Below are positions 1 through 64,000 of a stretch of 64,000 nt of DNA, in pieces (the first letter of the stretch is position 1; every line of letters starts with the position of its first letter). The notes below the pieces were generated by a model. That model made no database searches. It had not been told where the DNA came from and saw nothing but the letters and a program-made list of their open reading frames with translations. The translations under genes and the position numbers were made by a program. Source of the stretch: Elusimicrobiota bacterium (lineage in GTDB: Bacteria; CG03; SLGR01; JAGXOG01); assembly GCA_051745145.1 (NCBI GenBank), contig JBNJDT010000005.1, positions 1,096 through 65,095 of the forward strand, in the 5' to 3' direction.

Positions 1-414
1 ATCTGGGTTTTAATTTTTTCCGGTTATCAGAATGAAAATGTATTTATAAGATTTTTATCCGGTTTTTACGAAGTTTATGATACGGGTATAGGGGCCCTTA
101 AAGATATGATATCCTATTCCAGACTATTCGCTCTGGGAATGGGTACTACAATACTGGGAATGGCGATAAACGAAATATCTAAGTTTACCTTTGAGTTGGC
201 CGGGTGGGCTAGCTATATCATTGTACCCGTAATTTTACTGGCCGGACATCTGGTTATGAACTTATTTATGAGTTCCCTCAGCGCTTATGTTCATACTTCC
301 AGATTAATGTATGTGGAATTTTTTACAAAATTTTTTAAGGGAGGGGGCACAACTTTCAATCCCCTCAGGTGGAAGAATAAAAGAGTTAAGATAGAAAAGA
401 CTCAAGAGACATAA
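1..414 (+). CDS. atpI: V/A-type ATPase subunit I (a), C-terminal fragment; 5' end lies outside the window
   Basis: Frame 1 is open from base 1. The C-terminus (LAGHLVMNLFMSSLSAYVHTSRLMYVEFFTKFFKGGG) resembles the C-terminal end of V-type subunit I. It sits directly upstream of the proteolipid gene, as in ntpIKECFABD operons. Confidence 0.7.
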   Translation: MWVLIFSGYQNENVFIRFLSGFYEVYDTGIGALKDMISYSRLFALGMGTTILGMAINEISKFTFELAGWASYIIVPVILLAGHLVMNLFMSSLSAYVHTSRLMYVEFFTKFFKGGGTTFNPLRWKNKRVKIEKTQET

Positions 415-423
415 TTAGATTAG

Positions 424-912
<489 letters not shown>

Positions 913-914
913 AA

Positions 915-1517
915 ATGAAAAATAAAGAGAGATTAGAAAAACTTTTCCAAGAAATATCTAAAGAAGCCCGGAAGGAAGTTGAAAAAATTCGGGAGAAGGC
1001 CAGCTCCCGGATTGATGAATTGGAAAAGCAGTTTAAAGAAGAGAAGAATAAATATTTTAAAGAACAAAAAGCTAAAATAGATCGCCGGGAAGCTCTGCAC
1101 AAGCAGCAGCAAATAACTAAAGAGCGACTTGAGGAAAAGAAAAAAATACTTAACCGCAAGAGGGAGCTAATAGAAAAAGTTTTCGATATTGCCGTTGAGA
1201 AATTGAAAAATACTGCTGAAAAGAAGAAACAAAAGTTCTTTAAAACAATGCTTGATGAGACAGTTAATTCCGGCGCGGAAGTTGTAAGACCTGCCGGCAA
1301 AAGTTCTGTCATTACGGAAAGCTTCATAAAAAAGGTAAATAAAGAGAAAAACTGGGAGCTGAAACTGGGTTCGGCAATAAAGTCCCAGTCCGGAGGATTT
1401 CTTCTGGAGGGCGAAAACTCTGAGACAGTAGTGGATTGGAAAAATATAAAAGAGTATTTAAAAGAGAAAGAAGAGGATAATATCATCCGTGAACTGTTCG
1501 GGAGCAATGATGATTGA
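915..1517 (+). CDS. atpE: V/A-type ATPase subunit E (peripheral stalk)
   Basis: 200-aa K/E-rich helical protein in the E position of the operon. Its start abuts the atpK stop. Confidence 0.75.
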   Translation: MKNKERLEKLFQEISKEARKEVEKIREKASSRIDELEKQFKEEKNKYFKEQKAKIDRREALHKQQQITKERLEEKKKILNRKRELIEKVFDIAVEKLKNTAEKKKQKFFKTMLDETVNSGAEVVRPAGKSSVITESFIKKVNKEKNWELKLGSAIKSQSGGFLLEGENSETVVDWKNIKEYLKEKEEDNIIRELFGSNDD

Positions 1518-2418
1518 GGACCGGTCGGGTTATCTTTTTCTTATAGGGAAAGTAAGATTTTTGGAAACTCAGATTTTAACTGACGCGGATTTAAATAGAC
1601 TTATTGAGAATAATACGGAGAAAAAACTTGTCAACGACCTTCAGGATACAAAATACGGCAAATATTTGGCTGATTATGATTTCAATGAAGCCCTTGAAAA
1701 ATATATATATAGCTGCTGGCGGGAATTTACCAATAAAATGGAAAATACCTGTATACTAGATTTATTTATGCTGAAAAGAGATGTTTTAAATTTTATAAAT
1801 TTTAAAAAAGATTTTAAAGAAGATAAATTTTTCGCCGGGGGGGTGTATAATTTACAAAGAGAAGAGGATACTGTTTTACCGGGTATATTGAAAAAAGTTG
1901 ATCAAAAACTTAAGAAAAAGTCTCAGGAAAAAGATGAAACTATTCCCGACGGCCTGGTGGAAAAAATTTTTATGGATTTCATAGCAAAAGACTATATTGA
2001 GCCCCTTGAAGGAGGGTTGCTCAAAAACTACTGGAAGGATATGGTGGATATAAATAATTTATTGAAAAATGTTAATCATGAAACACCCCAGGATTACTGG
2101 GCCGGGGGCAATATTGAACAAAGTTTTTGGGAAAAAGTTAAAATAGAGTCTGAAATTCCCCGGAAGTTATCTTCTAAAAAATATATGAAAGCTATTGAAA
2201 GTCAAAAAGATCCCGTAGAATGGGAGTTAAAACTGGAAGAATTTTTGTTAAAATATATTAATTCCATGAGAAAAATAACTTTTGGACCCGAAGCTGCGGT
2301 CGCTCTGCTTTTAAGTCTGTTTACAGAGGCTAAAAATCTTAATATGATAAAAGCGGGCATAAATTTGGAACTGGATAAGAAAGAGATAAGAGATAATCTT
2401 ATTTTAGGTTATGCCTGA
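1507..2418 (+). CDS. atpC: V/A-type ATPase subunit C (V0 d)
   Basis: About 300 aa. The N-terminus (MIEDRSGYLFLIGKVRFLETQIL) matches the start of subunit C/d. The ORF-track start at 1489 is probably too far upstream; the internal ATG at 1507/1510 is the likely start. Overlaps the atpE stop. Confidence 0.7.
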   Translation: MMIEDRSGYLFLIGKVRFLETQILTDADLNRLIENNTEKKLVNDLQDTKYGKYLADYDFNEALEKYIYSCWREFTNKMENTCILDLFMLKRDVLNFINFKKDFKEDKFFAGGVYNLQREEDTVLPGILKKVDQKLKKKSQEKDETIPDGLVEKIFMDFIAKDYIEPLEGGLLKNYWKDMVDINNLLKNVNHETPQDYWAGGNIEQSFWEKVKIESEIPRKLSSKKYMKAIESQKDPVEWELKLEEFLLKYINSMRKITFGPEAAVALLLSLFTEAKNLNMIKAGINLELDKKEIRDNLILGYA

Positions 2419-2725
2419 AGATAAATTTAATATAACAGCACTGGGAAGAAGAGAATTTGTATTACCTTTCGGGGCGGTGGGTTTTAATTATCAAGCCGAA
2501 GAAAAACTGGAAAACGCCATTGAATATATTTTCAAACAGGACTATAAAAGAACACTTTTCATATTAGATGAAGATTTAATTGAAAATATTCAGAAAATTG
2601 AAGAGGCTGAAGAAAGAGGAGCTAATATTCTTATTTTAAAAGCCTGGGGGAAATCTAAATTAGCAAAAAATAAAATAAGACGAGCATCGATAAAGGCAAT
2701 AGGAGCAGATATATTAAAGGAATAA
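2411..2725 (+). CDS. atpF: V/A-type ATPase subunit F
   Basis: 104 aa. Size, operon position and the LGRREFVLPFGAVG motif are typical of subunit F. Confidence 0.75.
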   Translation: MPEDKFNITALGRREFVLPFGAVGFNYQAEEKLENAIEYIFKQDYKRTLFILDEDLIENIQKIEEAEERGANILILKAWGKSKLAKNKIRRASIKAIGADILKE

Positions 2726-2729
2726 TTAT

Positions 2730-4580
2730 ATGAGTAAGGAAAACAAAAAAAGAACTGGGACTATAAAGAGAATCGCCGGCCCCCTTATTGTAGCAGAAGG
2801 TTTAAAAGGGGTAAAGATGAATGAAGTTGTGAGGGTCGGAAAAGAGAAGCTGATCGGAGAGGTTGTGGAATTGAGCAGCGACGGAGTAGCTATACAGGTT
2901 TACGAAGAAACTGCCGGAATAAAGCCCGGCGAACCGGTAACACCTACGGGGGCTCCTCTTTCTGTTGAGCTTGGACCTGGACTAATAAGTTCTATATACG
3001 ATGGAATTCAACGTCCTTTGGATGTGGTTAAAGAAAAAACCGGTGATTTCATAGAACGGGGAGTAGAAATTTACGGCCTGGATCAGAAGAAAAAATGGGA
3101 GTTTTCTCCAAAAGTTAAAAAGGGAGATAAGGTTTCCGCCGGGGATATTATCGGGGAAGTCGAAGAGACTCCTATAATTAATCACCGGATTATGGTACCC
3201 CCGGATGTAGAAGGAGAAGTCAAAAAAATAGAAGACGGAAAGTTTACAGTTAGCGATACTGTAGCGGTTATTAAAGGAGAGAGCAAAGATTACGAGATAT
3301 CTATGAATCAGAACTGGCCTGTCCGTCAAAGAAGACCGTATAAGAATAAAATCCCCCCCAACGAACCGTTAGTCTCCGGGCAGAGAGTTATTGATACATT
3401 TTTCCCCATAGTAAAAGGAGGCGTGGCCTGCATACCGGGTCCCTTCGGAAGCGGCAAGACAGTAATTCAGCAGCAGCTGGCCAAATGGGCGGATGCCGAC
3501 ATAATAGTTTATATCGGCTGCGGTGAAAGGGGAAATGAAATGACTGACGTCTTGCGGGAATTTCCCGAACTTGAGGATCCGTATTCCGGAGAACCTCTGA
3601 TAAAAAGGACTGTTCTTATTGCCAACACTTCTAATATGCCGGTGGCCGCCAGAGAGGCTTCTATATATACCGGTACAACTATAGCGGAATATTACCGGGA
3701 TATGGGTTATAAGGTAGCTCTTATGGCCGATTCGACTTCCCGTTGGGCCGAGGCATTAAGAGAAATGTCTGGTCGTCTGGAAGAAATGCCCGGCGAAGAA
3801 GGGTACCCTGCTTATCTGGCTTCCCGGATTGCCGCGTTTTATGAACGGGGCGGAAGAATGAACTGCCTGGGTGACAGAGAGGGATCACTTTCAATAATAG
3901 GGGCGGTTTCGCCCCCCGGAGGAGATCTTTCGGATCCCGTGGTAAAAAACACTTTAAGAGTGGTTAAAGTGTTCTGGGGGTTAGATGATGATTTGGCTTC
4001 CCAGCGCCACTTTCCGGCAATTCACTGGCTTAATTCTTATTCTCTCTATGTAAATAATATTGAAGAATATCTTACTGAAAATGTGGGAGAAAATTTTTCT
4101 GAATTGAGAGATAAAGCTATATCTATACTTCAGGAAGAAGAGTCTCTTCAGGAAATAGTTAGGTTAGTCGGTGAGGAATCTCTTTCCGACAGGGACCGGC
4201 AGGTTCTGGATACTGCCAAGATGTTGAGAGAGGATTTTCTCCAGCAGCATGCTTTTGACGATGAGGAGACATTCACTGATATTAAAAATCAGTATAGGAT
4301 GTTAAAAGCTATTATGGTTTATCATGAGGCCGCCCTGAAAGTATTAGAGCAGGAGAAAGAGTTTGAAGATATAGTAAACTTAGATGTTAAAAAAGAAATA
4401 GCTAAGATGAAATATATTCAGAAAGAAGATATAGAAAAATTTGACCAGCTTGAAAAAAATATACGGGAACAGTTAGAAAGCGGCGGAGTAGCCGAAGAAG
4501 ACGAATTTTCCGAAAAAGAAAGTGAGCAAGAAGCATACGAAGAAAATGACGAAGAAACTCAAGAAAAGAAGGAAGAGTAA
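2730..4580 (+). CDS. atpA: V/A-type ATPase catalytic subunit A, carrying an acidic C-terminal low-complexity extension
   Basis: Walker [10 protein letters not shown] and the conserved catalytic core ([27 protein letters not shown]). 616 aa ending in an E/D-rich tail. Confidence 0.95.
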
Positions 4581-4585
4581 AAAAT

Positions 4586-6070
4586 ATGAAACAGGAATAT
4601 AAGACAGTTAAGAGTATATCCGGCCCTCTTTTTTATGTGGAGAAAGTAGAAGATGTGGCCTATAATGAGATTGCCACGGTAAAGTTGCCTTCGGGTGAGG
4701 AAAGATTGGGGCAGGTTTTGGAAGTTAATGAAAATACGGTATTATTGCAGCTTTTCGCCGGTACTTCGGGAGCTAATTTAAATAATTCCAGAGTAAAATT
4801 CTTAGGTAAAGAGTTGACCCAGCCGGTTTCAGAGGATATTCAGGGCCGGGTATTTGACGGGATGGGCCGGCCTCAGGACGGCGCCGGAAAAGTTATTGCC
4901 GATGAATATAGAGATATAAACGGGTTGGCTATAAATCCTTCTTCCAGAAGCTATCCCAATGAATTTATTGAAACCGGAATTTCTTCTATAGATGCTATGA
5001 ATACTCTCGTCCGGGGTCAAAAATTACCTATTTTTTCGGGAAGCGGACTCCCTCACAACGAACTTTCCGCTCAGATTGCCCGGCAGGCTAAAGTCAAAGG
5101 TGAGCAGGAGGATTTTTGTGTAGTATTTGCAGCTATGGGTATTACTTATGAGGAAGCCCAGTATTTTAGGGAAGAACTGGAAAAAACCGGTGCTATAGAA
5201 AGATCAGTTATGTTTTTGAATCTTGCCGATGATCCGGCAATTGAACGGTTAGCCACCCCCCGTATGGCTTTAACCGCAGCTGAGTACCTGGCTTTTGAAA
5301 AAGATTATCAAGTTCTGGTATTAATGACGAATATGACTAATTACGCAGAAGCTCTGCGGGAGGTATCGGCGGCCAGAAAAGAGATACCCGGCCGTAGAGG
5401 TTATCCGGGCTATATGTACACTGATCTGGCCAGTATTTATGAAAGAGCAGGTAGGATTCAGGGTAGAAAGGGCTCAATAACCCAGATTCCCATACTTACT
5501 ATGCCTAATGACGATAAAACCCATCCCATCCCTGATTTAACCGGATATATCACAGAAGGACAGATAATATTATCCAGAGAACTTGAGCATAATAATATAT
5601 ATCCCCCTATAGATGTGTTGCCTTCTCTTTCCCGTTTAAAGGAGAAGGGTATAGGAGAGGGAAAGACAAGAGACGACCACTCCGCGGTATCCAGCCAGCT
5701 GTTTGCCGCTTATGCCCGGGGAAAACAGGCCAAAGAGTTAGCTGTAATTTTGGGAGAAGCAGCACTTTCTGAAACAGATAAAAAATTCTCTAATTTTGCT
5801 GATATATATGAGAACAAATATGTAGCCCAGGAAGAATACGAAGACAGGGATATTGAGGAAAGTCTGGATCTGGCCTGGGATCTTCTTAAAAATCTGCCCA
5901 AAGAAGAATTAAAGAGAGTAAAAGAAGAACAAATTAAAAAATATATGGAAGGTTCTTCAAAAAAAGAGACCAAAGAGAAAAAAGAAGATAAAGTGGAAAA
6001 AGAAAAGCCTGAACAAAAAAGAAAAAATGGCCCAGAAGAAAAAGGGGATACCAAAAAAGATAAAGAATAA
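4586..6070 (+). CDS. atpB: V/A-type ATPase regulatory subunit B, carrying a K/E-rich C-terminal extension
   Basis: Conserved B-subunit core ([40 protein letters not shown]). 494 aa, with the last ~70 aa K/E-rich. Confidence 0.95.
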
Positions 6071-6072
6071 AT

Positions 6073-6699
6073 ATGGCTAACGTATTAAATGTAAATCCCA
6101 ACAGGATGGAGCTGATGAAGCTCCGAGATCGCCTGTCGCTTGCCCGCCGCGGTCACCGGCTTTTAAAAGATAAACAGGATGACTTGATGAAACGGTTTAC
6201 TGAAACAACTGAAAAGGTGCGGGAATTGCGGTCAAAAATAGAAGATCAGTACGATTCCTTAAAAATACCGTATTTAATAATAAGGTCGGTCAGTGAAGAT
6301 CGTGGTTTTATCTCTTATTGTAAAAAAGCTTTAATAAAAGCGGATATATGGGGCGTTAGAAAGCATCTTATGAATTTGGTGGTCCCGAAAATTAAAGTTG
6401 AATTTGAAGATAATACCCAGAATGCAGGAAATCTCAATGTATCTTCACTTTTACCGGGGTTTATTAAAAAATTTTTAAATCTTACCCGGGATGTAGTTAA
6501 ATTGGGCAATGAAGAAAAAAAGATGTATTTGCTTGCTGAAGAGTTAGAAAAAGTACGAAGAAGGGTGAATGCGCTGGAATATATATTTATTCCCAAGTTA
6601 GAGGAAACCGTAGATTACATATCCATGCAGTTAGAAGAATTAGAAAGAGAAAATATTACCAGGTTGATGAAAATAAAAGATATTGTTCGAGACCGTTAA
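6073..6699 (+). CDS. atpD: V/A-type ATPase subunit D (central stalk)
   Basis: 208 aa. N-terminus (NRMELMKLRDRLSLARRGHRLLKDKQD) is typical of subunit D. Last gene of the ATPase block. Confidence 0.85.
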   Translation: MANVLNVNPNRMELMKLRDRLSLARRGHRLLKDKQDDLMKRFTETTEKVRELRSKIEDQYDSLKIPYLIIRSVSEDRGFISYCKKALIKADIWGVRKHLMNLVVPKIKVEFEDNTQNAGNLNVSSLLPGFIKKFLNLTRDVVKLGNEEKKMYLLAEELEKVRRRVNALEYIFIPKLEETVDYISMQLEELERENITRLMKIKDIVRDR

Positions 6700-7997
6700 T
6701 GGGCTTGATTTACGAAAATATTTTTCTTTTTATTTATATATTTACTTTTTCTTTACTCATAACCAGTTTAATATTATATATTGAAGAAAGAAGCAGACGG
6801 TCAGAACTAAAATCCCGTCTTAAACAGGTTCGAAAGAAAAGTGACGGTTATATTAAAGATCTAAATAACCTCATCACAATGCTTACCAATCTCCAGGAAA
6901 TAGAAATGTCATATACCAAAATGGATGATTTGGAAAAGCTGTGCAATCTCATTGTAGAATATGCTACGAATATCCTGCAGACAGAAACAGGCTCTCTTAT
7001 GTTAGTCGATAAAACTACCAATAAATTAAAAATTGTCGCATCCAGGGGTTTAAGCCGGGAAATTGTAGAAAGCACAGAGATGGATATAGGAGAGGGAATT
7101 GCCGGGAGAGTAGCCGAAAAAGGGAATCCTATATACTGTTCGGATATCGAAAAAGATGTTAGATTTATGCGTAGCTCTAAAGTCCACTATGTATCCAAAT
7201 CTTTCATTGCCGTTCCCTTAAAAGTAAAAGATAAGGTCATAGGGGTATTGAACGTTAATAGCAAAGAAAAAAATAATCATTTCGGAGAAAAGGATAAGAG
7301 GTTAATTAATATTCTGGCCGACCAGGCGGCCGCCGCAATTGAAAATATTAATCTATACCGGGATATGAAAGATATGTATATAGGTACTATTAAAACTTTG
7401 GCCGAAGCCATAGATGCCAAAGACCCGTATACCAGGGGCCATGCGGAGAGAGTAACGAAATATTCAGTAGCCATAGCCAAAGAGATGGATTTAGATAAAA
7501 AGTTATTGAGAAATATTGAATTTGCGGCTCTTATTCACGATATAGGTAAGATAGGTATAAAAGACAATATCTTATTTAAACCCGGGAAACTTACTGATTC
7601 AGAGTACGAAAAAATCCAACAACATCCTAAAATAGGGGAGCAGATAATATCCCCTGTAGAATTTCTTATTAATGTAGCTCCCCTTGTTTTATACCATCAC
7701 GAATATTATAACGGCCAGGGCTATCCGGAGGGGCTTAAAGGAAAAGAGATCCCCATAGGGGCCCGGATATTAACAGTCGCCGACTCTTTTGAGGCAATGA
7801 TTTCTGACAGACCCTATAAAAAAGGTTTTTCTATAGAGGAAGCTGTGGAGGAATTAAAGTCGTGTAAAGGCGAACAATTCGACCCTGAGGTGGTAGAGGC
7901 GTTTTTAAAAGTACTTGAAAGAGATGGAGAAAATATATCTAACGAGATTAGAGAATTCAATGAAAAAAACAGAACCAAACTGGGTAATTTATTATAA
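6699..7997 (+). CDS. Membrane-anchored GAF-domain HD-GYP phosphodiesterase (likely c-di-GMP)
   Basis: N-terminal TM segment, a GAF-like middle region, and an HD-GYP catalytic domain (HAERV, IHDIGKIGI, HHEYYNGQGYPEGL). Its start overlaps the atpD stop by 1 nt. Confidence 0.85.
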   Translation: MGLIYENIFLFIYIFTFSLLITSLILYIEERSRRSELKSRLKQVRKKSDGYIKDLNNLITMLTNLQEIEMSYTKMDDLEKLCNLIVEYATNILQTETGSLMLVDKTTNKLKIVASRGLSREIVESTEMDIGEGIAGRVAEKGNPIYCSDIEKDVRFMRSSKVHYVSKSFIAVPLKVKDKVIGVLNVNSKEKNNHFGEKDKRLINILADQAAAAIENINLYRDMKDMYIGTIKTLAEAIDAKDPYTRGHAERVTKYSVAIAKEMDLDKKLLRNIEFAALIHDIGKIGIKDNILFKPGKLTDSEYEKIQQHPKIGEQIISPVEFLINVAPLVLYHHEYYNGQGYPEGLKGKEIPIGARILTVADSFEAMISDRPYKKGFSIEEAVEELKSCKGEQFDPEVVEAFLKVLERDGENISNEIREFNEKNRTKLGNLL

Positions 7998-8706
7998 AGA
8001 TTTTATAAAAAACGAGATTGCCTCATCCGGGCGAACCGGAGGAGTTGTAGGGGTATCCGGAGGTATCGATTCTGCTGTGTGTCTCTATTTAACTAATAAA
8101 GCTGTGGGAAAAGATAATACTCATCCGGTTTTTTTGCCCCACCGGAAAAACTCGGAAGATATCAAAAAAAAGGCAGTTAAAATTGTCGAAAAATTAAATT
8201 TAAAGTTAAAAATATATGATTTGAGGAAAATAATAGAAAATTTTAAAAATGAGACAGGTTGTGCAGATAAAATGCAGATAGGTAATTTTGCGGCTAGAGT
8301 TAGAACTGCTTTTCTTTATCAGGAAGCAGCTAGGACGGACTCTCTTGTTATAAATACAAGTAACCGCACTGAATCAATGACCGGATATTTTACTAAATGG
8401 GGAGATGAGGGAGGGGATGTGAGTCCCCTGGGAAATCTATATAAGAAAGATGTTTACGATTTGGCAACACAGGTCGGAGTACCGGAGGATATAATTAAAT
8501 CGCCGCCTTCCGCCGGGTTTTACTCGAGTCAAAATGACGAAGATGAACTGGGTCTAGATTATAAAACTTTAGACAGGGTGTTAATGAAAATAGATGGGGG
8601 CAAAGAGGAAGAGATTGCCTCCGGACTGTTGAATAAAGTTAAAAAACTTATAGATAACTCGGCTCATAAAAGAGATAAACCGGTTACGGCTCCAAGGATA
8701 AATTAA
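7960..8706 (+). CDS. nadE: NH3-dependent NAD+ synthetase
   Basis: PP-loop GVSGGIDSAV plus NadE-like downstream motifs (FTKWGDEGGD, LYKKDVYDLA). The ORF track opens at a TTG at 7915; ATG at 7924 or 7960 is more plausible. The 5' end overlaps the HD-GYP gene. Confidence 0.8.
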   Translation: MKKTEPNWVIYYKDFIKNEIASSGRTGGVVGVSGGIDSAVCLYLTNKAVGKDNTHPVFLPHRKNSEDIKKKAVKIVEKLNLKLKIYDLRKIIENFKNETGCADKMQIGNFAARVRTAFLYQEAARTDSLVINTSNRTESMTGYFTKWGDEGGDVSPLGNLYKKDVYDLATQVGVPEDIIKSPPSAGFYSSQNDEDELGLDYKTLDRVLMKIDGGKEEEIASGLLNKVKKLIDNSAHKRDKPVTAPRIN

Positions 8707-8712
8707 TAAAAG

Positions 8713-9396
8713 ATGGGAACGGGAACTCTATATCTTTTAGCAACTCCCATAGGGCATCTGGAAGATATAACTCTCCGGGCCTTAAAAGTTTTAAAGTCCG
8801 TAAACTTAATTTTATGCGAGGATACCCGTACTACTAAAAAATTACTGGACAGATATAATATTAAAAAGAAGCAGCGGTCCTATTATTCTCCCCGGGAGTA
8901 TGAGCAGGCTGAAAGATATTTGAATTTACTGGAAAAAGGAAAGGATATTGCCCTTGTTTCGGAAAGCGGAACTCCGTGTGTTTCGGACCCGGGTTTAGAA
9001 ATAGTTGACCGGGCCCTTTCAAAAAATATGGATGTTAAACCTGTACCCGGTCCCTCGGCTTTAACTGCGGCAGTTAGTGTTTCGGGGATAAAAGCTGATG
9101 AATTATTATTTACGGGCTTTATTTCCCGTCAAAAGGGAAAAAGAAAGAGATATCTGGAAAAACATATGTCGAAAAGTTATGCAATGCTTATTTATGAATC
9201 TAAACATCGCATTAAAGATACCCTTAAATTTATAAAAGAAATTGATCCGGATCGGACAGTATTTATAGGCCGGGAAATGACCAAGAAATTTGAAGAGTAT
9301 TTAAGAGGACCGGCATTGAAAATATATGATAATATAAATAATAGAGAAAATTTAAGAGGGGAATTTGTAATTCTATGCTCCGGTGCGAAAATGTAA
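8713..9396 (+). CDS. rsmI: 16S rRNA (cytidine1402-2'-O)-methyltransferase
   Basis: N-terminus LYLLATPIGHLEDITLRALKVLKSVNLILCEDTRTT is the RsmI/tetrapyrrole-methylase-fold signature. 227 aa. Confidence 0.85.
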   Translation: MGTGTLYLLATPIGHLEDITLRALKVLKSVNLILCEDTRTTKKLLDRYNIKKKQRSYYSPREYEQAERYLNLLEKGKDIALVSESGTPCVSDPGLEIVDRALSKNMDVKPVPGPSALTAAVSVSGIKADELLFTGFISRQKGKRKRYLEKHMSKSYAMLIYESKHRIKDTLKFIKEIDPDRTVFIGREMTKKFEEYLRGPALKIYDNINNRENLRGEFVILCSGAKM

Positions 9397-9953
9397 AATA
9401 TACTACATCCCCGCCCCGGCAAGTAGAGGTATTTAAAAATTTAGATTTTAAGATAGAAAAAGGCGAAAACACGGTTATTTACGGTGATAATGGGTCGGGC
9501 AAGTCAACTCTGCTTAAACTACTTCTGGGTATTGAAAAACCGGATAGAGGAGAAATCGCTGACGAACAATCCGCCGTTGCGGTTTTTGAAGATATAGAGG
9601 AACAGATACTGTTTTCAACAGTTAGAGAGGAATTGAAATCATCCGATACCTTTGATAATAATCAGATTATGAGTATATTAAAATTAAGACCGCTTAGAAC
9701 CCGAAGCACACTTGAGCTTTCTTTTACCGAAAAGTCGCGTTTAGTTTTTTTTACGGCCTGGCAGACGGGCAAACATTTTATGCTTGTTGATACACCGGTA
9801 GATGATGATTTAATAAATAAATGTATAAAATATTTAACCAGGAATAAAAAGAGAACTGTGGTCCTTTTTTTACCGGTAGAAGAAAAAAGAAGTTTTACAA
9901 ATTCCTGGCAAAAATTTTATATTGATAATAAGAGGATAAATATTGCAAATTAA
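9375..9953 (+). CDS. Minimal ABC-type ATPase-like protein, 192 aa, with degenerate catalytic motifs
   Basis: Walker A GDNGSGKST. Signature-like LSFTEKSRL. Walker B FMLVDTPVDD (no catalytic Glu). No H-loop His. Overlaps the rsmI stop and the next gene. Confidence 0.6.
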   Translation: MLRCENVKYTTSPPRQVEVFKNLDFKIEKGENTVIYGDNGSGKSTLLKLLLGIEKPDRGEIADEQSAVAVFEDIEEQILFSTVREELKSSDTFDNNQIMSILKLRPLRTRSTLELSFTEKSRLVFFTAWQTGKHFMLVDTPVDDDLINKCIKYLTRNKKRTVVLFLPVEEKRSFTNSWQKFYIDNKRINIAN

Positions 9954-10563
9954 TAATTTAAAAGTTAAACGTGAAACGTACCGGGGCAGTAGGATAATAT
10001 TTGATAACTTAAATTTGAAAACCAAGGCCCGGATAAATGTTATATTTGGGCCGCCGGGAACGGGTAAATCAACCTTGCTGGAAGTTATTGCCGGAGTACT
10101 GGAACCGGTGCAGGGTAAGGCGGAAGGTTTTAATTCAAAGAACCACCAGTTTCTTATGCAGGTTCCCGAAAGACAGTTTATATACGGAAGCTGCAGGGCG
10201 GAATTGGAAAAAAAGTGTAAGAATCCCAGGGAAGCACTTACCCGTTTTGGACTTCCTGAAGATATAATGGAGCTATCCCCGTGGAGTTTGAGCAAGGGAC
10301 AGAGAAAAAAACTTTTGCTGGCCGGATTTATAACAGGAAAATCCGGGAATGAGAATTTTATTCTGGATGATCCTTTTAAAGATCTTGATAAAAAAGGTAT
10401 TAATTTAGTGGTAGAAGAATTTTTTAGACCCCGGGCCAACAAAGTAATTATGGCCACCGCCAGCAGAAGAGAATTGCAATACTTGAAGACAAAAGGTATA
10501 AAATCTGATATAATAAATATAAAAGCAATAAAGAACCGAAAATATAAAAATGAGCTGGCTTAA
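9943..10563 (+). CDS. Minimal ABC-type ATPase-like protein, 206 aa, with degenerate catalytic motifs
   Basis: Walker A GPPGTGKST. Q-loop-like QVPERQ. Signature-like LSKGQRKKL. Walker B ILDDPF (Glu replaced by Asp). No H-loop His. Overlaps both neighbours. Confidence 0.6.
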   Translation: MQINNLKVKRETYRGSRIIFDNLNLKTKARINVIFGPPGTGKSTLLEVIAGVLEPVQGKAEGFNSKNHQFLMQVPERQFIYGSCRAELEKKCKNPREALTRFGLPEDIMELSPWSLSKGQRKKLLLAGFITGKSGNENFILDDPFKDLDKKGINLVVEEFFRPRANKVIMATASRRELQYLKTKGIKSDIINIKAIKNRKYKNELA

Positions 10564-12886
10564 AAAAGTAATAAACATTAAGTTATTTTATAAATTTCTC
10601 ATTATTCTGCTGCTCCTTTCCGTAGTGCCAGTAGTTATAGTGGGGTTGAGATTAATAGAAATTAATAGAAGAGGACTGCAGGATGTAATCCTTGAGCTTC
10701 ACACCGAACAGGCTACTTCAATTTCTGATAATGTAGATTCCTATGTAAAAAATTTACAGGAAAGGATAAGATTTATCATAGCCTCACACGGGGAACCGCC
10801 TATAAATTGGACCCTTACCCGTAGAATGCTGAGATCTATGATATCCTCCAGCGAGGAAATTCTGACCGTGAGTACGGTGAATTCTGATGGAAGAGAATTA
10901 ACTAAAGTTTTTCATCCCGATCTTGAAGGAAAAGTAAAACTTGTAAATAGAGCCCAGGATTCCACTTTTAACTCTGCCAAGGAAAGCGGGGAATTCGAAG
11001 TCAGTAAAGTTTATTATAAAGATGGGACCCCCCGAATAAATTCCGTATATCCGTTTACCGACAATATGTATCTGTATATTGAGTCTTCTCTTATGGAGTT
11101 ACTTGAAGAAGTCAAAAATACAACGATAGGGCAGACCGGGTATGCTTATATTGTAGATAAAAACGGAAAAATAGTTATGCATCCGGATTCGAATATGCTG
11201 GAAAAGTCCATTTCCGACAGACCCATTGTTCAGGAAGTTCTTTCGAGAAAATTAATCGGAAGTAAAGAGTATACAACTGAAGATAATAAGGAAATGGTGG
11301 GATCTTATGCTCCTATTCCTGCTTTTGAATGGGGGGTTATTGTCGAGCAGGATAAAGAAGAGGCTTATCTGTCAGTTTCAAGAATGCGCAACAATGCTTT
11401 AGTTTTATTGATTATTGTAATATTTATAGCTGGCGTTGCCGGTTATTTTTTGGCTCAGAATTTATCAAAACCGATTTTAAAACTTACAGAAGCATCCCGA
11501 AGTATAGCGTCTGGCAATTTTGAAGTCACATCTTTATCCAAGTGGCTTAAAAAAGTAAAAGTTAAAGATGAATTAGTTGAGCTGGCATCTACTTTTATAG
11601 TTATGACCCAGCAGTTAAAAAGATATAATGATATGCAGGCTGAAAAGTTAGATGCTATTCTTTTTTCCATAATGGATGGAATAATAATGACAGATTCTTC
11701 AGGTGAAATTCAGCTTACCAACCCCCGGACAAAAAAATTGCTTGATATCGATTTAGAACAGAATTTAGAAGGAATGGATATTAAAAATGTAATAGAACGT
11801 CCGGAAATTGCAGAAAGTTTAGAGGAAGTGGAAGACGAGGAGAAAGAACATATAGTTAAAGAAATGGATTTATCTGAAGGAGAAGATTTGAAATTTTTAC
11901 GGACTGACACTTCAATTGTGGTTCACTCGGATTCCGGTACCCGTATGGGTCTGGTTATGGTAATAAGGGATATAACTTTAGAGAAAGAATTAGAACAGTT
12001 AAAAGACGACTTCATACATTCTATAACTCATGATTTAAGGAGCCCTATGACTTCCATCAGGGGATTTTTGGAATTTTTACTTGATGAAACTGCCGGTGAA
12101 ATAAACGATCAGCAGAGAGAATTTTTAGAAATTATAGATAATTCTTCCCAGCGACTTTTAAATATGATAAATAATATTTTGGATATTGCCAAAATGGAAA
12201 CGGGAACTATGCCCATGGATGTCAGTTCAGTAAATGTTAGTGAGATAGTGGATGATGTAATAAAATCATTATCTTCACAGTCAAAAAAAGACAAGGTAGA
12301 GTTAAAAAAGAAAGAATTAAATGAAATTCCGAAGCAGCTAATTGCGGATGAGGGACTGCTTCAAAGAGCTATAATTAATCTGGTCAGCAATTCCCTAAAA
12401 TTTACTCCTGAAGGCGGGTCAGTTACAGTAAAACTGGAAGATATGGAAGAATATTTAAAAGTATCTGTCGAAGATACAGGCGAAGGAATGCCCGAAGAGT
12501 ACGTGGATAAGATATTTGATCGTTTTGAACAGGTAAAAGGCAGCGAAGGCAAACGCAAAGGAACCGGATTGGGACTTACCATAACAAAATATATTATTGA
12601 AGCTCACGAAGGAGAAATTTGGGCAGAGTCGGAACTGGGCGTGGGCTCGGAATTTATATTTAAGATATCTAAAAATCTGGAAGAAGAAAGTGAGGAAGAA
12701 GAATCAACCGGTGATGAGGAAGAAACTCAGGGGAAATTACCGGAAGATTCTGGATCCGGCAGCAAGGAAAAAAGCGAAAAAGATAGTTCCGGAGAAATTG
12801 AAGAAAAACCTCAAGAAGAACATTCCGAAAATAATAGTAAAACAGATTCTCCCGATAACAAAGAAGAAAATAAAAACTCAGATTAA
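10550..12886 (+). CDS. Sensor histidine kinase: 2 TM segments, periplasmic Cache-like domain, HAMP, PAS, HisKA, HATPase, and an acidic low-complexity tail
   Basis: TM segments near residues 12-35 and 290-312. PAS-like MDGIIMTDSSGEIQL. H-box ITHDLRSPMTSIRGF. G-boxes GTGLGLTITK and GVGSEFIF. 80-aa E/D/S-rich C-terminus. No response regulator nearby. Confidence 0.85.
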   Translation: MSWLKKVINIKLFYKFLIILLLLSVVPVVIVGLRLIEINRRGLQDVILELHTEQATSISDNVDSYVKNLQERIRFIIASHGEPPINWTLTRRMLRSMISSSEEILTVSTVNSDGRELTKVFHPDLEGKVKLVNRAQDSTFNSAKESGEFEVSKVYYKDGTPRINSVYPFTDNMYLYIESSLMELLEEVKNTTIGQTGYAYIVDKNGKIVMHPDSNMLEKSISDRPIVQEVLSRKLIGSKEYTTEDNKEMVGSYAPIPAFEWGVIVEQDKEEAYLSVSRMRNNALVLLIIVIFIAGVAGYFLAQNLSKPILKLTEASRSIASGNFEVTSLSKWLKKVKVKDELVELASTFIVMTQQLKRYNDMQAEKLDAILFSIMDGIIMTDSSGEIQLTNPRTKKLLDIDLEQNLEGMDIKNVIERPEIAESLEEVEDEEKEHIVKEMDLSEGEDLKFLRTDTSIVVHSDSGTRMGLVMVIRDITLEKELEQLKDDFIHSITHDLRSPMTSIRGFLEFLLDETAGEINDQQREFLEIIDNSSQRLLNMINNILDIAKMETGTMPMDVSSVNVSEIVDDVIKSLSSQSKKDKVELKKKELNEIPKQLIADEGLLQRAIINLVSNSLKFTPEGGSVTVKLEDMEEYLKVSVEDTGEGMPEEYVDKIFDRFEQVKGSEGKRKGTGLGLTITKYIIEAHEGEIWAESELGVGSEFIFKISKNLEEESEEEESTGDEEETQGKLPEDSGSGSKEKSEKDSSGEIEEKPQEEHSENNSKTDSPDNKEENKNSD

Positions 12887-12931
12887 AAATTTTTAAAGAT
12901 TTTAGATATGCTGATTAATTCCTGCCTGTAT

Positions 12932-13867
12932 CTATTTTTGAAGTATCTTTTTAAAGTAAGCGATAGTATTTTTTAATCCCTCATCAAGAGGAGTAGTTGG
13001 ATGCCAGTCCAGGATCTCTTGGGCTATAGTTATATCCGGCTGTCGGACCTGGGGATCGTTTTTAGGCAGTTTTTCATTAGTGATAGAACTGTTTGAACCG
13101 GTTATCCGGAGAACTATTTGGGCAAATTTATTTATAGTCATCTCTTTCGGATTCCCGATATTTACCGGTTTGTTATAGTCTGCCTGCATAAGTTTATAGA
13201 TCCCCCGGACAGTATCTTTTACGTAGCAGAAGCTTCTGGTCTGAGTTCCGTCTCCGTATACGGTAAGGGCATCTCCCTGCAGGGCCTGGCTTAAAAAATT
13301 AGGTACCACCCGTCCGTCACCGATTTTCATTCTGGGGCCGTAAGAATTGAATATCCGGGCTATCCGGGTATCCAGCCCGTGAGATCGGTGATAAGCCATG
13401 GTTATTGCTTCCCCAAATCTTTTGGCCTCATCATATACCCCCCTGGGTCCTACGGTATTTACGTGCCCCCAATAATCTTCTTTCTGGGGATGTTCCTGAG
13501 GATCCCCGTAAACTTCAGAAGATGAAGCTAAAAGGTATCTGGCTCCTTTTTCTTTAGCCAGTCCCAGGGTCTTGTGAGCTCCTAGAGATCCCACTTTTAA
13601 GGTTTTAATGGGAAGTTTTAAGTAGTCAACCGGTGATGCCGGACATGCAAAATGCAGTACCCAGTCAATATCTCCAGGCAGGTAGATATAATTAGTGACA
13701 TCGTGTTCGATGAACTTAAATTTTTTTTCCATGGCCAGATGGGAAATATTATCAGTATTACCGGTTATTAGGTTATCCATACCTATAACCCGGTGACCTT
13801 TTTCAAGCAGGTAATCGGCCAGATGGGAACCTAAGAACCCGGATACGCCGGTTACTACTATGTTCAT
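12932..13867 (-). CDS. uxs: UDP-glucuronate decarboxylase (UDP-xylose synthase)
   Basis: Strong similarity to UXS across its full length: [11 protein letters not shown] Rossmann motif, [36 protein letters not shown], and the [13 protein letters not shown] catalytic region. Confidence 0.88.
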
Positions 13868-15165
13868 CTTCCCACCCCTGAATACCGGATACCTTTTTTA
13901 TGCATTAGATCCGGATCAAAAATATTTCTACCGTCAACAATAGTCGGCGGGTCAATAAGTTTGTCTTTTATCTTTTCTATATTCATATTTTTTATTTCAT
14001 CCCACCCGGTGAGAATAAGCAAAAGTTCACAGTCCTGTGCCGTTTCGTAAATATTATCACAGTAGTTAACTGCTCCGGGCAGTATTCTCTGGGCATTCTT
14101 CACTGCCTGTGGGTCATAAGCATTTACAGATGCATTTTCTCTGACGAGTTGCTTTATAATATCAATTGAGGGCGCATTGCGCATATCGTCTGTTTCAGGT
14201 TTAAAAGCTAGCCCCAGAACTCCTACTTTTTTGTTACTTAAATTCCAGAGATTTTCTCTGATTTTTTCCATAATAAGTGCTTTCTGGTTTTCATTTATTT
14301 TTTGTACTTCCTTTAGCATATTAAAATCATAACCCAGATTTTCAGATATTCTTATGAAAGCGGATAGATCTTTTGGGAAGCAGCTTCCCCCAAACCCTAC
14401 ACCGGCTTCCAAAAACTGATTTCCAATTCTCTTATCTAGTCCCATTCCCCGGGCGACTTCTTTGACATCGGCGTTTGTTTTTTCGCAGATATTGGCTACA
14501 GCGTTAATGTATGATATTTTCATTGCCAGAAATGAGTTAGAAGCATGTTTTATAAGTTCAGCGCTTGCAATATTGGTAGTTAAAATATCTGTTTTTTCAG
14601 CTAACGGTTCATAGAGTTTAAGCATTTTTTCTTTTGCCTTTTGACTTTCAATTCCGATTACTATCCTATCCGGGTTTAAGAAATCGTCTACCGCTTTACC
14701 TTCTCTTAGGAATTCCGGATTGGAGGCTACATCGTATTCCACTCCTTCGCCGGCATATTTTTCTATAGTTCTTTTTATCCATTTCCCTGTTTCTACCGGC
14801 ACAGTACTTTTAGATACAATAATCCGGTAATCGGTCATATATTCGGCAATTTCTCGAGAAACGTCTTCCACATAACACAGATTTGCCGAGCCGTCCGGCA
14901 ACGGTGGAGTGTGAACGGCCACAAAAATTATTTCACTTGTATCAATGCCTTCTTCTATACTTGTACTAAAAGAAAGCTTGTTTTTCTCTACATTTTTGCG
15001 AACCAGTTCTTCTAAACCCGGCTCGTATATCGGAATCTGATTGTTTTTTAAAGTTTTTATTTTTTTTGCATTATTGTCGATACATATTACCTGATGTCCC
15101 AATTCCGCCAGACAAGTTCCGGTAACTAATCCTACATACCCAGTTCCTACTATTGCTACTTTCAT
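13864..15165 (-). CDS. ugd: UDP-glucose 6-dehydrogenase
   Basis: N-terminal [24 protein letters not shown], catalytic Cys region [10 protein letters not shown], 433 aa. Overlaps uxs and queF. Confidence 0.9.
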
Positions 15166-15590
15166 TTATTTTCACCTTTCTCTTTAATATATACGGTATC
15201 TACATTTATTGTAATCCCCCCCCGGGCTTTAAAATTTCCGGTTACTTCTACTTTTCGGGGATCACAGACCTCAGCTACATCTTCTTTTATCTTATTAATA
15301 ATTTCTTCCGCAAATCCCTTATAATTTCTATATGAAAACAGATATAATTTTAGAGATTTGCTTTCTATACATTTTTTTTCAGGAATATATTTAATAGTAA
15401 TCGCGGCAAAATCAGGCTGTTCGGTTACCGGACACAGGGAAGTGAATTCCTCAGTTTTAAATTCTATAGTATACGAGTTTTTGGGAGAAGGATTTTTAAA
15501 TGTCTCCAGCTGGGCCTCGGCAGGGTTTGCGGGATATTTAGTTTCTCCCCGGTTTAAAATATTTAAGTTCTCTTTATTTTTATTGTTCAT
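15162..15590 (-). CDS. queF: NADPH-dependent 7-cyano-7-deazaguanine reductase (unimodular type)
   Basis: QueF motifs: catalytic Cys region EFTSLCPVTEQPDFA and the E(S)KS-LKLYL preQ0-binding motif. 142 aa. Confidence 0.85.
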   Translation of the reverse strand: MNNKNKENLNILNRGETKYPANPAEAQLETFKNPSPKNSYTIEFKTEEFTSLCPVTEQPDFAAITIKYIPEKKCIESKSLKLYLFSYRNYKGFAEEIINKIKEDVAEVCDPRKVEVTGNFKARGGITINVDTVYIKEKGENK

Positions 15591-16233
15591 TGATTTTTTC
15601 TTCTCTAAAGCCTTTTTCTCTTATCTTACAACTGGGACATTTACCGCATGCAGATCCGTCTGGAAGCGGATTGTAGCAAGATGAAGTTAAATCCAGATTA
15701 ATTCCCAGTTGTTTGCCTTTAGATATAATCTTAGATTTTTTCATATTAAGAAGCGGAGCTTTTATTTTTATATTCGTAGAATCTCGTGTAGCTAAGTTAG
15801 CAGTTTGCTCGAAATTTTGTAAGAAATCTCTGCGACAATCCGGATAGCCGGAAAAATCTCTTACGTTGGCGCCTATAAAAATAGAATAGGCCTCTTCAAT
15901 TTCTGCCAGACTGACGGCTACGGATAAAAAAATGAGATTTCTTCCGGGCACGTAAGTAGAGGGAATCCCCGTAGTCTCTTCCTCTGGTATTTTCCAGTCA
16001 GTAGTTAAAGCGGAACCGCCGAATTTACTTAGATTTATTTTAAGTATTTTGTGTTTTTTGACATTTTGAGACCGGACTATTTGTTTAGCTGCTTTTATCT
16101 CGTAACTACTGCGTTGACCGTAATCTATGGTTAAGGCCATAACAGAGAAGCCATTTTTTTGAGCTATACCAAGACATACGGCAGAATCCAGCCCGCCGCT
16201 TAAAAGTACTATGCATTTTTTAGTATTATTCAT
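15580..16233 (-). CDS. queC: 7-cyano-7-deazaguanine synthase
   Basis: PP-loop LLSGGLDSAV and the C-terminal Zn-binding cysteine cluster (SSCYN...DGSACGKCPSC). Confidence 0.9.
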   Translation of the reverse strand: MNNTKKCIVLLSGGLDSAVCLGIAQKNGFSVMALTIDYGQRSSYEIKAAKQIVRSQNVKKHKILKINLSKFGGSALTTDWKIPEEETTGIPSTYVPGRNLIFLSVAVSLAEIEEAYSIFIGANVRDFSGYPDCRRDFLQNFEQTANLATRDSTNIKIKAPLLNMKKSKIISKGKQLGINLDLTSSCYNPLPDGSACGKCPSCKIREKGFREEKINEQ

Positions 16234-16853
16234 TTTAACTTGTAAATTCTGTGTATATTCGGTTGTATCCGACCTTGCTGAAAGTATTTTTTTAAAAGCC
16301 GGAGTAACTTCCGAAATCCTATGCCTTCTTTTACCGGAGAAAATAGAAATTCACCGACTTGAATATCTTTTATGTTTTTTATAAAGTCAACAGCCCAGAA
16401 AAAATCTTCTTTATTCTTAATTACAAATTTAATTTCATCTTTCTGTTTCAAAAAATTTAAATTTAATAAATTGTTTTTATCAGTCTCTTTAGAAGAAGGA
16501 GTTTTTAAATCCATCACTATTTTAACTTTTTCCGGGATATATTTTATTAACTTAGAACCGTTAGTTTCAAGAACTACGCGGTATTTTGCTTGTATTAAAT
16601 CTTTTAGTAATTCCAGACAGTTTTCCTGCAAAAGAGGTTCACCACCGGTTATTACTACCAGCGAGCAATTAAACTCATTAATTTTTTTTAAAATTTTACT
16701 GCGGGACATATTTTTTCCACCAGATCGGGCATAAGAAGTATCACACCACGTACAATTTAAATTACACCCACTTAACCTTACAAATACAGCGGGCTTACCC
16801 ACTAATGAAGTTTCTCCCTGGACAGAGTAAAATATTTCACTTATATTTAGCAC
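16230..16853 (-). CDS. queE: 7-carboxy-7-deazaguanine synthase (radical SAM)
   Basis: CNLNCTWCDT cluster-binding motif close to the N-terminus, 207 aa. Sits between queD and queC. Confidence 0.85.
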   Translation of the reverse strand: MLNISEIFYSVQGETSLVGKPAVFVRLSGCNLNCTWCDTSYARSGGKNMSRSKILKKINEFNCSLVVITGGEPLLQENCLELLKDLIQAKYRVVLETNGSKLIKYIPEKVKIVMDLKTPSSKETDKNNLLNLNFLKQKDEIKFVIKNKEDFFWAVDFIKNIKDIQVGEFLFSPVKEGIGFRKLLRLLKKYFQQGRIQPNIHRIYKLK

Positions 16854-16855
16854 AG

Positions 16856-17233
16856 TTAATTATCAGAAATTTCTTTGCTATATGTTGCACAGTAATTATC
16901 AGTTTCAAATACTTTTACGCTGGTAACAGGTACATTTTCAGCAGAAACTTTTTCAAAAATATATTTAGCAATATTTTCGGAACTGGGGTTATTCTCCCTG
17001 AAATATTCCAGCTTATTTAAATTTTTGTGATCCAGTTTTTCAAGAATGGCTTCAGTCATCTTTTTAAGTTTCCTGAAATCGAATGCCATACCATTTTTAT
17101 TTAAACTTTTAAACCCAGCGGTTACTTTGACTTTCCAGTTATGCCCGTGATTATTTTCGCAATTTCCGTTATAATTTCTCAGCCGGTGAGCGGCGGAGAA
17201 AAAAGTTTTTACAGTAATATAATACATTACCAC
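16856..17233 (-). CDS. queD: 6-carboxy-5,6,7,8-tetrahydropterin synthase
   Basis: 125 aa, with the FSAAHRL...HGHNW motif typical of the QueD/PTPS family. First gene of the minus-strand operon. Confidence 0.85.
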   Translation of the reverse strand: MVMYYITVKTFFSAAHRLRNYNGNCENNHGHNWKVKVTAGFKSLNKNGMAFDFRKLKKMTEAILEKLDHKNLNKLEYFRENNPSSENIAKYIFEKVSAENVPVTSVKVFETDNYCATYSKEISDN

Positions 17234-17310
17234 ATTCTATCAAATTACGGTTATTTTTCAACTTTGGATATTAAGGGTCTAATTAAGTGTTTAATACGGT
17301 ATTTAGTTGA

Positions 17311-17346
17311 CACTCCTTTTGAAGTTTGTTATTTTAAAAATCTATT
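17311..17346 (+). promoter_or_regulatory. Candidate sigma70-type promoter for the 17373 gene, in the divergent intergenic region shared with queD
   Basis: TTGACA, a 17-nt spacer, then TGtTATTTT (extended -10-like). AAGGAG Shine-Dalgarno at 17361-17366. Confidence 0.3.
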
Positions 17347-17372
17347 GACAGAACTCTATAAAAAGGAGACAA

Positions 17373-18122
17373 ATGAAAATTGTAAGGTTAATAGTTTTAT
17401 TTTTGCTTTTTACTGTAAGCGGGTTAATTAATCCGGTCTATTCTTCCATTAAAAGTATGGGAAGGGGCTATTTTATTTCCGGTTTTAATACAATTGATAT
17501 GGATGTTTTAAATAACGCTTTGGAATCTAATAATAAAGATTACCCTCAATTTTCAGATAATTTTGTTACAATTGGCGGTGCCGGATACGGGATGGAGAAA
17601 AGATTGATCCTGGGGGGAGAAGGTTTTGCCTTGACCGGCGAAGAAAAACAAAAAGTCCTAAATGGTAAAAGTTATACTACTTCTTTATCCGGTGGGTACG
17701 GTTTTTTTGATATAGGTTTTTTATTATATCCGTCAAAAAAGGTTAACATATATCCGATGATTGGAGTTGGAGGCGGAGGATTGAGTTTTAAAATTACCGG
17801 AGAGGAAACTGAATCTTTTAATAGTATTTTAAATGAACCTGGAAAGAGTGTGAACATGAAAACCGGTGGGTTTTTACTTAATATTTCGATAGCGGCTGAT
17901 TATTTAATTATTTTAGGAGAAGATAAACCGGGTGATTCAAAGCACAGCGGTCTGGCTTTGGGAGTACGTGGAGGATATATATATGATCCTTATCCTGGTG
18001 ATTGGACGGCTGATGATATTGCCGGGATAAAAGAAGGTCCAAATCTGGAAATAACAGGACCGTATATTCAGTTAATGTTGGGTGGAGGAACGGTTACAGA
18101 TACTAAAGATAATTATAATTAA
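17373..18122 (+). CDS. Secreted Gly-rich hypothetical protein (possible small outer-membrane beta-barrel)
   Basis: N-terminal signal peptide (MKIVRLIVLFLLFTVSGLINPVYS). Gly-rich, with alternating hydrophobic patterns and a C-terminal aromatic-rich stretch. Good Shine-Dalgarno. Confidence 0.5.
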   Translation: MKIVRLIVLFLLFTVSGLINPVYSSIKSMGRGYFISGFNTIDMDVLNNALESNNKDYPQFSDNFVTIGGAGYGMEKRLILGGEGFALTGEEKQKVLNGKSYTTSLSGGYGFFDIGFLLYPSKKVNIYPMIGVGGGGLSFKITGEETESFNSILNEPGKSVNMKTGGFLLNISIAADYLIILGEDKPGDSKHSGLALGVRGGYIYDPYPGDWTADDIAGIKEGPNLEITGPYIQLMLGGGTVTDTKDNYN

Positions 18123-18241
18123 ATAGTATATAATTTGAAAGTATATACTATTTTTAGTATTATTAAAAAGCTAACGTAAATTTTTGATTTTGTATTGACA
18201 AGTATAAAAAAATAATTAAAACTATATTTAGTGATTTGAGT

Positions 18242-18319
18242 GACCCCATAGTCTAGCTTGGTCCAGGACACTAGGTTTTCATCCTAGCAACAGGGGTTCA
18301 AATCCCCTTGGGGTCACCA
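18242..18319 (+). tRNA. tRNA-Glu (anticodon UUC), CCA encoded
   Basis: Cloverleaf read by eye: acceptor GACCCCA/TGGGGTC, D-arm GTCTAGCTTGGTCCAGGAC, anticodon stem-loop CTAGG-TTTTCAT-CCTAG, T-arm AGGGG-TTCAAAT-CCCCT, then A-CCA. Confidence 0.85.
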
Positions 18320-18414
18320 AATTTATTTTTTACAATAGAATCTTTCCTTAATTTTTATTACATAGATCAAATTATTTATTTAAATTGTTTTTGTAGACAC
18401 AAGAAGGGATTATT

Positions 18415-19404
18415 ATGGGTAAAATAAGAGCGCTGACTTTACTTTCAGGGGGCCTGGATTCACTGCTGGCCACGGTTCTAATAAAAAACCAGGGCGCAGA
18501 TTTAACCTGCCTCCATTTTTCCAATCCTTTTGAAAATAAAAATGCTTACCCCCTAAAACAGGCCAATAAGTTAAATATTCCTTACAGGGAAGTAGTTCTA
18601 GGAACTGAATTTCTGGATATGTTAAAAAACCCCCGTTTTGGGTACGGAAAGAATTTGAATCCCTGTATAGATTGTCGTATTCTGATGTTAAAAAAGGCAA
18701 AGAATATTCTTAGAATCGAGGACTACGATTGTATAGTAACCGGGGAAGTTAGTGGCCAAAGGCCTATGTCTCAGAAAAATAATACTATACAACTCATAGA
18801 AAGGGAGGCAGGATTAAAAGGTAAGATTTTAAGACCCCTTTCCGCTAAAAATTTTAAATCTACAATTGTTGAAAAGAAAGGAGATATTGATAGAGCAAAG
18901 TTGCTTAAAATATCCGGTCGATCTCGAAAAAGACAGTTAAGTTTGATTCAGGAATTTGGGTTTTCTGCCGATGATTATTCAACCCCTGCGGGTGGATGTA
19001 AACTTACTAATATTGGATATTCCAGGAAGGTAAGAGATTTAATGGAAAAAGAAAATAAGTTCACTTTAAGGAATATAGCTTTACTTAATTTGGGGCGCCA
19101 TTTTAGGACCTCTGAAAAATTTAAAATAATTGTTGGAAAAGATCAAGGTGAAAATTTGAAATTAGAGAAATTTTACCGATCTTCAGAAATTAAGATGGTG
19201 GCTAAAAATTATAAAGGACCGCTTTGTCTGGGTATGGGAAAGTTTTGTACCCATGATATAAAAATTATGGCTAAAATATGTGGAAGGTATTCAAATTACC
19301 CGGGGGCTGGAAAAATAAAATTTAATTATTATAATGGTAATATTAAAAGGGAAATTAAAACAGCTCCGTTTAGTAATGAAAAAATTGAAAACTATAGAAT
19401 TTAA
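18415..19404 (+). CDS. PP-loop ATP pyrophosphatase, similar to the ThiI catalytic domain (tRNA sulfurtransferase-like); lacks THUMP and rhodanese
   Basis: PP-loop LLSGGLDSLLA, a CxxC pair (NPCIDCR), a ThiI-like IVTGEVSGQ...ILRPL block and a downstream GGC. 329 aa. Flanked by tRNA genes. Confidence 0.55.
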   Translation: MGKIRALTLLSGGLDSLLATVLIKNQGADLTCLHFSNPFENKNAYPLKQANKLNIPYREVVLGTEFLDMLKNPRFGYGKNLNPCIDCRILMLKKAKNILRIEDYDCIVTGEVSGQRPMSQKNNTIQLIEREAGLKGKILRPLSAKNFKSTIVEKKGDIDRAKLLKISGRSRKRQLSLIQEFGFSADDYSTPAGGCKLTNIGYSRKVRDLMEKENKFTLRNIALLNLGRHFRTSEKFKIIVGKDQGENLKLEKFYRSSEIKMVAKNYKGPLCLGMGKFCTHDIKIMAKICGRYSNYPGAGKIKFNYYNGNIKREIKTAPFSNEKIENYRI

Positions 19405-19414
19405 TTAGGGCTTC

Positions 19415-19491
19415 GGGCGGATAGCTCAGCTGGCTAGAGCGCTGCCCTTACAAGGCAGAGGTCACAGGTTCAATCCCTGTTCCGCCCACCA
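19415..19491 (+). tRNA. tRNA-Val (anticodon UAC), CCA encoded
   Basis: Acceptor GGGCGGA/TCCGCCC, D-arm GCTCAGCTGGCTAGAGC, anticodon stem-loop CTGCC-CTTACAA-GGCAG, T-arm ACAGG-TTCAATC-CCTGT, then A-CCA. Confidence 0.85.
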
Positions 19492-19523
19492 TCCTACCGG
19501 AGGGCAAAAATTTTAATCCACTG

Positions 19524-19548
19524 TTATAATTATTACATATAATTATAA
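19524..19548. promoter_or_regulatory. AT-only 10-bp perfect inverted repeat (TTATAATTAT-TACAT-ATAATTATAA) upstream of bamA; includes TATAAT-like hexamers
   Basis: Palindrome visible in sequence 14 bp before the bamA start. Could be a promoter -10 region and/or an operator. Confidence 0.25.
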
Positions 19549-19561
19549 TATAAATATCTTT

Positions 19562-21829
19562 ATGAATATACTAAGTAAATACAAATACAGGATTTTATTT
19601 CTGTTATTAACCGTGATAACCGTAACTTTCTCGCCCGTTTTTTCTGCCAATATAATAGAAAAAATTGAGATTAGGGGTAATAAAAATGTACCTACCGAAG
19701 ATATCTATAGTAATTTAACTATTCAAGAGGGGGATGAGTACCAGCAGGAAAAGGTAAGTGAAGATTTAACGAATTTATACGGCATGAAAGAGTTGGAAGA
19801 TGTATCCATTTTACAAGAGACAGTTTCTACCGGAAGTATAAAAATTATTTATGAAGTAACCGAAAGACCTTTAGTTAACGAAATAATATTTAAGGGAAAC
19901 GAAAAGTTATCAACTGGGGATTTAAAGAAAAAGATTGAAATCAGTAAGAAAGATTTTTTTGATAATCTTGTTATGGAAGAAGATGTACAAAAACTGGTAA
20001 GTTATTATAAATCTAAAGGATTTGCCGATGTTGAGGTAGAAGCGTATACCACCACTAAAGAAGCTGAAAACAAGGTTGCGGTTACTTACTTTATTAATGA
20101 GGGCAAAAAAATAGAGATTAAAGAGCTTAACTTTATCGGGGTTATAGAAGGGGATTATAAAAAGGTAAGTAAGGAAGTAGACCTTGACGAAGGCGATATA
20201 TTCAAGTCAGATGTCCTTGAAGAGGGATTACAGAAGATAGAAGCTTATTATAAAGATAACGGTTATTTTAATGTTAATGTACACCAGCCTTTAATAACCT
20301 ATAGCCCGGAAAGAAAATTTATGCATATAACGATATTTATTGATGAAAACAAGAAATTTTATATGTCTGATATAAATTTTATAGGTAATATACAATTAAC
20401 GGATGAAGAGTTGTCTGAAATTATAGAGATAGAAAAAGGGGATATCTATTCAGAGAAAAAGCTGGAAAGAAGTATCCAAAAGATACAGCAGAGTTACGGA
20501 GAAAAGGGGTATATTAAGGCTGCCGTAAAACCGGAATTTTCATTTTCCAGAAAAGAAAATAAGATTTCGGTTGATATAGAGATAAGAGAAGGGCCAAAAG
20601 TATTTGTTAGAAATATTTATTTAGAAGGTAATCTCAAAACCAGGGATTATGTAATAGAGAGAGAATTAAAAATTCACGAGGGTGAGCCATTTGAACTAAG
20701 TAAAGTTAGAAAAACTCAGGCGGAAATATATAAACTCGGTTTTTTTAAAGATATTCAGATTGATATGTTGCCTGCCAATAGCCCCGATCAGACAGACATA
20801 GTCTTTAAAATGGAAGAACAGAAAACGGGAACGGCCAGTATAGGGGCCGGGTATTCCACTCAGGATTCACTGGTGGGAAATTTACAGATATCTCAGGATA
20901 ATTTGATGGGCCGGGGTCAAAAATTATCAGCTATGTGGGAATTTGGCTCTGAAAAACAGGATTACAGGATAAGATTTAGTGAGCCTTATCTTTTTAATAC
21001 CCGCACGCCTTTTAGCGTAAGCGTGTATAATACACAGACAAGAAAATATTATTCTATTGATGATAACCGGCAAAGTTATAATGAGCGCCGCCGCGGGGGG
21101 GATTTAAGTTTTGGTCGGCATTTTACAGATGATTTCAGTTCGTCTTTAAAGTATTCTCTTGAACAGGTGGAAAATTATGACCTTGATGGTCTGGAAGATA
21201 TAATTTCGGATAAAGCTGAAACCGTATCCAGTATTACCCCGGGTTTAACTTATGATACCCGGGATTATCCTTTTAATCCCCGTAAGGGAAGTTATCTTTC
21301 GTTTACCAATCAGATAGCGGGAGGAATTTTAGGAGGTTCAGCAAATTTCAATAAATTTGAGTCTAAAACTACATATTTTCAGTCTATTTTTTGGAAATTC
21401 ACCGGCGTTATAAATTTTAATACGGGAGCCTTATCCAGGTATTCAAATACTTCTGTTCCGGATTATGAAAGATTTTATATAGGGGGAGCGGAGTCGGTAA
21501 GGGGGTATGAATACTGGGATGATATAGGCCCTCCAGGCGGCGGAAAATACAAACTGGTTGGGAATGCAGAAATTAAATTTCCTATAATTTCTGAAAGGGG
21601 TCAGACCGTTTTGCAGGGAGCGATTTTTTACGATATAGGGGGAGTGTGGAATTCTGTAGAAGGCATAAATTTAACTCACGGAGTTGGAAAAGATGATATA
21701 AAGCGGGGTATTGGAGCTGGTATACGTTTTAAAACCCGCGCCTTTCCCATAAGGCTGGACTGGGGATACGGATTGGATAAAAAGCCCAGAGAAGGGCAGT
21801 GGTATTTCACACTGGGCGACATATTTTAA
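19562..21829 (+). CDS. bamA: Outer membrane protein assembly factor BamA (Omp85)
   Basis: Signal peptide, repeated POTRA-like segments, and a C-terminal beta-barrel ending in an aromatic residue (…WYFTLGDIF). 755 aa. Confidence 0.9.
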   Translation: MNILSKYKYRILFLLLTVITVTFSPVFSANIIEKIEIRGNKNVPTEDIYSNLTIQEGDEYQQEKVSEDLTNLYGMKELEDVSILQETVSTGSIKIIYEVTERPLVNEIIFKGNEKLSTGDLKKKIEISKKDFFDNLVMEEDVQKLVSYYKSKGFADVEVEAYTTTKEAENKVAVTYFINEGKKIEIKELNFIGVIEGDYKKVSKEVDLDEGDIFKSDVLEEGLQKIEAYYKDNGYFNVNVHQPLITYSPERKFMHITIFIDENKKFYMSDINFIGNIQLTDEELSEIIEIEKGDIYSEKKLERSIQKIQQSYGEKGYIKAAVKPEFSFSRKENKISVDIEIREGPKVFVRNIYLEGNLKTRDYVIERELKIHEGEPFELSKVRKTQAEIYKLGFFKDIQIDMLPANSPDQTDIVFKMEEQKTGTASIGAGYSTQDSLVGNLQISQDNLMGRGQKLSAMWEFGSEKQDYRIRFSEPYLFNTRTPFSVSVYNTQTRKYYSIDDNRQSYNERRRGGDLSFGRHFTDDFSSSLKYSLEQVENYDLDGLEDIISDKAETVSSITPGLTYDTRDYPFNPRKGSYLSFTNQIAGGILGGSANFNKFESKTTYFQSIFWKFTGVINFNTGALSRYSNTSVPDYERFYIGGAESVRGYEYWDDIGPPGGGKYKLVGNAEIKFPIISERGQTVLQGAIFYDIGGVWNSVEGINLTHGVGKDDIKRGIGAGIRFKTRAFPIRLDWGYGLDKKPREGQWYFTLGDIF

Positions 21830-21900
21830 AATAATATAATTCATATTATCACGGTATTATTCACTGCGACGAAGCTTAAGATGAAAACAAAGAAAAAATA

Positions 21901-22437
21901 ATGAAAAGCAACAAAACATTAATAAAATTTATTCTGGGAATTTCACTGGTATTAGGGGGGTATTCAACGGCTGAGGCAATGAAGTTAACCCCCAGTCGCG
22001 TGGCTTATGTGAAGGTGGAAAAAGTTTTTAATGAATTAAAGAGAGTTCACAAGGCGAAAGATTCCCTGCAAAACCTTATTGATGATAAAAAAGATAAAAT
22101 AGAAGAAACTGAAGATGCAATTGAAGATGTAACTAAAAAATTAGATAATCAGAACGATGAACTTTCCGAGGAGGAAATTGAGAATTTCGAAAAATCATTA
22201 GACGAAAAACGGGAAGATTTGAAAAAATTAAAGCTGGACAGCAAAAAAATTATAGAAGAGGAAGAGGAAAAATTAAGACACAATATAATGGGGGAGATAT
22301 ACGACACTATAAAAAGAGTGGCCGAAGAAAGTGATTATACCGTAATATTAAATAAAGATATGGTTCTTTTTTCTGTGGATAAACAGGTTGATATAACCGA
22401 TAAAATTATAAGAGAGATGGATAAAAATTATGAATAG
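21901..22437 (+). CDS. skp: Periplasmic chaperone Skp (OmpH)
   Basis: Signal peptide followed by a charged coiled-coil body, 178 aa. Sits between bamA and lpxD. Confidence 0.8.
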   Translation: MKSNKTLIKFILGISLVLGGYSTAEAMKLTPSRVAYVKVEKVFNELKRVHKAKDSLQNLIDDKKDKIEETEDAIEDVTKKLDNQNDELSEEEIENFEKSLDEKREDLKKLKLDSKKIIEEEEEKLRHNIMGEIYDTIKRVAEESDYTVILNKDMVLFSVDKQVDITDKIIREMDKNYE

Positions 22438-23458
22438 TATAACCCTAGATAAAATAGCTGAATTAATTGGCGGTGAATTAAACGGCGATAAAAAAGAAAG
22501 GATTTCCAGTGCTAATACTATCCAGGAAGCCACCGCCGGAGAGATAACGTTTTTAGCGAATCACAAATATAAAAAATGGTTAAAGAAGACCACCGCTTCA
22601 TGTGTTATTGTAGACCGGAATATAGATATTAATGATTTGGATAGTTATATAAGAGTTGACAATCCGGTTAAAGCATTTCGCCAGGTAATTGAAAAAATTT
22701 ATGAAGAAGAAAAAAAGTTACCGTTTTCGGGAATAAGTGAGCAGGCTGGTATAGGTTCTGATGTAAAGTTGGCGGACGATGTCCATATTGATAGATTTAC
22801 AGTTATAGAAGATAGTGCGAAGATAGGAAAGGGCAGTGCTGTATATGCTAACTGTTATATAGGTAAAGGTGTGCATATAGGGGAAAATTGCATTATATAT
22901 CCGGGGGTAAAAATTATGGAAGGCGTTAATTTGGGGGATAATGTAATAATCCATTCCGGATCGGTTATAGGGGATGACGGATTCGGGTATTCTACTGAAA
23001 ACGGAAAACATATAAAAGTTCCTCAGGTGGGGGGGGTAAAGATAGGTGACCGGGTAGAGATAGGCTCCAATGTCTCTATTGACAGTGGTTCACCCGGAGA
23101 TACAGTTATAGATGAGGGGACAAAGATTGATAATTTAGTTCAAATTGCCCATAATGTCAAAATAGGTAAAAACTGTTTAATTATTGCCCAGGTGGGTATA
23201 GCCGGCTCTACAGTTATAGGCGACAGTGCAGTACTTGCCGGTCAGGCGGGTGTTGTCGGACATATAAAAGTGGGAAAAGGTGCCCAGGTGGGTGCTCAGG
23301 CTGGTGTTACTCGCGATATTGAACCCGGTCAGGCAGTTTCCGGTTATCCGGCAACTGACCACAAAGAAGCTAGAAAAAAATATGTATTAATGAAAAAACT
23401 TCCTCAGCTTTATAATAAAGTTGAAAAAATAGCTAAAAAAATAGAAAATGCCGAATAA
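22430..23458 (+). CDS. lpxD: UDP-3-O-(3-hydroxyacyl)glucosamine N-acyltransferase
   Basis: LpxD-type N-terminal domain followed by extensive hexapeptide (left-handed beta-helix) repeats. 342 aa. Confidence 0.9.
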   Translation: MNSITLDKIAELIGGELNGDKKERISSANTIQEATAGEITFLANHKYKKWLKKTTASCVIVDRNIDINDLDSYIRVDNPVKAFRQVIEKIYEEEKKLPFSGISEQAGIGSDVKLADDVHIDRFTVIEDSAKIGKGSAVYANCYIGKGVHIGENCIIYPGVKIMEGVNLGDNVIIHSGSVIGDDGFGYSTENGKHIKVPQVGGVKIGDRVEIGSNVSIDSGSPGDTVIDEGTKIDNLVQIAHNVKIGKNCLIIAQVGIAGSTVIGDSAVLAGQAGVVGHIKVGKGAQVGAQAGVTRDIEPGQAVSGYPATDHKEARKKYVLMKKLPQLYNKVEKIAKKIENAE

Positions 23459-24737
23459 TAAACCTCAGTGTACTATAGCTGAGGAAATTAATCTTTCCGG
23501 AATCGGAATACATACCGGGAAAGAGGCGAATGTAACTTTAAAACCGGCGGATGTCAATTGTGGGGTTAAATTTGTAAGAGTTGATCTTAAGGACAGTCCA
23601 CCGATACCTGCTCAGATTGAATATGTTACCGGAGTTATGCGGGGTACAACTTTGGAGAACGGCAAGGCGAAAGTTCAAACTGTTGAGCATTTATTAGCTT
23701 CTCTTTATGGCCTGGGGATAGATAATTTGACTGTGGAAATAGATAAGAGTGAGATGCCCGTAGGGGACGGGAGCGCAAAGATTTTTGTTGAAAGTATCCA
23801 AAAAGCCGGAATAAAAAAACAGGAAGCTTCAAAAAAATATTTTCAGCCGGAAGAACCGGTATCAATTTCTGCCGGGTCGGCGGATATAATAGCTTTTCCC
23901 TCCGATAATTTAACAATAAGTTCGGTGATCTATTACGGTGATAATGTGCTGGGAAGTCAATATAAAAAGCTGGATATAACAGAAGAAAATTTTATAAATG
24001 AAATAGCCTCTGCCCGGACTTATTGTTTTGAAGAAGAAATTGAATTAATAAAAGAGAAGGGGCTGGGAAAAGGGGGAAATGAAAATAACACTATAGTAAT
24101 AGGTAACGAAGAGATAAAAAATACAAAATTGCGGTTTAAAGATGAATTTGTCCGCCATAAGCTTTTAGATTTTTTAGGAGATCTTTATTTGTTGGGTTGT
24201 AATTTAAAAGCCAGGGTTATAGCAATTCGATGCGGACACAATTCTAATATACAGTTTACCAGAAAATTAAAAGAAAAGATGGATAAAAGTTCGCGGTCGA
24301 CCGGCAAGGTTTTGAATGTAGATCAACTTAAAGAAATTTTACCCCATAGATATCCGTTTTTACTGGTGGATAAAATAGAAGTGGGAGATTCTATGAAAAC
24401 CGCAATAGGTTATAAAAATATTACTATTGACGAACCGGTTTTTAAAGGCCATTATCCGGAAGAGGCGGTTTTCCCTCCGGCTTTAATAATTGAATTTATG
24501 GCTCAGTCGTCTGCGGTAATGCTTCTTACCAAGCCGGAAGTGAAAAATAAGCTGGCTTATTTTATAATAATTGATAAAGTTAAATTTTACGGGGATGTAA
24601 AACCTATGGATGTTTTAAAATCTGAGGTAGAGTTAATAAGAGCCCGTTCAAAAGGCGGAAAAGTGAGAGGAGAAACTTTTGTGGGAGATCGTAAAGTTGC
24701 TCAAGCGGAATTTATGTTTACTTTAGTGGAAAAATAA
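23448..24737 (+). CDS. lpxC/fabZ: Bifunctional UDP-3-O-acyl-GlcNAc deacetylase / 3-hydroxyacyl-ACP dehydratase (LpxC-FabZ fusion)
   Basis: N-terminal ~290 aa are LpxC-like (EHLLASLYGLGIDNLTVEI, HKLLDFLGDLYL). C-terminal ~140 aa are FabZ hot-dog (LPHRYPFLLVDKI, GHYP). Confidence 0.9.
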   Translation: MPNNKPQCTIAEEINLSGIGIHTGKEANVTLKPADVNCGVKFVRVDLKDSPPIPAQIEYVTGVMRGTTLENGKAKVQTVEHLLASLYGLGIDNLTVEIDKSEMPVGDGSAKIFVESIQKAGIKKQEASKKYFQPEEPVSISAGSADIIAFPSDNLTISSVIYYGDNVLGSQYKKLDITEENFINEIASARTYCFEEEIELIKEKGLGKGGNENNTIVIGNEEIKNTKLRFKDEFVRHKLLDFLGDLYLLGCNLKARVIAIRCGHNSNIQFTRKLKEKMDKSSRSTGKVLNVDQLKEILPHRYPFLLVDKIEVGDSMKTAIGYKNITIDEPVFKGHYPEEAVFPPALIIEFMAQSSAVMLLTKPEVKNKLAYFIIIDKVKFYGDVKPMDVLKSEVELIRARSKGGKVRGETFVGDRKVAQAEFMFTLVEK

Positions 24738-24738
24738 A

Positions 24739-25524
24739 ATGTCTGAAAATTTAATTCATTCTACAGCAGTATTGGAAGGGGATATAGACCTGGGGAATAA
24801 TGTCCAGATTGGCCCTTTTTGCCTGATAAGGGGGAATATCAGTATCGGGGATAATACAACTATTGACGCCCGGACCGTAGTTGAGGGAAATACGGTTATA
24901 GGTAAAAATAATAATATAGGGATTGGAGCAGTAATCGGAAATCCTCCTCAGGATTTAAAGTATGACGGAGAGCCTACCAGAGTGGTAATAGGGGACAGTA
25001 ATAATATCCGGGAATATGTCACAATAAACCGGGGAACTGAGGCGACCGGAACCACTAGATTGGGAGATGAGAACTTATTAATGTCCTATGTCCATATAGC
25101 GCATGATTGCCATATAGAAGATGAAGTAATTTTTGCCAATTGTGCAACTTTAGGAGGACATATAAATATTGAAAGTAAAGTGGTTATAGGGGGAATGACG
25201 GCGATTCATCAGTTTACAAAGATAGGAAAGATAGCTATGATTGGCGGGGCCTCCCGGGTAACTAAAGATATTCCGCCGTTTTGTAGAGTTGCAGGCAATC
25301 CCCTTAAATTATTTGGTTTAAACAGTATAGGTTTAAAGCGCAGAGATTTTTCGTCAAATGAGAGATCTAACCTCAAGTCGGCCTATAAAATACTTTTTAA
25401 TGAAGGATTGAATACCACCCAGGCTCTGGAAAAATTAAAGAATACTCCTAATCTGGATTCAGAACACGTAGAGCATCTGATAGAATTTATAGAAAAGTCC
25501 GATCGGGGAATAATTAAAGAATAA
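24739..25524 (+). CDS. lpxA: Acyl-ACP--UDP-GlcNAc O-acyltransferase
   Basis: Hexapeptide repeats plus an LpxA-type C-terminal helical domain. 261 aa. Confidence 0.9.
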   Translation: MSENLIHSTAVLEGDIDLGNNVQIGPFCLIRGNISIGDNTTIDARTVVEGNTVIGKNNNIGIGAVIGNPPQDLKYDGEPTRVVIGDSNNIREYVTINRGTEATGTTRLGDENLLMSYVHIAHDCHIEDEVIFANCATLGGHINIESKVVIGGMTAIHQFTKIGKIAMIGGASRVTKDIPPFCRVAGNPLKLFGLNSIGLKRRDFSSNERSNLKSAYKILFNEGLNTTQALEKLKNTPNLDSEHVEHLIEFIEKSDRGIIKE

Positions 25525-25525
25525 G

Positions 25526-27292
25526 TTGAAAAATAAAAAGATAATAAAAAGACTGTATAGATATGTAAAACCGTATCGCAGCCGGTTTATCATAGCGTTT
25601 ATAAGTTTAGTTATTGTAGGGGGGTTAACTCCTTCATTGATTGCTATTGTGAAACCGGTTATGGACGGTATATTTACTGCCCAGGAGAAAGTTCTAATTC
25701 CGGTTATAAATTACCAGCTTCCCCGGGAAAATGTCCTTTATTATCTGGCTGTAATAATAATAATTCTGACAGTTTTAAAGGGGATATTTACTTTTCTTTC
25801 CAAGTATTATATGGCTTATATAGGACAGAATATTACCAAGGATTTCAGAAATAGAATATTCCGCCATTTAATGTTTTTGAGTTTAAGTTATTATTCTACA
25901 AACCCCACCGGACAGTTATTATCCCGGGTGACCAATGACGTAAAATATCTGGAGACTTCTATTGTAAAGATCCCGGCCCGACTTATCCGGGACGGTTTTC
26001 AGTTAATTTTTCTTATATTTTTAATTTTTTATACAAACTGGCAGTGGGCTATTCTTTCTATGATAGGTTTTGGGATAATAATATTTCCGGTCTCTAAATT
26101 TTCGGATATAATGAGAAAAATAGGCCGGACAGGACACCAGAGGATGGCCGATATATATGATTTTCTCTCAGAGAAAATTGCCGGCATAAGGTTAATAAAA
26201 GCCTTTTCCATGGAGAAGGAAGAACACAGGACCATGAGAAAGGTCAACAAAAAATTTGTGGATATTGTTTTAAAATCGGAAAAAATAAATGCCTTCCAGA
26301 GGGCGTTTATTGAGTTTTTAAGTAATGCCGGAGTAGTGGCAATAATTATTCTGGGGGGAAAGTCGGTTATGGCCGGGGAGATAACTCCCGGGGACTTTTT
26401 TATGTTTTTAGGGTTTCTTGTGGGAATGTATCAGCCGGCTAAACATTTTTCGAGTATAAACCAGAAACTCCAGAGGTCCTTTGCCGCTGCGGAAAGAATA
26501 TTTAAAATACTGGACCACAGAGAACACATCTTACAGGTAGAAAACCCCAAAATGCTGATCCGTTTCCGGGATAAGATAGAATTTAAAAATGTCAGTTTTG
26601 CCTATAAGGATGAGGATTATGTTCTGGAAGACCTTAATTTTGAGATAGGAAACGAAGATATAGTGGCTTTTGTCGGGCCATCGGGTGCGGGAAAGAGCAC
26701 GGCTATTAATTTGCTGCCCCGGTTTTTTGATCCTCAGAAAGGGCAAATAACAATTGACGGTATAGATTTAAAGGAATACAATATAAAATCTTTAAGAGGC
26801 AAGATGTCTATGGTAATGCAGGATATAATTTTGTTTAATATGTCGGTGAGGGAAAATATTTGCTACGGTCTGGGAGATTTTTCCCAGGAAGAAGTAGAAA
26901 AATATGCCCGGGCAGCCCATGCCCATGAATTTATACAGGAATTACCTGATGGATATGATACTATAGTGGGAGAAAGAGGGGTAATGCTGTCCGGTGGACA
27001 AAAACAGCGTATTTCAATAGCCCGGTCTTTAATAAAAGATCCCGAGATATTACTGCTGGACGAGGCCACTTCTCATCTTGATACGGAATCGGAACAGTTG
27101 GTACAAAAAGCCCTGGATAAACTTATGGAGAATAGGACCACAGTAGTTATTGCCCACCGTCTCTCTACAGTAAGAAAGGCAGATTTAATTATAGTTATAG
27201 AAGACGGCAAGATTGTAGAACGAGGCAGACACGAAGAGTTACTGAATATCCCGGGTATTTACAGAAAAATGTTTGAGATGCAGTCTCTTTAA
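25526..27292 (+). CDS. msbA: Lipid A export ABC transporter (fused permease-ATPase), MsbA-like
   Basis: Six N-terminal TM segments plus a canonical C-terminal NBD (GPSGAGKST, LSGGQKQRISIAR, LLLDEATSHLD, IAHRLST). Confidence 0.85.
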   Translation: MKNKKIIKRLYRYVKPYRSRFIIAFISLVIVGGLTPSLIAIVKPVMDGIFTAQEKVLIPVINYQLPRENVLYYLAVIIIILTVLKGIFTFLSKYYMAYIGQNITKDFRNRIFRHLMFLSLSYYSTNPTGQLLSRVTNDVKYLETSIVKIPARLIRDGFQLIFLIFLIFYTNWQWAILSMIGFGIIIFPVSKFSDIMRKIGRTGHQRMADIYDFLSEKIAGIRLIKAFSMEKEEHRTMRKVNKKFVDIVLKSEKINAFQRAFIEFLSNAGVVAIIILGGKSVMAGEITPGDFFMFLGFLVGMYQPAKHFSSINQKLQRSFAAAERIFKILDHREHILQVENPKMLIRFRDKIEFKNVSFAYKDEDYVLEDLNFEIGNEDIVAFVGPSGAGKSTAINLLPRFFDPQKGQITIDGIDLKEYNIKSLRGKMSMVMQDIILFNMSVRENICYGLGDFSQEEVEKYARAAHAHEFIQELPDGYDTIVGERGVMLSGGQKQRISIARSLIKDPEILLLDEATSHLDTESEQLVQKALDKLMENRTTVVIAHRLSTVRKADLIIVIEDGKIVERGRHEELLNIPGIYRKMFEMQSL

Positions 27293-27353
27293 TACATTTT
27301 TAAAAAGCAGCTATAAATTTTATTTTGATTATAGTAATTGTAAATTTTTAGGT

Positions 27354-27431
27354 GGCGGCATCGTCTAGCCAGGGCCAGGACACAGCCCTCTCAAGGCTGC
27401 GACACGGGTTCAAATCCCGTTGCCGCTACCA
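27354..27431 (+). tRNA. tRNA-Glu (anticodon CUC), CCA encoded
   Basis: Acceptor GGCGGCA/TGCCGCT (pair 1-72 is a G-U wobble), D-arm GTCTAGCCAGGGCCAGGAC, anticodon stem-loop CAGCC-CTCTCAA-GGCTG, T-arm ACGGG-TTCAAAT-CCCGT, then A-CCA. Confidence 0.8.
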
Positions 27432-27555
27432 ATTTTAAAATACAATTATATGATAAAATCAATATTTTTACTGTCCGAGAAATTATTCCGGGTGAAATAA
27501 ATGAAAAAAAGAAATTCTATATATTTAAATATTATGGTTAGAAAAGATTAAAAAA

Positions 27556-28713
27556 ATGTTTGCCCATTTACATTGTCATACAGTAGCTTCTTTTTCGGAT
27601 TCCACTTTATATATAAAAGACGCTGTAAAAAAAGCAGCTCTTGACGGTCAAAAAGGAATGGCTATAACCGATCACGGAGTACTTTCCCTGCCTTTTAAAT
27701 TAATAGAAGAATGTAAGAAATACGATATTATTCCGGCCGTAGGCTGCGAGTTTTATTTTGTAAACGATGCCCTTAAAACTATAAAAAATTCGGATAACCG
27801 GCGTTATCATCTTGTGCTGATGGCTAAAAATAAAGAGGGGATGTCTAATCTAATAAATTTAATAAATGTATCCTGGAAGAAGTATAATTTTAAGGACAGA
27901 AGAGGATTAATAGACTGGCGACTGCTGAAAAAATATAATAAAGGTCTTGTTGCCCTTTCCGGCTGTTACTGGAATATTATAGCCCGCACGGCAGTCAATG
28001 AAGGTTATGATGAGGCCGATAAAGTATTTGGAAAATTTAAAGATATATTCGGATCTGACTTTTACTGCGAAGTGGGCCGTCACGGAGTAAAAACTGAAGA
28101 AAAGGCCAATAAATTACTGGAAAAACTTGCATCCCGGCACAAGGTGAAAATAATTCTTACCAACGACTCTCATTATTTGGACAGTGATGATAGCCTGGCC
28201 CATGACTGTTATATAAAAAGTAGATTTTATCAGTTATCCGATTTTTCCTATGACGGGCGCGGATTTCACTTTCGCACGGAAGAGGAGATGAAAAACCTGG
28301 GCTTTCCCGACCGCTACTTAAATAATACAGTGGAAGTTCTGGAAAAGTGCCGGGCTTCCCGGGATATGTTACCCGTAGGCGGCGTGGTTCCGAAAAATTT
28401 GACCAGGGAAAATTTTAAAAAATTCATTGACCGGGGCCAGGCGGCATATGTACCAAAGATTGTTAAAGTAGAGAAAAAAAGAGCAAGGTGGATCTGTCAG
28501 AAAATGAATTGTTCTGGCCAGGTAAGTAAAAAATTAACCGGTTTATGGAGAGAGATAACTCCCAATACCCGTAAAATAGCCATAAGCTCTAAACCGGATC
28601 TTGAAAAGATCACCCCCCTTATGTACAACAATAGAAAAAGATTTTGTCAGTTTCCCGAGAGGGAATTACTTAAACAGAATGTAACAGTATTGGGTTTATC
28701 CGCAAACGGATGA
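27556..28713 (+). CDS. Stand-alone PHP-domain protein homologous to the DnaE N-terminus; possible dnaE remnant
   Basis: HLHCHT...ITDHG, GCEFY, LSGC, TNDSHYL and FRTEEEM...NTVEVLEKC align with the DnaE PHP domain up to about residue 290. The last ~70 aa are unrelated and no polymerase core follows (bioY overlaps the stop). Confidence 0.6.
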   Translation: MFAHLHCHTVASFSDSTLYIKDAVKKAALDGQKGMAITDHGVLSLPFKLIEECKKYDIIPAVGCEFYFVNDALKTIKNSDNRRYHLVLMAKNKEGMSNLINLINVSWKKYNFKDRRGLIDWRLLKKYNKGLVALSGCYWNIIARTAVNEGYDEADKVFGKFKDIFGSDFYCEVGRHGVKTEEKANKLLEKLASRHKVKIILTNDSHYLDSDDSLAHDCYIKSRFYQLSDFSYDGRGFHFRTEEEMKNLGFPDRYLNNTVEVLEKCRASRDMLPVGGVVPKNLTRENFKKFIDRGQAAYVPKIVKVEKKRARWICQKMNCSGQVSKKLTGLWREITPNTRKIAISSKPDLEKITPLMYNNRKRFCQFPERELLKQNVTVLGLSANG

Positions 28714-29234
28714 AGAGTGTAAAGGGACTGGTATATACAGCTTTATTTGCCGTACTTACCGGTATCGGAGCACTGGTTATTATCCCGGCAGGACCGGTTC
28801 CCATAACTTTACAGACCCTTTTTTGCCTGCTTGCCGGAGCTATTCTTGGAAAAAAATTTGGTCCGGCCAGCCAGGTAATGTATGTATTGCTGGGAATAGT
28901 CGGTATACCCGTTTTTTCGGGAGGGGGGAGCGGTCTGGGAACTCTCTTTGGACCGACCGGCGGATATGTGATGGCATTTATTCCGGCTTCGTATATTACC
29001 GGATTACTTACCCAAAAAAACATGCTTATACCGGGTATGATACTGGCTACCGCTGTTATATATGCCATAGGAACAGTTCAGCTAAAATTAATTACTGGAA
29101 TATCTTTTGGAAAAGCCGTTTTAACGGGGGTAGTTCCTTTTATTCCGGGTGATATTCTGAAAATAACAGCCGGCGCGGGAGTGTATAAGTATCTGGATAA
29201 GATTGGTTTTACCCTTACCGGGGATAAGTTTTGA
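28710..29234 (+). CDS. bioY: Biotin transporter BioY (ECF-type S component)
   Basis: 174-aa polytopic membrane protein with BioY-like motifs (PITLQTLFCLLAGAILG, GGYVMAFIPAS). Confidence 0.85.
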   Translation: MKSVKGLVYTALFAVLTGIGALVIIPAGPVPITLQTLFCLLAGAILGKKFGPASQVMYVLLGIVGIPVFSGGGSGLGTLFGPTGGYVMAFIPASYITGLLTQKNMLIPGMILATAVIYAIGTVQLKLITGISFGKAVLTGVVPFIPGDILKITAGAGVYKYLDKIGFTLTGDKF

Positions 29235-29285
29235 ATTATAAAATCTGGCAGTTGTTGATATGAAAATTACAATAAGTAAAAAACA

Positions 29286-29792
29286 ATGAATATTTTGTAC
29301 ACCGTAATAGTATTAATATTTGGTTTAGTCGGTATATTGATGGTTTTATCGGGCCTCCCCGGAACAATAGTTACCTGGATAGGTATATTTTTAACTGCCT
29401 TGATAAACGGTTTTGAAGTTATAGATATCTCTCTTTTAATAATTTTTTTAGGAATAATTATCTTAGGCGAAGTGCTGGAGTTTGTAAGCGGCATGCTCGG
29501 AGCTAAAAAATTCGGCGGTTCGAGAAAAGGAAGTGCCGGGGCTATAATCGGGGGGCTGGTTGGCACTGTCTTTTTTACAACTATTGCTCCAGGCATTGGT
29601 ACCCTAATAGGTATTATAGTAGGGACCTTCGGGGGAGCATTTATAGGTGAATATATAGAGGGAAAAGAGGTTTTGAAAGCCGGCCGCGCGGGATGGGGAG
29701 CGTTTCTGGGTAGAGTAGCGGCTATGGGAATAAAAATACTTATTATTTTAGTTATGGGAGCCTGGGCCCTCTCCCGTTATTTTTATATATAA
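29286..29792 (+). CDS. DUF456-family small membrane protein
   Basis: 168 aa and highly hydrophobic, with the GLPGTIVTWIGIF motif. Confidence 0.5.
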   Translation: MNILYTVIVLIFGLVGILMVLSGLPGTIVTWIGIFLTALINGFEVIDISLLIIFLGIIILGEVLEFVSGMLGAKKFGGSRKGSAGAIIGGLVGTVFFTTIAPGIGTLIGIIVGTFGGAFIGEYIEGKEVLKAGRAGWGAFLGRVAAMGIKILIILVMGAWALSRYFYI

Positions 29793-29868
29793 TTACAAAA
29801 GGCAAAAATTTTGTAATGCCGGAAACTGGTTATAGGATATCTATTACGGAAAGTTTTTGGGAAAAGTT

Positions 29869-30840
29869 ATGAAAAAATATATTTTACAGAGATTACTTTT
29901 ATTTATTCCCGTACTTGTAGGGATAACTGTAATCAGTTTTATTATTATGCATTTTACTCCGGGTTCGCCGGTGGATTCGGTTAAAATGAGCCCGGATGTG
30001 GATAGAAAAGCCCAGCAAAGGTTATATAAGACGTATGGTCTGGATAAACCCGTACATATTCAATATGTTAACTGGTTAAAAAGAGTAGTTACTCTGGATT
30101 TTGGCCGTTCTTTTAAAGACGGACGAAAAGTTACGGATAAGATCGCTGAACGCCTGCCAGCAACTTTACTTTTAAATATATGTTCTTTGATTCTTATTTT
30201 TATCATAGCTCTCCCGGTGGGGATAGTTTCAGCGGTTAAGCACAATACTCTATTAGATAAAGTCCTGGCTGTGGGAGTTTTTATGGGGTATTCCGTACCC
30301 ACGTTTGTCGTAGCTTTACTTTTAATGAATTTTTTCGGGGTGAAATTGGGCTGGCTGCCGGTCTCCGGCATGGTATCGGTTAATTATGAATTTCTATCGG
30401 GAGGCCAGAAAATTATAGATATTTTATCTCATCTAATACTTCCTGTGATTGCTTCGGCAATAGGGGGGCTGGCTTTTATGTCCCGGTATATGCGAAGTTC
30501 CATGCTGGAGGTAATAAGGGCAGATTATATAACAGCGGCCCGGTCCCGGGGAGTTGGGGAAAACCGGATTGTTTTTGTACACGCTCTTAAGAATGCTCTC
30601 ATTCCTCTTATAACGATAACCGGTTTGCTGATTCCCTCTCTTATAGGAGGATCGGTGGTATTTGAAACTATTTTTTCCTGGCCGGGTATGGGCCGACTGG
30701 CTTATAATGCTATTATGGCCCGGGACTATCCGGTGGTAATGGGAGTGGGGGTTATTATGGCTGTTATGACACTTTTGGGAAATTTAATGGCAGATATCGG
30801 TTATGCGGCGGCAGATCCCAGGATAAGATATAGAAAATGA
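29869..30840 (+). CDS. oppB: Oligopeptide/dipeptide ABC transporter permease
   Basis: OppB/DppB-type N-terminus (MKKYILQRLLLFIPVLVGITVISF) and an EAA-loop region. The ORF track starts at a TTG at 29857; the ATG at 29869 is preferred. Confidence 0.85.
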   Translation: MKKYILQRLLLFIPVLVGITVISFIIMHFTPGSPVDSVKMSPDVDRKAQQRLYKTYGLDKPVHIQYVNWLKRVVTLDFGRSFKDGRKVTDKIAERLPATLLLNICSLILIFIIALPVGIVSAVKHNTLLDKVLAVGVFMGYSVPTFVVALLLMNFFGVKLGWLPVSGMVSVNYEFLSGGQKIIDILSHLILPVIASAIGGLAFMSRYMRSSMLEVIRADYITAARSRGVGENRIVFVHALKNALIPLITITGLLIPSLIGGSVVFETIFSWPGMGRLAYNAIMARDYPVVMGVGVIMAVMTLLGNLMADIGYAAADPRIRYRK

Positions 30841-31670
30841 AATTATTTAGAATATTGCGAAATAAGATGGTTTTATCGGGCAGCGTAATAGTGGGGTTAT
30901 TGATACTTACCGCCGTATTTAACGGTTTACTTAAGACCCATCAGCCCCATAAACAAAATTTAAAAGACAGACTTAAAGGACCGTCGCAAGAATATATTAT
31001 GGGAACTGATGATTTAGGAAGAGATGTTTACTCTAGAATAGTAGAGGGCAGTAAAGTTTCCCTGACTGTGGGTATAGTGGCTGTTGGTATATCTATCTTA
31101 GTGGGAGTTCCTCTGGGCCTGGCGGCGGGTTTTTTCGGAGGGTGGACAGATAAAATAATAATGAGACTTGTAGATGTTATGCTCTGCTTTCCAACCATAT
31201 TCTTAGTGCTTATGGTTATAACGTTTTTAGAACCCAGTATAGTAAATGTCATGATAGTCATCGGGTTAACTTCCTGGCCGGGTTTAACCAGATATGTAAG
31301 AGGGGAAGCACTTTCGGTTAGAAATAAGGATTATATAAAGGCAGTACGGGCTATGGGGTTATCGAAAGTCAGAATACTTTTTGTACATATGCTCCCTAAT
31401 ACTATTGCCCCGGTACTGATAACAGCGACTCTGGGGGTGGGAACAGCTATATTGACAGAATCTATTCTCTCTTTTCTGGGGCTTGGCGTTCAACCGCCCG
31501 CTCCGTCCTGGGGGAATATATTGACTACCGGAAAAGATTATATGGGCAGAGAGGCCTGGTGGCTTATAGTATTTCCGGGGTTTTCTATTTTCATTACGGT
31601 GTTGGCTTTTAATCTGATAGGCGAAGGCTTAAGAGATGTTCTGGATCCCAGGAGTACAAATAAACCGTGA
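30837..31670 (+). CDS. oppC: Oligopeptide/dipeptide ABC transporter permease
   Basis: OppC/DppC-like, 277 aa. Overlaps oppB and oppD. Confidence 0.85.
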   Translation: MKLFRILRNKMVLSGSVIVGLLILTAVFNGLLKTHQPHKQNLKDRLKGPSQEYIMGTDDLGRDVYSRIVEGSKVSLTVGIVAVGISILVGVPLGLAAGFFGGWTDKIIMRLVDVMLCFPTIFLVLMVITFLEPSIVNVMIVIGLTSWPGLTRYVRGEALSVRNKDYIKAVRAMGLSKVRILFVHMLPNTIAPVLITATLGVGTAILTESILSFLGLGVQPPAPSWGNILTTGKDYMGREAWWLIVFPGFSIFITVLAFNLIGEGLRDVLDPRSTNKP

Positions 31671-32656
31671 GTGAACCGATTATTTTAGATATTAAAAATA
31701 GAACTTTTGAATATTCTTCTTCTTCCGGGCCCGTACCCGCTATTAGGGGAGTAAATCTATACCTAAAGTCCAAAGAGACGGTGGCTCTAATAGGTGAGTC
31801 CGGCTGCGGTAAATCCACGCTGGCGTTATCTATATTACGGTTGATAAATCCTGCCCAAAAGCAGAAAAGCGGCGGAAAAGTGATTTTAAAATCCGGTTCT
31901 TCCCGGGTAGATATAACCGGTTTATCAAAAAAGGATTTACAGAAGATCCGGGCCAATAAAATAGCCTTTGTTTTACAGGATCCTTTTAATACATTTAACC
32001 CGGTTATAAAGATCGGCCGGCAGCTGGAAGAAGCTTTTTTAACCCACCAGCCGTCGGAGCGTAAAAATTGCATGAGCAGTATTGTGGAAAAGCTCAATAT
32101 GGTTCATTTGCCCGATCCCGATAGAATAATAAATTCCTATCCCCATCAACTGTCCGGAGGAATGCTCCAGAGGGTGGGGATAGCAGCCGCTCTTATGCAC
32201 GAGCCTGAAATACTCATCGCCGATGAGCCCACCAGTAATTTGGATGTGACTATTCAGAAGAAAGTTCTCAATACCCTGCTTGAACTAAAAGAAATGTTAA
32301 ATTTGAGTATGCTGTATATAACCCATGATTTAAATCTAATTTCCAGTTTTGCAGATAGAATTTATATTCTGTACGCCGGAAAAATTGTGGAGACCGCTCC
32401 GGCAGAAGAAATTTTTAAAAACCCAGCCCATCCATATACCCGCGGGCTTTTGAATTCCCTGCCGGATATTAAAAATCCCGACCGAGAACTTAAACCTATA
32501 TCGGGCAGCGTTCCCGCGCCGGGTAATTTACCGGGAGGCTGTTCTTTTAATCCGCGGTGTCCGTTAAAAGACGGAAAATGTGAAAAAAATGACCCAAAAT
32601 TAAAAAAGGTACCCGGGGCGAATTCTGAGCGCAGGGTGAGGTGCTTTAAGGTATGA
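31667..32656 (+). CDS. oppD: Oligopeptide/dipeptide ABC transporter ATPase
   Basis: GESGCGKST, LSGGMLQRV, LIADEPTSNLD, and an OppD-type C-terminal cysteine-containing extension. Confidence 0.9.
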   Translation: MSEPIILDIKNRTFEYSSSSGPVPAIRGVNLYLKSKETVALIGESGCGKSTLALSILRLINPAQKQKSGGKVILKSGSSRVDITGLSKKDLQKIRANKIAFVLQDPFNTFNPVIKIGRQLEEAFLTHQPSERKNCMSSIVEKLNMVHLPDPDRIINSYPHQLSGGMLQRVGIAAALMHEPEILIADEPTSNLDVTIQKKVLNTLLELKEMLNLSMLYITHDLNLISSFADRIYILYAGKIVETAPAEEIFKNPAHPYTRGLLNSLPDIKNPDRELKPISGSVPAPGNLPGGCSFNPRCPLKDGKCEKNDPKLKKVPGANSERRVRCFKV

Positions 32657-33432
32657 AGGATAAAAATATTCTCTTAGCGGGAAAAGATATTAAAAAAAAA
32701 TATATTCCCGAGGATTTTTTAGGTACCAGAAGAAAGAAAGTAATAGCTGTTGACGGGGTGAGTTTTAAAATAAGAGAAGGTGAAATTTTAGGTATAGTAG
32801 GAGAATCGGGAAGCGGTAAATCTACGCTGGCTCGACTTATATGTGGGCTTGAAGATGTGAGCTCGGGGGAATTAAACTGGAAAAAATATTTAGATAACCG
32901 GAAAGTTTATCCGGCCCAGATGGTTTTTCAAAATCCGTATAATTCTTTAAATCCCAAGTTAAAAATAGGATATATCTTAAAGGAGGCCCTGAGACTATCC
33001 CATTCTGAGATTGCTGAAAAAGCAGTAGAAAAAAATATTAAAAATCTTTTGCGGGAAGTTGGGCTGCCCGGTGTGGGCCTTAAAGACTATCCCCATCAAT
33101 TGTCCGGAGGCCAAAAACAGAGGGTGGTAATAGCCCGGGCTCTGGCCTTAACTCCGAAATTACTTGTATGTGACGAACCGGTTTCCGCTCTTGATATTTC
33201 CGTTCAGGCCCAGATTGTTAAATTATTGAAAAAATTAAACAGGGAAGAAAATTTATCTATTGTATTTATTGCCCATGATATAGAGATAGTGGGAGCGATT
33301 TCTGAAAATATTGCAGTGATGAAAGAGGGGGAAATTGTTGAATACGGCACCAAAGAAAAAATACTTAAAAATCCCGATAATGAATACACCAAGAAATTAA
33401 TAGAAGCCGTCCCCAGAAATCCATGGATCTGA
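32653..33432 (+). CDS. oppF: Oligopeptide/dipeptide ABC transporter ATPase
   Basis: GESGSGKST, LSGGQKQRV, LVCDEPVSALD, IAHDI. Confidence 0.9.
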   Translation: MKDKNILLAGKDIKKKYIPEDFLGTRRKKVIAVDGVSFKIREGEILGIVGESGSGKSTLARLICGLEDVSSGELNWKKYLDNRKVYPAQMVFQNPYNSLNPKLKIGYILKEALRLSHSEIAEKAVEKNIKNLLREVGLPGVGLKDYPHQLSGGQKQRVVIARALALTPKLLVCDEPVSALDISVQAQIVKLLKKLNREENLSIVFIAHDIEIVGAISENIAVMKEGEIVEYGTKEKILKNPDNEYTKKLIEAVPRNPWI

Positions 33433-35603
33433 GTTTTGATAAAAATAAAAGATTAGTTTTAGGGGCTGTATTTTTAATTTTTACTGTAATATATTTAATA
33501 ACCGTCTGCCCTACCGTACCCCCGTATAGAGACAGCGGAGAATTAATTACGGCTGCCCAGACTTTAAGTATAGCACATTCTCCGGGATATCCTCTGTATA
33601 TGATAGTGGGTAAGTTTTTTATCACAGCCGGTGATTTATTAGGGCTTTCTCCGGCGTTAAGTATGAATCTTTTATCGGCCGTAGCCACGGCGGCTGCAGT
33701 AACCCTGTTATTTTATATTATATATTTTTTAACGGGAAGTATGGCCTCTGCGATCCTGGGCAGTTTTCTCACCGGGCTTTCCTATGTTGTCTGGCTTTTG
33801 GCCGTAGTATCTGAGATGTATGCCCTGAATCTTTTGATGGTGGTGTTTTTAATTTACCTGTTTTTAAAGAAAAAGTATTTACTGGGCAGTTTTGTTTTAG
33901 GACTTACTCTGGGAAATCATCTTACTGCTGTTTTTGCCGCTTTGCCGCTCTTATTTTATGCCGTTAAAAGTACTGAATTTAAAAGAATAAATGTTTGGAG
34001 AATTATTATATTTTTCGGCCTGGGGATTTCAGTATATTTATATCTACCTATAAGAGCGCTGGCGGAGCCGTTTATAAACTGGGGGGATCCCTCTGACATA
34101 TCCGGAGTGATTAGTGTTATTACCCGCGAAGGATACGGACACACTTTGGATCTTGTATCTAAAGAGGTAACTTTAGGGCAGGTTTTAGGACCACAACTGT
34201 GGATATTTTTTAAAGCTTTAGTAAGAGATTTAACGCCGGCGGGTATTTTTTTGGCTCTTACAGCGGTTTATTTGGGTTTCAAAAAAAAGAAGCAGAAAAA
34301 AACGGTAATTTTATTTTCGGCCATATTTTTATTGACCGGGCCCCTGTTTATATATATGGCCAAAATGCCGGTAAACCCCCACGCCCGGGCAATAGTTGAA
34401 GTGGGGTATATTCTCCCTGAGATGGCTCTTTTAGTTTTAGCGGCTGTGGGTCTTAAATTGCTGATAAAAGATCCGGACCGCCCGGCGATATTTTTAATAA
34501 TAGGAGCCATTATTATCTTCAGGTTTTTATCTACCCATCCTAAAGTAGATAAAAGCGATAATTACCTGGCCAGGAATTATGCTATTGACATATTGACTGC
34601 AGTCGAGGATAAATCCGCCGTATTCTTGAGAAAAGATCATACTCTTTTTGCTATGTGGTATATGAATTTTGTGGAAGAATACCGCCCGGAAGTTAAAGTT
34701 ATATCCAAAGGGCTTATATCGGCAAAATGGTACCGCGAAAAACTCAGAAAAGAATATCCGAATTTATACTGGAGTGAAGATTACTATTCCGATGAGAGTT
34801 ACATAGATACATTTATAAATAGAAATAGCGAGCAGCTTAATATCTATTTAACTCCGGCTGCCGCAATGGAATTAGATGGAAAATTTTATGAAAAATGGGA
34901 CATTAAACCGTATGGACTTGTATCTAAAATATTACTTCAAAATGAAAAATATGACCCGAAAACAGTTATAAAGAAAAATAGAGCAATTATTGAAAAATCC
35001 GAAACCTATAATACAGAAAAATATTATGATTTTTTTAGCAGGGATATTATTAAAAATTATGCTATATTCTACAGTAGGCTGGGCAGAGAATTTTTAAACC
35101 GGAAAAAAACTGAACGTTTAAAAAAGCTATATAACTATCGGTACTGGTATGAGAAGGCAATGGAGACAGCTCCGGAATTTCCCGATCCGTATATTGATCT
35201 GGCTTACGGTTTTTATAGGCAAAATAACTTAAATGAAGCAAGCCGTTTATATGAGGAGGGAACAGCTAAATTAGAAGCTAAGATGGAGCAGTATACCCGA
35301 AAAAGTGCTTTCCACGGGCGTTTGGCGGAATCCTATAATAATTTAGGATCAGTTTATGAAAAAAAATATAGACAAGATGGCCAGGAGAAAAATTTTAAGC
35401 TGGCCCTGGAAAGTTATAATTTGGCTTTAAAATACCGCCCTAACTTTTCCCGGGTTTATTATAATAAAGGAGTCCTTTTTTGGAATCGGGATTGGCAAAA
35501 AAGTGCCCGGAATTTTAAGAAAGTTTTAGAATATAATCCCGAAAATAATAAAGCCCGCAATTTTTATCGCAGGGCTATAAAAAATTTGCCAAAACAGAAG
35601 TAA
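33423..35603 (+). CDS. Polytopic membrane protein of the DUF2723 / PMT-like glycosyltransferase-like family, with a C-terminal TPR domain
   Basis: About 11 predicted TM helices in the N-terminal 380 aa (…PPYRDSGELITAAQTLSIAHSPGYPLY…), followed by TPR-like repeats. Overlaps the oppF stop by 10 nt. Confidence 0.55.
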   Translation: MDLSFDKNKRLVLGAVFLIFTVIYLITVCPTVPPYRDSGELITAAQTLSIAHSPGYPLYMIVGKFFITAGDLLGLSPALSMNLLSAVATAAAVTLLFYIIYFLTGSMASAILGSFLTGLSYVVWLLAVVSEMYALNLLMVVFLIYLFLKKKYLLGSFVLGLTLGNHLTAVFAALPLLFYAVKSTEFKRINVWRIIIFFGLGISVYLYLPIRALAEPFINWGDPSDISGVISVITREGYGHTLDLVSKEVTLGQVLGPQLWIFFKALVRDLTPAGIFLALTAVYLGFKKKKQKKTVILFSAIFLLTGPLFIYMAKMPVNPHARAIVEVGYILPEMALLVLAAVGLKLLIKDPDRPAIFLIIGAIIIFRFLSTHPKVDKSDNYLARNYAIDILTAVEDKSAVFLRKDHTLFAMWYMNFVEEYRPEVKVISKGLISAKWYREKLRKEYPNLYWSEDYYSDESYIDTFINRNSEQLNIYLTPAAAMELDGKFYEKWDIKPYGLVSKILLQNEKYDPKTVIKKNRAIIEKSETYNTEKYYDFFSRDIIKNYAIFYSRLGREFLNRKKTERLKKLYNYRYWYEKAMETAPEFPDPYIDLAYGFYRQNNLNEASRLYEEGTAKLEAKMEQYTRKSAFHGRLAESYNNLGSVYEKKYRQDGQEKNFKLALESYNLALKYRPNFSRVYYNKGVLFWNRDWQKSARNFKKVLEYNPENNKARNFYRRAIKNLPKQK

Positions 35604-35622
35604 TTATGTATATTATTAGACC

Positions 35623-36630
35623 ATGATTTTAAATTTTTTAGGTCAATTAAGATTTCTTGGCGGTGTATATCTGGGCTGGGGTGTGGGAGCTAATGATAAT
35701 GCCAACATATTCGGTCCGGCAGTAGCTACTAACGCTATAAAATACAAAACAGCCGTAATGCTTGGAGCTGCTTTTGTGCTTTTGGGAGCGTTGGTTGAAG
35801 GGCCGGATCTTATGGGAAGTGTGTCAGGGATTGCCGGCACTCAGTTTTCTACAAGTGAAATAGGGGCAGTAAACCTTGCTTTTGCCGCCTCTATAGCAGC
35901 AGCCATAACTATAACAATTTTAACCTATCTTTCTATCCCCGCTTCAACTTCTCAGGCTTCCATAGGCAGTATATTTGGAATAAGTATCGCATTGTCCGGC
36001 CTGGGCGGAGCCGAGTGGAGCGAATTTTCCAAAATGTTTGTAGTATGGGTAGTAAATCCGCCGCTGACAGCTTTAATAGCCTTTATACTGTATAAGTCTC
36101 TGGCCGTGCCCGTAAACTATTTTATAAAATCTGATATATGGTACAACAGAGTTTTTTCAACCCTTTTAATATTGAGCGGCTCTTATGGGGCCTACACCCT
36201 GGGGGCTTCTCATGCAGCTGTTACCACTGCTCCTTTTTTAGAAAGCGGAGTATTTGATAAGATGAGTGCATTTATTGGTTTAAGTGCTCCTTTTATTGCA
36301 TCGGCTGCCGGGGGAATTGGGATGGCTCTGGGAGTTTTGACCTATTCTAAAAAAGTTATGAGAACTGTGGGTAAAAAGATCACGGTTCTGGATCATTTCT
36401 CGGCATTTGTGGCAGTATTGGGAGCGGCTTTAACCGTACATATATGTAAAACCATCGGGGTGCCGGTTTCAACTTCCCAGGCCATAGTGGGGGCCATTAC
36501 CGGGGTGGGTATTGTCAAAGGCTCTAAAACCGTCAATTTCAGTTCTTTAAAATCTATTTTTCTGGGATGGGTGATGACCCCCGTTGCCGGCGCTGTATTC
36601 TGTTATCTTATACTGAATATTTTTTATTAA
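35623..36630 (+). CDS. PiT-family inorganic phosphate/sulfate transporter
   Basis: GANDNAN signature (GVGANDNANIFGPAV). 335-aa polytopic membrane protein. Confidence 0.8.
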   Translation: MILNFLGQLRFLGGVYLGWGVGANDNANIFGPAVATNAIKYKTAVMLGAAFVLLGALVEGPDLMGSVSGIAGTQFSTSEIGAVNLAFAASIAAAITITILTYLSIPASTSQASIGSIFGISIALSGLGGAEWSEFSKMFVVWVVNPPLTALIAFILYKSLAVPVNYFIKSDIWYNRVFSTLLILSGSYGAYTLGASHAAVTTAPFLESGVFDKMSAFIGLSAPFIASAAGGIGMALGVLTYSKKVMRTVGKKITVLDHFSAFVAVLGAALTVHICKTIGVPVSTSQAIVGAITGVGIVKGSKTVNFSSLKSIFLGWVMTPVAGAVFCYLILNIFY

Positions 36631-37148
36631 TGAAAAACAGTAAAGTTAAATTTAAACTGCATACTCCCGATACAAAATCGGGTCTGTATGTAGCTCCAAG
36701 CGCAGTAATTATTGGAGAGGTTACTCTGGCTCAAAAGTCATCTGTATGGCCGAATTCGGTATTGAGGGGGGACGTGGATAAGATTGTTGTGGGAAAAAGA
36801 TCCAATATACAGGACGGCACGGTCATACATACCAGTCCGGAGCTGCCGGTTTTGGTAGGGAATAATGTAACTATAGGCCACCGGGCGATAATCCACGGCA
36901 GCAAAGTTAAAGACAATTCTCTTATAGGTATGGGGGCGATCCTTTTAGATGGCAGTGAAGTGGGGGAGAATACAATAATAGCCGCCGGTTCCGTAGTACC
37001 GGAAAACAAAAAATTAAAATCCGGTAAGGTTTATATGGGGATCCCTGCAACTGTATCTCGATCCATTACGGACCAAGAGAAAGAAATGATAAATGACCGG
37101 GCTGTTGAATATGAAAAATTAGCCGCTAACTATGTAAGTGAAGGTTAA
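36630..37148 (+). CDS. Gamma-carbonic-anhydrase-family hexapeptide-repeat protein (YrdA/PaaY-like)
   Basis: Left-handed beta-helix repeats and an HTS...GHRAIIHG region. The ATG at 36630 overlaps the upstream stop (taATG). The ORF-track start at 36567 is probably too far upstream. Confidence 0.75.
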   Translation: MKNSKVKFKLHTPDTKSGLYVAPSAVIIGEVTLAQKSSVWPNSVLRGDVDKIVVGKRSNIQDGTVIHTSPELPVLVGNNVTIGHRAIIHGSKVKDNSLIGMGAILLDGSEVGENTIIAAGSVVPENKKLKSGKVYMGIPATVSRSITDQEKEMINDRAVEYEKLAANYVSEG

Positions 37149-38499
37149 AAAAAGAATGAGGGCTCCTATCAAAAAAAGTCTAATAGTATTATATATTTTA
37201 ATGTTAGCTGCACCAGTAGTCCGGTCCTCCCAATTATCTCTCTATTCTTTAGATTCCCGGGTGATGGCTTTGGGGGGAGCCGGAGCTGCCCTAGAAAATT
37301 TAAACTCTTCTTTAAGTGTTAACCCCGGGGAGATGGCTCGAAGAAATCACTATAAATACAGCTTATTTTATAAAAATATAGATCGTGAAACGCATATCGG
37401 ATATTCAGAATATATCCTTCCCCTTGGATCCTGGGTATCTATTGGAGCGGGTACTTCTGTTAACTTTACGGACATGGATAATTATCTCCAGATTCACAGG
37501 TTTGGTCTGGGGTTTGATATTTTAAAAGTTTTATCATTCGGAGTTTCTCCTAATATTAAAGTAAAAGAGACTTCTCAGGGGTCCGGGGAAGTAGCCGGAA
37601 TAGACGGCGGCATATTATTATCACCTCTGGAGTGGTTAAATATAGGGGTCTCTGCTAAAAATATAAATTATCCCGAAATGGAGTTTGAAAATGTGAGTTC
37701 TACGGTAACTTTTCCGGGAAAAATTAAGGGGGGGATCAATATCTTTTATTCGGATTATTTTAATATTGTAGCGGATGTGTTAATAGAAGATTTTAGGGAA
37801 GAATACGGTGAATATAGTTTAAGAAAAGTTTTTGGGATAGAAATATTTCCGTTTAAGGGGTTGGCTTTAAGAGGGGGAATGGTAAAAGACGAGTGGCAGG
37901 TCGGTCTGGGAATTAATTCTCCGGCTGTGGATTTGTCTTATTCGTATAATAATAATGAGATTTTTGAACATTCCCTGCAGTATACCAGAAAATTTGGGAT
38001 TCCTCCATCAATTCAAGAAAAAGAAATACAGAAAAAAGAAGAAAAATTAAGTAAAGATAAACTTTACCTTAAAGCTCTTACCTATTATAATAATAATGAA
38101 ATTGCCAGGGCCCGGGCTAAAAAAGAGGAATATGTCCAGGAGTACGGCGCTGATGAACGCATCAATGAGCTAAAGCAGGATATAAATCGCTGGCTGGCAG
38201 AGAATAGAAAAGAAAAACTGGAACAGGCGGAAAAGCTTGAAAGCAAGGTGCTGGAATTTTATTACCAGGGCCGGATTGACGATGCCAGAAAGGAGCTTGA
38301 GAATATAAAGGTTCTGGCCCCTGAGTACGGACCTATTAAGTACTTAGAACATCTTCTCCGAGCGCAGGAATTACTTGAAGAAGGGGAATACAGCGCCGCC
38401 GAGCAGGAATTAGTTGAAGCATTAAAATTAAATCCGGACAGTGATCATGTTCCGGCTTTACATAGAAGATTACAGGAGGTATTAAAATTACGTGAATAG
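37138..38499 (+). CDS. Secreted hypothetical protein: putative beta-rich outer-membrane domain plus a C-terminal helical/TPR-like region
   Basis: Signal peptide, then an N-terminal LGGAGAAL motif and alternating hydrophobic beta-like segments. The C-terminal ~150 aa are helical with TPR-like character. Confidence 0.45.
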   Translation: MKVKKRMRAPIKKSLIVLYILMLAAPVVRSSQLSLYSLDSRVMALGGAGAALENLNSSLSVNPGEMARRNHYKYSLFYKNIDRETHIGYSEYILPLGSWVSIGAGTSVNFTDMDNYLQIHRFGLGFDILKVLSFGVSPNIKVKETSQGSGEVAGIDGGILLSPLEWLNIGVSAKNINYPEMEFENVSSTVTFPGKIKGGINIFYSDYFNIVADVLIEDFREEYGEYSLRKVFGIEIFPFKGLALRGGMVKDEWQVGLGINSPAVDLSYSYNNNEIFEHSLQYTRKFGIPPSIQEKEIQKKEEKLSKDKLYLKALTYYNNNEIARARAKKEEYVQEYGADERINELKQDINRWLAENRKEKLEQAEKLESKVLEFYYQGRIDDARKELENIKVLAPEYGPIKYLEHLLRAQELLEEGEYSAAEQELVEALKLNPDSDHVPALHRRLQEVLKLRE

Positions 38500-39925
38500 C
38501 ATACAAAAACATTTATATCTTATTTTAGTTTTATTATTTTTAGTTTCACCTTTAAATTTAGTTTTTGCCCAGGACGACGGTTTAATGGATAGGGCAATTA
38601 AGAATTATCTGGGAGGGGATTACCAGGGAGCCATCCAGGGCTTTGAACGAATTCTTGAAAATGAAGATAATCCCGAGGCCCGCCGCCTGCTTTTTAAGTC
38701 GATAGTTGAAGAGGGAAAGAATAATTTTGAGAATGAAAACTTTGAAAAGGCAAAAGAATATTTTCTGCGGGCTGAAGAATTATATCCCGATGATGAAGAG
38801 GTCAAAAATTATTTAGAAGAATTAGAAGAGGGAGAAGATAAAGAACCGGAAGAAAAACAGGAGTCATCCGGTTCCCCGGCCGATTCCAATCTGGAGGAAT
38901 TAATTGTAGAATTGAGAAACCAGATCTCCCGGGAAAGAGCGGCAAAGAATAGGTATAGGAATACAATTAATACTCTTTCCACTCAAAAAAATAGTTTGGA
39001 AGAATCTTTAAATACAACAAAAGAGAAACTTGCCCAGACCGAATCGCAACTAAAATCTATGGCGGAAAATCTTGAAGAAGACGATATGGCTCTAGGCTGG
39101 ATAGGTTATGGAATCGGGGGGGTAGCCTTAATTATCGGGGTAGTTCTTATAATAATACTCAGGAAAGTCTATTTTACATCTAATGAGAGTATTTATCAGC
39201 TTGACGAGCTTGAAGATCGCATCTTAGGCCGGCTCGAAGAGGCCGAAGAGGAATCCGAAGAACTTGAAGAAAGAGTTTCCAGAAGTATAAACCAGATGGT
39301 TAAGGGACAACAAGAAGCTGTAAAACAGATTTCCCATTCTGCGGCAGGTAAGACCCAGGAGGATATAGAACAGATAAAAAATGAATTAGAAAATCAATTT
39401 TCCAGGCAGCAGGAAAAGCTGCTTGAGCTTCTCAATATGCAGGCCAGAGCCCTATCCTCTGAACAGACAGAAAAGGTGGAACTTAAAAGCGGGAGGGTAA
39501 TAACTGATGTAAATCCTCATGTAAGGGCCAGAGCGGATGGAGTGGAGATGATCCCCAAGACCGTAAGTGATCCCAATGTCGCCCAGAAAATGCTGAAACC
39601 GTATTTGTCGGATTCCAATAATCGGGTAAGAGCTAATGCCTGTGTAGCTATACATCAATACAATCCCGAGCTGGCTGTAGAGACTTTAGAAAAGATGGCC
39701 GACAGTCCCAATAAATGGATGAGACTTTCAGCCGCCTGGGCTTTAGGAGAAATAGCAACTCCCAAGGTTACCCATATATTAAGGAAACTGCTTGATGATG
39801 TGGATGATAGGGTTAAAGAAAAAGCCATGGAAGCATTTGAGAATATGGCGGAGGTCAAACAGGAGGCCGGTTCTGAAATAAGAAAAATGATAGATCGTAT
39901 TCAGAAAGAACAGGAAGAAGAATGA
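38492..39925 (+). CDS. Hypothetical envelope protein: signal peptide, TPR, coiled coil, one TM, and C-terminal HEAT-like repeats
   Basis: Signal peptide, a TPR-like N-terminus, a coiled coil, a TM segment (WIGYGIGGVALIIGVVLIIIL), and C-terminal HEAT/PBS-lyase-like repeats (VRANACVAI..., MRLSAAWALGEI..., DRVKEKAMEAF). Confidence 0.5.
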   Translation: MNSIQKHLYLILVLLFLVSPLNLVFAQDDGLMDRAIKNYLGGDYQGAIQGFERILENEDNPEARRLLFKSIVEEGKNNFENENFEKAKEYFLRAEELYPDDEEVKNYLEELEEGEDKEPEEKQESSGSPADSNLEELIVELRNQISRERAAKNRYRNTINTLSTQKNSLEESLNTTKEKLAQTESQLKSMAENLEEDDMALGWIGYGIGGVALIIGVVLIIILRKVYFTSNESIYQLDELEDRILGRLEEAEEESEELEERVSRSINQMVKGQQEAVKQISHSAAGKTQEDIEQIKNELENQFSRQQEKLLELLNMQARALSSEQTEKVELKSGRVITDVNPHVRARADGVEMIPKTVSDPNVAQKMLKPYLSDSNNRVRANACVAIHQYNPELAVETLEKMADSPNKWMRLSAAWALGEIATPKVTHILRKLLDDVDDRVKEKAMEAFENMAEVKQEAGSEIRKMIDRIQKEQEEE

Positions 39926-40824
39926 AAAAAGTTGACCTCCATTTACATTCTACTCTATCGGACGGGAAACTCACTCCGGTAGAATTAATAAAACAGGCAA
40001 AAAAGAAAAATCTCAAGGCAGTCGCTATTACCGATCACGATATAACCGAAGGGATAGAATCGGCAATTAGATACGGAGCCAAGACCGGTATAGAAGTAAT
40101 ACCCGGAATTGAACTGTCCTGCGAATATAAATCCACTGAAGTTCATTTACTGGGATATTTTATAAACTGGGAAAATAGATGGTTTCAGAGCAAATTAAAA
40201 GTTCTGCAAAAGGCCAGGGAAAGAAGGGCCTATCATATATTAAATAAGCTTCAGAATATAGGGGTAAATATTGATGAGCAGATGCTGTTTGCCCAGGCGG
40301 GGAGCGGGGCCATTGGAAGAATGCACTTTGCCCGCTGTCTGGTAAAGATAGGGGAGGTGAAAACCGTAAGAGAAGCATTCAGAGAATATCTGGGAAAGAA
40401 TTGCCCGGCCTTTGTAAGAAAATTGCGTTTAACTCCTGTCGAAGCTCTTAATATGATTCACCGGGTGGCGGGCATCTCCGTATTGGCCCACCCTTCCTTT
40501 GGCGTCAGTCACAAAAATTTTATTCGCCGTCTGGCCCGGCTGGGGCTTTCGGGAATAGAAATTTATCATCCCCACGTATCGGAGGAAGAACAGAAAAAAT
40601 TTAAAGCAACAGCTTATGAATTGGGGTTATTTGTCACTGGAGGTTCTGATTCTCACGGAATGAGACCGGAAGAAAATCCGGTAGGTAGTATGGAAGTAGA
40701 ATACAGTGCAGTTGAAAATATGAAAAAAGCTTTGCAAAAGGTTGAGTTAAAAAATCGTATTATATTAAATTTGCAGAGCCAAAAATCAACTTTTAAAACC
40801 CGGGAGGTGAAAAAGAGTGTTTAA
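39922..40824 (+). CDS. PHP-family phosphoesterase (TrpH/YciV-like)
   Basis: HLHSTLSDG, AITDHD and GGSDSHG metal-binding motifs. 300 aa. Confidence 0.8.
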   Translation: MKKVDLHLHSTLSDGKLTPVELIKQAKKKNLKAVAITDHDITEGIESAIRYGAKTGIEVIPGIELSCEYKSTEVHLLGYFINWENRWFQSKLKVLQKARERRAYHILNKLQNIGVNIDEQMLFAQAGSGAIGRMHFARCLVKIGEVKTVREAFREYLGKNCPAFVRKLRLTPVEALNMIHRVAGISVLAHPSFGVSHKNFIRRLARLGLSGIEIYHPHVSEEEQKKFKATAYELGLFVTGGSDSHGMRPEENPVGSMEVEYSAVENMKKALQKVELKNRIILNLQSQKSTFKTREVKKSV

Positions 40825-41385
40825 AGTAAAAGAATGCATGATAAAAGAGGTAATGACCGCCAAAAGAGGAACTCCTCTCAATGAGATAATAAAGTTTTTT
40901 AAGGAAAAGCACGTTCATGTTTTGCCGGTAGTAGACAAAGAAGACCGGCTTGTGGGAGCGGTCTCTTTAAATGAAATTACAACTGTATTCGAACCTCATT
41001 CCGCCAAGATGAATAAACTTATGGAGGGAATACCTTTTGTCGATTCAGTTGAAGATAATGAACTCGATCTTGATTATATTACTCCGGAGATGGGTATTCT
41101 TGTAATAGCGGATGAAATAAAGACGGATAGATATCTGTCGGTTCGGCCCGATGATTCAATTTCTAAGGCCTATTCGGTTATGAAGAAAAATAAGACAAAA
41201 TTTTTGATGGTCACCGATGAGCAGGGCCGCTTAAAGGGAGTGCTGGGCATGTTTGATATAGTGTATTTTCTGTTTAAAAATAAAGGTGTTATTCAGTGAC
41301 ACTAAATGTCCTGTTCTCTATAGGAATAATATTTTTAACCGGGGTAATCGGGGCTACTTTAATAAAATATTTAAAATTGCCAAAT
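40815..41385 (+). repeat. Upstream copy of a ~570-bp near-identical direct repeat (Shine-Dalgarno + whole CBS gene + first ~27 codons of the antiporter)
   Basis: Matches 42882..43452 with a single mismatch (GACACTAAAT vs GACTCTAAAT). Identity breaks down after AATAAAATA. Confidence 0.85.
40817..41299 (+). CDS. CBS-domain pair protein (copy 1)
   Basis: Two CBS motifs, 160 aa. GTG start with a GGGAGG Shine-Dalgarno. Overlaps the downstream antiporter. Confidence 0.8.
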   Translation: MFKVKECMIKEVMTAKRGTPLNEIIKFFKEKHVHVLPVVDKEDRLVGAVSLNEITTVFEPHSAKMNKLMEGIPFVDSVEDNELDLDYITPEMGILVIADEIKTDRYLSVRPDDSISKAYSVMKKNKTKFLMVTDEQGRLKGVLGMFDIVYFLFKNKGVIQ

Positions 41386-42483
41386 ATTACTTCTTATATT
41401 TTTGTGGGTATTCTGATAGGGCCTGAATTGTTGGATTTAATATCTCCGGCTCTTATGAATTCCACTAAGTTTGTTACCAATGTGGCTTTAAGTTTCATAG
41501 CTTTCGGACTGGGCCAAAATTTTTCAATTAAAAAACTGCAATCTATAGGGAGTAATATAGTTGTCTTAACTATTGGTCAGATGGTAGTTACATTTTTATT
41601 GGTAGGGGGAAGTTTATATATGTTGCCGGATATTTCCTTTCATATGGCTATTCTGGCGGGAGCTATAGCTACCGCCTCGGCTCCAATAGCGGTGATAACA
41701 ATAATAAGAGAATACCGTTCTAAAGGGAATTTTACGGACAACTTATTGGGAGTGGTTGCCTTCGCCGACGGAGGGTCAATTATATTGTTTGCCGTAATTT
41801 TGGCAGTGGCCCGGGGGATAACTCAAACGGGCGGCAGTCTGGGGAGTTTGGTGGTTTCCGGCTTTATGGAAGCTCTGGTAGAAATTGGTGGTGCGATTTT
41901 AGTGGGAGTTATTATAGGAGCCATATTTTCTAAAACTCCCAAGTACGTGGATGATTCAATTGATATATTATTGTATATTCTCGGTTTTGTTCTGCTTACT
42001 TCCGGGGTAGCCTTACATTTTGGTTTTTCGGCACTTCTGGCAAATATGACTTTGGGGATATATCTAGAAAATAGAGGGGAATCAGAGTTTAGATTTTTTG
42101 ATGCGTTAAAAGATTTGGAAACTCCGTTCTATCTTTTATTCTTTGTACTGGCCGGTGCTAAACTGGAACTGGAAATGCTTAAATATTTACCGGCTGCGGC
42201 AACTGTATATATTATTACCCGGATTGGGGGGAAGGTGTTTGGGTCCTATCTGGGAGCAGTAGTGGCATCTGCAAAGAAAGAAGTAAAAAAATATTTGGGG
42301 ATGGCTCTTATTCCCCAGGCCGGTGTGGCTATAGGTTTTGCTCTTATTGTTCAGTCTGTATTTCAAAATACAGGAGGAGAAAAGATATTTTTATTAATAA
42401 TTTCCACTACGGTTGTAAATGAAATAATAGGGCCAGTATTTACTAAAATAGCTCTTCAAAAATCCGGAGAAATTAGAAGTTGA
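41296..42483 (+). CDS. CPA2-family cation/H+ antiporter (copy 1)
   Basis: About 12 TM segments with the Na+/H+-exchanger-family fold. GTG start. Confidence 0.85.
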   Translation: MTLNVLFSIGIIFLTGVIGATLIKYLKLPNITSYIFVGILIGPELLDLISPALMNSTKFVTNVALSFIAFGLGQNFSIKKLQSIGSNIVVLTIGQMVVTFLLVGGSLYMLPDISFHMAILAGAIATASAPIAVITIIREYRSKGNFTDNLLGVVAFADGGSIILFAVILAVARGITQTGGSLGSLVVSGFMEALVEIGGAILVGVIIGAIFSKTPKYVDDSIDILLYILGFVLLTSGVALHFGFSALLANMTLGIYLENRGESEFRFFDALKDLETPFYLLFFVLAGAKLELEMLKYLPAAATVYIITRIGGKVFGSYLGAVVASAKKEVKKYLGMALIPQAGVAIGFALIVQSVFQNTGGEKIFLLIISTTVVNEIIGPVFTKIALQKSGEIRS

Positions 42484-42628
42484 TTTTTTGAATAGCTGTT
42501 ATAATTTTATATAATACTATAAAATATAAGGAATTGAATTTTTGCTCAATTCAAAAGCAGCAGGTGCCGCTGAAAAAGTTAGAGTAACTATCCCTTATAT
42601 ATATAAATTTTGAGGTAATAAAAGTTTA

Positions 42629-42660
42629 GCCCGCTTGAAAAAAAATCAAGCGGTTTTTTT
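42629..42660 (+). terminator. Rho-independent terminator after antiporter copy 1
   Basis: GCCCGCTTGA-AAAAAAA-TCAAGCGG hairpin followed by a T7 run. Confidence 0.7.
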
Positions 42661-42664
42661 ACGG

Positions 42665-42693
42665 TTGACAGGTTTTGGAAAAACAATCATATT
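42665..42693 (+). promoter_or_regulatory. Candidate promoter for CBS/antiporter copy 2
   Basis: TTGACA, a 17-nt spacer, then CATATT. Lies immediately after the terminator and ~190 nt upstream of the copy-2 start. Confidence 0.3.
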
Positions 42694-42881
42694 CTGTAGT
42701 TATTTTAGGTAAAAAGGGATAAATATAAAATTTTTATTTAGAGGATTCAAAATTCTGCTTAGAACTTTAAAAACAAATTTAGTAAAGTGTAATACAGGGT
42801 GAAAATATAAAGTTAATTTTATGAAAGCCTAATTTGATAAATCCATAAATTAGGAAACGCATTAGCCGGGAGGCAAAATTA

Positions 42882-43452
42882 GAGTGTTTAAAGTAAAAGA
42901 ATGCATGATAAAAGAGGTAATGACCGCCAAAAGAGGAACTCCTCTCAATGAGATAATAAAGTTTTTTAAGGAAAAGCACGTTCATGTTTTGCCGGTAGTA
43001 GACAAAGAAGACCGGCTTGTGGGAGCGGTCTCTTTAAATGAAATTACAACTGTATTCGAACCTCATTCCGCCAAGATGAATAAACTTATGGAGGGAATAC
43101 CTTTTGTCGATTCAGTTGAAGATAATGAACTCGATCTTGATTATATTACTCCGGAGATGGGTATTCTTGTAATAGCGGATGAAATAAAGACGGATAGATA
43201 TCTGTCGGTTCGGCCCGATGATTCAATTTCTAAGGCCTATTCGGTTATGAAGAAAAATAAGACAAAATTTTTGATGGTCACCGATGAGCAGGGCCGCTTA
43301 AAGGGAGTGCTGGGCATGTTTGATATAGTGTATTTTCTGTTTAAAAATAAAGGTGTTATTCAGTGACTCTAAATGTCCTGTTCTCTATAGGAATAATATT
43401 TTTAACCGGGGTAATCGGGGCTACTTTAATAAAATACCTCAAGATGCCCAAT
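42882..43452 (+). repeat. Downstream copy of the ~570-bp near-identical direct repeat
   Basis: See 40815..41385. Confidence 0.85.
42884..43366 (+). CDS. CBS-domain pair protein (copy 2; 100% amino-acid identity to copy 1)
   Basis: The 160-aa translation is identical to that of 40817..41299. Confidence 0.8.
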   Translation: MFKVKECMIKEVMTAKRGTPLNEIIKFFKEKHVHVLPVVDKEDRLVGAVSLNEITTVFEPHSAKMNKLMEGIPFVDSVEDNELDLDYITPEMGILVIADEIKTDRYLSVRPDDSISKAYSVMKKNKTKFLMVTDEQGRLKGVLGMFDIVYFLFKNKGVIQ

Positions 43453-44550
43453 ATAACCTCTTATCTTCTGGTGGGTATATTAATCGGTCCCGAAATTTTT
43501 AATCTTATTCCCGGTGAGCTTTTGAATTCGGCCCACTTGTTTACAAATATAGCTTTGAGTTTTATAGCTTTTGATTTAGGACAGAACTTCACCCTTAAAA
43601 AATTGAGGAATATTGGCCGGGAAGTAGCCTGGATTACAGTGGCTCAGATTATTTTTTCATTTCTTCTGGTGGGGTTGGGTATGTATTTTATAGTAGGAAC
43701 GGAAATGCATATTGCCATATTACTGGGAGCGATAGCTACGGCAACTGCCCCGATAGCTGTTATAATGGTAATAAGGGAGTATAAAGCCAGGGGGAATTTT
43801 ACCGATACACTGCTGGGGGTAGTGGCTCTAGATGATGGCGGTGGGATAATAATGTTTGCTGTTTTTCTGGCAGTGGCCCGGGGTATGACTATGGTCGGGG
43901 AAACTCTGGGAACTTTGATAACTACCGGTTTTATTGAAGCTTCTGTTGAGATAGGCGGAGCGGTATTACTGGGAATTATTTTAGGAGTATTGTTTGCTAA
44001 TTTCCCTAAATTTATCGACAGTTCTATAAGTATACTTATATATATACTGGGATTTGTTTTAATTAACACCGGGATATCACAGCATTTTGGTTTTTCTGTA
44101 CTGCTTGCCAATATGTCTATGGGGATATATTTGGCCAATCAGTCGGGAACTGAATACAGATTTTTTGAAACTTTAAATGAGATAGAGCCACCTTTTTATT
44201 TGTTGTTTTTTGTTCTGGCCGGTGCTGAACTTCAGTTTGGGATGCTTAAACATCTTCCTCTGGCAGCGGGAGTATATTTTATTACCCGTTTTACGGGAAA
44301 AATACTCGGCTCCTATCTGGGAGCAGTAGCGGTGTCGGCGAGAGATGAAGTAAAAAAATACCTGGGAATGGCTCTAGCTCCTCAGGCCGGTGTGGCCATA
44401 GGTTTTGCACTGATAGTGAAGAGTACTTTTAAAGGGATAGGTGGAGAAGAAGTGTTTTTTATAATAATTGCCACTACAATTTTAAATGAAATTTTCGGCC
44501 CGGTATTTACAAAAATAGCTCTTCAAAAGTCCGGAGAAACTAAAGTTTAA
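43363..44550 (+). CDS. CPA2-family cation/H+ antiporter (copy 2; diverged paralog, ~65% identical to copy 1)
   Basis: The first 27 aa match copy 1 (one substitution). The remainder is diverged throughout but clearly homologous. Confidence 0.85.
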   Translation: MTLNVLFSIGIIFLTGVIGATLIKYLKMPNITSYLLVGILIGPEIFNLIPGELLNSAHLFTNIALSFIAFDLGQNFTLKKLRNIGREVAWITVAQIIFSFLLVGLGMYFIVGTEMHIAILLGAIATATAPIAVIMVIREYKARGNFTDTLLGVVALDDGGGIIMFAVFLAVARGMTMVGETLGTLITTGFIEASVEIGGAVLLGIILGVLFANFPKFIDSSISILIYILGFVLINTGISQHFGFSVLLANMSMGIYLANQSGTEYRFFETLNEIEPPFYLLFFVLAGAELQFGMLKHLPLAAGVYFITRFTGKILGSYLGAVAVSARDEVKKYLGMALAPQAGVAIGFALIVKSTFKGIGGEEVFFIIIATTILNEIFGPVFTKIALQKSGETKV

Positions 44551-44596
44551 TTCTTGAATACCGGTTTAGAATTTGATATAAGGAAATCATAAGATA

Positions 44597-44700
44597 AAGG
44601 CAGACAGGGGAAGTCCTGTGAAAGTCAGGCGCTGCCCCGCAACTGTGAAAGTCAGAGTACCTGTTGCCTATATTTGGACTTCGAGGGAAGGACGGGCGAA
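44597..44700 (+). promoter_or_regulatory. Cobalamin (B12) riboswitch aptamer
   Basis: AGGGGAAGTCCTGTGAAAGTCAGGCGCTGCCCCGCAACTGTGAAAGTCAGAGTACCTGTTGCC, which carries the hallmark GCUGCCCC-GCAACUGU segment and a B12-box-like AGUCAGAGUACCUG. An enclosing GGCAGACAGG/CCTGTTGCC helix is present. Sits upstream of a btuFCD-btuB operon. Confidence 0.6.
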
Positions 44701-44733
44701 AACTTTTAAATATAAGTAAAGTTATAAGTCTAT

Positions 44734-44764
44734 CCCGCTTGAAGATAACAAAGCGGGTTTTTTT
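44734..44764 (+). terminator. Intrinsic terminator hairpin that probably serves as the riboswitch expression platform
   Basis: CCCGCTT-GAAGATAACA-AAGCGGG followed by a T7 run that ends directly at the btuF ATG. Confidence 0.6.
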
Positions 44765-45619
44765 ATGTTTGACAAATTAAAGAAAGTTATTTTAACCATA
44801 TTAATTTTTATATTATCCGGGTGTAGTTTTTCGGATGGTTCAAAGAGCAAGCCGGGAGAAACTTACCTTTCTCTATCCCCGGCTACGACGGAGATTATAT
44901 ATGCTTTGGGGGCTCAGAAAAATCTGGTGGGAGTAACCGATTTTTGCAATTATCCGGCGGAAGCTAAGGAGAAAGAATCAGTGGGAAATTTTATGAATCC
45001 TTCCTTAGAAAAGATTTTTTCCCTCAACCCGGATATAGTATTTGATGCCGGTCTGCCTCAAAAAAAACTTATAGACAAATTAAAGAAAAGAGGCATAAAA
45101 GTTATTACTGTCGAGCCGGAAAACATTGAACAGTTAAAAGAGAGTATTAAACGTATTGGTAAAATAACAAAAAGAAAAGATAAGAGTAGGAAAGTAATTT
45201 CAAAAATCCACTGGCAGCTAAAAGAAGTTACCCAAAAAGCAGCAAATGTTAACAGAAAAAAGGTTTATGTAGAAATATCGGCAAATCCGATGATGACTGC
45301 GGGGAGAAAAAGTTTTATAACTGAACTTATCGATATAGCCGGAGGAATAAATGTCGCCGGGGATGTAGCAAAGAATTATTTTACTGCCGGCTTTGAATTT
45401 CTAGTAGAAAAACAGCCGGATGTTATATTACTGCTTTCTCAAAATCCAGATAAGAGAAAAAAAGAGCTGGAACGAATTTTAGATAATAAAGGCCGTCATT
45501 CCAAAAAACCAGAAATATTTCCTGTCTCAGTTGAAGAAAAAGATCTATTTTTAAGGCCGGGACCCCGGATCGGCCGGGGAGCGCGGAGAATGTTTGAGCT
45601 GATTCACCGTGAACAGTAA
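44765..45619 (+). CDS. btuF: Periplasmic cobalamin-binding lipoprotein of a B12 ABC importer (BtuF-like)
   Basis: Lipoprotein signal peptide with lipobox (ILSGC). TroA/BtuF-like N-terminus LSLSPATTEIIYALGAQKNLVGVTDFCNYP. Confidence 0.75.
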   Translation: MFDKLKKVILTILIFILSGCSFSDGSKSKPGETYLSLSPATTEIIYALGAQKNLVGVTDFCNYPAEAKEKESVGNFMNPSLEKIFSLNPDIVFDAGLPQKKLIDKLKKRGIKVITVEPENIEQLKESIKRIGKITKRKDKSRKVISKIHWQLKEVTQKAANVNRKKVYVEISANPMMTAGRKSFITELIDIAGGINVAGDVAKNYFTAGFEFLVEKQPDVILLLSQNPDKRKKELERILDNKGRHSKKPEIFPVSVEEKDLFLRPGPRIGRGARRMFELIHREQ

Positions 45620-45688
45620 ATTTTTCGGTCTGCCGGTGGTAAGTATTAAGGTAATGATACCGATAGAAATTTTCACGGGAACCGTTTA

Positions 45689-46618
45689 ATGAAAAGACAT
45701 TTATTATTTTTTAGCTTATTTACCGCCGGTGCTGTAATAATAGCTTTAAATCTGGGCAGCTCCGGAGTAACTTTATTTAACATGACCGGCAGTAACGTAA
45801 TTCTCAATTTGAGAATTCCCCGTATAATTATGGGGCTGGTGGTGGGGTCGGGGCTTTCCGTGGCCGGAGTGATACTGCAGGCACTGCTTAAAAATCCTCT
45901 TGCCGAACCTTATATTGTGGGAACTTCCTCGGGAGCGGCTCTGGGAGCAGCAATAGTATCTTTTATGGGGATAGCATATTTTCGGGCTCCGGCGGCTTTG
46001 GCGGCCGGACTTATTACTACTTTTACAGTATACAGTATAGCAAAGAAAACGGGGCGGCCAGGTCCCAATACTATAATCTTAGCCGGGGTTATTGTGGGCT
46101 CTTTTTTATCGGCAGTCACTCTTATGTTTATGGTTTTAGATCAGAAAACCGCTTACGATATACTGTTTTTCCTTACCGGAAATCTCAGTTTTGAGAGTAC
46201 GGGACGCATCCTGTTTACGTCTGTTTTAATGTTGTCCGGTATAGGGATAGCTTTTTTTTACGGGACCAGACTGGATATTCTATCACTTGAAGATACCGAA
46301 TCCGTAATGCTGGGAGTGGAAGTTGAAAAGGACCGCCGGAATTTATTTATAGTGGCAAATATAATTGTAGCTGTCTCGGTATATGCAAGCGGGATAATAG
46401 GGTTTGTGGGACTCATAGTACCCCATACCGTAAGACTTATGACGGGAACAAAACACAGAAAACTCATATTGAATTCTGCGGTGGCCGGAGCCGGTTTTCT
46501 TGTGCTTTGCGACGGTTTGGCCCGGTCAGTTATTGCTCCCGTGGAGTTACCGGTCGGGGTAATTACCGCGTTTACCGGCGGCCCATTTTTTCTGTATCTT
46601 ATGGTAAGTAAAAGATGA
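45689..46618 (+). CDS. btuC: FecCD-family permease (BtuC-like)
   Basis: 309-aa polytopic protein of the FecCD/BtuC family (RIPRIIMGLVVGSGLSVAGVILQ). Confidence 0.85.
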   Translation: MKRHLLFFSLFTAGAVIIALNLGSSGVTLFNMTGSNVILNLRIPRIIMGLVVGSGLSVAGVILQALLKNPLAEPYIVGTSSGAALGAAIVSFMGIAYFRAPAALAAGLITTFTVYSIAKKTGRPGPNTIILAGVIVGSFLSAVTLMFMVLDQKTAYDILFFLTGNLSFESTGRILFTSVLMLSGIGIAFFYGTRLDILSLEDTESVMLGVEVEKDRRNLFIVANIIVAVSVYASGIIGFVGLIVPHTVRLMTGTKHRKLILNSAVAGAGFLVLCDGLARSVIAPVELPVGVITAFTGGPFFLYLMVSKR

Positions 46619-47376
46619 GTGTTATAAAACTGAAAAATGTTAGTGCCGGTTATAAACAGGGGTTTAAAATGAAAAATTTAAATCTTAAAATGGAAAAAGA
46701 GAATTTTACCGGGATTATCGGCCCCAACGGCAGCGGGAAAACAACCCTTCTGAAAATTATTACCGGTATATTAAAAAATGAAACCGGACAGGTAAAAGTA
46801 GACGGACGCAATATAAAAAACTTAAAACCAAAACAGAAGAGCCGGATAATGGCCTATGTTCCTTCCGAGAGCCTGATTAATTTTAATTATACGGTTCTTG
46901 ATATTGTTATTTTTGGACGGTATCCTTACACGGGGCGGCTGGACAGGTATAAAAAAACCGATAAGAAAAAAGCATTTCGGGCCCTGGAAATCTGCGGCGT
47001 AGCCAGTTTGACTACAAGATTGTTTAATACTTTATCTTCCGGTGAAAAGAAAAAAGTGTTACTGGCCCGGGCTCTGTGCCAAAAAACGGATATTTTATTG
47101 CTGGATGAACCGGCGGCCCATCTGGATATCCATCATGTGAAAGAAATATTTAATTTACTTACTGAACTGTCTGAGAACGGAATAAAGATTATAGCTGTAA
47201 TTCACGATATAAATTTAGCCTCCGTTTACTGCGATGATGTTATAGTATTAAAGCAGGGAGAAATAAAGTATAAAGGGGAAAAAAAAGCTGTAGTAAATAG
47301 TGATTTTTTAAGTAATATTTACGGGGGAGAAGTAGAAGTTAAGAATATTGAAGGAAATAGTTTTATTATCCCTTAA
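46615..47376 (+). CDS. btuD: ABC ATPase (BtuD/FecE-like)
   Basis: GPNGSGKTT, LSSGEKKKVLLARAL, LLLDEPAAHLD, AVIHDIN: all catalytic motifs canonical. Confidence 0.85.
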   Translation: MSVIKLKNVSAGYKQGFKMKNLNLKMEKENFTGIIGPNGSGKTTLLKIITGILKNETGQVKVDGRNIKNLKPKQKSRIMAYVPSESLINFNYTVLDIVIFGRYPYTGRLDRYKKTDKKKAFRALEICGVASLTTRLFNTLSSGEKKKVLLARALCQKTDILLLDEPAAHLDIHHVKEIFNLLTELSENGIKIIAVIHDINLASVYCDDVIVLKQGEIKYKGEKKAVVNSDFLSNIYGGEVEVKNIEGNSFIIP

Positions 47377-47394
47377 AAAAGAAAGGAGAAACAA

Positions 47395-49353
47395 TTGAAA
47401 AAAATTTTATTTTTTATATTAGTTATCGGTATAGTATTAGTTAAGACGGCTCCGGGGGCCGAATATATAGGAGATATGGGGACCATGGTGGTAACTCCGA
47501 TAGGAAGCAAAATTAATTCCGCCTATATCCCCGCCAATATAGAAGTAATAGACCGGGACCGGATCAGTAGTTCGGGTAATGAATCCGTGGCCGATGTTTT
47601 AAGAGATGTAAACGGACTGCGGGTTAGCGACTGGACCGGAAACGGCACTAAAATGTCGGTGGATATAAGCGGTTTTGGGGAGACAGCCAGCCAGAATGTA
47701 CTGATTCTGGTGGATGGCATGAGATTGGACAGCAATGATTTAAGCGGGACAGACTGGCAGCAGGTGACTGCGGATCAGATTGAAAGGGTAGAAATAATAA
47801 AGGGGCCGGGCACCGTAATATACGGTGACAACGCTTCCGGTGGAGTAATAAATATTATTACAGAATCCCGGATTCCCCGGACAAAAAAAATGGTTGAGAT
47901 GTGGGCCACTTCTTATAACGGACTGGGGGGAAAGGCGAAACTCTCTGGAAGTCAAAACAGTTTTAGTTATTCTTTAGCTGGGTCCGGATCAGAAAATCCG
48001 GGTTACCGCCAGAACAGCGAGATAGGAGTAAGAAGCGTATCCGGTGATTTTGGGTATCAGATTGCCGGTCTGCCTTTAAAACTGGATATTAACTCCGGCT
48101 ATAAAAAAATCAGTTACGGCTTGCCGGGAAGTCTGTCGGAGTCGGAACTTGAATCGGGTATCAATAGATATGATTCCACTACCCCGGAAGATAAAGAAGA
48201 AGATAAAAATAGTTATGTTCGTGGTAAATTATCTTTCAGACCGGTAAAAAATTTAAATATTGAACTAAACTCTACCTATAAGACAAAAAAGTCTACAACT
48301 GTGTGGGTATCTATGGGTAGTTCCACCGAATACAAAAATTATAGAAACATTATGGGACTTAAGATAATTAAAAATAAACTTCCCATGGCCCCGGCTGCAA
48401 GAATAACAGCCGGGTTTGACTATGACCGTAATAAAATGAATACTGAAAAAATAGGATTCACTAATTCTATAAGTACTATTCAGGTTGTTTCTGTGGCACC
48501 TTATATACATACGGAAATTCCCGCATCGGAGAAATTAATTTTTTCCGGCGGAATAAGATATCACAATTCCGGTTATAATTTTGCCCACCGGACAGGGGGA
48601 GTAACTACAGAGGAAGAATATGAAAGAGAGGCATTGGCTTATTCAGCGGGGTTAAGTTATCTTTACCGAAAGATGGCTAAAACGTATATAAATTACAGTC
48701 AGAATTTCAGGTTTCCCAAAACCGGAGAATTTTTCAGTATATTTTCAGGTGAGCTTAATGAAGACCTTAAAGCCCAGAAAAGTGATGATATAACTGCCGG
48801 TTTGCGGATATTTCCCTTCTCTGATTTTACCGCGGGACTTCATTACCGGCATTCTTACATTGAGGATGAATTATTTTACAATCCCGAAACGGGGGCTAAT
48901 GAAAATATAGAAGAGACATTTCGGAGAATATATGAGTTGAAATTGAGCTATAAATTAGGGGACCGGCTTTCTTTAAGTGGCGGAATAAATCACCTGGTTA
49001 CCGAAATTAAAAGCGGTGAATATTCCGGGAATAAAATTCCGGGAGTTCCCCATAATAAATTTAATTTTTCCGCTAAAGGACAGCCTGTGGATAATTTAAC
49101 TTTACGGGCAAGTATAACCGGTACAGATGATAGATATTTTATAAGTGATTTTAAAAATGAAGCATCTAAACTTCCGGGATATGTCCGGACTGATCTTACG
49201 GCAGTTTATTCTTTAAGTCCCATGAGTATATCCCTGGGGATTAATAATTTGTTTAATGAAAAATATTCCGAACACGGAACTTATTATGGAGAAAAAAATT
49301 ATTATCCGTCCCCGGTAAGGAATTACACTCTTGAAGTTGGAATAACATACTAA
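47395..49353 (+). CDS. btuB: TonB-dependent outer-membrane receptor (BtuB-like)
   Basis: Signal peptide, TonB-box-like TMVVTP, plug domain (IEVIDRDRI, GLRVSDWTG) and a C-terminal barrel ending …EVGITY. Shares the riboswitch-controlled operon. Confidence 0.8.
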   Translation: MKKILFFILVIGIVLVKTAPGAEYIGDMGTMVVTPIGSKINSAYIPANIEVIDRDRISSSGNESVADVLRDVNGLRVSDWTGNGTKMSVDISGFGETASQNVLILVDGMRLDSNDLSGTDWQQVTADQIERVEIIKGPGTVIYGDNASGGVINIITESRIPRTKKMVEMWATSYNGLGGKAKLSGSQNSFSYSLAGSGSENPGYRQNSEIGVRSVSGDFGYQIAGLPLKLDINSGYKKISYGLPGSLSESELESGINRYDSTTPEDKEEDKNSYVRGKLSFRPVKNLNIELNSTYKTKKSTTVWVSMGSSTEYKNYRNIMGLKIIKNKLPMAPAARITAGFDYDRNKMNTEKIGFTNSISTIQVVSVAPYIHTEIPASEKLIFSGGIRYHNSGYNFAHRTGGVTTEEEYEREALAYSAGLSYLYRKMAKTYINYSQNFRFPKTGEFFSIFSGELNEDLKAQKSDDITAGLRIFPFSDFTAGLHYRHSYIEDELFYNPETGANENIEETFRRIYELKLSYKLGDRLSLSGGINHLVTEIKSGEYSGNKIPGVPHNKFNFSAKGQPVDNLTLRASITGTDDRYFISDFKNEASKLPGYVRTDLTAVYSLSPMSISLGINNLFNEKYSEHGTYYGEKNYYPSPVRNYTLEVGITY

Positions 49354-49549
49354 ATAATAGTTTTAACTATAACCGTATTTAGTAAAAAAGTTCTTAAAAT
49401 ACCCAATTTAAATTGCATTGATCGTTATTTTCTAAAATAGTTTAAATTTGTGACTAAAAAATATTTTACTTTTCCTCTAAATTTAGTATAATAAATTTTA
49501 AATTTAGAATTAAAATATAAGACTTCAAAGCCGTTGAATTTATAAAGGT

Positions 49550-49627
49550 GGGGTGGTAGTTCAGATTGGTAAGAACGCCGGCCTGTCAAGCCGGAGGCCG
49601 CGAGTTCAAGTCTCGTCCACCCCGCCA
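49550..49627 (+). tRNA. tRNA-Asp (anticodon GUC), CCA encoded
   Basis: Acceptor GGGGTGG/CCACCCC, D-arm GTTCAGATTGGTAAGAAC, anticodon stem-loop CCGGC-CTGTCAA-GCCGG, T-arm GCGAG-TTCAAGT-CTCGT, then G-CCA. Confidence 0.85.
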
Positions 49628-49678
49628 TTATTATTAGTAAAAAAGATTTACACTAATTATATAGCGAACTACCCATTA

Positions 49679-52600
49679 ATGAATAAAGAAAAAAAAGAAA
49701 CAAAAAATTACAAAGTTGTCCTGGAAGCCCGTAAAGATGCTCGTAAAAGATTACTGGATGCCCTTGACGAATTTGACCCCCAGGAGGATTCTGAAAGAAT
49801 AGAAAAAGTAAAACAGACCCTAGTCCAGATAAACAAAGAGATAAAAGAACTTCAGAAAAAAACAAGTAATTCGGAGCAAAATACCTCAAAATCCGGTCCC
49901 CGGGCCGACCAGCCTAGTCCTTCCGACCAAGAAGAAGAGAAAGAAAAAGAGGAAACTGAAAAATCAGAGAAGAGCATTGAAGAGATAGATAATTCCCGGA
50001 AAACTCTTCAGTCTGAAGTCAAGGATTTGAAAAACGATATATCCAGTGAAAGAGATAAATGGGAAGAAAAATTATCAGCTAAACAAAGAGAGATAAATGC
50101 TCTTAAATCAAAGATGAATCTCCGCCAGGCCAAGCTCCGGGCCCAGTATCAGTTGAAGAAGCAGAATCTGGAGAGGACCCGTTCGGAATATGAAAAAAAA
50201 TTAAAGCAGGAAAGAGAGAAAGACACCTCTTTTGATCAGGAACGACAGCGATGGTCCAAACGTCTGGAAGAAAAGCAGCGAATTATAGATAAATTAAAAA
50301 TTGAAATTTCTTCAATGGAAAATAGATATCATCAGGATATTGAAGAAATCAGGGATGAGTACAGCCGTGAAAAAGAAGCCCTTCAGGAGAGAGTTAAAAA
50401 CCTCCAAAACCAGAAAAATCGGGAGACTGAACAGCTGCGGTCCAGATTATCTGAAAAACAACGCGCTATTATAAATTTAGAACAGGAACTGGATACAAAA
50501 GAAGCAGATTATGAAAGGGCCCGCCATAATCATTTAAAAGAGATTGAATCTTTAAAAGAAGATTTTAGCAGTGAAAAAGAGAGCATAAGAGAGGAAAAAG
50601 AGTCAAGTATAGATGAGTTAAAGAATGAGATTTCTTTTAAGGAAAAAGAGATCCGTAATTTAAAACAGGAAATTTCTGTAATTGAAGAAAAGAGAAAAAT
50701 AGCCCGGGAGGAATTTGAAGATCAATTAGAAAAATTAAGGCAGTCACAGAACGAAGAGACAAAAAAATTAGATAAAAAAATAGAGAATAAGAATAATTTA
50801 ATACAGCAGTTAAAAGATGAAATAGCGGATATAAAAAGAGACCATTCTATTAAGTTAAATAATTTAAATAATAAAAATGAACAGAAAAAAAATGAACTTA
50901 AACAAAAAATCCGGGACCGGGAAGAAAAAATAGAAAAAGTACGCGAAAAATTTTCTACCCAAAAAACGGAGCATGAGAAAAAAGTAATAAATCTAGAAAA
51001 TGTAATTGATAAAAAAGTTGAGCAGTTAGGTAATGTAACCGATAAAAAAGATAAAGAAATTCAGAATTACAAAGCCCGCCTGGAAGAGATAAAAGAAAAA
51101 TTTTTCGGAATGCAGAGAGAATACGAAAAAATTAAGACTGAAAAAGAAAAGGAAAAAGAAAAATTTGAATCTCAAATAGAAAGTTTAAAAGAAAATGCGG
51201 TTTTGGAAAAGGAAAATCTGCTTGAAAAAATAACTCAAAAAGAAGATAAAATTGGCCAGCTTAATAACGAACTGGAAACCGCCGACCAGCAGCGGGAAGA
51301 TTTGCAAAATAAATATAAAAGAAAACAGGCTAACTTAAAAGAAAGCCTGGCTGATAGAGAAAAAGAGATTGAAAGAATAGCCTCGAAAAAAGAGGAACAG
51401 AAAAAAGAATATCAGGATTATTTAGCGGACTTAAAGGAAAAGTTAGCCGAAGAAAAGAGAAAAACAGATGATTTAAAAAGGGAAAAGAGACAGGTAAAAG
51501 AAGAATTATCGTCAAAAATAAAAAACTTAAACAGTACTAAAGAACTGGAAAAGAAAAATCTCCGGGAAAAAATTAAAAGTAAAAACCGAAAGATAATTGA
51601 AATTGACAATGAATTGGAAAAGGCAAAAGACAGTAATAAAAATTTACAAAAAGATTGGAACCGGGAAAGGGAGAACTTAAAACAGGATTTTAACCAGAAA
51701 CTCACTGAGAAAGATAAACGTATTGAAGAACTTTCAGAATTAGTAGATAGTTTTGAAAATAAATTTAATGTAGAAAAGACAAAGAGAAAAGAAGAAAATA
51801 AAAACTGGGCCAGTAAAACCGGAAATCTGCAGCAAAAGATAAATGAACTCAATGACAATTTAAATACAGCTCAAAATAAGATAGAGCAGTTAGAGCAGAA
51901 AAAAGAGCAGCAGGCTGATCAATTTGAATCCCAAAGAGAAAATTGGGAAAGCAGCATGGAAACTATTAGATCCCGTCTTCACGAAACAGAGGTCGAGTAT
52001 TCGACTAAAGTAGAGGGTCTAAAAGAGAAAATAAACGGACTTAATAAAGAACGGGTCCAGATAACCGACAAATATAACAGCCGGGTTCAGGAACTTGAAA
52101 AACAGTTAAATAATCGGGATAATGATATAGCTCTACTTAAGCAGGAGCACAATCGGGAAAAAGAGAATATCCTTAAAAACTTAAGAAAAGCTGATGAGAG
52201 GTATGAAAAAATAAAAGAAGAATTTTATGCTTCTCGCGATAAAATAAAAGAGATGGCAGGTTCTAATGAAAAGTTAAAAGAACAGCTTGAAGATACTCAA
52301 GCTAAACTGGAAGAGATTAAAACAGAGAAAGATAATACAATCCAGAAATTAAAAGAAGAGCTTGAAGAACAAGAATATAAAGATGAACTTTTACAGAAAA
52401 GGTATAATAAGTTAAAAGCAGATTTTAAGAACAAAGAAGAAAGTTACAGTAAAACAATAAATAAATTAAAAAATAAATTAACTAAAAAAACCTGGGAGGT
52501 AAATAAAGTGCGTGAGGAATTAGAGAGTTTACTTGATGAATTTGAGGAAAGAGTAACAACCCAGCGAAGGATCTGGGAAGAGAAATTAAAAAATAAAGAA

Positions 52601-53713
52601 GAACAGTTAAAATCCATAAAAGAAGAAGCTCAAAATACAAAAGCCAGTTTGGAAGAAAGAATTAATGAATTAAAAGATTCTAATTGGAAACTCCAGGTGC
52701 AGATTGAAGAAGACAGGAAAGCCTGGCGGGAAGATTATGAACAGAAAGAGCAGGAATACCGGAAGCTCAAAAAAGCAAAGGAAGAAAAAGAGCAGCAGCT
52801 TCGCGAAAAGTTAGCTGAAAAGGAGAGTAGCTGGGTAAACCAGAAAAGTGAACTTCAAAAAAAGATAAATCATTTAGAAGGGAAATTGGAAAGTAAAATT
52901 CCGGCTAAGGATGAACAGATAGATAGATTAAAAGAAGAGCTTGCTCAAACTAAAGCCACTCTTGAGAAAAAAGAAAACTATTATGATGAAAAGATAAATA
53001 CCATTAAAGAAGAGATGGATGATAAGCTTTCTCAAATGAATGAAACCTTAAAAGTACTTGAAGAAAAGAATATTGATTTACGTTCTAAAATTTCTGATAG
53101 AGAATCCAAACTTAAAACTCAAAAAAGTGAGTTTGAGAATGAAATTAAGATACTAAAAGACAAGTTTGAAACAAATATTAGTAAATTACAGGCGGAATTA
53201 GCCCGCCAGCAAAAAGAGAATAAAGAGCTCAAAGAATTACTGGATAAAAAAGAGAGAAAACTCCAAAGCGAGGAGGAAATCAAAAAAGAAGAAGTGGGGC
53301 AGATAAGAACCCGGTTAGAAAAAAATATTGAAGATTTCCGTATGAAGATGAAGGAGATAGAGGATAACAATAAACCTTCCGAATACGAAATCGAAGAGTA
53401 TTTAGAAGAGGTAGAAGCTGAAGAAAGGGATGAGGAAAATTCTACCTCAAAAGATCCTGAACCGGAAGAAGATGAAGAAGAATTAGAGGAAGAATTGTCT
53501 GTAAAACAGCAAATTCAAAATAAAAAAAACGAATTAAAAGAATTAAAAAAGAAGACCAAGAAAAAAATAAAGAAAAAGGAAAAAGAGTTTAAAAAAGCAA
53601 CCAGTAAAAAAGAAAAAGATAAGATCAAAGAAGAATTAATAGAACTTGAACAAAAAAGTAGGCAGCGGGAAAAAGCAATTAAAGAAAAGTTGTCGAAATT
53701 AAAGAAGAAATAG
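49679..53713 (+). CDS. Giant coiled-coil protein 1 (1344 aa), E/K/R/L/Q-rich, with no recognizable enzymatic domain
   Basis: Begins MNKEKKETKNYK (the ORF-track start at 49553 runs through the tRNA and is spurious). After a short Pro/Ser-containing N-terminal patch it is almost free of Gly/Pro/Cys. Heptad-like charged sequence with recurring W-x-E-K/R-L motifs. Poly-K C-terminus. Confidence 0.7.
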   Translation: MNKEKKETKNYKVVLEARKDARKRLLDALDEFDPQEDSERIEKVKQTLVQINKEIKELQKKTSNSEQNTSKSGPRADQPSPSDQEEEKEKEETEKSEKSIEEIDNSRKTLQSEVKDLKNDISSERDKWEEKLSAKQREINALKSKMNLRQAKLRAQYQLKKQNLERTRSEYEKKLKQEREKDTSFDQERQRWSKRLEEKQRIIDKLKIEISSMENRYHQDIEEIRDEYSREKEALQERVKNLQNQKNRETEQLRSRLSEKQRAIINLEQELDTKEADYERARHNHLKEIESLKEDFSSEKESIREEKESSIDELKNEISFKEKEIRNLKQEISVIEEKRKIAREEFEDQLEKLRQSQNEETKKLDKKIENKNNLIQQLKDEIADIKRDHSIKLNNLNNKNEQKKNELKQKIRDREEKIEKVREKFSTQKTEHEKKVINLENVIDKKVEQLGNVTDKKDKEIQNYKARLEEIKEKFFGMQREYEKIKTEKEKEKEKFESQIESLKENAVLEKENLLEKITQKEDKIGQLNNELETADQQREDLQNKYKRKQANLKESLADREKEIERIASKKEEQKKEYQDYLADLKEKLAEEKRKTDDLKREKRQVKEELSSKIKNLNSTKELEKKNLREKIKSKNRKIIEIDNELEKAKDSNKNLQKDWNRERENLKQDFNQKLTEKDKRIEELSELVDSFENKFNVEKTKRKEENKNWASKTGNLQQKINELNDNLNTAQNKIEQLEQKKEQQADQFESQRENWESSMETIRSRLHETEVEYSTKVEGLKEKINGLNKERVQITDKYNSRVQELEKQLNNRDNDIALLKQEHNREKENILKNLRKADERYEKIKEEFYASRDKIKEMAGSNEKLKEQLEDTQAKLEEIKTEKDNTIQKLKEELEEQEYKDELLQKRYNKLKADFKNKEESYSKTINKLKNKLTKKTWEVNKVREELESLLDEFEERVTTQRRIWEEKLKNKEEQLKSIKEEAQNTKASLEERINELKDSNWKLQVQIEEDRKAWREDYEQKEQEYRKLKKAKEEKEQQLREKLAEKESSWVNQKSELQKKINHLEGKLESKIPAKDEQIDRLKEELAQTKATLEKKENYYDEKINTIKEEMDDKLSQMNETLKVLEEKNIDLRSKISDRESKLKTQKSEFENEIKILKDKFETNISKLQAELARQQKENKELKELLDKKERKLQSEEEIKKEEVGQIRTRLEKNIEDFRMKMKEIEDNNKPSEYEIEEYLEEVEAEERDEENSTSKDPEPEEDEEELEEELSVKQQIQNKKNELKELKKKTKKKIKKKEKEFKKATSKKEKDKIKEELIELEQKSRQREKAIKEKLSKLKKK

Positions 53714-53724
53714 ATTAACAGGAT

Positions 53725-56700
53725 ATGTCCAGAGAAGAACTTAGAAAACAAGTAGAAAAATTAAGAGAAAGGCTACGCCGGGAAGAAAAGAAACGCCGGC
53801 AGCTGCTCCGCGAGAAAGAAAAAGAAAATTTTGAGCTAAAACAGAATTACGAAAAGAGAAAAAATGAGCTGGAAAATAAGATAGCTGATTTAAAGAATAA
53901 AATAGAGCACCTGGATAGCCGGAAAAAGACCGAATTGAAAAAGCAGCAGCAGGCCTATAATGATAAGATAACTGCCAAAGAGAAAGAAGTTGAACAGCTC
54001 AGGAGAGAAAAAACTCAGCTTGCCAGAAAAGATAAATTAAAATTTAAGCAGCACCAATCCGATGCCGAACAGAAGATAAACGAGCTAAAAAGAAAAAAGA
54101 GAGAACTTAAAACTCAAATTGAAGAACAAAAATCAAAATTTTCCGATTTTCAGGACAGATTGGAAGCAGAAAAACAGCAGCTTAAACACGAGAAAGAGTT
54201 AACCAGGACAGATTTACAAAAAGAAAAGGCGATTTTATCTCAGGAATATCGGGAGAAAGAAGAGGAATACAACCGGAAGATAAGAGAATTAAGCAGCAGA
54301 GTGGATTTTTTAGAGGAAAAACTTGAAGATAAAAAAGAAACACTCAAAAGAGAAGTTAGTGCCCGGGATGCCGAAATAAATGCTTTAAGGGAAGAAAAAA
54401 AGAGTGAAATACAGAGATTAAACAATAGAATAAATGAGAAAAACCGTCAGAAAGAAGAACTTCTAAGTGAACTTGAAGAAGTTAAAAAAAGATATCATGA
54501 TGAGATAGATTCAAAGATTAGTGAAAATAAAGTTTTAGAATCCCAACTTACATTAAAAGAAGAAGAGCTTACCGAAAAAATCCGTCAAAAAAACAATAAA
54601 ATAGAAAGCCTAACCCAAGAGATAAACAGTTTGAAAAGAGAAACTGATGATAAAATAAGAAATCTGGAGAATATCCGGTCTAAAGAAAAAGAAGAATACG
54701 AAAACCGCATAAGTCGTTTGAATTTTGAAATTGAAAGTTTGAATGAGAAAATTGAGAAGACAAATGAGATGCGGGAGGTAGAGAATAAAAACTGGCGGGA
54801 AAAGATTGAACAGCTGCAGAATGATCATTCTGTAGAGATAGCCAGAAGGGATATAGAAGAAGAGGAAAGAGAAAGCGAATACAGATCCCAGATAACCGAA
54901 TTAAAAAATAAGTTGAAACAGGTTGATAAAAGTCTCGAACAGTTAGAAGATGAAAAACAGGATTTAAAAGATGAAACCCGAAAAAGAATAGCCGATAAAC
55001 AGGATAAAATAGATAATTTAGAAAGAACAATAGAAAAGTTAAAATCCGAGAAAGAAGATCAGCGAAAAAGAAAAGAAGCCCAAATAGATCGCATTAAAGA
55101 AGATCTGGAAGCCAAACTTGAAAACTACAAAGAACTTAGCGCCGAAGAAAGCAGGGATCTTAAGGGTAAACTTGAGCGGGTAAAAGAAGAGAAAAATAAT
55201 CTCCAGCTGGAGAAAGATAAGCAGATTGAGTCTCTTAATCAAAAATTAAGAGCTAAGATCGAAGAGCTTGATAATTTCAGGGAAGTTTCTGCAAATAAAG
55301 AGGCCAAGTGGCGGGAAAGACTCCAGGAAGTCAAACAGGAAAAAAATATAACGGAAGATGAAAAAGAAGAAAAAGAGAAACAGCTTGAAAACCTGCGGAA
55401 TCGTCTGGACCGGGAAACAAGAGAGATGGCCGAAGAACTGGAAAAAAAGAAAGAACACTGGGAATGGCTTGTCTCTCAGAAACAGAATGAAATACAGAAT
55501 TTAAAAGATAAGTATCGCAGTGAGATACATAAGATAAAAGAGGAGTATCAGGATAAAGAGCAGAAGTTAAAAGCAGCCCGCGCCGGACTGGAAAAATCCG
55601 TTAAAGAATTAAGTGACCGGATGGAGTCCGAGCGGTCGGAAAAATATGAAGAATTAAAAGAAAAAGACGAAAAAATTCAGAATTTGAAAAGTCGACTCGA
55701 ATCCCAGCGAGTCGAGCTGAAACAGAAGTATAAAGACGAATACAACGAACTTGAAAAGCGCCGGACTAACTTAAGTCAAAAGGTAAATGAGCTGGAAAAT
55801 AAGCTGCATGCTCAAAGAGAAACCTGGCAGGAACGGCTGCAAACTAAAGAGAGGGAACTGGAAGATGCCCGGCAAAATATGAAGGACAGGGAAGAAGAGC
55901 TTTACAATGTCTGGCGGGAAAAAAGAAAAGCTAATAATAAAAGAATTTTTGAGTTATCCAATAAAATTGAAGAACTGGAGGAGAAAAAGAAAAGAGAAAA
56001 CCGGGAATTAGAAGAAAAATTAGAACGACAAAAAGAAAAAAATCGCGAGAACAATATAGAGAACATCCGCCGCGAGAAAGAAATTGAGACAGAGTATAGA
56101 GAAAAGATAAACAGTCTTATCAGAGAAAAAGATAAATTAAAGAATGACAATAGTGTGTTAAAAGAGAAATTAAATTCGGAAAGAATAAAATCTTTTAGAA
56201 AGTTACGGGAAAAATCTGAAGAAATAGAAAAGATCCGGGATAAGGCCCGCAGTGACAGCGAGCAAATATATAATGATTACAAAGAAAAGGAAAAGGAATT
56301 GCGGGAGACTCAGAATAGGCTGGATGACCTCCGGTTTAAGAAAAACAGGGAGATAAAAGAATTAAACCGCAAATTACAGGAAAAGGAAAGTGAAAAAACC
56401 CGTCTGCTTAATGAAATAGAGCATTTTGAAGAAGATAAAAAAAGAGTTATCCGGAGAAGGCAGGAAGATTTTGAGAGGGATAAGAAACTGCTGCGCAATG
56501 AACTTGAAAGATTAAAAAATAAGAAAGATGAACTGTATGAAAAATTGGAGCAAAAAGAAAATAGACAGAATGAAAAGATAAATAATTTAATGCAGGAATT
56601 CCAGGAAAAAGAAGATAACTTAATAAATAATTTTGCACAAAAAGAGAAGAAACTCGTCGGGAAAATATCTAACCTGGAGGATGAACTTAATCAGGCAAAC

Positions 56701-58584
56701 CGGAAGCTTTCTAACGCCCGGCAGGATTTGGCTAGAAAAGAAAATCAGGTAAGAAAAGAGATAAGCTCCGATTTTGAGAATAAAATTTATAAATTAAAGT
56801 TAGATAAAGCTTTGGCAGAAAATGAGCTGGAATGGGTCCGTAAAAAGATGTATTCGGAAAGGAAGAAATGGGAAGAAGAGCTGGAAGAAAAGAAAGAAAA
56901 AAACCGTAAACTTAAATCTTCTGTTTCCGAGCGGATGACCCAGTTAGAGGAAGAATACGATCAGCGGTTTATGGATTTAAATCGGCGCAAGGAACGGCTG
57001 GAGAGGGAAAAAGAAGAAAAAAGAAATAAGTTTGAACAGATAAAAACAGAATATAGGGATAAAATCGATAGCCTTCAGGAAAAGCTTCAGTTGCAGCGCC
57101 AGGAATATCAAGATAAAATTCAGCAGACCCGGCGTGAGCAGCAGCAAAGTCTTTCTGAATCTACGCAGATAAGGAGAAAATTAGAATTTAAAGTTGAATC
57201 TCTTCAGGAAAAACTTAGTTCTGAAGAAGAAAATAAAGAAGAGCTGGAGACGAAACTGGAAAATTACCGGGTTCAAAATTCTGAACTTGAACAGAAAATC
57301 AGCAAAGAACAACAAAATTATGAGCAAAAGATAATGCAGTTGAAAACTGAATTACAGGCTAAAGATACCGAATTAGAGCAGAAAATTGTTAAATTTCAGG
57401 CCCGTGCCTCACAAGAGAAAGCCAGATTGGAAGAGGAATTTAAGCGCAAAGAGAAGAACCTTAGAAATGAAATAGAAGAAAAAAGGAATAAGCTTGTTGC
57501 TAAAGAGGATGAACTTAAAAGATTAAAAGAAGAAATTAAGCGCCGTGAAGAAGGAGAGTCTCAGGAACTGGATCTGGCAAGACAGAAAGTTCGGATGTGG
57601 GAAGAAAAAGAAGAAGAACTTAAGTCCACTATTGAAAATTTAAAGGAAGAGGTTTATAAATCCAGGGAAAAGGAAAGCAAAGCCCGGATGGAAGCAGATA
57701 TGTTAAAAGAGAACCGGGAAAGAGAAATAAATTCCTGGAAAGAAGAAGTCCGGCTTTTAAAAAATTCTCATCAGGAAGAGAAAGAGATGCTTCTCGAAGA
57801 GCGGGAGAGATTAAAGGACGAGATTAACAATATAAAAGGGGATAAGGGATATTTAAGTCAAACCATAACTCAAAAAGAAGAGAAGATTAATGAGTTATCC
57901 AGGAATTTAGAGCAGCTTCAAACTTCCTATCGGGATAAGATTGAAAAAAAAGAAGAAGAATTAAAGGAGCTTAGAAATTCAAAAGAAAAAGAGATAGAAA
58001 GATTAGAAATAGAATATGAAAAAAAGATTCAACAGTTAAACGTAGAACAACAGAAAAAACTGGATGCCCAGGATGCTCACTGGCAGGAAAGGTATTCAAA
58101 CAGAGAACACGAGTTATTGAGTTCTAAAAATCAAGTACAGGAAAAACTTGAGGAATTAAGAAAAGAAAAATTAAGCAGTGAGAGACAATGGGATGTCAGG
58201 TTAAAAGAAAAAGAAGAAGAATTACAGAGAATTCAACTGGAAAAAGCCCAGAATGAATCGTACTATAATAAACAGCTGAATAAAGCTAAAAAACGGCTTA
58301 ATAACTTGATAGCAAAATATAAGAGTATAAAAGAAAATTTAAAAGATAAACAGGAAGAAAACAGGGAACTTAGAGCTCAGATGGCCCAGAGAGATATTCA
58401 ATGGAAGACTGCTTACCGGAATAAAAGAATAGAAGTTAAAAAACTAATGTTTAAATTAGAGCAGAGCCGTAAAAGCAAAATATCAAAATTTTTACAGAAA
58501 ATAACCGGTAAGAAAAAGCAAAAAGAAGAGAATCTTGATAATGAGATTGAAAAAATCAGAAAAACAAATAATATAACTAATTAA
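53725..58584 (+). CDS. Giant coiled-coil protein 2 (1619 aa), paralogous in composition to protein 1
   Basis: Starts 11 nt after gene 1. Same E/K/R/Q/L-dominated helical low-complexity sequence with recurring W-x-E/R-K/R-L motifs. No TM segment, signal peptide or NTP-binding motif. Confidence 0.7.
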   Translation: MSREELRKQVEKLRERLRREEKKRRQLLREKEKENFELKQNYEKRKNELENKIADLKNKIEHLDSRKKTELKKQQQAYNDKITAKEKEVEQLRREKTQLARKDKLKFKQHQSDAEQKINELKRKKRELKTQIEEQKSKFSDFQDRLEAEKQQLKHEKELTRTDLQKEKAILSQEYREKEEEYNRKIRELSSRVDFLEEKLEDKKETLKREVSARDAEINALREEKKSEIQRLNNRINEKNRQKEELLSELEEVKKRYHDEIDSKISENKVLESQLTLKEEELTEKIRQKNNKIESLTQEINSLKRETDDKIRNLENIRSKEKEEYENRISRLNFEIESLNEKIEKTNEMREVENKNWREKIEQLQNDHSVEIARRDIEEEERESEYRSQITELKNKLKQVDKSLEQLEDEKQDLKDETRKRIADKQDKIDNLERTIEKLKSEKEDQRKRKEAQIDRIKEDLEAKLENYKELSAEESRDLKGKLERVKEEKNNLQLEKDKQIESLNQKLRAKIEELDNFREVSANKEAKWRERLQEVKQEKNITEDEKEEKEKQLENLRNRLDRETREMAEELEKKKEHWEWLVSQKQNEIQNLKDKYRSEIHKIKEEYQDKEQKLKAARAGLEKSVKELSDRMESERSEKYEELKEKDEKIQNLKSRLESQRVELKQKYKDEYNELEKRRTNLSQKVNELENKLHAQRETWQERLQTKERELEDARQNMKDREEELYNVWREKRKANNKRIFELSNKIEELEEKKKRENRELEEKLERQKEKNRENNIENIRREKEIETEYREKINSLIREKDKLKNDNSVLKEKLNSERIKSFRKLREKSEEIEKIRDKARSDSEQIYNDYKEKEKELRETQNRLDDLRFKKNREIKELNRKLQEKESEKTRLLNEIEHFEEDKKRVIRRRQEDFERDKKLLRNELERLKNKKDELYEKLEQKENRQNEKINNLMQEFQEKEDNLINNFAQKEKKLVGKISNLEDELNQANRKLSNARQDLARKENQVRKEISSDFENKIYKLKLDKALAENELEWVRKKMYSERKKWEEELEEKKEKNRKLKSSVSERMTQLEEEYDQRFMDLNRRKERLEREKEEKRNKFEQIKTEYRDKIDSLQEKLQLQRQEYQDKIQQTRREQQQSLSESTQIRRKLEFKVESLQEKLSSEEENKEELETKLENYRVQNSELEQKISKEQQNYEQKIMQLKTELQAKDTELEQKIVKFQARASQEKARLEEEFKRKEKNLRNEIEEKRNKLVAKEDELKRLKEEIKRREEGESQELDLARQKVRMWEEKEEELKSTIENLKEEVYKSREKESKARMEADMLKENREREINSWKEEVRLLKNSHQEEKEMLLEERERLKDEINNIKGDKGYLSQTITQKEEKINELSRNLEQLQTSYRDKIEKKEEELKELRNSKEKEIERLEIEYEKKIQQLNVEQQKKLDAQDAHWQERYSNREHELLSSKNQVQEKLEELRKEKLSSERQWDVRLKEKEEELQRIQLEKAQNESYYNKQLNKAKKRLNNLIAKYKSIKENLKDKQEENRELRAQMAQRDIQWKTAYRNKRIEVKKLMFKLEQSRKSKISKFLQKITGKKKQKEENLDNEIEKIRKTNNITN

Positions 58585-58615
58585 AAGAGAAATATAAAAT
58601 TGAAAAGGACAACTT

Positions 58616-60796
58616 ATGAAAAAGATTTTAAATATAATTTTTAAACCCAAAAAAGGAGTTCAAGAAATTCTTGAAACAGAACCGATATTTTCCGGTTTAT
58701 TTATTTTTATCCTTTCGGTAATAGCAGGGAACTTTAATTTAATGAAAAATATAGCAGAACCGGGAATTTCTATTGCCCTTTATCATATTTTTATTGTAAT
58801 TTTATTGTGGGCCGGTGTTCTTAGCATTGTTAACTTACTAATAACGGGGATTATTAAAATGTTAACCACTTTTTCTTCCGGAATTTTGACCGGCGAAAGA
58901 TTTAGAAAATTATTTATAGCAGAATTATATATTTCTGTTATTTTAATTTTACGGCCCCTGTTTGCGATATTTATATCAAATAAACTTGCCTGGATTATTC
59001 TATTTATATGGGGAGTAACTTTAATTTTACTAAGTATAATTTCACTGTGGAATATTACAGAGATAAAGGGTGCTCTGGTTTTAGGCACTTCACTATTGAT
59101 TGTATTTCTGGGATACCGTTTTATAAAAGAGGAAAGAGAATATATTGATGACGGGGATTTCAAAGTATTCATAGAAGATATTGATAAAACTTTACCGGCG
59201 GAAAATGTAGAATTACTGGGCTTTAAAAATAGCGATTCAGAAAACTATGATTATAAAGAGTTAGTTGATACTCTGGATACATTTACAGATAAATATCCCG
59301 AATCTCCGGTCCTTCCTTATGCCCTATTGATTAAGGGCAGAATTAAGCATTTTAAGGGCGAAATTAAACAGGCAGAGAAATCTTACAAAAAAATTTTAAA
59401 ATACGATAAGTTGCCTTCCAATATTAAAAATACGGTATTGCTGAATTTAAAAGATATGCTGAGTAAACAGGAATATATGGAGCTTCCCTTAAGTAATACG
59501 GCTTTAAAATGGAAGGATAATTTAAGGATAATGGGATTTCCTCAAAATTTTGCCTATTACCGCGGAAATATAAGAACAGTTTATACTGTAAATAAATTTA
59601 TCGATTCCCGGGAAACTTTTAAATCTTCTACTACATTGAGTGCTGTTATCTCCAATATAAAAGGCACAGAATTTGAAGACGACATACACTTTAAAGTTGC
59701 GCAAAAACTTACCCAGAAAGAGGACTCTGCCGGAGCAGAGGAATATTTTAACAAGGCTATTCAGTCCGGCACCCGGGCAAGTAAAAATAGAATAAGGGTT
59801 GAGTCTGTAATAAATTATATAGAGCAGCGCACCGGCCTGGATATGCTGACTGAAAAATTTACCCCCCCGTTTGCCTTGCTCCAAAAAGCAAAGTTTTTAA
59901 AGGAAAAAGGAAATACAAAAGAGGCCGCAGCTGCTTACCGGGAGTTATTAAACCGGTTTTCGGAGCATATTCTGGGAAGTGAAGCTTTGATGGAACTGGC
60001 TAAGATAGCGGAGGAAGAAGGGGAATTTAAACAGGCAGCTTTACATTACCGTACTTTGCTGTCTAAATATCCTCTGAGTCATTTGCGGCAAAAGGCGGTT
60101 CATAAGAAAATATTAATTGACCATAACTTAGATAAACCGGATCTGCTGTATTCTTACAGCCGGGCCTGGAAAAAATGGCAGCAGGAAGAATACGGGGAAG
60201 CGATAAAAATTTACAGGAGTCTAATTGAAAAATTTCCCGATTCAGAAGTAGCTTATGAACTTCAATTTAATATTGGGAAGTATTACAAAAATAATGGTGA
60301 TTATATGGAGGCGCTTTCTGATTTCAGGGCCGGATACCGTAAATTTAAAGACACTCCCCGGGGTTTTGATTTTGGATGTCAGGTAGGCGAGATATTGCAT
60401 GAGAATCTTAAATATTACCGACGCGCTGTTAATTGGTATAAAGCTTTAAGTAAAGAATATGAAGCCGGTTATCAATCGCCGTTGAGCGGGCTTGAGAATA
60501 TAGATATTATGTGGACAGCCGCTGATATATGTAAAGAAAAACTCAGGGATTACAATGAAGCCAAAAATATTTACTATGATGTACAGGAAAGATTTAATGA
60601 TCCTAATATAGTTGCCCGCGCTCTTTATAATATAGCCTGGATCGATGAAAATATATATAATGATTATGCTTCGGCTGTAGGAAATTACCAAAAATTAACT
60701 GCCGAATATGCAGACTTAGAATGGGGGAGCAAAGCGAAAAAGGAACTGGAAAATATCCACAACCGCGGTGTCCGTTTGCTTGAACGGTATAGATAA
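58616..60796 (+). CDS. Yip1-like polytopic membrane domain fused to a long TPR-repeat domain
   Basis: The N-terminal ~170 aa carry 5 TM helices of Yip1/DUF1282 type. The C-terminal ~550 aa are TPR-like repeats rich in Y/A/L/K/E. Confidence 0.55.
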   Translation: MKKILNIIFKPKKGVQEILETEPIFSGLFIFILSVIAGNFNLMKNIAEPGISIALYHIFIVILLWAGVLSIVNLLITGIIKMLTTFSSGILTGERFRKLFIAELYISVILILRPLFAIFISNKLAWIILFIWGVTLILLSIISLWNITEIKGALVLGTSLLIVFLGYRFIKEEREYIDDGDFKVFIEDIDKTLPAENVELLGFKNSDSENYDYKELVDTLDTFTDKYPESPVLPYALLIKGRIKHFKGEIKQAEKSYKKILKYDKLPSNIKNTVLLNLKDMLSKQEYMELPLSNTALKWKDNLRIMGFPQNFAYYRGNIRTVYTVNKFIDSRETFKSSTTLSAVISNIKGTEFEDDIHFKVAQKLTQKEDSAGAEEYFNKAIQSGTRASKNRIRVESVINYIEQRTGLDMLTEKFTPPFALLQKAKFLKEKGNTKEAAAAYRELLNRFSEHILGSEALMELAKIAEEEGEFKQAALHYRTLLSKYPLSHLRQKAVHKKILIDHNLDKPDLLYSYSRAWKKWQQEEYGEAIKIYRSLIEKFPDSEVAYELQFNIGKYYKNNGDYMEALSDFRAGYRKFKDTPRGFDFGCQVGEILHENLKYYRRAVNWYKALSKEYEAGYQSPLSGLENIDIMWTAADICKEKLRDYNEAKNIYYDVQERFNDPNIVARALYNIAWIDENIYNDYASAVGNYQKLTAEYADLEWGSKAKKELENIHNRGVRLLERYR

Positions 60797-60811
60797 TTTT
60801 ATCAAAGAAAA

Positions 60812-61468
60812 GTGTCTTCGGTAATAGCGGTAAGAAATGTTTTCTGGCGCCCCTCCGGACCGTATGCCCGGGAAATACTTAAAAATATAAGTATAGATAT
60901 TAAAGAGGGGGATTTTGTAATTTTACGGGGCCCGGCCTGTTCCGGTAAAACCAGTCTATTAAAAACAATATACGGCGACTTATCTCCTTCCTCCGGAATA
61001 GTGGCATTTAAAAACAGGAACTATGAAAACACTTCTAAAAAAGAATTGAAGAATATAAAGAAAAACATAGCTTTCTGTACAGAATTTCCTAAGTTTATAG
61101 ATACTGCCTCTCTATTTGAAAATCTAAAATTCATATTAAAGTTAAAAAAGATACCTGAAGAGATTGTGTTTGACAAGATTATACATATTTTAAAACTAAC
61201 TAATTTAATTTCTATCAGGGATATTACGCCAGATAAATTATCATCTACAGAGAGAAAATTATTTTCACTGGCCCTGGAGTTAATAAAAGAAAAAGAAATA
61301 TTTCTGTGTGATTTTAATCTTTCCGGCCATAGTGACACGCAGATTATTGATATACTTAAGAGTATTTCTTACAGGGAGGGAGCGGTGGTAATTACTGCCA
61401 AAGAAGATGTGAAATTTAAAGCTATGAATATAAAATATATAAATATGGATAATGGATACATTAAGTAA
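60812..61468 (+). CDS. ftsE: FtsE-like ABC ATPase with degenerate catalytic motifs
   Basis: Walker A GPACSGKTS. Signature-like LSSTERKLFSLA. Walker B IFLCDFN (catalytic Glu replaced by Phe). No H-loop His. 218 aa, followed by ftsX and envC. Confidence 0.6.
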   Translation: MSSVIAVRNVFWRPSGPYAREILKNISIDIKEGDFVILRGPACSGKTSLLKTIYGDLSPSSGIVAFKNRNYENTSKKELKNIKKNIAFCTEFPKFIDTASLFENLKFILKLKKIPEEIVFDKIIHILKLTNLISIRDITPDKLSSTERKLFSLALELIKEKEIFLCDFNLSGHSDTQIIDILKSISYREGAVVITAKEDVKFKAMNIKYINMDNGYIK

Positions 61469-62249
61469 ATTATTAACTGGTTTTTTAATTGTACTGGGAG
61501 GGATAGCTTTAAGGAGCTTTTTAATCGCTGATGAAATAGACAGTTATTTTGAAGATAAATTATTAGCCCCCTTAAGCATAGCTGTTTATATGGAAGAAGA
61601 AATTTCAGAAAAAGCAACCGATTCTATAAGGAAAGAGATAAAAAAATACGGAATTATTTTTGAAAAAAACTTCTATTCATCGCAAGAAATTTACAGTAAT
61701 TTAAAGGAAGATCCCCAGGTCAAGCATCAACTTAGTTTAGTCGGTGAAGATTTTTTATTTCCCCCTACTTTGGAATTAGGAGTTAATAAGTTGTCTTTTG
61801 AAAAACTTAATAAAATTTTAAAACAGTTATCTAAACAGGAGTTTATAAAAAGAATAGATGCCCCAAAAGAGTTGTTCAGGGTAACGGAAAGGCTGGGTAA
61901 ACGCATGAAGCAGGGTTTACTTGTAGCTAAGTGGTTAAGTCTTATAACGGCTTTAATCCTTTTTAGCGCAGGCACCTATATTTATTATGATACTTTTGAA
62001 CCGGAAATATTATTTGGTCTGGAAAATGATTTTAAATTTTTTCGGATAATCCGTCCGGTACTTAAAGATATTTTATTTTACGGAATTTTAGCCGGAATTT
62101 CGGGAGCCTTTTTTTGGGATTATTTTTCCACCGAGCTTGATATTGAAATAATAACCGGGCCCCGGGAAGTTTTGATTTTAACGGCGGGGACGTTATTATT
62201 GTCCTTTATTTTCTTTATAATAAACACTCAATTGAGAATTGAGGTATGA
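61452..62249 (+). CDS. ftsX: FtsX-like cell-division permease
   Basis: N-terminal TM segment, a ~130-aa extracytoplasmic domain, then three C-terminal TM segments. 265 aa. Overlaps the ftsE-like gene. Confidence 0.6.
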   Translation: MDTLSKLLTGFLIVLGGIALRSFLIADEIDSYFEDKLLAPLSIAVYMEEEISEKATDSIRKEIKKYGIIFEKNFYSSQEIYSNLKEDPQVKHQLSLVGEDFLFPPTLELGVNKLSFEKLNKILKQLSKQEFIKRIDAPKELFRVTERLGKRMKQGLLVAKWLSLITALILFSAGTYIYYDTFEPEILFGLENDFKFFRIIRPVLKDILFYGILAGISGAFFWDYFSTELDIEIITGPREVLILTAGTLLLSFIFFIINTQLRIEV

Positions 62250-63421
62250 ATTTTAAAAAAACAGGAATTATTTTTACGGGACTGATACCCGTTCTTTTTT
62301 TAAGTACAGTTTTTGCGGCCCCCCCGGAGAAGATAAAAAAGACCCAGAATAAAATAGAAACTCAGGAAAGCCAGCTCCTGCAGCTCAATAAAGAAATAGA
62401 AAAATATGAAAGAAATTTAAGGGAATTAACTGACCGGGAAAATGAATTATTCGGTAAGATAAACAGTATAAAAGAAAATTTAAAACAGCAGAGCAAAAAG
62501 TTAAATGAGACAAAAATTAAGATAGCAGATGTAAAGAAAAAAATAGATAAACTTAATAAAAATTTGGTCCAGGCCCGGGAGGAGGGTAAGAAATACAGTA
62601 AATATTTAAAAGATTCATTAAAATTTTACTATTATAAAAATTTTAGTGAAAAAATGTTGCCGTGGTACAGCAGTTATCTGGGAGCGGATAAAAATTTTTG
62701 CTATTACGCCGGAGAATTAGTAAAAGCCCCGGCCCAAAAATATACCGGTATCCAGAAAAAAATCCAGGAAATAAGTAATTTAACCCGGGACCTTGAAAAA
62801 GAAAATAATAATCTGGTAAAATTAAAAGAAACGCAGTTAAGTATGCAAAAAAAATATCAGTCCCGGAGAGAGGAACAGCTTGAAATTTTAAAAAAGGTTA
62901 AAGCCCGCCGGGAAAATCAGAAAAATGAGATTCAAAACCTGAAGGAAGAAAGAAAAGAGCTTAAAAATTTAATAACCTCCCTAAAAAAAGAAGTTAAAAA
63001 TCTGGAGAGGTTAGAACATTTATCCCAGTATTTAGTGGAAGCGAAAGGAGAGCTTCCCTGGCCGGTAAAGGGAGAAGTTGTCTCCCGGTTCGGCAAGCAG
63101 CAACACCCCCGGTTAGATACGTATATATATAACCGGGGAATTAAAATAGAAGTTTCCGAAAGCAGGGAAGTCAAATCCGTGGCCGCCGGCGAAGTCGTTT
63201 TTGCCGATGAATTTCAGGGAAGAGGGAAAATGATAGTTGTGGATCACGGAGAAGATTACTATTCTATATACGGGGATTTAGGCGACATAGACGTGGGGGT
63301 GGGAATAGAGCTGAAACCATTAACTGTTTTGGGTTCTACAGGAAATTCTCCCCTGTATTTTGAAATAGGAAAGGGGTCTACTCCTGAAAATCCCCTGGAC
63401 TGGCTGGAGAGAAAAAAATAA
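62246..63421 (+). CDS. envC: Coiled-coil M23-peptidase-domain protein (EnvC-like murein hydrolase activator)
   Basis: Signal peptide, a long coiled coil, and a C-terminal LytM/M23 domain (VVDHGEDYYSIYGDL...LGSTGNSPLYFEI). Confidence 0.8.
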   Translation: MNFKKTGIIFTGLIPVLFLSTVFAAPPEKIKKTQNKIETQESQLLQLNKEIEKYERNLRELTDRENELFGKINSIKENLKQQSKKLNETKIKIADVKKKIDKLNKNLVQAREEGKKYSKYLKDSLKFYYYKNFSEKMLPWYSSYLGADKNFCYYAGELVKAPAQKYTGIQKKIQEISNLTRDLEKENNNLVKLKETQLSMQKKYQSRREEQLEILKKVKARRENQKNEIQNLKEERKELKNLITSLKKEVKNLERLEHLSQYLVEAKGELPWPVKGEVVSRFGKQQHPRLDTYIYNRGIKIEVSESREVKSVAAGEVVFADEFQGRGKMIVVDHGEDYYSIYGDLGDIDVGVGIELKPLTVLGSTGNSPLYFEIGKGSTPENPLDWLERKK

Positions 63422-63523
63422 TTTAAGTATTTCAATTTTATTAGGGAAACAGTTGATTTTTTAGGTCGCGGGCAGTATACTATTCATGAGAAGCTGAATT
63501 GTATATGTAAAAAGGAGATTTAA

Positions 63524-64000
63524 ATGCGTAAGATAAATTTAAAGATAAAGGTGATTTTTATAATAGGAGTTATTGCAATGACGGTGGTAGCTGCAAGAGA
63601 TTATGGGGTGCTTTACTCTAAACAGACTAATTCTAATAACTCTAATGAAGACAATATTTCCCAGCAGATGCGGTTATTTACGGATGCGTTTATGCTTGTC
63701 AAAGAAAATTATGTGGAAGAGATTAATGCCGTAGATCTGGTACACGGTGCTATAAAAGGTATGATTGGCGCGCTGGACCCTTATTCTCAATTTATGGAAC
63801 CGGATATTTCTGAAGTGATAAAAGAGGATACCGAAGGCGAGTTCGGGGGGTTAGGTATAAGAATTACTACTCAGGATGGATACATAACCGTAATTACCCC
63901 CTTACCGGATACGCCCGCTTACCGTAAGGGAATACAGCCGGGAGATAAAATTGTCAAAATTGAAGGAGAATCTGCAGAAGGGATATCAGTTCATGAAGCT
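63524..64000 (+). CDS. ctpA: C-terminal processing peptidase (S41, CtpA-like); N-terminal part only, continues past the window end
   Basis: AAGGAG Shine-Dalgarno. Signal/TM segment, the FMEPDISEVIKEDTEGEFGGLGI motif typical of S41 tail-specific proteases, and the start of a PDZ domain (GIQPGDKIVKIEGE). Confidence 0.75.
   Translation, partial: MRKINLKIKVIFIIGVIAMTVVAARDYGVLYSKQTNSNNSNEDNISQQMRLFTDAFMLVKENYVEEINAVDLVHGAIKGMIGALDPYSQFMEPDISEVIKEDTEGEFGGLGIRITTQDGYITVITPLPDTPAYRKGIQPGDKIVKIEGESAEGISVHEA

Follow-up and report, generated by a model that had tools for sequence, protein, structure and literature searches.

An ECF-derived pair of degenerate ABC ATPases encoded next to a sensor histidine kinase in Elusimicrobiota

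The ATPases of ECF transporters are the EcfA1/EcfA2 (EcfA/EcfA′) heterodimer in group II (PDB 4hlu, 4zir, 4huq, 8bms) and CbiO in group I (5x3x, 4mki). In these proteins, of about 270–290 aa, the Q-loop is followed by a Q-helix, X-P-D/E-X-Q-φ, an ECF-specific motif (PMC6828968); stand-alone short A proteins of ECF type without the C-terminal helices are the plant/cyanobacterial ABCI10/ABCI11 (PMC6828968). In Bce modules (BceAB-BceRS; PDB 8g4c, PMC10314905) an ABC ATPase complex is physically coupled to a kinase and used for signalling, the ABC genes lie in one cluster with those of the two-component system, and the kinase contacts the BceB permease (PMC10314905). Non-transport roles are also filled by the ABC-F proteins (EttA, Uup, PoxtA) and ABCE1, which have no membrane domain and a short β subdomain. 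In the degenerate-site heterodimers, such as TAP1, TM287/288 and the ABCC proteins (NBD1 of CFTR, SUR, MRP1 and YCF1), the Walker-B Glu is changed to Asp/Ser and the H-loop His is lost at one site, while one consensus hydrolytic site is kept and the NBDs are fused to transmembrane domains. The degenerate sites of TAP1, TM287/288 and ABCC NBD1 bind ATP stably and serve regulation.

The window, that is the whole 64-kb stretch of DNA analysed here, contains two short adjoining ABC-type genes, hereafter ABC1 and ABC2, in the following surroundings:

6699–7997, + strand: membrane-anchored GAF-HD-GYP protein (Pfam HD_5, GAF_2), first gene of the conserved block
8713–9396, + strand: rsmI, 16S rRNA C1402 2′-O-methyltransferase (NCBIfam TIGR00096, 225.5 bits, cutoff 167.9)
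9375–9953, + strand: ABC1, 192 aa, ATG start, heavily degenerate ECF-A-type NBD (Pfam ABC_tran)
9943–10563, + strand: ABC2, 206 aa, TTG start, EcfA2-like NBD (Pfam ABC_tran)
10550–12886, + strand: sensor histidine kinase, 778 aa (Pfam, orthologue alignment, hydropathy)
28710–29234: solitary BioY S component, without BioMN in the window, 18 kb from the ABC pair

The ORFs from rsmI to the kinase and their overlaps, 22 nt for rsmI/ABC1, 11 nt for ABC1/ABC2 and 14 nt for ABC2/kinase, agree with an earlier note on this DNA. The called start codons are supported because homologues start at identical residues, and a Shine-Dalgarno sequence, AAGAGGA, lies 6 nt 5′ of the TTG of ABC2. The same note took translational coupling as the sign of a functional link, a reading that we abandon: about 24 of the ~40 co-directional gene junctions in the window overlap, so that overlap is the norm for this genome and gives no evidence for a joint function of the ABC pair and the kinase.

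Both proteins match Pfam ABC_tran (63.7 bits for ABC1 and 43.6 bits for ABC2, cutoff 25), and their motifs are located as follows:

9483–9509, + strand: ABC1 Walker A, GDNGSGKST (residues 37–45), intact; G-NG-GK-T invariant in 12/12 orthologues
9585–9608, + strand: ABC1 Q-loop site, Glu72 for Gln, then Q-helix-like DIEEQI; F71, E72 and Q77 invariant
9717–9731, + strand: ABC1 signature, LSFTE (residues 115–119), degenerate; family LS[FY][STF][QE], both glycines gone
9777–9794, + strand: ABC1 Walker B, FMLVDT (residues 135–140), Asp139 kept, Thr in place of the catalytic Glu
9864–9875, + strand: ABC1 H-loop site, LFLP, Pro167 for His; Pro in 12/12 sequences
10048–10074, + strand: ABC2 Walker A, GPPGTGKST (residues 36–44); G41, K42 and T44 invariant in 21 sequences
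10159–10179, + strand: ABC2 Q-loop Gln73 and full ECF Q-helix, VPERQF; Q73, P75, E76 and F79 invariant
10288–10302, + strand: ABC2 signature, LSKGQ (residues 116–120), near-canonical; L116, S117 and G119 invariant
10357–10389, + strand: ABC2 Walker B, FILDDP (residues 139–144, Walker-B Asp kept, Glu to Asp143), and D-loop, KDLD
10450–10464, + strand: ABC2 H-loop site, MATAS, Ala173 for His; A/S/N in the family

The Walker A motifs and the signature, Walker B and H-loop changes that had been described for both proteins are all present, and two further changes in ABC1 had been missed: the Q-loop Gln is replaced by Glu72, and a 6-residue deletion has removed the D-loop just 3′ of Walker B. Within the family, the catalytic Glu position of ABC1 is occupied by S/T/G/A/C, and the H-loop position of one more representative (P0221) is Ser; in ABC2 the signature follows the pattern LS[KRNS]G[EQ], and D142, D143, F145, D147 and D149, in the Walker B/D-loop region, are invariant in 21/21 sequences. 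A single frameshifted ABC ATPase was excluded, since each ORF has its own complete NBD motif set and the two-gene arrangement is found in ~10 lineages.

This degeneracy is far from chance. In a control set of 185 non-family NBDs from identical searches, the Walker-B Glu was present in 184, the H-loop His in 179 and the second signature Gly in all 185, and the losses are fixed in all the relatives found (12 ABC1 and 21 ABC2). The pair is the fastest-evolving part of the block (35–61% identity, against 52–78% for RsmI and the kinase), and the altered motif residues are invariant despite this divergence; the degeneracy is kept under selection and the pair is therefore not decaying. Degeneracy of the catalytic motifs at both composite sites is supported.

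Sequence matches and modelled structures trace ABC1 and ABC2 to the A components of ECF transporters, an EcfA1/EcfA2 pair, a result that goes beyond the earlier note, which had proposed profile searches to place them; of the placements that it named, ECF-A proved the best. Two differing NBD genes adjoin in the order A1-A2-[T], as for EcfA1/EcfA2, and the Q-helix, complete in ABC2, is imperfect in ABC1 as it is in ABCI11 (PMC6828968); in the ABC1 orthologue L009 the stretch is VFENPDDQIF, which departs from the canonical ECF motif by Q→E. As in EcfA1/EcfA2 and CbiO, the groove acid for the EcfT coupling-helix Arg, at Q-helix +11, is invariant (E86 in ABC1, E87 in ABC2), and a basic residue is conserved at signature +3 (R122 invariant in ABC1, always K/R at position 123 of ABC2). 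These proteins also provided the best single-domain matches in both sequence and structure: EcfA2 4mki_B (66 bits) and TM_0222 were the best in the PDB for ABC2, CbiO 3gfo for the ABC1 of L009, and in a Foldseek comparison of ABC2 with the PDB the ECF A components fill the top 7 places. NCBIfam ECF_ATPase_2 was matched by 15/21 ABC2 members, a count tied by ccmA, and had the best E-value (8.3e-23). The nearest outgroups (P0120-P0122, P0224) show the canonical motifs of ECF-type NBDs: LSGGQ/LSGGE, DEP and TH/SH. The pair scores far under the NCBIfam equivalog cutoffs (56 vs 330 bits); unlike EcfA, both proteins are devoid of the C-terminal helical dimerisation domain, have a shortened β subdomain, and have lost the catalytic Glu and the H-loop His and, in one of the two, also the Q-loop Gln, the signature and the D-loop.

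The family is rare. ABC1, with 12 distinct orthologues, accounts for only 10 of the 50%-identity clusters in a set of 1.84 billion representative proteins, and after the 21 members of ABC2 the E-value jumps from 1e-39 to 8e-19; the named records are from Elusimicrobia, except one short contig binned as Deltaproteobacteria. The order HD-GYP-(NadE)-RsmI-ABC1-ABC2-kinase is conserved in all loci, with the HD-GYP gene found in each locus long enough to show it and ABC1-ABC2-kinase always contiguous.

The position of EcfT/CbiQ is occupied by a histidine kinase, in which Pfam recognises dCache_1, HAMP, PAS, HisKA (His494) and HATPase_c, bearing out the Cache, HAMP and PAS domains reported before. 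Hydropathy places TM1 at residues 12–33 and TM2 at 283–302, with dCache_1 periplasmic, and the alignment of 9 orthologues reveals a conserved basic connector insert in HAMP, WLKKVKxKDE. The acidic tail pointed out by the earlier note as unusual and 80 aa long does exist, but it measures ~68 aa (residues 711–778, low-complexity) and its importance was overstated: it is lineage-specific in the same alignment, and the V-ATPase B subunit encoded by this genome has a similar one. The kinase had also been called an orphan; there is indeed no regulator near it, and no receiver domain was found among the real ORFs ≥120 aa of the window. In most relatives, however, two genes come after it, for a periplasmic protein with LysM/Ig repeats and for a pseudoREC-REC response regulator of 272 aa; at this site both are missing only in the window/L001 lineage, so that, judging from these gene neighbourhoods, the kinase is not ancestrally orphan.

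Since the ATP-splitting residues are lost and no membrane transporter partner is nearby, the pair is probably an ATP-binding accessory, and the kinase is possibly the partner that it serves. The best explanation of the whole, which we advance tentatively and at somewhat less than even chances, is an ECF-derived, catalytically dead ABC heterodimer modulating the adjoining two-component system. An Elusimicrobiota clade would have stripped EcfA1/EcfA2 to the RecA-like plus helical core and made both nucleotide sites catalytically incompetent: site 1, where the P-loop of ABC1 meets the LSxG[EQ] signature of ABC2, would have no catalytic base, H-loop His or Q-loop Gln, and site 2, where the P-loop of ABC2 meets the LS[FY][ST][QE] signature of ABC1, would have Asp for Glu, no His and a glycine-less signature. 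We infer that ABC1 and ABC2 pair head to tail in a heterodimer that closes when ATP binds, with hydrolysis very slow or absent, and that would thus be a nucleotide-occupancy switch rather than a motor. Because the Q-helix is kept, as are the acid of the groove binding the EcfT Arg and the basic residue that follows the signature, it probably still clamps a helical element of a partner; the same groove fits an unlinked EcfT-like partner equally well. Most likely, the pair would act as an ATP-dependent accessory of a two-component system ancestrally made of the kinase, the LysM/Ig periplasmic protein and the pseudoREC-REC regulator, modulating the output of the kinase.

Of the systems described, Bce modules resemble this arrangement, but BceA is a catalytically competent homodimer, BceS is intramembrane-sensing and has no extracytoplasmic domain, in contrast to the large dCache sensor of the present kinase, and the permease, present in Bce, is absent here; in the literature searched we found no precedent for NBDs docking directly onto a histidine kinase. 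CFTR and YCF1 NBD1 are among the PDB matches of ABC2, whose LDDPF resembles the ABCC NBD1 motif, although, unlike TAP1 and ABCC proteins, the pair is free-standing and has both sites non-canonical. Signalling is no more than a plausible role, given that the synteny includes unrelated upstream genes and that overlaps are the norm in this genome. The adjacency to the kinase may in fact reflect a gene order passed down within a narrow clade, since synteny extends to rsmI, nadE, the HD-GYP gene and the V-ATPase operon, and the specific linkage claimed earlier is inseparable from this inertia except in one contig, L013, where the context is broken inside rsmI and ABC1-ABC2-HK-LysM/Ig-RR is intact. 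L013, the sole context break, is one MAG contig of 7.7 kb, which could have been misassembled.

It is unlikely, instead, that the pair still energises an ECF-type transporter whose T and S components (e.g. BioY) are encoded elsewhere, ABC2 Asp143 giving slow but sufficient hydrolysis and the ABC1 site being purely structural. A Glu to Asp change can leave residual ATPase activity (E→D variants, ABCC/TAP1 degenerate sites) and many heterodimeric ABC systems function with one degenerate site; moreover, the Q-helix and the EcfT-docking residues are conserved in both proteins, two distinct A-type genes adjoin as in group II modules, and the BioY of the window has no BioMN. However, both composite sites are non-canonical, and even the better one, site 2, has neither catalytic Glu nor H-loop His, and the signature opposite it has lost both glycines. 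The pair lacks the C-terminal helices that group II needs for dimerisation, and so small a clade is unlike that of a housekeeping vitamin-uptake module. Furthermore, ecfT normally comes directly after ecfA1-ecfA2, whereas domain searches and tblastn found no permease, binding protein or EcfT/CbiQ near the pair, in agreement with the earlier note, no EcfT anywhere in the window, and no EcfT/CbiQ, S component or permease within ~8–10 kb in any locus (~10 lineages). The other ABC systems of the window, MsbA-like, Opp, FecCD and FtsEX, own canonical NBDs.

It is likewise improbable that ABC1 and ABC2 are a soluble ATP-binding pair unrelated to the kinase and next to it by frozen gene order, for instance with a ribosome/rRNA role together with RsmI, like the transmembrane-less ABC-F/ABCE1. 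The overlap of rsmI with ABC1 in most loci, the synteny from V-ATPase to kinase and the want of a transmembrane partner would fit, and ABC-F proteins are the top whole-sequence HMM matches (for both profiles in the PDB and for ABC1 in NCBIfam), but these scores count two domains together and so are inflated, and per domain ECF/CbiO score equal or higher. ABC-F and ABCE1 are, besides, single polypeptides with canonical catalytic residues, without the Q-helix, and with an inter-domain linker (PtIM) and arm, or an FeS domain, for ribosome binding, all at variance with the pair; and in L013 only a remnant of rsmI is left while the pair still stands beside the kinase.

Finally, there is next to no chance that the two ORFs are non-functional, as frameshift fragments or decaying pseudogenes, a reading to which their small size, lost catalytic residues and quick evolution might lead but which is effectively refuted, as Walker A, Q-loop region, signature and Walker B are correctly ordered in each, both are intact in ~10 lineages diverged to 35–43% identity, the replacement residues are invariant (E72, P167, D143, the QVPERQF motif), and AF2 predicts confident, complete NBD folds, with pLDDT 85.9 for ABC1 and 90.1 for ABC2.

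The two short ABC nucleotide-binding domain (NBD) proteins, ABC1 and ABC2, are encoded in a run of four co-directional genes whose ends overlap, as read from the ORF list and the sequence:

8713-9396, + strand: rsmI; exceeds its NCBIfam equivalog cutoff (225.5 vs 167.9 bits)
9375-9953, + strand: ABC1; ATG start, 192 aa, overlaps rsmI by 22 nt
9943-10563, + strand: ABC2; TTG start with AAGAGGA 6 nt 5', 206 aa, 11-nt overlap
10550-12886, + strand: histidine kinase; 778 aa, 14-nt overlap

The earlier note had described a degenerate NBD pair overlapping rsmI, each other and the kinase. The ORF list, the sequence and the motif alignment confirmed this observation, and every motif string it quoted for ABC1 and ABC2 was found in its place. 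The overlaps as such are no specific signal, since about 24 of the approximately 40 co-directional junctions in the window overlap. In positions 1-18000, promoter-like sites (67 vs 49.4 ± 8.0 by shuffle) and terminator-like sites (19 vs 16.8 ± 3.3) were at or modestly above the shuffle expectation and, therefore, operon boundaries could not be assigned from that scan. A single frameshifted gene, on which the earlier note had asked for a check, or a pair of pseudogenes was ruled out: ABC1 and ABC2 are separate ORFs, each with a full motif set, and not pieces of one normal ATPase, and the two-ORF arrangement is conserved.

Both proteins have the ABC fold. With Pfam PF00005 (ABC_tran; cutoff 25 bits), ABC1 scored 63.7 bits and ABC2 43.6 bits, both families have an invariant Walker A and an invariant Walker-B Asp, and the AF2 models are confident NBD folds (pLDDT 85.9 and 90.1, respectively). 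ABC NBDs are nearly always ATP-hydrolysing motors and, to our knowledge, dimers with both sites degenerate and no membrane domain are very rare. The motifs were aligned first with canonical NBDs and then among 12 distinct ABC1 and 21 ABC2 sequences. Neither protein carries the set that marks a catalytically competent NBD (LSGGQ, Walker-B Glu, H-loop His and Q-loop Gln), and the degeneracy turned out to be wider than previously noted, and fixed.

Catalytic motifs of ABC1 and ABC2.
Walker A: ABC1, G-NG-GK-T kept; ABC2, kept
Q-loop Gln: ABC1, Glu72, invariant; ABC2, Gln73 kept
Signature LSGGQ: ABC1 family LS[FY][STF][QE], here LSFTE; ABC2 family LS[KRNS]G[EQ], here LSKGQ, near-canonical
Walker B: ABC1, Asp139 kept, catalytic Glu replaced by S/T/G/A/C (D-T here); ABC2, Glu replaced by Asp143 in 21/21
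D-loop: ABC1, six residues deleted; ABC2, kept
H-loop His: ABC1, Pro167 (Ser in one sequence); ABC2, Ala/Ser/Asn/Gly, Ala173 here

In a control set of 185 non-family NBDs retrieved by the same searches, the catalytic Glu was found in 184, the H-loop His in 179 and the second signature Gly in all 185, and the Q-loop Gln in 165 of the 171 that were aligned. The motif losses therefore make both composite sites of a head-to-tail dimer non-canonical: site 1 (ABC1 P-loop and ABC2 signature) is without the base, the His and the Gln, and site 2 (ABC2 P-loop and ABC1 signature) combines Asp in place of Glu with the loss of the His and a signature that contains no glycine. Heterodimers of the TAP, TM287/288 and CFTR type, by contrast, keep one canonical hydrolytic site, whereas ABC1 and ABC2 keep none. 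No part of the block evolves faster than the pair (identity to the window 35-61%, vs 52-75% for RsmI and 55-78% for the kinase; V-ATPase B, in operons of the same type, is at 79-96%), yet the replacement residues are invariant, which indicates selection for the altered motif state and not decay.

The Q-helix, X-P-D/E-X-Q-phi, directly after the Q-loop, is specific to the A components, i.e. the ATPases, of ECF transporters (PMC6828968). In ABC2 it reads Q73-V-P-E-R-Q-F79 and is invariant. In ABC1 the corresponding position is E72-D-I-E-E-Q-I, in which the Pro of the motif is lost; ABC1 of the related locus L009 has VFENPDDQIF, which is the canonical VFQNPDDQIF with Q to E as the sole change. 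This motif argues most strongly for an ECF derivation of the pair. The groove acid, which in ECF transporters contacts the coupling-helix Arg of the transmembrane component EcfT, is invariant as well (ABC1 E86 and ABC2 E87, positions set by an alignment offset of +11 from the Q-helix acid and not by structure), and the basic residue after the signature, which pairs with the Q-helix acid, is an invariant R122 in ABC1 and K/R at position 123 (signature +3) in ABC2. Per domain, ABC2 scored 66 bits with EcfA2 4mki_B and 64 bits with TM_0222 vs 39 bits with the best EttA domain, and ABC1 of L009 scored 47 bits with CbiO 3gfo, in one stretch, vs 33 bits with PoxtA NBD2. The best seven Foldseek matches of ABC2 are ECF A subunits; those of ABC1 are generic, with CbiO at ranks 2-3. 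Among NCBIfam models, ECF_ATPase_2 led for the ABC2 family: it matched 15/21 members, a count tied with ccmA, and gave the best E-value of any model, 8e-23. The equivalog cutoffs of TIGR04520 and TIGR04521 were missed (46.6 and 56.1 bits vs 315 and 330), and no NCBIfam model reached its cutoff for any ABC1 or ABC2 member. The degenerate state is a derived one, since the catalytic motifs are canonical in the nearest outgroups, which are ECF-type NBDs (the proteins P0120-P0122 and the twin-NBD P0224). The pair is made of ECF-A-derived NBDs, restricted to Elusimicrobiota, with both sites degenerate and the partner-docking groove conserved.

The gene order mirrors that of ecfA1-ecfA2-ecfT, an A1-like and an A2-like gene being followed by a membrane protein, with the kinase in the T position; A1/A2 orthology of ABC1 and ABC2 is weakly supported. 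Group II ECF A components are of about 270-290 aa with C-terminal dimerisation helices, which ABC1 and ABC2, at 192 and 206 aa, do not have: their alignment ends 40-80 residues before the canonical references do, and ECF A chains reach a target-normalised Foldseek TM of only 0.45-0.56. The previously noted lack of a nearby permease holds for the conserved block and the related loci by HMM annotation. The Pfam domains listed for 8 related loci include neither CbiQ/EcfT, nor an S component, nor a permease, and the 64-kb window has no EcfT/CbiQ. Several complete ABC systems of the window come with canonical NBDs of their own: MsbA-like (25526), Opp (29857-33432), FecCD-type (44765-47376) and FtsE/FtsX/M23 (60812-63421). 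A solitary BioY, the ECF biotin S component, is encoded at 28710-29234, 18 kb 3' of the pair, between PHP-domain and DUF456 genes, without BioM/BioN or EcfT nearby.

Among other ABC families, ABC-F came first in the whole-sequence HMM ranking, but these scores add two NBDs and, per domain, ECF/CbiO are equal or better; the ABC-F matches cover single NBDs of ABC-F chains only. Moreover, ABC-F and ABCE1 proteins have two NBDs in one polypeptide, with a linker (PtIM) or an N-terminal FeS domain, whereas ABC1 and ABC2 are separate ORFs in different frames. ABC-F membership was rejected because of the summed scores and the missing linker. Identity with FtsE, LolD, MacB or CcmA was rejected too, the Foldseek matches of ABC1 being generic NBDs with indistinguishable E-values; the FtsE-FtsX-M23 cluster is already present in the window, apart from the pair. 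An anti-phage defence ABC/AAA ATPase was dismissed, as PADLOC gave P-loop-region matches only, at most 35 bits.

Word-indexed searches retrieved 7 relatives of ABC1 and 6 of ABC2, after which the E-values jumped by about 25-30 orders of magnitude, and the ABC2 profile retrieved 21 members before a gap from 1e-39 to 8e-19. When 1.84 billion cluster representatives were scanned exhaustively with HMMER, the ABC1 profile matched only 10 single-NBD clusters (E <= 7e-44); the matches after these were twin-NBD proteins, whose scores sum two domains. A metagenome scan with the ABC1 profile and the Walker-A pattern gave no true family member among the matches listed. Of the GTDB species genomes, 8 carry the family, and their labels are Elusimicrobia/Elusimicrobiota or unclassified, apart from one 7.7-kb contig binned as Deltaproteobacteria; this label, of the MAG with locus L013, is probably due to mis-binning. 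An Elusimicrobiota MAG at NCBI is 100% identical to the window. The only annotation that the family has at present is 'ATP-binding cassette domain-containing protein'. Since it is confined to an uncultured clade, the breadth of the finding is limited.

All related loci share, by HMM annotation, the order V-ATPase genes, GAF-HD-GYP, (NadE), RsmI, ABC1, ABC2 and Cache kinase. Besides the MAG of the window, assemblies with this block are GCA_964476445.1, GCA_023660015.1, GCA_016934855.1, GCA_043813605.1, GCA_001577815.1 and GCA_012511615.1. The kinase has dCache_1, HAMP, PAS, HisKA and HATPase_c domains (Pfam); two hydrophobic helices flank the Cache domain, dCache_1 spanning about 250 aa between the two TM helices, and the H, N and G boxes are intact in the alignment. 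Its HAMP connector (window 11500-11560, residues ~318-337) exceeds the usual length by about 5 residues and contains a basic motif, S-x-W-L-x-K-V-K-x-K-D-E-L, conserved in 9/9 aligned orthologues. In Elusimicrobia bacterium LH_S2 (L003 9197-11343, the same as L016 10617-12763) two ORFs about 100 nt apart stand in for the one kinase gene, the first Cache-only (263 aa) and the second HAMP-PAS-kinase (415 aa); this reflects a frameshift, a pseudogene or a sensor that is genuinely split.

In most lineages the kinase is followed by a secreted LysM/FecR-like/Ig-repeat (Glucodextran_B) protein and then by a two-receiver protein of 261-305 aa. In L004 the two are encoded at 11413-14164, with equivalents in L007, L008, L009, L013 and L019. 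The former varies in length (465-644 aa) and consists of a LysM-like N-terminus, a region that by eye is FecR-like, and 1-3 Glucodextran_B/Ig repeats. The latter, a pseudoREC-REC gene, is one or two genes 3' of the kinase in L003, L004, L007, L008, L009, L011, L013 and L019; its product has no output domain, and in L004 the first receiver has Asn for the phospho-acceptor Asp. L011 is without the LysM/Ig gene and has the regulator. The window and its 61%-identical relative (L001/L012) are without both genes, the kinase being followed there by a convergent epimerase / UDP-glucose dehydrogenase / queuosine cluster. The regulator, the LysM/Ig protein, the deaminase and the 149-aa neighbour of the relatives had no tblastn match in the 64-kb window at E <= 1e-3, and Pfam scans found no receiver domain in any real ORF of it. 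Thus, the kinase, which the earlier note called an orphan, is one locally, in the window, but not ancestrally. The kinase ends in a lineage-specific, highly charged, low-complexity tail of about 68 aa, rich in E/S/K (window 12680-12886), which is shorter in L001 and reduced to little or nothing in other relatives; the two lineages with tails are the same two that are without the downstream LysM/Ig and regulator genes. A C-terminal tail that is likewise lineage-specific, highly charged and of low complexity, K/E-rich and of about 40 aa, is also present in V-ATPase B (window 5950-6070; 494 aa vs 455 aa in relatives).

We infer that ABC1 and ABC2 heterodimerise, bind ATP with little or no hydrolysis and clamp a helical element of a partner. 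The earlier note's reading of the pair as a non-hydrolysing signalling module is partly supported, the regulatory function being putative. Our best guess for the partner, a cautious one, is the kinase, as the pair is always encoded directly 5' of this particular Cache-HAMP-PAS kinase in the related loci. A role unrelated to the kinase is unlikely. The pair is linked to rsmI as well, and the only case separating the two linkages is L013, one short MAG contig, in which positions 1-700 hold a wecB-like 3' end and a stop-ridden remnant of the rsmI C-terminus, followed by intact ABC1-ABC2-HK-LysM/Ig-RR; the contig either is chimeric or spans the breakpoint of a rearrangement. An unlinked EcfT-like protein, for which the acidic grooves would be suited, is likewise an improbable partner. 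The conserved basic insert of the HAMP connector, WLKKVKxKDE, may, speculatively, be the natural candidate to meet the acidic grooves. That the kinase replaces EcfT outright we regard as a long shot. In this reading, the grooves of the degenerate heterodimer, at ABC1 E86 and ABC2 E87, would hold a helical element, for which the basic insert is a candidate, in the cytoplasmic part of the kinase dimer, ATP occupancy of the two non-hydrolytic sites would gate kinase or phosphatase output, and the former ECF motor would be the nucleotide switch of a permease-free, ABC-NBD-regulated two-component sensor.

As a functional precedent for an ABC-kinase complex, BceAB-BceS (PDB 8g4c; PMC10314905) comes closest; it uses a permease and a competent ATPase, whereas the block described here is permease-free and its NBDs are degenerate. 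Bce-type modules also have an adjacent BceB/FtsX-type permease and an intramembrane-sensing kinase without a periplasmic domain, in contrast to the dCache_1 kinase of this block. Literature searches on histidine kinases that go with degenerate or orphan ABC ATPases, and on ECF in Elusimicrobia, returned nothing relevant. The family represents an ECF ATPase pair stripped to its core, with the docking groove intact, and kept under selection within a putative operon for two-component signalling. Should the pair regulate the kinase, this would be a new way to couple the cellular nucleotide state to a transmembrane sensor, a transporter motor being recycled as a switch with a logic comparable to that of eukaryotic SUR or CFTR; if it serves an unlinked EcfT, it would be the most reduced ECF energiser known, and how transport is powered would become a question.

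Some further features of the window were observed. A CBS-domain and Na+/H+ exchanger gene pair occurs twice in tandem, at 40817-42483 and 42884-44550 (window 40814-44550), with 100% identity of a 300-nt repeat spaced 2067 nt apart and (near-)identical Pfam scores of the copies; the second copy arose either by tandem duplication in the very recent past or as an artefact of assembly. At 49553-58584, flanked by the genes of a TonB-dependent receptor and a TPR protein, there are two giant ORFs of 1386 and 1619 aa with no Pfam match, in a stretch that is poor in GC (0.33-0.36) and extreme in AT skew (+0.41 to +0.46). Finally, an LpxC-FabZ-like fusion (LpxC domain and FabA-like dehydratase domain) is encoded at 23448-24737, within a BamA-Skp-LpxD-LpxC/FabZ-LpxA-MsbA outer-membrane biogenesis cluster.

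What the first reader, a model, noticed from the sequence alone, without database searches (positions are those of the whole stretch)
27556..28713. Stand-alone PHP domain that is a truncated DnaE N-terminus
The 385-aa ORF aligns along about 300 residues with the N-terminal PHP domain of DNA polymerase III alpha. Metal-ligand motifs are conserved (HLHCHT, ITDHG, GCEF, TNDSHYL, and the FRTEEEM…NTVEVLEKC block that precedes the palm domain in DnaE). The ORF then ends after ~70 unrelated residues, and bioY begins overlapping its stop. No polymerase core follows in any frame. It is flanked by tRNA-Glu(CUC) upstream. It could be a remnant of a dnaE duplication. It could also be a functional free-standing PHP 3'-5' exonuclease/phosphoesterase derived from DnaE; PHP domains of some DnaE proteins are active proofreading nucleases. 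Both would be unusual.
Basis: partly seen in the sequence, partly recalled or inferred. Interest (0 to 1): 0.5.

Follow-up and report, generated by a model that had tools for sequence, protein, structure and literature searches.

The report
Polymerase-less DnaE relative keeping PHP nuclease
This gene is a conserved, selected offshoot of the bacterial replicative DNA polymerase that has lost its DNA-synthesis centre but keeps every metal-binding residue of the built-in PHP nuclease domain, so it probably works as a free-standing nuclease or phosphoesterase in a few uncultured bacterial phyla.

Summary
The 385-aa ORF at 27556-28713 is real. Residues 2-~290 match the DnaE N-terminus (E as low as 1.6e-56). 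No polymerase core follows in the window.

It is not a pseudogene, an assembly artefact or a simple truncation. It belongs to a small discrete family: about 28 clusters at 50% identity among 1.84 billion representatives, and 19 of 185,579 species genomes, all uncultured MAGs. Orthologs at 71% and 48% identity are the same length and strictly syntenic. dN/dS is 0.14 (PHP 0.11, tail 0.18-0.24), similar to neighbouring housekeeping genes. All nine PHP metal ligands (HHDHEHCDH) are kept in every complete member.

Most relatives add C-terminal TPR repeats. One sub-family keeps a whole but dead palm.

Best reading: a polymerase-dead DnaE derivative retained for its trinuclear-metal PHP hydrolase, probably a 3'-5' exonuclease or 3'-end processor. 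The activity is inferred, not shown. It is the C-family analogue of polymerase-less PolX proteins, and I found no description of it.

The parts
27556..28713 (+). Whole gene: 385-aa polymerase-less DnaE derivative (NCBI MGM0441173.1, annotated 'PHP domain-containing protein', Elusimicrobiota MAG)
   Evidence: The start is confirmed by the conserved MF(A/S/T)HLH N-terminus across the family.
27556..28359 (+). C-family (DnaE-type) PHP domain, residues 1-268
27571..27579 (+). Metal ligands H6 and H8 (HLHCH motif)
   Evidence: Nearly invariant in A1. HHDHEHCDH in 31/31 and 27/27 complete members.
27598..27600 (+). Metal ligand D15
27673..27675 (+). Metal ligand H40 (ITDHG)
   Evidence: Invariant
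27748..27750 (+). Metal ligand E65 (GCEF)
   Evidence: Invariant
27808..27810 (+). Metal ligand H85 (YHLVL)
   Evidence: Invariant
27964..27966 (+). Metal ligand C137 (LSGC)
   Evidence: Invariant
28165..28173 (+). Metal ligands D204 and H206 (TNDSHY)
   Evidence: Invariant. They correspond to Mtb DnaE1 D226/H228. Mutating D226 kills the exonuclease (PMC5636811).
28360..28425 (+). Linker, residues 269-290. It sits where about 130-150 residues of the DnaE palm have been excised, including the GPGRGS dNTP loop and the PDxDxDF catalytic aspartates.
   Evidence: The hhalign gap falls opposite DnaE ~285-425. Motif positions in real DnaE: GPGRGS at 354, PDxDxDF at 395.
28426..28695 (+). Remnant of the DnaE thumb and second palm segment, residues ~291-380. 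Predicted as a compact alpha/beta module packed on the PHP domain.
27354..27431 (+). tRNA-Glu(CUC) upstream; a conserved syntenic neighbour, not part of the protein's function
   Evidence: The same tRNA sits at the same place in L001 and L002.
28710..29234 (+). bioY. Its start overlaps the stop of the PHP gene (ATGA), so the two are probably co-transcribed and translationally coupled.
   Evidence: BioY Pfam in the orthologous loci, with the same overlap there.

Best explanation
The gene encodes a functional, polymerase-dead derivative of a DnaE-type (C-family) DNA polymerase.

Shown:
- A dnaE paralog lost everything from the fingers onward.
- It lost the catalytic aspartates. In this lineage the whole first half of the palm was excised as well.
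- It kept the PHP barrel with the complete nine-residue trinuclear-metal site.
- It kept a reduced thumb/palm-C module that packs against the PHP domain as it does in the intact polymerase.
- Selection acts on both parts, most strongly on the PHP domain and absolutely on the ligands.

Inferred: the protein is a Zn/Mn-dependent phosphodiesterase acting on nucleic-acid 3' ends (3'-5' exonuclease and/or 3'-end cleaning). This is what ligand-complete PHP domains do in Thermus and Mycobacterium DnaE and in PolX. The thumb/palm remnant would serve as a structural buttress and possibly a DNA guide.

Most relatives carry a C-terminal TPR array, presumably a protein-docking module. The window's 385-aa form appears to be a secondarily TPR-less version with a shortened thumb.

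Confidence by step: about 0.9 that it is a selected, polymerase-dead DnaE derivative; about 0.75 that the PHP metal site is catalytically used; about 0.45 that the substrate is DNA 3' ends.
For: Family and selection:
- Homologs of the same or longer architecture. There is a clean score gap between about 28 family representatives (947-303 bits, matches running past the PHP) and ordinary DnaE (<=280 bits, PHP only).
- Strict synteny of three independent Elusimicrobiota assemblies, all with the same ORF length.
- dN/dS 0.14 against lpxA 0.11 and bioY 0.17. Long forms: PHP 0.06-0.23, remnant 0.20-0.36 in six of seven pairs (0.55 in one), TPR 0.15-0.36.

Active site:
- HHDHEHCDH in every complete member. 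This is the motif used to call a C-family PHP 'active' (PMC12926913). The same nine residues bind three Zn in the Mtb DnaE1 exonuclease (PMC5636811).

Polymerase loss:
- The palm segment with GPGRGS and PDxDxDF is absent.
- NCBIfam DnaE scores are far below cutoff (192 vs 434 bits).

Remnant:
-.
- Pfam DNA_pol3_alpha positions 112-247 only in family member P0052.
- The P0052 sub-family keeps a colinear but dead whole palm, an intermediate stage.

Precedent: PolX proteins that lost polymerase activity remain efficient 3'-5' exonucleases through their PHP domain (PMC9226535). 'PolX-like' proteins lack the polymerase domain altogether (PMC12926913).

Context hint: in the Auribacterota-like clade the gene always sits directly downstream of RNase HIII on the same strand, while the surrounding genes vary.
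Against: - No biochemical data exist for any member. Substrate and activity rest on analogy.
- No functionally informative neighbour is conserved across phyla. In the window the partners are msbA, tRNA-Glu and bioY.
- The RNase HIII link is confined to one clade and could be inherited synteny.
- The strongly basic tail of the window protein (net +16) is not a family-wide trait. Long forms are near neutral or acidic, so DNA binding by the remnant is not supported family-wide.
- One Dependentiae member is fused to nucleotide cyclase and AAA_16 domains. That hints at a signalling or small-nucleotide role rather than DNA repair.
- I could not check whether the same genome carries a normal dnaE or dnaQ.
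Confidence: 0.62

Rival explanations
1. PHP phosphoesterase acting on something other than DNA 3' ends. Candidates are RNA (like the 5'-3' exoribonuclease RNase AM), small nucleotides (pAp, cyclic or linear oligonucleotides) or another phosphoester. In this reading the DnaE ancestry says nothing about the present substrate.
For: - One family member is fused to two nucleotide cyclase domains and an AAA_16 ATPase.
- No DNA-repair neighbour is conserved across phyla.
- The remnant is not consistently basic.
Against: - All characterised ligand-complete C- and X-family PHP domains are DNA 3'-5' exonucleases (PMC5636811, PMC9226535).
- The thumb, which contacts duplex DNA in DnaE, is retained and under selection.
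- RNase HIII adjacency in one clade points to nucleic-acid processing.
- The cyclase fusion rests on a single partial contig.
Confidence: 0.25
2. Non-catalytic scaffold or regulatory subunit. [quoted passage not shown]
For: The E. coli PHP domain has a structural role only (PMC3666897 abstract; PMC5636811). TPR repeats in most members suggest protein-protein interaction.
Against: Inactive PHP domains lose ligands: E. coli has 5 of 9 altered, and a single change suffices in Gka PolC. Here all nine are kept in every complete member, at down to roughly 30% overall identity. That is hard to explain without catalysis or at least obligatory metal binding.
Confidence: 0.07
3. Half of a split replicative polymerase. 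The PHP part would be encoded separately from a PHP-less polymerase core elsewhere in the genome, as in phage split DnaE or intein-split cyanobacterial DnaE.
For: Split DnaE genes exist. P0023 (UDG+PHP, 502 aa) is followed two small genes later by an 817-aa DNA_pol3_alpha+finger+HHH_6 gene in a phage-like contig. PHROG phrog_7513 is a PHP-only phage family.
Against: - The protein retains its own thumb and palm-C pieces, which a separate core would duplicate.
- The excision is internal, not a clean split.
- Most members continue into TPR repeats.
- No core gene lies in the window or in any of about 30 loci.
- There are no intein features.
- The P0052 sub-family carries a complete palm with the catalytic aspartates substituted.
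Confidence: 0.03
4. Decaying pseudogene, or a frameshift or assembly artefact of a full-length dnaE.
For: Such artefacts exist in the databases. P0124 and P0034 are error-laden dnaE fragments, and P0124 even mimics an internal palm deletion.
Against: - The same 385/386-aa ORF with the same downstream bioY overlap appears in independent ENA, JGI and NCBI assemblies.
- dN/dS is 0.14.
- Family-specific motifs absent from DnaE (GS[YF]SDS, RGLVDW, GRHG, HDxxIK[ST]RF) mark a long separate history.
- No polymerase core in any frame.
Confidence: 0.02

Closest known systems
PHP 3'-5' exonuclease domain of DnaE1 (Thermus Pol III alpha; M. tuberculosis DnaE1)
   Same: Same fold and closest sequence relatives. 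The same nine ligands (5 His, 3 Asp/Glu, 1 Cys) coordinate three Zn in Mtb DnaE1 (PMC5636811). The PHP keeps the same spatial relation to the thumb and palm.
   Different: Here the domain is not attached to a working polymerase. The catalytic palm half, fingers, beta-binding, OB and tau-binding regions are gone. Proofreading in cis is therefore impossible.
Noncanonical PolX and 'PolX-like' proteins (family X polymerases that lost polymerase function but keep the PHP exonuclease)
   Same: Same evolutionary logic: polymerase site lost by substitutions and deletions, PHP nuclease site conserved (PMC9226535; PMC12926913). This is the best functional analogue.
Split phage DnaE PHP subunits (e.g. 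P0023 UDG-PHP; phrog_7513)
   Same: A DnaE-type PHP encoded as a separate polypeptide without a polymerase core.
   Different: Those have a partner gene nearby encoding the complete core. They lack thumb/palm relics and the family-specific motifs. In the NJ tree P0023 falls with DnaE, not with this family.
E. coli-type inactive PHP domain of Pol III alpha
   Different: E. coli has 5 of 9 ligands altered and no nuclease activity. Here all nine are intact.
Stand-alone PHP phosphoesterases (RNase AM/YciV, TrpH-type pAp phosphatases, histidinol phosphatase, YcdX)
   Same: Free-standing PHP barrel with a trinuclear metal site.

Membership tests
PHP domain superfamily (Pfam PF02811) | Score above the Pfam gathering threshold over the full domain | tested here: met
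   121.2 bits against a cutoff of 26.4; profile positions 1-164 of 164
C-family PHP, 'active' class | Nine-residue ligand motif HHDHEH[C/H]DH (criterion of PMC12926913; residues that bind three Zn in PMC5636811) | tested here: met
   H6 H8 D15 H40 E65 H85 C137 D204 H206. Identical in all complete family members.
C-family PHP, 'active' class | Measured metal content and 3'-5' exonuclease activity | not testable with these tools
   Needs purified protein
DNA polymerase III alpha subunit (DnaE; TIGR00594 / PRK05673) | Full-length match above the curated cutoff | tested here: not met
   192 bits vs 434 (TIGR00594); 179 vs 1002 (PRK05673). Only model positions 1-~317 are matched.
DNA polymerase III alpha subunit (DnaE) | Palm with the dNTP-binding GS loop and the PDxDxDF catalytic aspartates, plus a third Asp in GLLKxDxLGL | tested here: not met
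   The segment is excised (hhalign gap; motif positions). In a low-confidence part of the tail alignment, the third-Asp position reads T377 in TVLGL.
DNA polymerase III alpha subunit (DnaE) | Fingers, beta-clamp-binding, HhH, OB and C-terminal domains | tested here: not met
   The protein ends at the palm-C/fingers boundary. No core hit in the window.
Split DnaE (phage or intein type) | A partner gene encoding the polymerase core; a clean break between PHP and core; intein halves for the cyanobacterial type | tested here: not met
   No core in the window or loci. The protein keeps its own thumb/palm-C remnant. Contrast with L029. The rest of the genome could not be searched.
PolX / PolX-like PHP exonucleases | PHP of the X-family lineage, with or without the PolXc domain | tested here: not met
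RNase AM / TrpH-type and histidinol-phosphatase PHP enzymes | Score above the NCBIfam cutoffs | tested here: not met
   RNaseRnm 18.8 vs 375; nucleoside bisphosphate phosphatase 18.6 vs 400; NF004981 22.2 vs 117
Known anti-phage defence proteins (PADLOC) | Any model hit | tested here: not met
   No hit for the window protein or for three relatives at E<=0.01

The most novel reading that the evidence does not exclude
The family is a trans-acting PHP nuclease subunit of the replication/repair machinery, a C-family-derived counterpart of DnaQ. It would be docked to the replisome or to RNase HIII-type primer and R-loop processing through its TPR array (or, in the short Elusimicrobiota forms, through the basic remnant or C-terminus). 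It would supply proofreading or 3'-end cleaning in lineages whose resident DnaE has an inactive PHP and which lack a canonical DnaQ. The 2026 polymerase survey explicitly notes that some bacteria with an inactive DnaE1 PHP have no identifiable DnaQ and 'may possibly use noncanonical proofreaders' (PMC12926913).
Probability: 0.12. Interest if true: 0.8.

Novelty: new variant of a known kind. Interest (0 to 1): 0.55.

Why it matters
Replicative C-family polymerases are regarded as universally intact in bacteria. The two systematic surveys discarded any homolog without a recognisable polymerase domain (PMC3919608; PMC12926913), so a family like this would have been filtered out.

The family shows that the C-family underwent the same kind of change already documented for family X: the polymerase is lost and the PHP nuclease is kept. 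It also preserves the intermediate stages:
- dead but complete palm (P0052 group);
- excised palm with a full thumb plus TPR (most members);
- excised palm, shortened thumb and no TPR (this gene).

That gives a natural experiment on which parts of DnaE the PHP domain needs in order to fold and function. It also provides a compact, confidently modelled candidate for studying PHP nuclease chemistry free of polymerase activity. If the protein acts in trans on replication or repair intermediates, it would add a new accessory nuclease in poorly known phyla (Elusimicrobiota, Auribacterota/PVC, Hydrogenedentota, Caldisericota, Dependentiae).

Tried and rejected
- **Pseudogene or assembly artefact.** Rejected by synteny, equal ORF length in independent assemblies and dN/dS.
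- **'Unrelated' C-terminal tail.** Rejected by tail-only hhalign, tblastn, AF2 and structure superposition.
- **Basic tail as family-wide DNA-binding evidence.** Checked and dropped. Only the window's own clade is strongly basic.
- **bioY or tRNA-Glu as functional partners.** Both are conserved only within the Elusimicrobiota clade and are absent elsewhere.
- **RNase HIII as a universal partner.** True for all Auribacterota-like loci but absent in five other lineages.
- **P0124 as a 'fresh' intermediate with the same deletion.** Rejected on reading the sequence. It is a real dnaE fragment with a frameshifted end.
- **Defence-system membership.** No PADLOC hit.
- **Promoter/terminator scan around the gene.** Counts are at chance level and uninformative.
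- **AlphaFold database search for UniProt members.** Library unavailable.
- **Locating the window's own contig by exact protein look-up.** Not on record.
- **Full-length dnaE/dnaQ in the same genome.** Could not be tested.
Full report
**Observation**

The ORF listing gives a 385-aa ATG ORF at 27556..28713 on the + strand. The next ORF, 28710..29234, overlaps its stop, and the sequence there reads ...GGATGAAG, a 4-nt ATGA overlap. ARAGORN finds tRNA-Glu(CUC) at 27354-27431.

Pfam assigns PHP (PF02811) to residues 4-176 at E=6.9e-35. NCBIfam DnaE models match residues 2-287/306 to model positions 1-~317: TIGR00594 at 1.6e-56, PRK05673 at 1.3e-52 and PRK06826 at 2.4e-52. PolC, DnaE2, histidinol phosphatase, RNase AM and PolX models are far weaker, and no DnaE model comes near its full-length cutoff. 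The best solved relative is T. aquaticus Pol III alpha, residues 7-290. tblastn with a DnaE core (residue 291 to end) finds nothing in the window.

**It is a family, not a one-off**

The word-indexed search of 5.8 billion protein clusters returns these relatives:
- The identical NCBI protein, 'MAG: PHP domain-containing protein [Elusimicrobiota bacterium]' (MGM0441173.1).
- Relatives of the same length at 71% (P0002, 385 aa) and 48% identity (P0003, 386 aa).
- A set of ~580-aa proteins with PHP plus C-terminal TPR repeats, from Auribacterota ('Ca. Euphemobacter') and PVC-group MAGs, at 36-45% identity.

An exhaustive HMMER profile search of 1.84 billion 50%-identity representatives shows a clean break. 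About 28 representatives score 947 down to 303 bits, with matches that extend well past the PHP domain. Below them comes a plateau of ordinary 1,100-1,200-aa DnaE proteins at <=280 bits, matching only profile positions 2-272.

A scan of 185,579 species-representative genomes used the family-specific motif HDx[LYI]IK[TS]RF and found 19 loci. All are uncultured MAGs: Elusimicrobiota, PVC group/Auribacterota, Caldiserica, Hydrogenedentota and unnamed bins. This count is a lower bound, because some representatives vary the motif.

A neighbour-joining tree of PHP domains, without bootstrap, places all members in one clade apart from the sampled DnaE PHP domains.

**Selection**

The three short-form Elusimicrobiota genes come from independent ENA, JGI and NCBI assemblies. 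All sit in the same block: bamA-ompH-lpxD-lpxC/fabZ-lpxA-msbA-tRNA-Glu(CUC)-PHP-bioY(overlapping)-DUF456-oppBCDF.

Nei-Gojobori dN/dS values, window gene against its 71% ortholog:

| Region or gene | dN/dS |
|---|---|
| Whole gene | 0.14 |
| PHP domain | 0.11 |
| Residues 271-385 | 0.24 |
| Residues 290-385 | 0.18 |
| lpxA (neighbour) | 0.11 |
| bioY (neighbour) | 0.17 |
| msbA (neighbour) | 0.05 |

dS is about 1.5, close to saturation, so these values are rough, but they are clearly well below 1.

Less saturated pairs of long forms (dS 0.5-1.1) give PHP 0.11-0.23, remnant 0.25-0.36 and TPR 0.28-0.36. Across all seven pairs, including the more saturated ones, the ranges are PHP 0.06-0.23, remnant 0.20-0.55 and TPR 0.15-0.36.

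The pseudogene and artefact readings are therefore rejected.

**Active site**

The nine PHP ligands are H6, H8, D15, H40, E65, H85, C137, D204 and H206. They are present in 31 of 31 complete members from the first two searches and in 27 of 27 complete 50%-identity representatives. The three exceptions are two N-terminally truncated calls and one protein with an internal gap.

HHDHEH[C/H]DH is the criterion for an 'active' C-family PHP in the 2026 survey, which also notes that PHP domains of C-family polymerases are 'frequently inactivated' (PMC12926913). In M. tuberculosis DnaE1 these nine residues bind three Zn ions and form the proofreading 3'-5' exonuclease. E. coli (5 of 9 altered) and Gka PolC (1 of 9 altered) are inactive, and D23 or D226 mutants are dead (PMC5636811).

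The spacing here (H6/H8, +7 to D15, +25 to H40, +25 to E65, and D204-x-H206) matches the Mtb numbering as I recall it. The D23 and D226 positions are given in the paper.

**Anatomy of the rest**

*Profile comparison.* Comparing the family with five real DnaE N-terminal halves threads the family, up to residue ~376 of the window protein, onto DnaE positions 1-545. One large gap falls opposite DnaE ~285-425. In real DnaE that interval holds the GPGRGS loop (position ~354) and the PDxDxDF catalytic aspartates (~395).

*Tail alone.* The score above is dominated by the PHP domain, so I repeated the comparison with the tail only, against DnaE stripped of its PHP:

| Query | E-value | Note |
|---|---|---|
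| Long forms | 8e-8 | probability 94.5% |
| Whole family | 1.3e-7 | |
| Four short forms alone | 0.07 | same register |

The matched DnaE region runs from '...QIITFGTMaArgAiRDVGR...' through 'LEGxPRhxsxHAAGVVI..PL...vTQ' to the 'GLLKxDxLGL' strand, which is the thumb plus the second palm segment. An independent plain tblastn of the DnaE core hits a long-form tail at E=5.6e-5, with 30% identity over 111 aa. Pfam itself detects DNA_pol3_alpha profile positions 112-247 of 260 in family member P0052.

*Structure prediction, window protein.* AlphaFold2 gives mean pLDDT 89.2 and pTM 0.90. Residues 290-380 are at pLDDT 91-95 and form a compact alpha/beta module.
- Foldseek gives query-normalised TM 0.80-0.83 to full-length Taq, E. 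coli and Mtb polymerases, against 0.60 to the isolated E. coli PHP.

The protein is PHP, then an excised catalytic half-palm, then a thumb/palm-C relic. In the window's clade the thumb is shortened by a further ~25 residues and there is no TPR.

**An intermediate form**

The P0052 cluster has four members of 532-550 aa from separate assemblies. It carries the family signature motifs but aligns colinearly with DnaE 2-538 without the big gap (E=5.9e-46). The GS loop is still recognisable ('GRGAGSATAY'). Where DnaE has PDxDxDF it reads '...FAHLALSC...'. It ends at the same palm-C boundary as the window protein.

Inferred order of events: loss of the fingers and C-terminus together with polymerase-site decay, then excision of the dead half-palm, then gain of TPR in most lineages and its loss in the window's clade.

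By contrast P0124, which at first looked like a fresh version of the same deletion, is an ordinary dnaE fragment with a frameshifted end.

**Context**

Across phyla no neighbour is conserved.
- In the Auribacterota-like clade the gene always lies directly downstream of an RNase HIII-type gene (DUF3378+RNase_HII) on the same strand. Presence of sppA upstream varies, and the genes downstream vary.
- L024 and L028 share a divergent SpoU methylase.
- L012 has a ComM-like ATPase upstream.
- L011 has an AhpC-metallophosphatase upstream.
- One partial Dependentiae protein fuses the module to two nucleotide cyclase domains and an AAA_16 ATPase.

No PADLOC defence model matches. PHROGs match only through the PHP domain.

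**Split-polymerase rival**

P0023 (UDG+PHP) lies in a phage-like contig, two small genes upstream of an 817-aa polymerase core gene. Free PHP subunits of split DnaE therefore do exist. Our family differs in four ways:
- It keeps its own thumb/palm-C.
- It usually runs on into TPR repeats.
- It has no core gene nearby.
- It includes a sub-family with a complete but dead palm.

**Mechanism**

Shown:
- A selected protein of DnaE origin.
- No polymerase catalytic residues.
- A complete, invariant trinuclear-metal ligand set.
- A remnant that folds against the PHP domain as in the parent enzyme.

Inferred:
- It is a Zn/Mn-dependent phosphodiesterase. The most likely activity is a 3'-5' exonuclease or 3'-end-cleaning enzyme on DNA, by analogy with ligand-complete PHP domains of DnaE1 and PolX (PMC5636811, PMC9226535).
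- The remnant is retained as a structural buttress and possibly a strand guide. In Mtb DnaE1 the exonuclease site lies on the far side of the thumb from the polymerase site.
- The TPR array docks a partner.

The strongly basic tail of the window protein (net +16, pI 10.4) is lineage-specific, so it is weak evidence at best.

**Comparison with the literature, and novelty**

[quoted passage not shown] The 2026 survey discarded sequences without a reliably identified polymerase domain and used only complete genomes (PMC12926913). Neither describes a C-family homolog of this kind in the passages retrieved, and two full-text searches found none.

The closest described phenomenon is in family X: noncanonical PolX proteins that are polymerase-dead but efficient 3'-5' exonucleases (PMC9226535), and 'PolX-like' proteins that lack the polymerase domain (PMC12926913).

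I therefore rate this a new variant of a known kind. It is rare, confined to uncultured phyla, and of unknown cellular role.

**Limits**

- I could not check whether the same genome has a normal dnaE or dnaQ. All ~2000 genomes examined by Timinskas et al. have at least one PolIII alpha (abstract), so one is expected here.
- The activity and substrate are inferred.
- dS is near saturation for the window pair.
- The tree has no support values.

Noticed in passing
window 40814-44552: Tandem duplication of a two-gene cassette: a CBS-domain protein (160 aa) and a Na+/H+ exchanger (395 aa). The two CBS genes (40817-41299 and 42884-43366) are 100% identical at the nucleotide level. The adjacent exchanger copies differ at 369 positions (about 69% identity). 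This suggests gene conversion or an assembly quirk.
   Followed up: partly
window 49553-58584: Two adjacent giant ORFs (1386 aa and 1619 aa) with no Pfam hit at E<=1e-5, followed by a 726-aa TPR protein (58616-60796). tRNA-Asp (49550-49627) overlaps the mechanical start of the first ORF.
   Followed up: no
L029 2546-7213: Phage-like contig with a split DnaE. A UDG-family domain is fused to a DnaE-type PHP (P0023, 502 aa). After two small genes (one is YopX) comes a separate 817-aa gene with DNA_pol3_alpha+finger+HHH_6. Thymidylate synthase and dCTP deaminase/dUTPase lie upstream.
   Followed up: partly
L004-L009, L013-L023, L025, L027 (e.g. L005 5057-7746): In every Auribacterota-like locus the PHP-TPR gene lies immediately downstream of an RNase HIII-type gene (DUF3378+RNase_HII) on the same strand, with a 6-~250 bp gap. 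sppA upstream is present or absent, and the downstream genes vary.
   Followed up: partly
P0052 cluster (P0052, P0196-P0198; no locus fetched): A sub-family with the family's signature motifs and all nine ligands. It has a colinear, complete but catalytically dead palm (GS loop recognisable, PDxDxDF replaced) and ends at the palm-C boundary. It appears to be an evolutionary intermediate between DnaE and the excised forms.
   Followed up: partly
P0072 (NCBI MBP7654207.1, Ca. Dependentiae; 4.3-kb contig, partial): The PHP-remnant module is fused to two adenylate/guanylate cyclase catalytic domains and an AAA_16 ATPase. It is a single occurrence on one short contig. It could hint at a nucleotide-signalling role, or it could be a gene-call fusion.
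   Followed up: partly
P0066 (744 aa), P0067 (837 aa), P0098 (600 aa): Family members with 300-400-residue C-terminal extensions that match no Pfam family.
   Followed up: no
window 28675-28710 (residues 374-385) and the C-termini of P0002-P0004: The short forms end in Q[NG][IV]x[IVF]... (QNVTVLGL, QGITIVGL, QGIYTDTL, QNIFLKDV). From memory, this resembles C-terminal beta-clamp-binding motifs such as Pol IV QLVLGL. However, the segment is also the homolog of the DnaE GLLKxDxLGL strand and is predicted as a beta-strand, so the resemblance may be chance.
   Followed up: no
P0124, P0034, P0027 (database proteins): Short 'PHP-only' or 'deleted' DnaE-like proteins that are really error-laden fragments of ordinary dnaE, with frameshifted tails such as HDHAG..FEDG.P. 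P0124 even mimics an internal palm deletion. This is a caution for anyone mining polymerase-less DnaE homologs.
   Followed up: yes
L024 6125-6886 and L028 6513-7274: A SpoU-family RNA methylase gene lies divergently upstream of the PHP-TPR gene in both the Hydrogenedentota locus and an unnamed MAG. L028 also has a SNF2/RapA-like helicase further upstream.
   Followed up: no

Follow-up and report, generated by a model that had tools for sequence, protein, structure and literature searches.

How can two neighbouring copies of a gene pair be virtually identical in their first part when the synonymous sites of the remainder are saturated? This question is raised by a locus of an uncultured Elusimicrobiota bacterium (assembly GCA_051745145.1, contig JBNJDT010000005.1), which we studied within a 64,000-nucleotide stretch of the contig, hereafter called the window. 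A gene for a CBS-domain protein (160 amino acids) and a gene of the Na+/H+-exchanger family (395 amino acids) are present there twice in tandem, at an offset of 2067 nt. All features described below are located on the forward (+) strand.

Organization of the Tandem Locus

A tandem duplication of about 2.07 kb had been proposed in a preliminary description of this DNA, and it is real: both pairs of open reading frames stay in register at the offset given above. The first copy consists of CBS1 (40817-41299; MGM0441186.1), a stand-alone CBS-pair protein matched by PF00571, and ANT1 (41296-42483; MGM0441187.1), a NapA-like cation/proton antiporter matched by PF00999. In the second copy, CBS2 (42884-43366; MGM0441188.1), whose protein is identical to CBS1, precedes ANT2 (43363-44550; MGM0441189.1), a further NapA-like PF00999 protein. 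All four open reading frames begin with GTG, and the start codon of each antiporter gene shares a 4-nt GTGA overlap with the stop codon of the preceding CBS gene. The start of CBS1 is itself overlapped by the final 8 nt of a gene for a PHP-domain phosphoesterase (39922-40824; PF02811), which links copy 1 translationally to the HEAT-PHP operon upstream. On the other side, copy 2 is followed by a gene for a BtuF-like periplasmic binding protein (44765-45619; PF01497), which opens a riboswitch-controlled cluster for B12 uptake and bounds the duplication on the right.

The limits of the unit have to be drawn more widely than was initially assumed. Homology of the 3' flanks was correctly recognized (42619-42681 and 44723-44785 are 71% identical, at an offset of 2104), but diverged homology runs beyond the proposed ends in both directions. 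Upstream, it reaches the CCGGGAGG Shine-Dalgarno element at 40800/42866, with a 1-nt indel between the Shine-Dalgarno region of copy 1 (CCGGGAGGTGAAAAAG; 40800-40813), which lies outside the identical tract, and that of copy 2 (CCGGGAGGCAAAATTA; 42866-42880). Downstream, it extends about 20-30 nt into the start of btuF (ATG at 44765, ACG at 42661). The spacer between the two units (42691-42865) showed no detectable similarity to the 3' end of the PHP gene.

The Tract of Near-Identity

The near-identity of the two copies is confined to a tract of 556 nt (40814-41369 in copy 1, 42881-43436 in copy 2), which takes in the entire CBS gene together with 74 nt at the 5' end of the antiporter gene and contains a sole, synonymous mismatch at 41301. 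Earlier, a length of about 570 bp with one mismatch had been given, of which the single mismatch stands and the length does not; likewise, the first 27 antiporter residues are indeed the same, but nucleotide identity stops in codon 25. Thereafter identity collapses, as the preliminary description had it, and falls abruptly to about 65-69%. When plotted along the two units, it amounts to 50-82% per 50-nt window beyond 41370, with the coding part free of indels, and over their entire length ANT1 and ANT2 are 65.8% identical in amino acid sequence (previously estimated at about 65%) and 68.9% in nucleotide sequence.

Such a tract lies far outside chance expectation: if one mismatch is tolerated, the longest matching stretch is 553 nt, whereas 10,000 permutations of the mismatches never gave more than 76 nt. 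At third-codon positions, identity is 100% inside the tract and 30-63% outside of it; tract identity was read from the contig of a metagenome-assembled genome (MAG), in which the assembler consensus could slightly inflate the exact 100%. Between CBS1 and CBS2 dS is 0, whereas the antiporter bodies have a dS of about 1.56, with saturated synonymous sites, and a dN of 0.265. The CBS orthologs of other species are separated by dS values of 1.05-1.67; over the same 553 nt they differ at 96-114 positions, and the partial locus L037 (see below) differs at 80 of 521. The locus thus displays what identifies gene conversion, namely near-identity that includes synonymous sites and is bounded by far more diverged homologous sequence. 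In an independent tandem used as a control (L018), the antiporters are 66% identical, the CBS copies are 48% identical, and no 20-mers are shared. Clues to the direction of transfer conflict: the left edge of the tract in copy 2 ('AGAGTGTTTAA') resembles the form linked to PHP, whereas the Lys at position 5 of the CBS protein agrees with the copy-2 gene of L037.

The btuF Leader and Its Decayed Duplicate

Downstream of ANT2 lies the leader of the btuF gene. It contains a promoter-like element (TTGAAT...GATATAAG; 44554-44582) that is conserved in the related loci L001 and L003, an AdoCbl-II (cobalamin) riboswitch aptamer (44591-44670; RF01689, 56.1 bits against a gathering score of 36.5), and a terminator (CCCGCTT...AAGCGGG followed by seven T; 44734-44764; -11.1 kcal/mol) that directly abuts the btuF ATG. 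The hairpin described before as the terminator following the antiporter is hence the expression-platform terminator of this leader and not one dedicated to the antiporter. Rfam searches found the AdoCbl-II element in L001, L002 and L003 as well, and the riboswitch is assigned the control of the downstream btuF/ABC/TonB cluster.

The flank of copy 1 aligns with the promoter, aptamer, terminator and btuF start of copy 2, L001 and L003, yet holds them in decayed form. A relic of the promoter (TTGAAT-N16-TATAAT; 42488-42515), both hexamers of which are kept in L037, is followed by a pseudo-riboswitch (42520-42625), delimited by alignment to the copy-2 leader, whose B12-box core is destroyed and which has lost about 33 nt; an Rfam search of this relic gave no match even at E<=10, and its 50% identity to L037 is about that of neutral sequence. 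The ensuing terminator hairpin with seven T (42631-42660; -11.9 kcal/mol), the homolog of 44734-44764, is retained and is 78% conserved with L037. Judged from these sequences, the leader terminator is predicted to be functional in its original role after copy 2 and a relic after copy 1, where it probably now terminates the copy-1 transcript. Finally, the relic of the btuF 5' end (42661-42690; ATG changed to ACG) shows where the duplicated unit originally ended on the right. Since the copy-1 flank holds a decayed promoter, riboswitch, terminator and btuF start codon, this unit must have run into btuF.

Related Loci and the Age of the Tandem

The same junction between copy 1 and copy 2 is present in L037, a contig of a related species from an independent sample and Logan assembly (SRR34348043), which aligns end to end with 42433-43404. 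The alignment spans the relic, the spacer, which is homologous in both, and the copy-2-specific Shine-Dalgarno block (TAGCCGGGAGGCAAAATTA, the same in L037), and the copy-2 position of L037 is occupied by a CBS gene that is 85% identical in nucleotide sequence to that of the window. Hence the tandem is real and predates the separation of the two species (CBS dS about 1), and an assembly artefact is unlikely as its cause. Moreover, because a CBS gene occupied the copy-2 position long before the homogenizing event, this event was a replacement, i.e., a conversion.

Other relatives possess a single module. It is of the ANT1 type in L001 (76% amino acid identity to ANT1) and of the ANT2 type in L003 (90% to ANT2); single-module synteny is found in L001, L002 and L004 as well as in L003, and the gene order HEAT-PHP-CBS-ANT recurs in L001 and in L004-L014. 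In the antiporter gene tree, ANT1 groups with its L001 ortholog (100%), ANT2 with that of L003 (100%), and the two clades are sisters (100%); the split between ANT1 and ANT2 precedes speciation. Both window antiporters are intact and under purifying selection, with dN/dS values of about 0.10 and 0.07 relative to their own orthologs.

A Scenario for the Evolution of the Locus

We consider it quite probable that an ancient tandem duplication was followed by divergence of the antiporters, loss of one of the copies in some lineages and, very recently, gene conversion across the CBS gene, a history of duplication plus reciprocal loss that rests on few taxa, as the close clade consists of four known lineages, two of them on short contigs (L003, 2.6 kb; L037, 0.9 kb). 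A translationally coupled CBS-antiporter module would have been duplicated in tandem long ago, from the CBS ribosome-binding site (the putative left end) to about 20-30 nt inside btuF. Since the unit reached into btuF, the promoter, B12 riboswitch and terminator of this gene were carried along; the copy-1 riboswitch, now useless, would have decayed, and the terminator hairpin would have survived. The antiporters would then have diverged to 66% amino acid identity, ANT1 exchanging the first Asp of its Asp-Asp motif for Ala. Where a lineage has a single unit, the L003 layout may have arisen by recombination between the CBS repeats, with deletion of ANT1, and the L001 layout by recombination between the leader repeats, with deletion of CBS2-ANT2. 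Very recently, 556 nt of one unit would have replaced those of the other in the window genome through non-reciprocal homologous recombination (gene conversion), and all divergence there would thereby have been erased. No other part of the unit is as well conserved as the CBS gene, and enough identity for recombination may thus have been left there. The original proposal of an old duplication with a recently homogenized 5' segment is supported by the contrast in dS (0 versus about 1.56) and by the L037 junction.

Among other explanations, lateral acquisition of the second unit fares best, but we regard it as improbable. A CBS-antiporter-leader fragment from a relative with the same synteny would have integrated beside the resident module, through either homologous or illegitimate recombination; ANT1 and ANT2 would be xenologs, and the CBS gene would have been converted later. 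Every relative with a sufficiently long contig indeed has one antiporter type only, the flanking genes are just 54-65% identical among the three species, and across species the CBS genes are near-equidistant (dN 0.05-0.07), in contrast to a deep split between the antiporter types (dN 0.25). However, the junction holds relics of the locus's own leader and btuF start, as predicted by duplication in situ, and two species already have this junction in common. A single repeat-mediated deletion from the tandem yields either single-copy layout, and the ratio of antiporter to CBS dN (3.9 for L001 versus L003, 1.2 for ANT2 of the window versus L003) is at odds with simple orthology.

It is less probable still that the identity of the CBS genes stems from the assembly of a short-read metagenome, with two differing copies merged into one path that was used twice. 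Graph assemblers can merge near-identical repeats, and the window is part of a MAG contig; yet the mismatch at 41301 was resolved within the tract, dense differences set in immediately after its sharp 3' border, and the tandem junction was recovered independently in L037. Ortholog-like divergence (about 15-20% of nucleotides) would not merge, so that only a few percent could be hidden and conversion would still be required. Least credible of all is the recent partial re-duplication that was initially put forward as the alternative, here taken as insertion of a fresh CBS gene and antiporter 5' end before a CBS-less ANT2: a CBS-ANT-ANT layout exists in the phylum (L005), but the L037 CBS gene is already at the copy-2 position behind the same copy-2-specific Shine-Dalgarno block, diverged homology with its 1-nt indel continues upstream of the tract, and the antiporter frame and 395-residue length are unchanged.

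The Antiporters and Their CBS Partner

Each antiporter matches PF00999 (Na_H_Exchanger) with 129 bits over profile positions 5-373 of 375, and the best match of ANT2 among solved structures is NapA of Thermus thermophilus (E = 1e-13, residues 8-384). ANT2 carries the canonical Asp-Asp motif (LDDGG) and the transmembrane Lys; in ANT1, as in its L001 ortholog, the motif reads FADGG, with Ala-Asp in place of Asp-Asp. The outgroups share Asp-Asp with ANT2, and the two forms are conserved by type. Both proteins have a Val four residues before the motif, and hence no Glu at position 5, and the Lys of their GK(V/I) segment aligns with NapA Lys305. In the motif scheme of Masrati et al. (2018; PMC6181914), the missing Glu at position 5 and a Lys rather than Arg at position 8 speak for CPA2. 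Asp-Asp at positions 6-7 is typical of the electrogenic NhaA/NapA type (PMC6181914), and position 6 varies (Asn or Gln) in other CPA2 clades (PMC11150392, PMC6181914). The cut-off of the curated NCBIfam model for CPA2, TIGR00932, is not reached (51-54 bits, cut-off 238; sub-threshold matches to the CPA1 model TIGR00831 are similar), and the subfamily assignment is therefore taken solely from the motif and the NapA match. The exchange of Asp for Ala points to a coupling or selectivity of ANT1 that may differ from that of ANT2. A Pfam search of both antiporters detected no RCK domain.

The CBS protein matches PF00571 in two stretches that form one CBS pair (79 bits), and its matches in the PDB are the CBS-pair proteins MJ1225 and MJ0100 and the CBS domain of MgtE. 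It is 88-92% identical in amino acid sequence across species, versus 54-76% for the neighbouring proteins. About 29 related loci, from several phyla, had sufficient downstream sequence, and in nearly all of these an antiporter gene follows the CBS gene directly, the two overlapping or lying at most a few tens of nucleotides apart. From this conserved adjacency and the translational coupling, a role of the CBS protein as regulatory partner of the antiporter is plausible, and the coupling of the genes suggests a complex. Our literature search found no description of a CPA2 antiporter with a stand-alone CBS protein as its partner; the pair, flagged here by the window locus, is widespread and uncharacterized.

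Comparison with Known Systems

Concerted evolution through intrachromosomal gene conversion is known from bacterial paralogs such as tufA/tufB and the rRNA operons. As in cases of the tufA/tufB type, divergence in the window has been erased, synonymous sites included, over a bounded tract with sharp borders and diverged flanks. Unlike in those cases, homogenization is limited to the 5' quarter of a unit of two genes (the whole partner gene and 74 nt of the transporter gene), the transporter bodies are near saturation, and the exchange is read from sequence alone. The locus is a clean textbook case of a known event and not a new kind of system, and current understanding is not overturned by it. 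As a natural partial gene conversion whose contrast in age can be dated with orthologs, it should be of use in teaching and for calibrating the detection of conversion in MAGs.

The copy-2 flank corresponds to the AdoCbl-II (RF01689) leaders of btuF/ABC/TonB clusters: the full model is matched, and a terminator and B12-uptake genes come next, an arrangement also seen in L001 and L003. In contrast to such intact leaders, the copy-1 flank is a decayed duplicate in which only the terminator and the promoter hexamers are left. When a unit is duplicated, a riboswitch can thus be carried with it and degenerate to a pseudo-riboswitch, its terminator being reused.

KhtT/KhtU is a CPA2 exchanger with a cytoplasmic, nucleotide-sensing regulator. 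Another CPA2 exchanger, KefC, has a fused RCK domain and the regulator KefF (PMC11150392). The window modules are predicted to resemble both in pairing a membrane CPA module with a soluble ligand-binding one; unlike in these systems, the partner is a stand-alone CBS pair and not an RCK/KTN domain. One might speculate, although we think it rather unlikely, that the homogenization is non-neutral, with repeated conversion favoured because Asp-Asp and Ala-Asp antiporters must answer to one CBS sensor sequence; CBS protein and NapA-like antiporter would then represent an undescribed nucleotide- or metabolite-gated class of CPA2 systems, and the high conservation of the CBS protein across species would reflect long-term concerted evolution between the units.

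A CBS partner coupled to NapA is not known, in contrast to both window antiporters. NapA of T. thermophilus (PDB 4BWZ, 5BZ2, 5BZ3) is an electrogenic CPA2 Na+/H+ antiporter, and the equivalents of its Asp156/Asp157 and Lys305 are present in ANT2; overall sequence identity is low, and ANT1 has Ala at the Asp156 position. The natural pair of Asp-Asp and Ala-Asp paralogs could serve to study the role of the first Asp in the CPA motif.

Tandem units and the near-identical tract

Each of the two units opens with a gene for a CBS-pair protein of 160 aa (CBS1, 40817-41299; CBS2, 42884-43366), followed by a gene for a Na_H_Exchanger-family protein of 395 aa (ANT1, 41296-42483; ANT2, 43363-44550) whose GTG start overlaps the CBS stop codon by 4 nt in both units. 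Their products have exactly the sequences of MGM0441186.1-MGM0441189.1, which come from a 69,077-nt contig of an Elusimicrobiota MAG. With the units offset by 2067 nt, 40814-41369 and 42881-43436 agree at every position but one, a synonymous mismatch at 41301. This tract had been put at ~570 bp in the preliminary description; its single mismatch is correct, but the size is 556 nt, and while residues 1-27 of the antiporters are the same, as proposed, the nucleotide identity already stops in codon 25. When identity is plotted along both units, it falls sharply from 41370, where dense mismatches start (50-82% identity per 50-nt window), the coding part being free of indels. ANT1 and ANT2 are 68.9% identical in nucleotides and 65.8% in amino acids, matching the ~65% given for the antiporter bodies. 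Allowing no more than one mismatch, the longest run measures 553 nt, whereas none of 10,000 permutations exceeded 76 nt, and third-codon-position identity is 100% in the tract and 30-63% outside it; hence, the pattern is far beyond chance.

Third-position identity between ANT1 and ANT2 climbs again at the 3' end (0.60 and 0.57; 42257-42436 versus 44324-44503), which may reflect an earlier conversion tract; L001 and L003, two related loci, give 0.37 and 0.27 in the same windows.

Related loci and the age of the duplication

The closest relatives exhibit three layouts, so that loci with one and two copies can be compared as the preliminary description had envisaged. L001, L002 and L004 (one species) carry a single module in the order HEAT-PHP-CBS-ANT-AdoCbl-II riboswitch-BtuF-FecCD-ABC-TonB; their CBS protein is 87.5% identical to that of the window, and their antiporter is 76% identical to ANT1 and 68% to ANT2 (aa). 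L003 likewise possesses a single module (PHP-CBS-ANT-riboswitch-BtuF), with a CBS protein of 92% identity and an antiporter 90% identical to ANT2 and 65% to ANT1 (aa). The third layout is seen as a junction only, on L037, a contig of 946 nt from another sample (SRR34348043) that aligns end to end with window positions 42433-43404. It contains, in this order, an ANT1-like C-terminus, a decayed btuF leader with terminator stem, a btuF relic, a homologous spacer, the copy-2-specific block TAGCCGGGAGGCAAAATTA, a CBS gene (85% nt and 92.5% aa identity to that of the window) and the 5' end of an antiporter gene. This junction argues that the tandem is real and older than the split of the window and L037 species.

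In a neighbour-joining tree of 22 antiporters, ANT1 groups with L001 and ANT2 with L003 (100% bootstrap each); the two groups are sisters (100%), and one L005 antiporter (L005b) is the next outgroup. This grouping by type across species indicates that the ANT1/ANT2 split predates the separation of the lineages of the window, L001 and L003; judged by flanking proteins, these species appear nearly equidistant, the window being slightly nearer to L003. The deep split of the antiporters (dN of 0.25 between types, 0.06 for ANT2 versus L003 and 0.16 for ANT1 versus L001) is absent from the CBS genes, whose dN stays at 0.05-0.07 whichever species are paired. Such a contrast fits paralogous antiporters with CBS partners that were homogenised during the coexistence of the two units. 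ANT1 and ANT2 are each intact and evolve under purifying selection (dN/dS of ~0.10 for ANT1 and ~0.07 for ANT2 versus their own orthologs).

One repeat-mediated deletion within a tandem would yield either single-module layout: deletion between the CBS repeats would drop ANT1 and leave the L003 arrangement, whereas deletion between the leader repeats would drop CBS2-ANT2 and leave that of L001. Alternatively, with four lineages compared, the second unit may have been gained laterally from a relative that shares the synteny.

In this clade, the CBS-antiporter module is always preceded by genes for a HEAT/TPR coiled-coil membrane protein and for a PHP phosphoesterase (38492-40824). The best NCBIfam matches of the latter, 3',5'-nucleoside bisphosphate phosphatase and RNase RNM, are both below cut-off; a nucleotide-metabolism link to the CBS sensor is possible.

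Probable gene conversion between the two units

The most likely cause of the mosaic would be a single recent, RecA-type, non-reciprocal exchange, confined to the part of the units that was still similar enough for recombination, where the CBS gene and the N-terminus of the antiporter are conserved. On the left, the tract stops where alignable sequence stops, and its right border lies 74 nt into the antiporter gene. The direction of the exchange is decided neither by the left edge nor by the antiporter N-terminus, and two clues are opposed: the copy-2 edge 'AGAGTGTTTAA' resembles the PHP-constrained copy-1 form (L037 has AAGGTGTTGAA), whereas Lys5 of the CBS protein matches the L037 copy-2 gene, unlike the PHP-linked genes of L001 and L003.

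An assembler could have merged CBS copies that differed by a few percent; however, copies as diverged as orthologs would escape such merging, nor could an assembler invent the junction, which L037 shows independently. Third-position identity between the CBS genes of the window and L037 is 0.62, and CBS dS is ~1 for the comparable window-L003 pair; CBS1 and CBS2 have 0 differing sites, where ~80-114 would be expected without conversion, as between orthologs. Purifying selection as the source of the CBS identity is ruled out because dS is 0 (Nei-Gojobori). The antiporter bodies have a dS of 1.56 and a dN of 0.265, and this difference, together with the L037 junction, supports the earlier proposal of an old duplication whose 5' segment was recently homogenised. 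The observation itself is confirmed, and the preliminary description of it is accurate, small details aside.

The tandem arrangement does not by itself entail a homogenised CBS gene, since an independent CBS-ANT-CBS-ANT tandem (L018, 1-2949) has diverged CBS copies (48% identity, 52 aa being available for comparison). In the tree, the antiporters of L018 form a sister pair (100%); they are 66% identical (aa), and the two units have no 20-mer in common. This tandem and L005 (CBS-ANT-ANT) show that multiplication of the module recurs. In L005 (5422-8252), a single CBS gene precedes two antiporters of different clades (46% aa), and in L020 (2-1354) BtuF follows the CBS gene directly, without an antiporter. 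The locus documents well how a known evolutionary process has acted on a transporter module that is uncharacterised but looks ordinary.

The btuF leader, its relic and the extent of the original unit

A complete AdoCbl-II cobalamin riboswitch aptamer (44591-44670; Rfam 56.1 bits, gathering score 36.5) sits between the ANT2 stop codon and a BtuF-like gene (44765-45619), which is followed by genes for FecCD, an ABC ATPase and a TonB-dependent receptor; the riboswitch-headed cluster spans 44591-49353. A hairpin (44734-44764) with seven T directly adjoins the btuF ATG, a position that argues for the expression-platform terminator of the riboswitch and against a dedicated antiporter terminator. No Shine-Dalgarno sequence is visible before btuF, the T-run passing straight into the ATG.

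When the sequence downstream of ANT1 is aligned with its counterparts downstream of ANT2 and of the single antiporter in two relatives, the copy-1 flank proves to be a duplicate, now decayed, of the entire btuF leader. It retains a promoter-like TTGAAT-N16-TATAAT (42488-42515) and the terminator hairpin (42631-42660); the aptamer core is ruined (GCCCCGCAACTGT to GGTGCCGCTGAAA), ~33 nt are lost, and the btuF start has changed from ATG to ACG (42661-42663). The hairpins behind the antiporters are therefore homologous and diverged, as previously described, but belong to the B12 riboswitch leader and its relic.

No riboswitch was matched in this flank by Rfam even at E<=10, and as a working riboswitch or other known RNA the flank was rejected, the matches being at chance level and terminator-driven. 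Reuse of the decayed leader was likewise rejected: its window-L037 identity (50%) does not exceed that of CBS third positions (62%), and hence gives no sign of constraint. The junction as a whole (42484-42883 versus L037 52-425) is 60% identical, about neutral. Within it, conservation is seen in the relic terminator (78%), the Shine-Dalgarno block (87%) and the two hexamers of the relic promoter; accordingly, the relic promoter may now serve copy 2, or the relic terminator copy 1. A promoter scan showed no enrichment over shuffles (16 found, 13.3 expected), so promoter assignments rest on hexamer conservation across species.

Inclusion of the btuF start in the duplicate places the right end of the original unit ~20-30 nt inside btuF. 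Leftward, diverged homology extends to the Shine-Dalgarno sequence (CCGGGAGG at 40800 and 42866, with a 1-nt indel). By local alignment, no link to the PHP 3' end (PHP gene, 39922-40824) is traceable in the ~175-nt spacer upstream of the copy-2 Shine-Dalgarno sequence; a PHP relic in 42682-42880 was rejected, as 40, 111 and 62 of 300 shuffles did at least as well.

Four tRNA genes lie on the + strand (18242-18316, 19415-19488, 27354-27428, 49550-49624), the last just past the TonB-receptor gene, as in L001.

Putative function of the CBS-antiporter pair

In nearly all of ~29 related loci with enough downstream sequence (Elusimicrobiota, and MAGs labelled Sumerlaeota and Deltaproteobacteria), the CBS gene adjoins the antiporter gene, usually with an overlap or a few tens of nucleotides between them. 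This recurrent adjacency supports a functional pair, in which the CBS protein is plausibly a ligand-sensing regulatory subunit; a literature search found no stand-alone CBS partner described for a CPA2 antiporter.

Among solved structures, ANT2 is best matched by Thermus NapA; the LDDGG of ANT2 aligns with D156/D157 of NapA, and the equivalent of the transmembrane Lys K305 is present in both ANT1 and ANT2. ANT1 and its L001 ortholog have A-D at this motif, a derived and stable state, given that D-D is found in ANT2, L003, L005b and most outgroups. Of the two Asp residues, the second is indispensable for ion binding, and the first pairs with Lys in electrogenic exchangers; KefC, which is electroneutral, has Q-D there (PMC11150392; PMC6181914). 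Given these published roles, the paralogs probably differ in coupling stoichiometry or selectivity. Other related antiporters have S-D at the motif (L008, L010) or Glu in place of the transmembrane Lys (L018a, L032).

Follow-up and report, generated by a model that had tools for sequence, protein, structure and literature searches.

We find that the segment at 42484-42662 of the 64,000-nt Elusimicrobiota stretch analysed here (the window) is very probably a pseudo-riboswitch, a non-functional paralogous copy of a complete btuF leader that now carries a fixed terminator. The segment is homologous to that leader, has lost features of the aptamer as well as the bistability in silico, and carries substitutions that look neutral. 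In the course of events that we propose, a CBS+antiporter unit would have been tandemly repeated together with the leader downstream of it, leaving the upstream leader copy in front of a second CBS gene and not in front of the B12 operon. Without a regulatory target, the sensor of the relic would have been eroded by AT-biased mutation: the GGGG/CCCC junction helix would have lost its 5′ strand to a deletion, the GCUGCCCCGCAAC core would have been scrambled, and the L5 loop and its partner in the platform altered, and a 33-nt deletion would have removed the antiterminator, so that the RNA would fold to the terminator state with or without ligand. In its present role the relic would terminate the PHP-CBS1-c1 transcript constitutively, as an intrinsic terminator, and insulate the second unit, with its surviving promoter-like hexamers yielding at most a dead-end transcript of ~140 nt, and the repeat as a whole would have a mosaic history shaped by gene conversion or recombination. 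An earlier note on this DNA had proposed such a degenerate paralogous leader copy, orphaned inside a tandem CBS+antiporter repeat, and our analysis bears out that central claim.

The locus, which comes from a metagenome-assembled genome (MAG), encodes in order a HEAT-repeat protein, a PHP-domain protein, a CBS-domain protein and an antiporter (c1), followed by non-coding DNA, a second CBS copy and antiporter (c2), further non-coding DNA and a B12 uptake operon (Table 1). The stop codon of c1 is TGA (42481-42483), and the non-coding DNA amounts to 400 nt between c1 and CBS copy 2, and to 214 nt between c2 and the BtuF gene. NCBI holds entries for both antiporters (MGM0441187 and MGM0441189); an exact look-up of the c2 protein sequence returned no entry on record.

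Table 1. Features of the duplicated antiporter locus and of its two leaders, with positions in the window.
Feature	Position	Strand	Basis
PHP-domain protein	39922-40824		
CBS-domain protein, copy 1	40817-41299		
Antiporter copy 1 (c1), Na_H_Exchanger family, 395 aa	41296-42483	+	ORF; Pfam PF00999, E=2.4e-37
Promoter-like site of the relic, TTGAAT-16-TATAAT	42488-42515	+	homologous to TTGAAT-17-TATAAG at 44554-44582
Dead AdoCbl-II aptamer-equivalent	42520-42597	+	20.8 bits on model R1; no Rfam cobalamin match
Hairpin GAATTGA-ATTTTTGC-TCAATTC	42531-42552	+	sequence; MFE fold of 42528-42625
Best-preserved block AAAAAGTTAGAGTAAC (functional GAAAGTCAGAGTACC); third hairpin and B12-box-like 3′ junction	42573-42588	+	local alignment
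Expression platform remnant, ACTTCGAGGGAAGG to ATTTTGAGGTAA	42606-42630	+	four-way alignment; constrained folding
Intrinsic terminator of the relic, CCGCTTGA-AAAAAAA-TCAAGCGG then T7	42631-42660	+	terminator scan
Possible btuF 5′-end relic, ATG to ACG at 42661-42663	42661-42715	+	alignment; weak similarity
Possible PHP 3′-end relic and GGGAGG ribosome-binding site before CBS copy 2	42780-42880	+	collinear with 40686-40756
Repeat unit 2: CBS (42884-43366) and antiporter copy 2, c2 (43363-44550)	42884-44550	+	
Promoter-like site of the functional leader, TTGAAT-17-TATAAG with TG extended -10	44554-44582	+	read from sequence
Functional AdoCbl-II cobalamin riboswitch aptamer	44591-44670	+	Rfam RF01689, 56.1 bits vs gathering threshold (GA) 36.5
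Expression platform of the functional riboswitch	44671-44764	+	folds and motif conservation
Antiterminator strand ACTTCGAGGG	44678-44687	+	part of the functional platform
Functional terminator CCCGCTT/AAGCGGG and T7, abutting btuF ATG at 44765	44734-44757	+	
Regulated operon: BtuF-like binding protein, FecCD permease, ABC ATPase, TonB-dependent receptor	44765-49353	+	Pfam PF01497, PF01032, PF00005, PF07715/PF00593

The B12 riboswitch that the note placed after c2 is genuine, although it belongs to RF01689 and not to RF00174, the family named there. Its RF01689 match is the sole riboswitch in the window at Rfam gathering thresholds, and it is accompanied by the appropriate genomic context on its 3′ side (genes for BtuF, FecCD, an ABC protein and a TonB receptor), a bistable platform, and conservation in relatives. 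The TTTGgTATAA motif of its promoter-like region is kept in two related loci, L008 and L005. In the functional leaders of the window, L008 and L005, the conserved antiterminator, CUUCGAGGG, pairs with the terminator's 5′ arm. The folds with and without the terminator differ there by a ddG of -3.2 kcal/mol in the window and of 0.0 and -1.8 kcal/mol in the other two leaders, a small difference (0 to -3.2 kcal/mol) of the kind expected of a switch. The U-tract of the terminator adjoins the btuF ATG in all three leaders (44758-44767 in the window, 11389-11400 in L005, and ~2146-2155 in L008), with no recognisable Shine-Dalgarno sequence between the two, and the terminator hairpin may for this reason also gate translation initiation. 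A more distant relative, L007, has an AdoCbl-II aptamer (7570-7650) that overlaps the called start of btuF (7644), and since it lacks a terminator like that of the window, its expression platform is probably translational.

The relic is collinear with the whole of the functional leader at 44551-44764, including promoter, aptamer, antiterminator and terminator, and sits within the CBS+antiporter repeat at an offset of 2067 nt. All four sequence blocks that the earlier note had quoted in support of this correspondence align as it described, and the terminators match in both copies, each with its T7 (hairpins at 42631-42653 and 44734-44757). Local alignment of 42484-42883 against 44551-44764 gives a score of 62, compared with 25.6±3.3 for 1000 dinucleotide-preserving shuffles (z=11, 0/1000). 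The similarity extends significantly beyond the terminator, with a z of 8.4 (0/1000) once both terminators are removed, and the aptamer-equivalent core alone still gives z~4 (1/1000). A permissive Rfam scan of 42440-42900 (E<=10) returned no match to the cobalamin clan or to any riboswitch class. Using a lineage-specific covariance model (R1) built from the four aptamers of the window, L008, L005 and L007, we obtained 103.8 bits for the functional aptamer (44590-44670) and 20.8 bits for the relic (42520-42597), the latter over a full-length alignment; across the 2.6 kb searched, the relic is the second-best match, and the next reaches 11.7 bits. As the note had anticipated for a search of this kind, then, the 44597-44700 region scores, and the upstream segment fails with Rfam, is marginal with the lineage model, and nowhere attains the score of a full aptamer. 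We also considered whether 42440-42900 could be another known RNA and rejected this, as Rfam gave sub-threshold noise alone (a PyrG leader and assorted sRNAs), far below gathering scores.

The anatomy of the relic, worked out from a four-way alignment with two orthologous functional leaders and pair-by-pair bookkeeping, shows where the aptamer has been damaged. A deletion has taken the 5′ strand of the 4-bp GGGG/CCCC junction helix and with it all four pairs, and the invariant core GCUGCCCCGCAAC of the functional aptamers reads GCAGCAGGUGCCGC in the relic; neither this core nor the GGGGAA junction of RF01689 is preserved, in agreement with the note, which had described the conserved B12-binding core of the first copy as deleted or mutated. 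Eight of the 22 modelled pairs are broken, and changes are found at 23 of the 56 positions that are invariant across the window, L008 and L005 aptamers. The L5 loop has gone from UGAAAGU to CUCAAUU and the conserved ACUUC of the platform to AUUUU, the putative kissing loop between their counterparts in the functional copy being predicted from sequence. In class II cobalamin riboswitches, a four-way junction contacts cobalamin and an L5-L13 kissing loop is needed for regulation (PMC5028336); both the four-way junction and L5 are damaged in the relic. The note was right that a GAATTGA/TCAATTC hairpin has formed here, and mistaken in supposing that it replaces the closing helix, as the hairpin lies where the inner junction strand and the first (L5) hairpin used to be, and 6 of the 8 positions of the outer closing helix still form pairs. 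Through CG>UA changes, 5 of the 7 pairs of the first hairpin persist, and those of the third are all kept (3 of 3); together with the AGUCAGAGUACC block, the third hairpin makes up the best-preserved parts of the relic (17/20 identical in the best-preserved block by local alignment). On the minus strand, the scrambled core GCAGCAGGTGCCGCTG (42556-42572) resembles a terminator hairpin with a T-run, which is probably fortuitous given that there is no minus-strand gene nearby.

The residual full-length match to the lineage model, and a closing helix, an L5-position hairpin and a third hairpin that are all still able to pair, are what one would also expect of a working but highly divergent aptamer, for cobalamin or another ligand, that escapes standard models and regulates the CBS2-antiporter-2 unit. 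We regard such an aptamer as extremely improbable, given that the junction helix has lost one of its strands and the invariant core is scrambled, that no riboswitch class in Rfam matches the segment, that CBS2 begins 220 nt past a strong terminator, and that the lack of an antiterminator alternative leaves no possibility of switching.

This last point emerges from the expression platform, which in the pseudo-riboswitch has been reduced to a remnant. The conserved ACUUCGAGGGAAGG now reads AUUUUGAGGUAA, and 33 nt matching ~44691-44723 are deleted, with which the antiterminator is lost; constrained folding found no antiterminator alternative in the relic. The terminator itself consists of an 8-bp GC-rich stem, a 7-nt loop and a U7 tract, with 4 of the 21 positions that are invariant in the functional leaders altered. 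It is favoured by a ddG of -10.7 kcal/mol, with a stem pair probability of 0.97, under constrained folding. From this energy difference, the missing antiterminator, and the damaged junction and L5, we read the relic as most likely a ligand-blind constitutive terminator for the PHP-CBS1-c1 transcript. It would accordingly be expected not to bind B12, and probably to terminate transcription in the cell. Where the note had the terminator alone retained, we find that most of the closing helix and the TTGAAT-16-TATAAT site survive too. The latter matches 10 of 12 positions and is the best sigma-70-like site in 42300-44900, and, judged from its hexamers, it may still be active as a promoter.

Is the decay of this leader neutral? 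The relic has changed at similar rates at invariant and variable positions of the aptamer (23/56, or 41%, vs 12/24, or 50%), which indicates that the former constraint on the aptamer is no longer visible. Its specific substitutions are AT-biased (21 GC>AT vs 10 AT>GC), with 39% of C and 50% of G retained as against ~80% of A and T, and its GC content of 0.27 is that of the adjacent spacer (0.26) rather than that of the functional leader (0.41). Among ungapped pairs, 14 of 18 are still canonical, compared with 10.3±2.1 in a simulation of neutral decay that drew on the empirical substitution spectrum (P=0.058). We did not accept structure-preserving selection on the relic on these grounds, the excess of pairs being weak and non-significant. 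The -35 and -10 hexamers are nearly unaltered; together with the pair excess, they may be taken as weak hints of residual constraint. An impression that the promoter flank is significantly better kept than the aptamer proved to depend on the alignment, with a Fisher p of 1.0 on the four-way alignment. Against shuffled sequences, the whole 141-nt transcript folds with a z of -2.5 and the aptamer-equivalent alone with a z of -0.5.

Such hints raise the question of whether the element could have been exapted, either as a selected constitutive sRNA of ~140 nt that runs from the promoter at 42488-42515 to 42660, or as an insulator or leader that separates the expression of the two CBS-antiporter units. 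Riboswitch-derived or riboswitch-controlled sRNAs do exist, for example SreA/SreB and Rli55/EutX, and the relic has the best promoter-like site of its region, with a consensus -10, along with a terminator that is better kept than the aptamer (4/21 vs 23/56 invariant positions altered), the surplus of retained pairs, and the favourable fold of the full transcript. If the element were under such selection, the weak pair excess would reflect selection on RNA structure and not chance. We nevertheless consider exaptation unlikely, since the over-conservation of the promoter flank varies with the alignment used and is not significant, the pair retention is non-significant and the aptamer-equivalent by itself folds no better than shuffled sequences, the composition has relaxed to spacer level, and the element has neither an orthologue that we could find nor a match to an Rfam family. 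The retention of the terminator is simply accounted for by the need to end the c1 transcript. As for orthologues, none was found in the assemblies searched, and the relic is known from one MAG; neither a relic-specific 24-mer nor the c1 protein had a match in metagenome scans, and a scan of contigs gave distant antiporters only, with identities of 44% or less.

The edges of the duplicated leader may themselves be flanked by remnants of the neighboring genes. On the 3′ side of the terminator, similarity to the btuF 5′ end is slight against btuF of the window (z=1.0) and somewhat higher against that of L008 (z=2.5, p~0.025), and at about 42780-42843 there is similarity to the PHP tails of both the window and L008 (z=2.6, p~0.02), which is suggestive of a mirror-image PHP relic at 42780-42880 that would mark the left edge of repeat unit 2. 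These candidate junction relics (PHP 3′ end, btuF 5′ end) lie in the expected places, with weak support (p~0.02 to 0.19). The next gene after the relic is CBS copy 2, 220 nt past the terminator, and the relic is thus not in the leader of a cobalamin gene. Just 3′ of the relic terminator lies TTGACA-17-CATATT (42665-42693), which ranks as one of the region's two top promoter-like sites and is a candidate promoter for CBS2-c2, ~190 nt 5′ of the CBS2 start; its -35 TTGACA seems to be derived from former btuF codons, ATGTTTGACAAA having become ACGGTTGACAGG.

The repeat is a mosaic. Positions 40814-41369 and 42881-43436 form a 556-bp direct repeat that is identical save for one base (41301). It spans the CBS gene in full, the two copies of which are 100% identical, and runs ~70 nt into the antiporter, after which an identity of ~68% sets in abruptly. 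It looks as if gene conversion had overwritten part of two old paralogues very recently, or an assembly effect may be at work; both antiporters would then share an identical CBS partner, and a direct repeat of this kind should promote deletion of c1, giving an arrangement like that of L008. The antiporters c1 and c2 are 66% identical in amino acids, with a dS of ~1.6 and an identity at 4-fold sites of 43%, which implies that synonymous sites are saturated; their dN/dS of ~0.16 indicates that both copies are under purifying selection. An outgroup-rooted neighbor-joining tree of the antiporters gives ((c1,L005),(c2,L008)), with 200/200 bootstrap support for each pair, and this grouping holds in every sub-region, including the 3′ end (c1+L005 in 191-200/200). 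Gene conversion of the c1 3′ end by c2 would have explained why the relic survived; at the protein level this idea was rejected, as c1 groups with L005 along its whole length. Another locus, P0122/L009, was set aside as a relative: it encodes a 47-aa member of the 90%-identity cluster of c2 on an unrelated 1.3-kb contig, and its membership is a clustering artefact. Two abutting antiporter genes after one CBS gene, ahead of the AdoCbl-II aptamer, are found in L007 (5134-7506), where they are distant paralogues in the tree.

Orthologous RF01689 matches are present in L005, L006 and L007, and a homologous, aligned leader in L008. L005 and L006 have a single PHP-CBS-antiporter-AdoCbl-II-btuF locus, with an antiporter 76% identical to c1 and 68% to c2, and L008 likewise has a single unit, with an antiporter 91% identical to c2 and 65% to c1 in amino acids. 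In all three, one CBS+antiporter unit leads directly into the intact leader and there is no relic; the extra leader thus goes with the arrangement of two units only. The tree and the identities suggest that c1 and c2 had already diverged as coding paralogues when the window lineage split from L005, or alternatively that c1 is a xenologue. At leader sites that separate the window and L008 from L005, the relic sides with the window and L008 by 21:7, and at those where the window and L008 differ, it splits 10:10. We rejected the idea that this affinity is an artefact of AT composition, for which ~14:14 would be expected (P=0.003). By rough arithmetic, using an F81-type correction of the identities, the relic branch comes to ~0.32 substitutions per site, and the 4-fold sites of c2 and L008 to ~0.40 per branch; these values are compatible with neutral decay that began at about the window/L008 divergence, which would also give a rough age for the relic. 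A relic as old as the split between c1 and c2 would be unrecognisable, which means that either the leader was copied or homogenised later, much as the CBS gene evidently has been in very recent times, or the body of c1 has a separate origin; later homogenisation or recombination of the leader appears to us the probable course. If the leader copy predates the split from L008, then L008 would have lost unit 1, presumably through recombination between the CBS direct repeats. The earlier note had called this a clear and datable example of decay. The repeat is instead a mosaic with three apparent ages, for the CBS genes, the antiporter bodies and the leader, and a single simple duplication can thus neither be read from it nor dated from the divergence of the antiporters.

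A further alternative is mis-assembly, with the tandem arrangement or at least the identical CBS tract joining two related populations, in which case the relic would not belong to a single genome in the form seen here. The window does come from a MAG, a near-perfect 556-bp tract with one mismatch is unusual beside an identity of ~68%, and single-copy relatives exist with either type of antiporter. A chimera of single-copy loci, however, would put an intact riboswitch after c1, as in L005, and would not explain the decayed leader, its 33-nt deletion, the ACG in place of the btuF start, or the 220-nt AT-rich spacer; further, neither the relic nor c1 has a counterpart in any other assembly searched, and the lone mismatch at 41301 fits gene conversion. 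We therefore hold an assembly error to be very unlikely.

A pseudo-riboswitch of this kind can be set against several known systems. The relic descends from the AdoCbl-II or AdoCbl-variant (class II) riboswitch RF01689, of which env8HyCbl is an example, and is collinear with the functional aptamer at 44591-44670. Like members of that family, it keeps the closing helix, two hairpin positions, and the AGUyAGAGUA block; unlike them, it falls below the family threshold of 36.5 bits and has no junction helix, invariant core, switchable platform, or cobalamin gene downstream. It is a descendant only, and is not to be annotated as a member of RF01689. The relic also resembles pseudogenes that arise by tandem duplication in being redundant, in its disabling deletions, in AT-biased changes that are blind to the former constraint, in its spacer-level composition, and in having candidate relics of the PHP 3′ end and of the btuF 5′ end as mirror images at the junction. 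It differs from these in that the decayed object is a cis-regulatory RNA and not a coding gene, and in that the repeat combines, as a mosaic, segments that differ in age and not one clean duplication. As in Rho-independent terminators, a GC-rich hairpin is followed by U7 and is predicted to form with high probability (P=0.97), yet in contrast to ordinary terminators, this one began as the OFF-state arm of a riboswitch and would have become constitutive once the antiterminator was lost. Finally, the relic resembles the SreA/SreB, Rli55 and EutX sRNAs in its layout, in which promoter, leader and terminator come without an ORF and a short terminated transcript could result. The aptamers of SreA/SreB, Rli55 and EutX are intact and ligand-responsive, whereas that of the relic is destroyed.

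We found no explicit description of riboswitch pseudogenes, remnants or vestigial riboswitches in the searchable literature. Decay of a riboswitch after duplication is nonetheless expected from first principles and is an ordinary by-product, seen here in one MAG. The relic is an example of the fate of a riboswitch once it is parted from its target genes, with sensor and antiterminator lost and the terminator kept and, as it appears, constitutive; it does not reveal a new mechanism, and is useful as a teaching or comparative case. It also advises caution in annotation, given that riboswitch-like matches below threshold can be relics, and the locus, which shows mosaic and concerted evolution in a tandem repeat, undermines naive dating from the divergence of paralogues.

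Beyond the B12 uptake operon, the window carries a tRNA (49550-49624) followed by a very large ORF (49553-53713, at least 1386 aa), the true start of which must lie further downstream, as the mechanically called start at 49553 overlaps the tRNA. L005 likewise has a tRNA (16201-16275) and then a large ORF from 16318 onwards, of at least 1687 aa and with no Pfam match on record.
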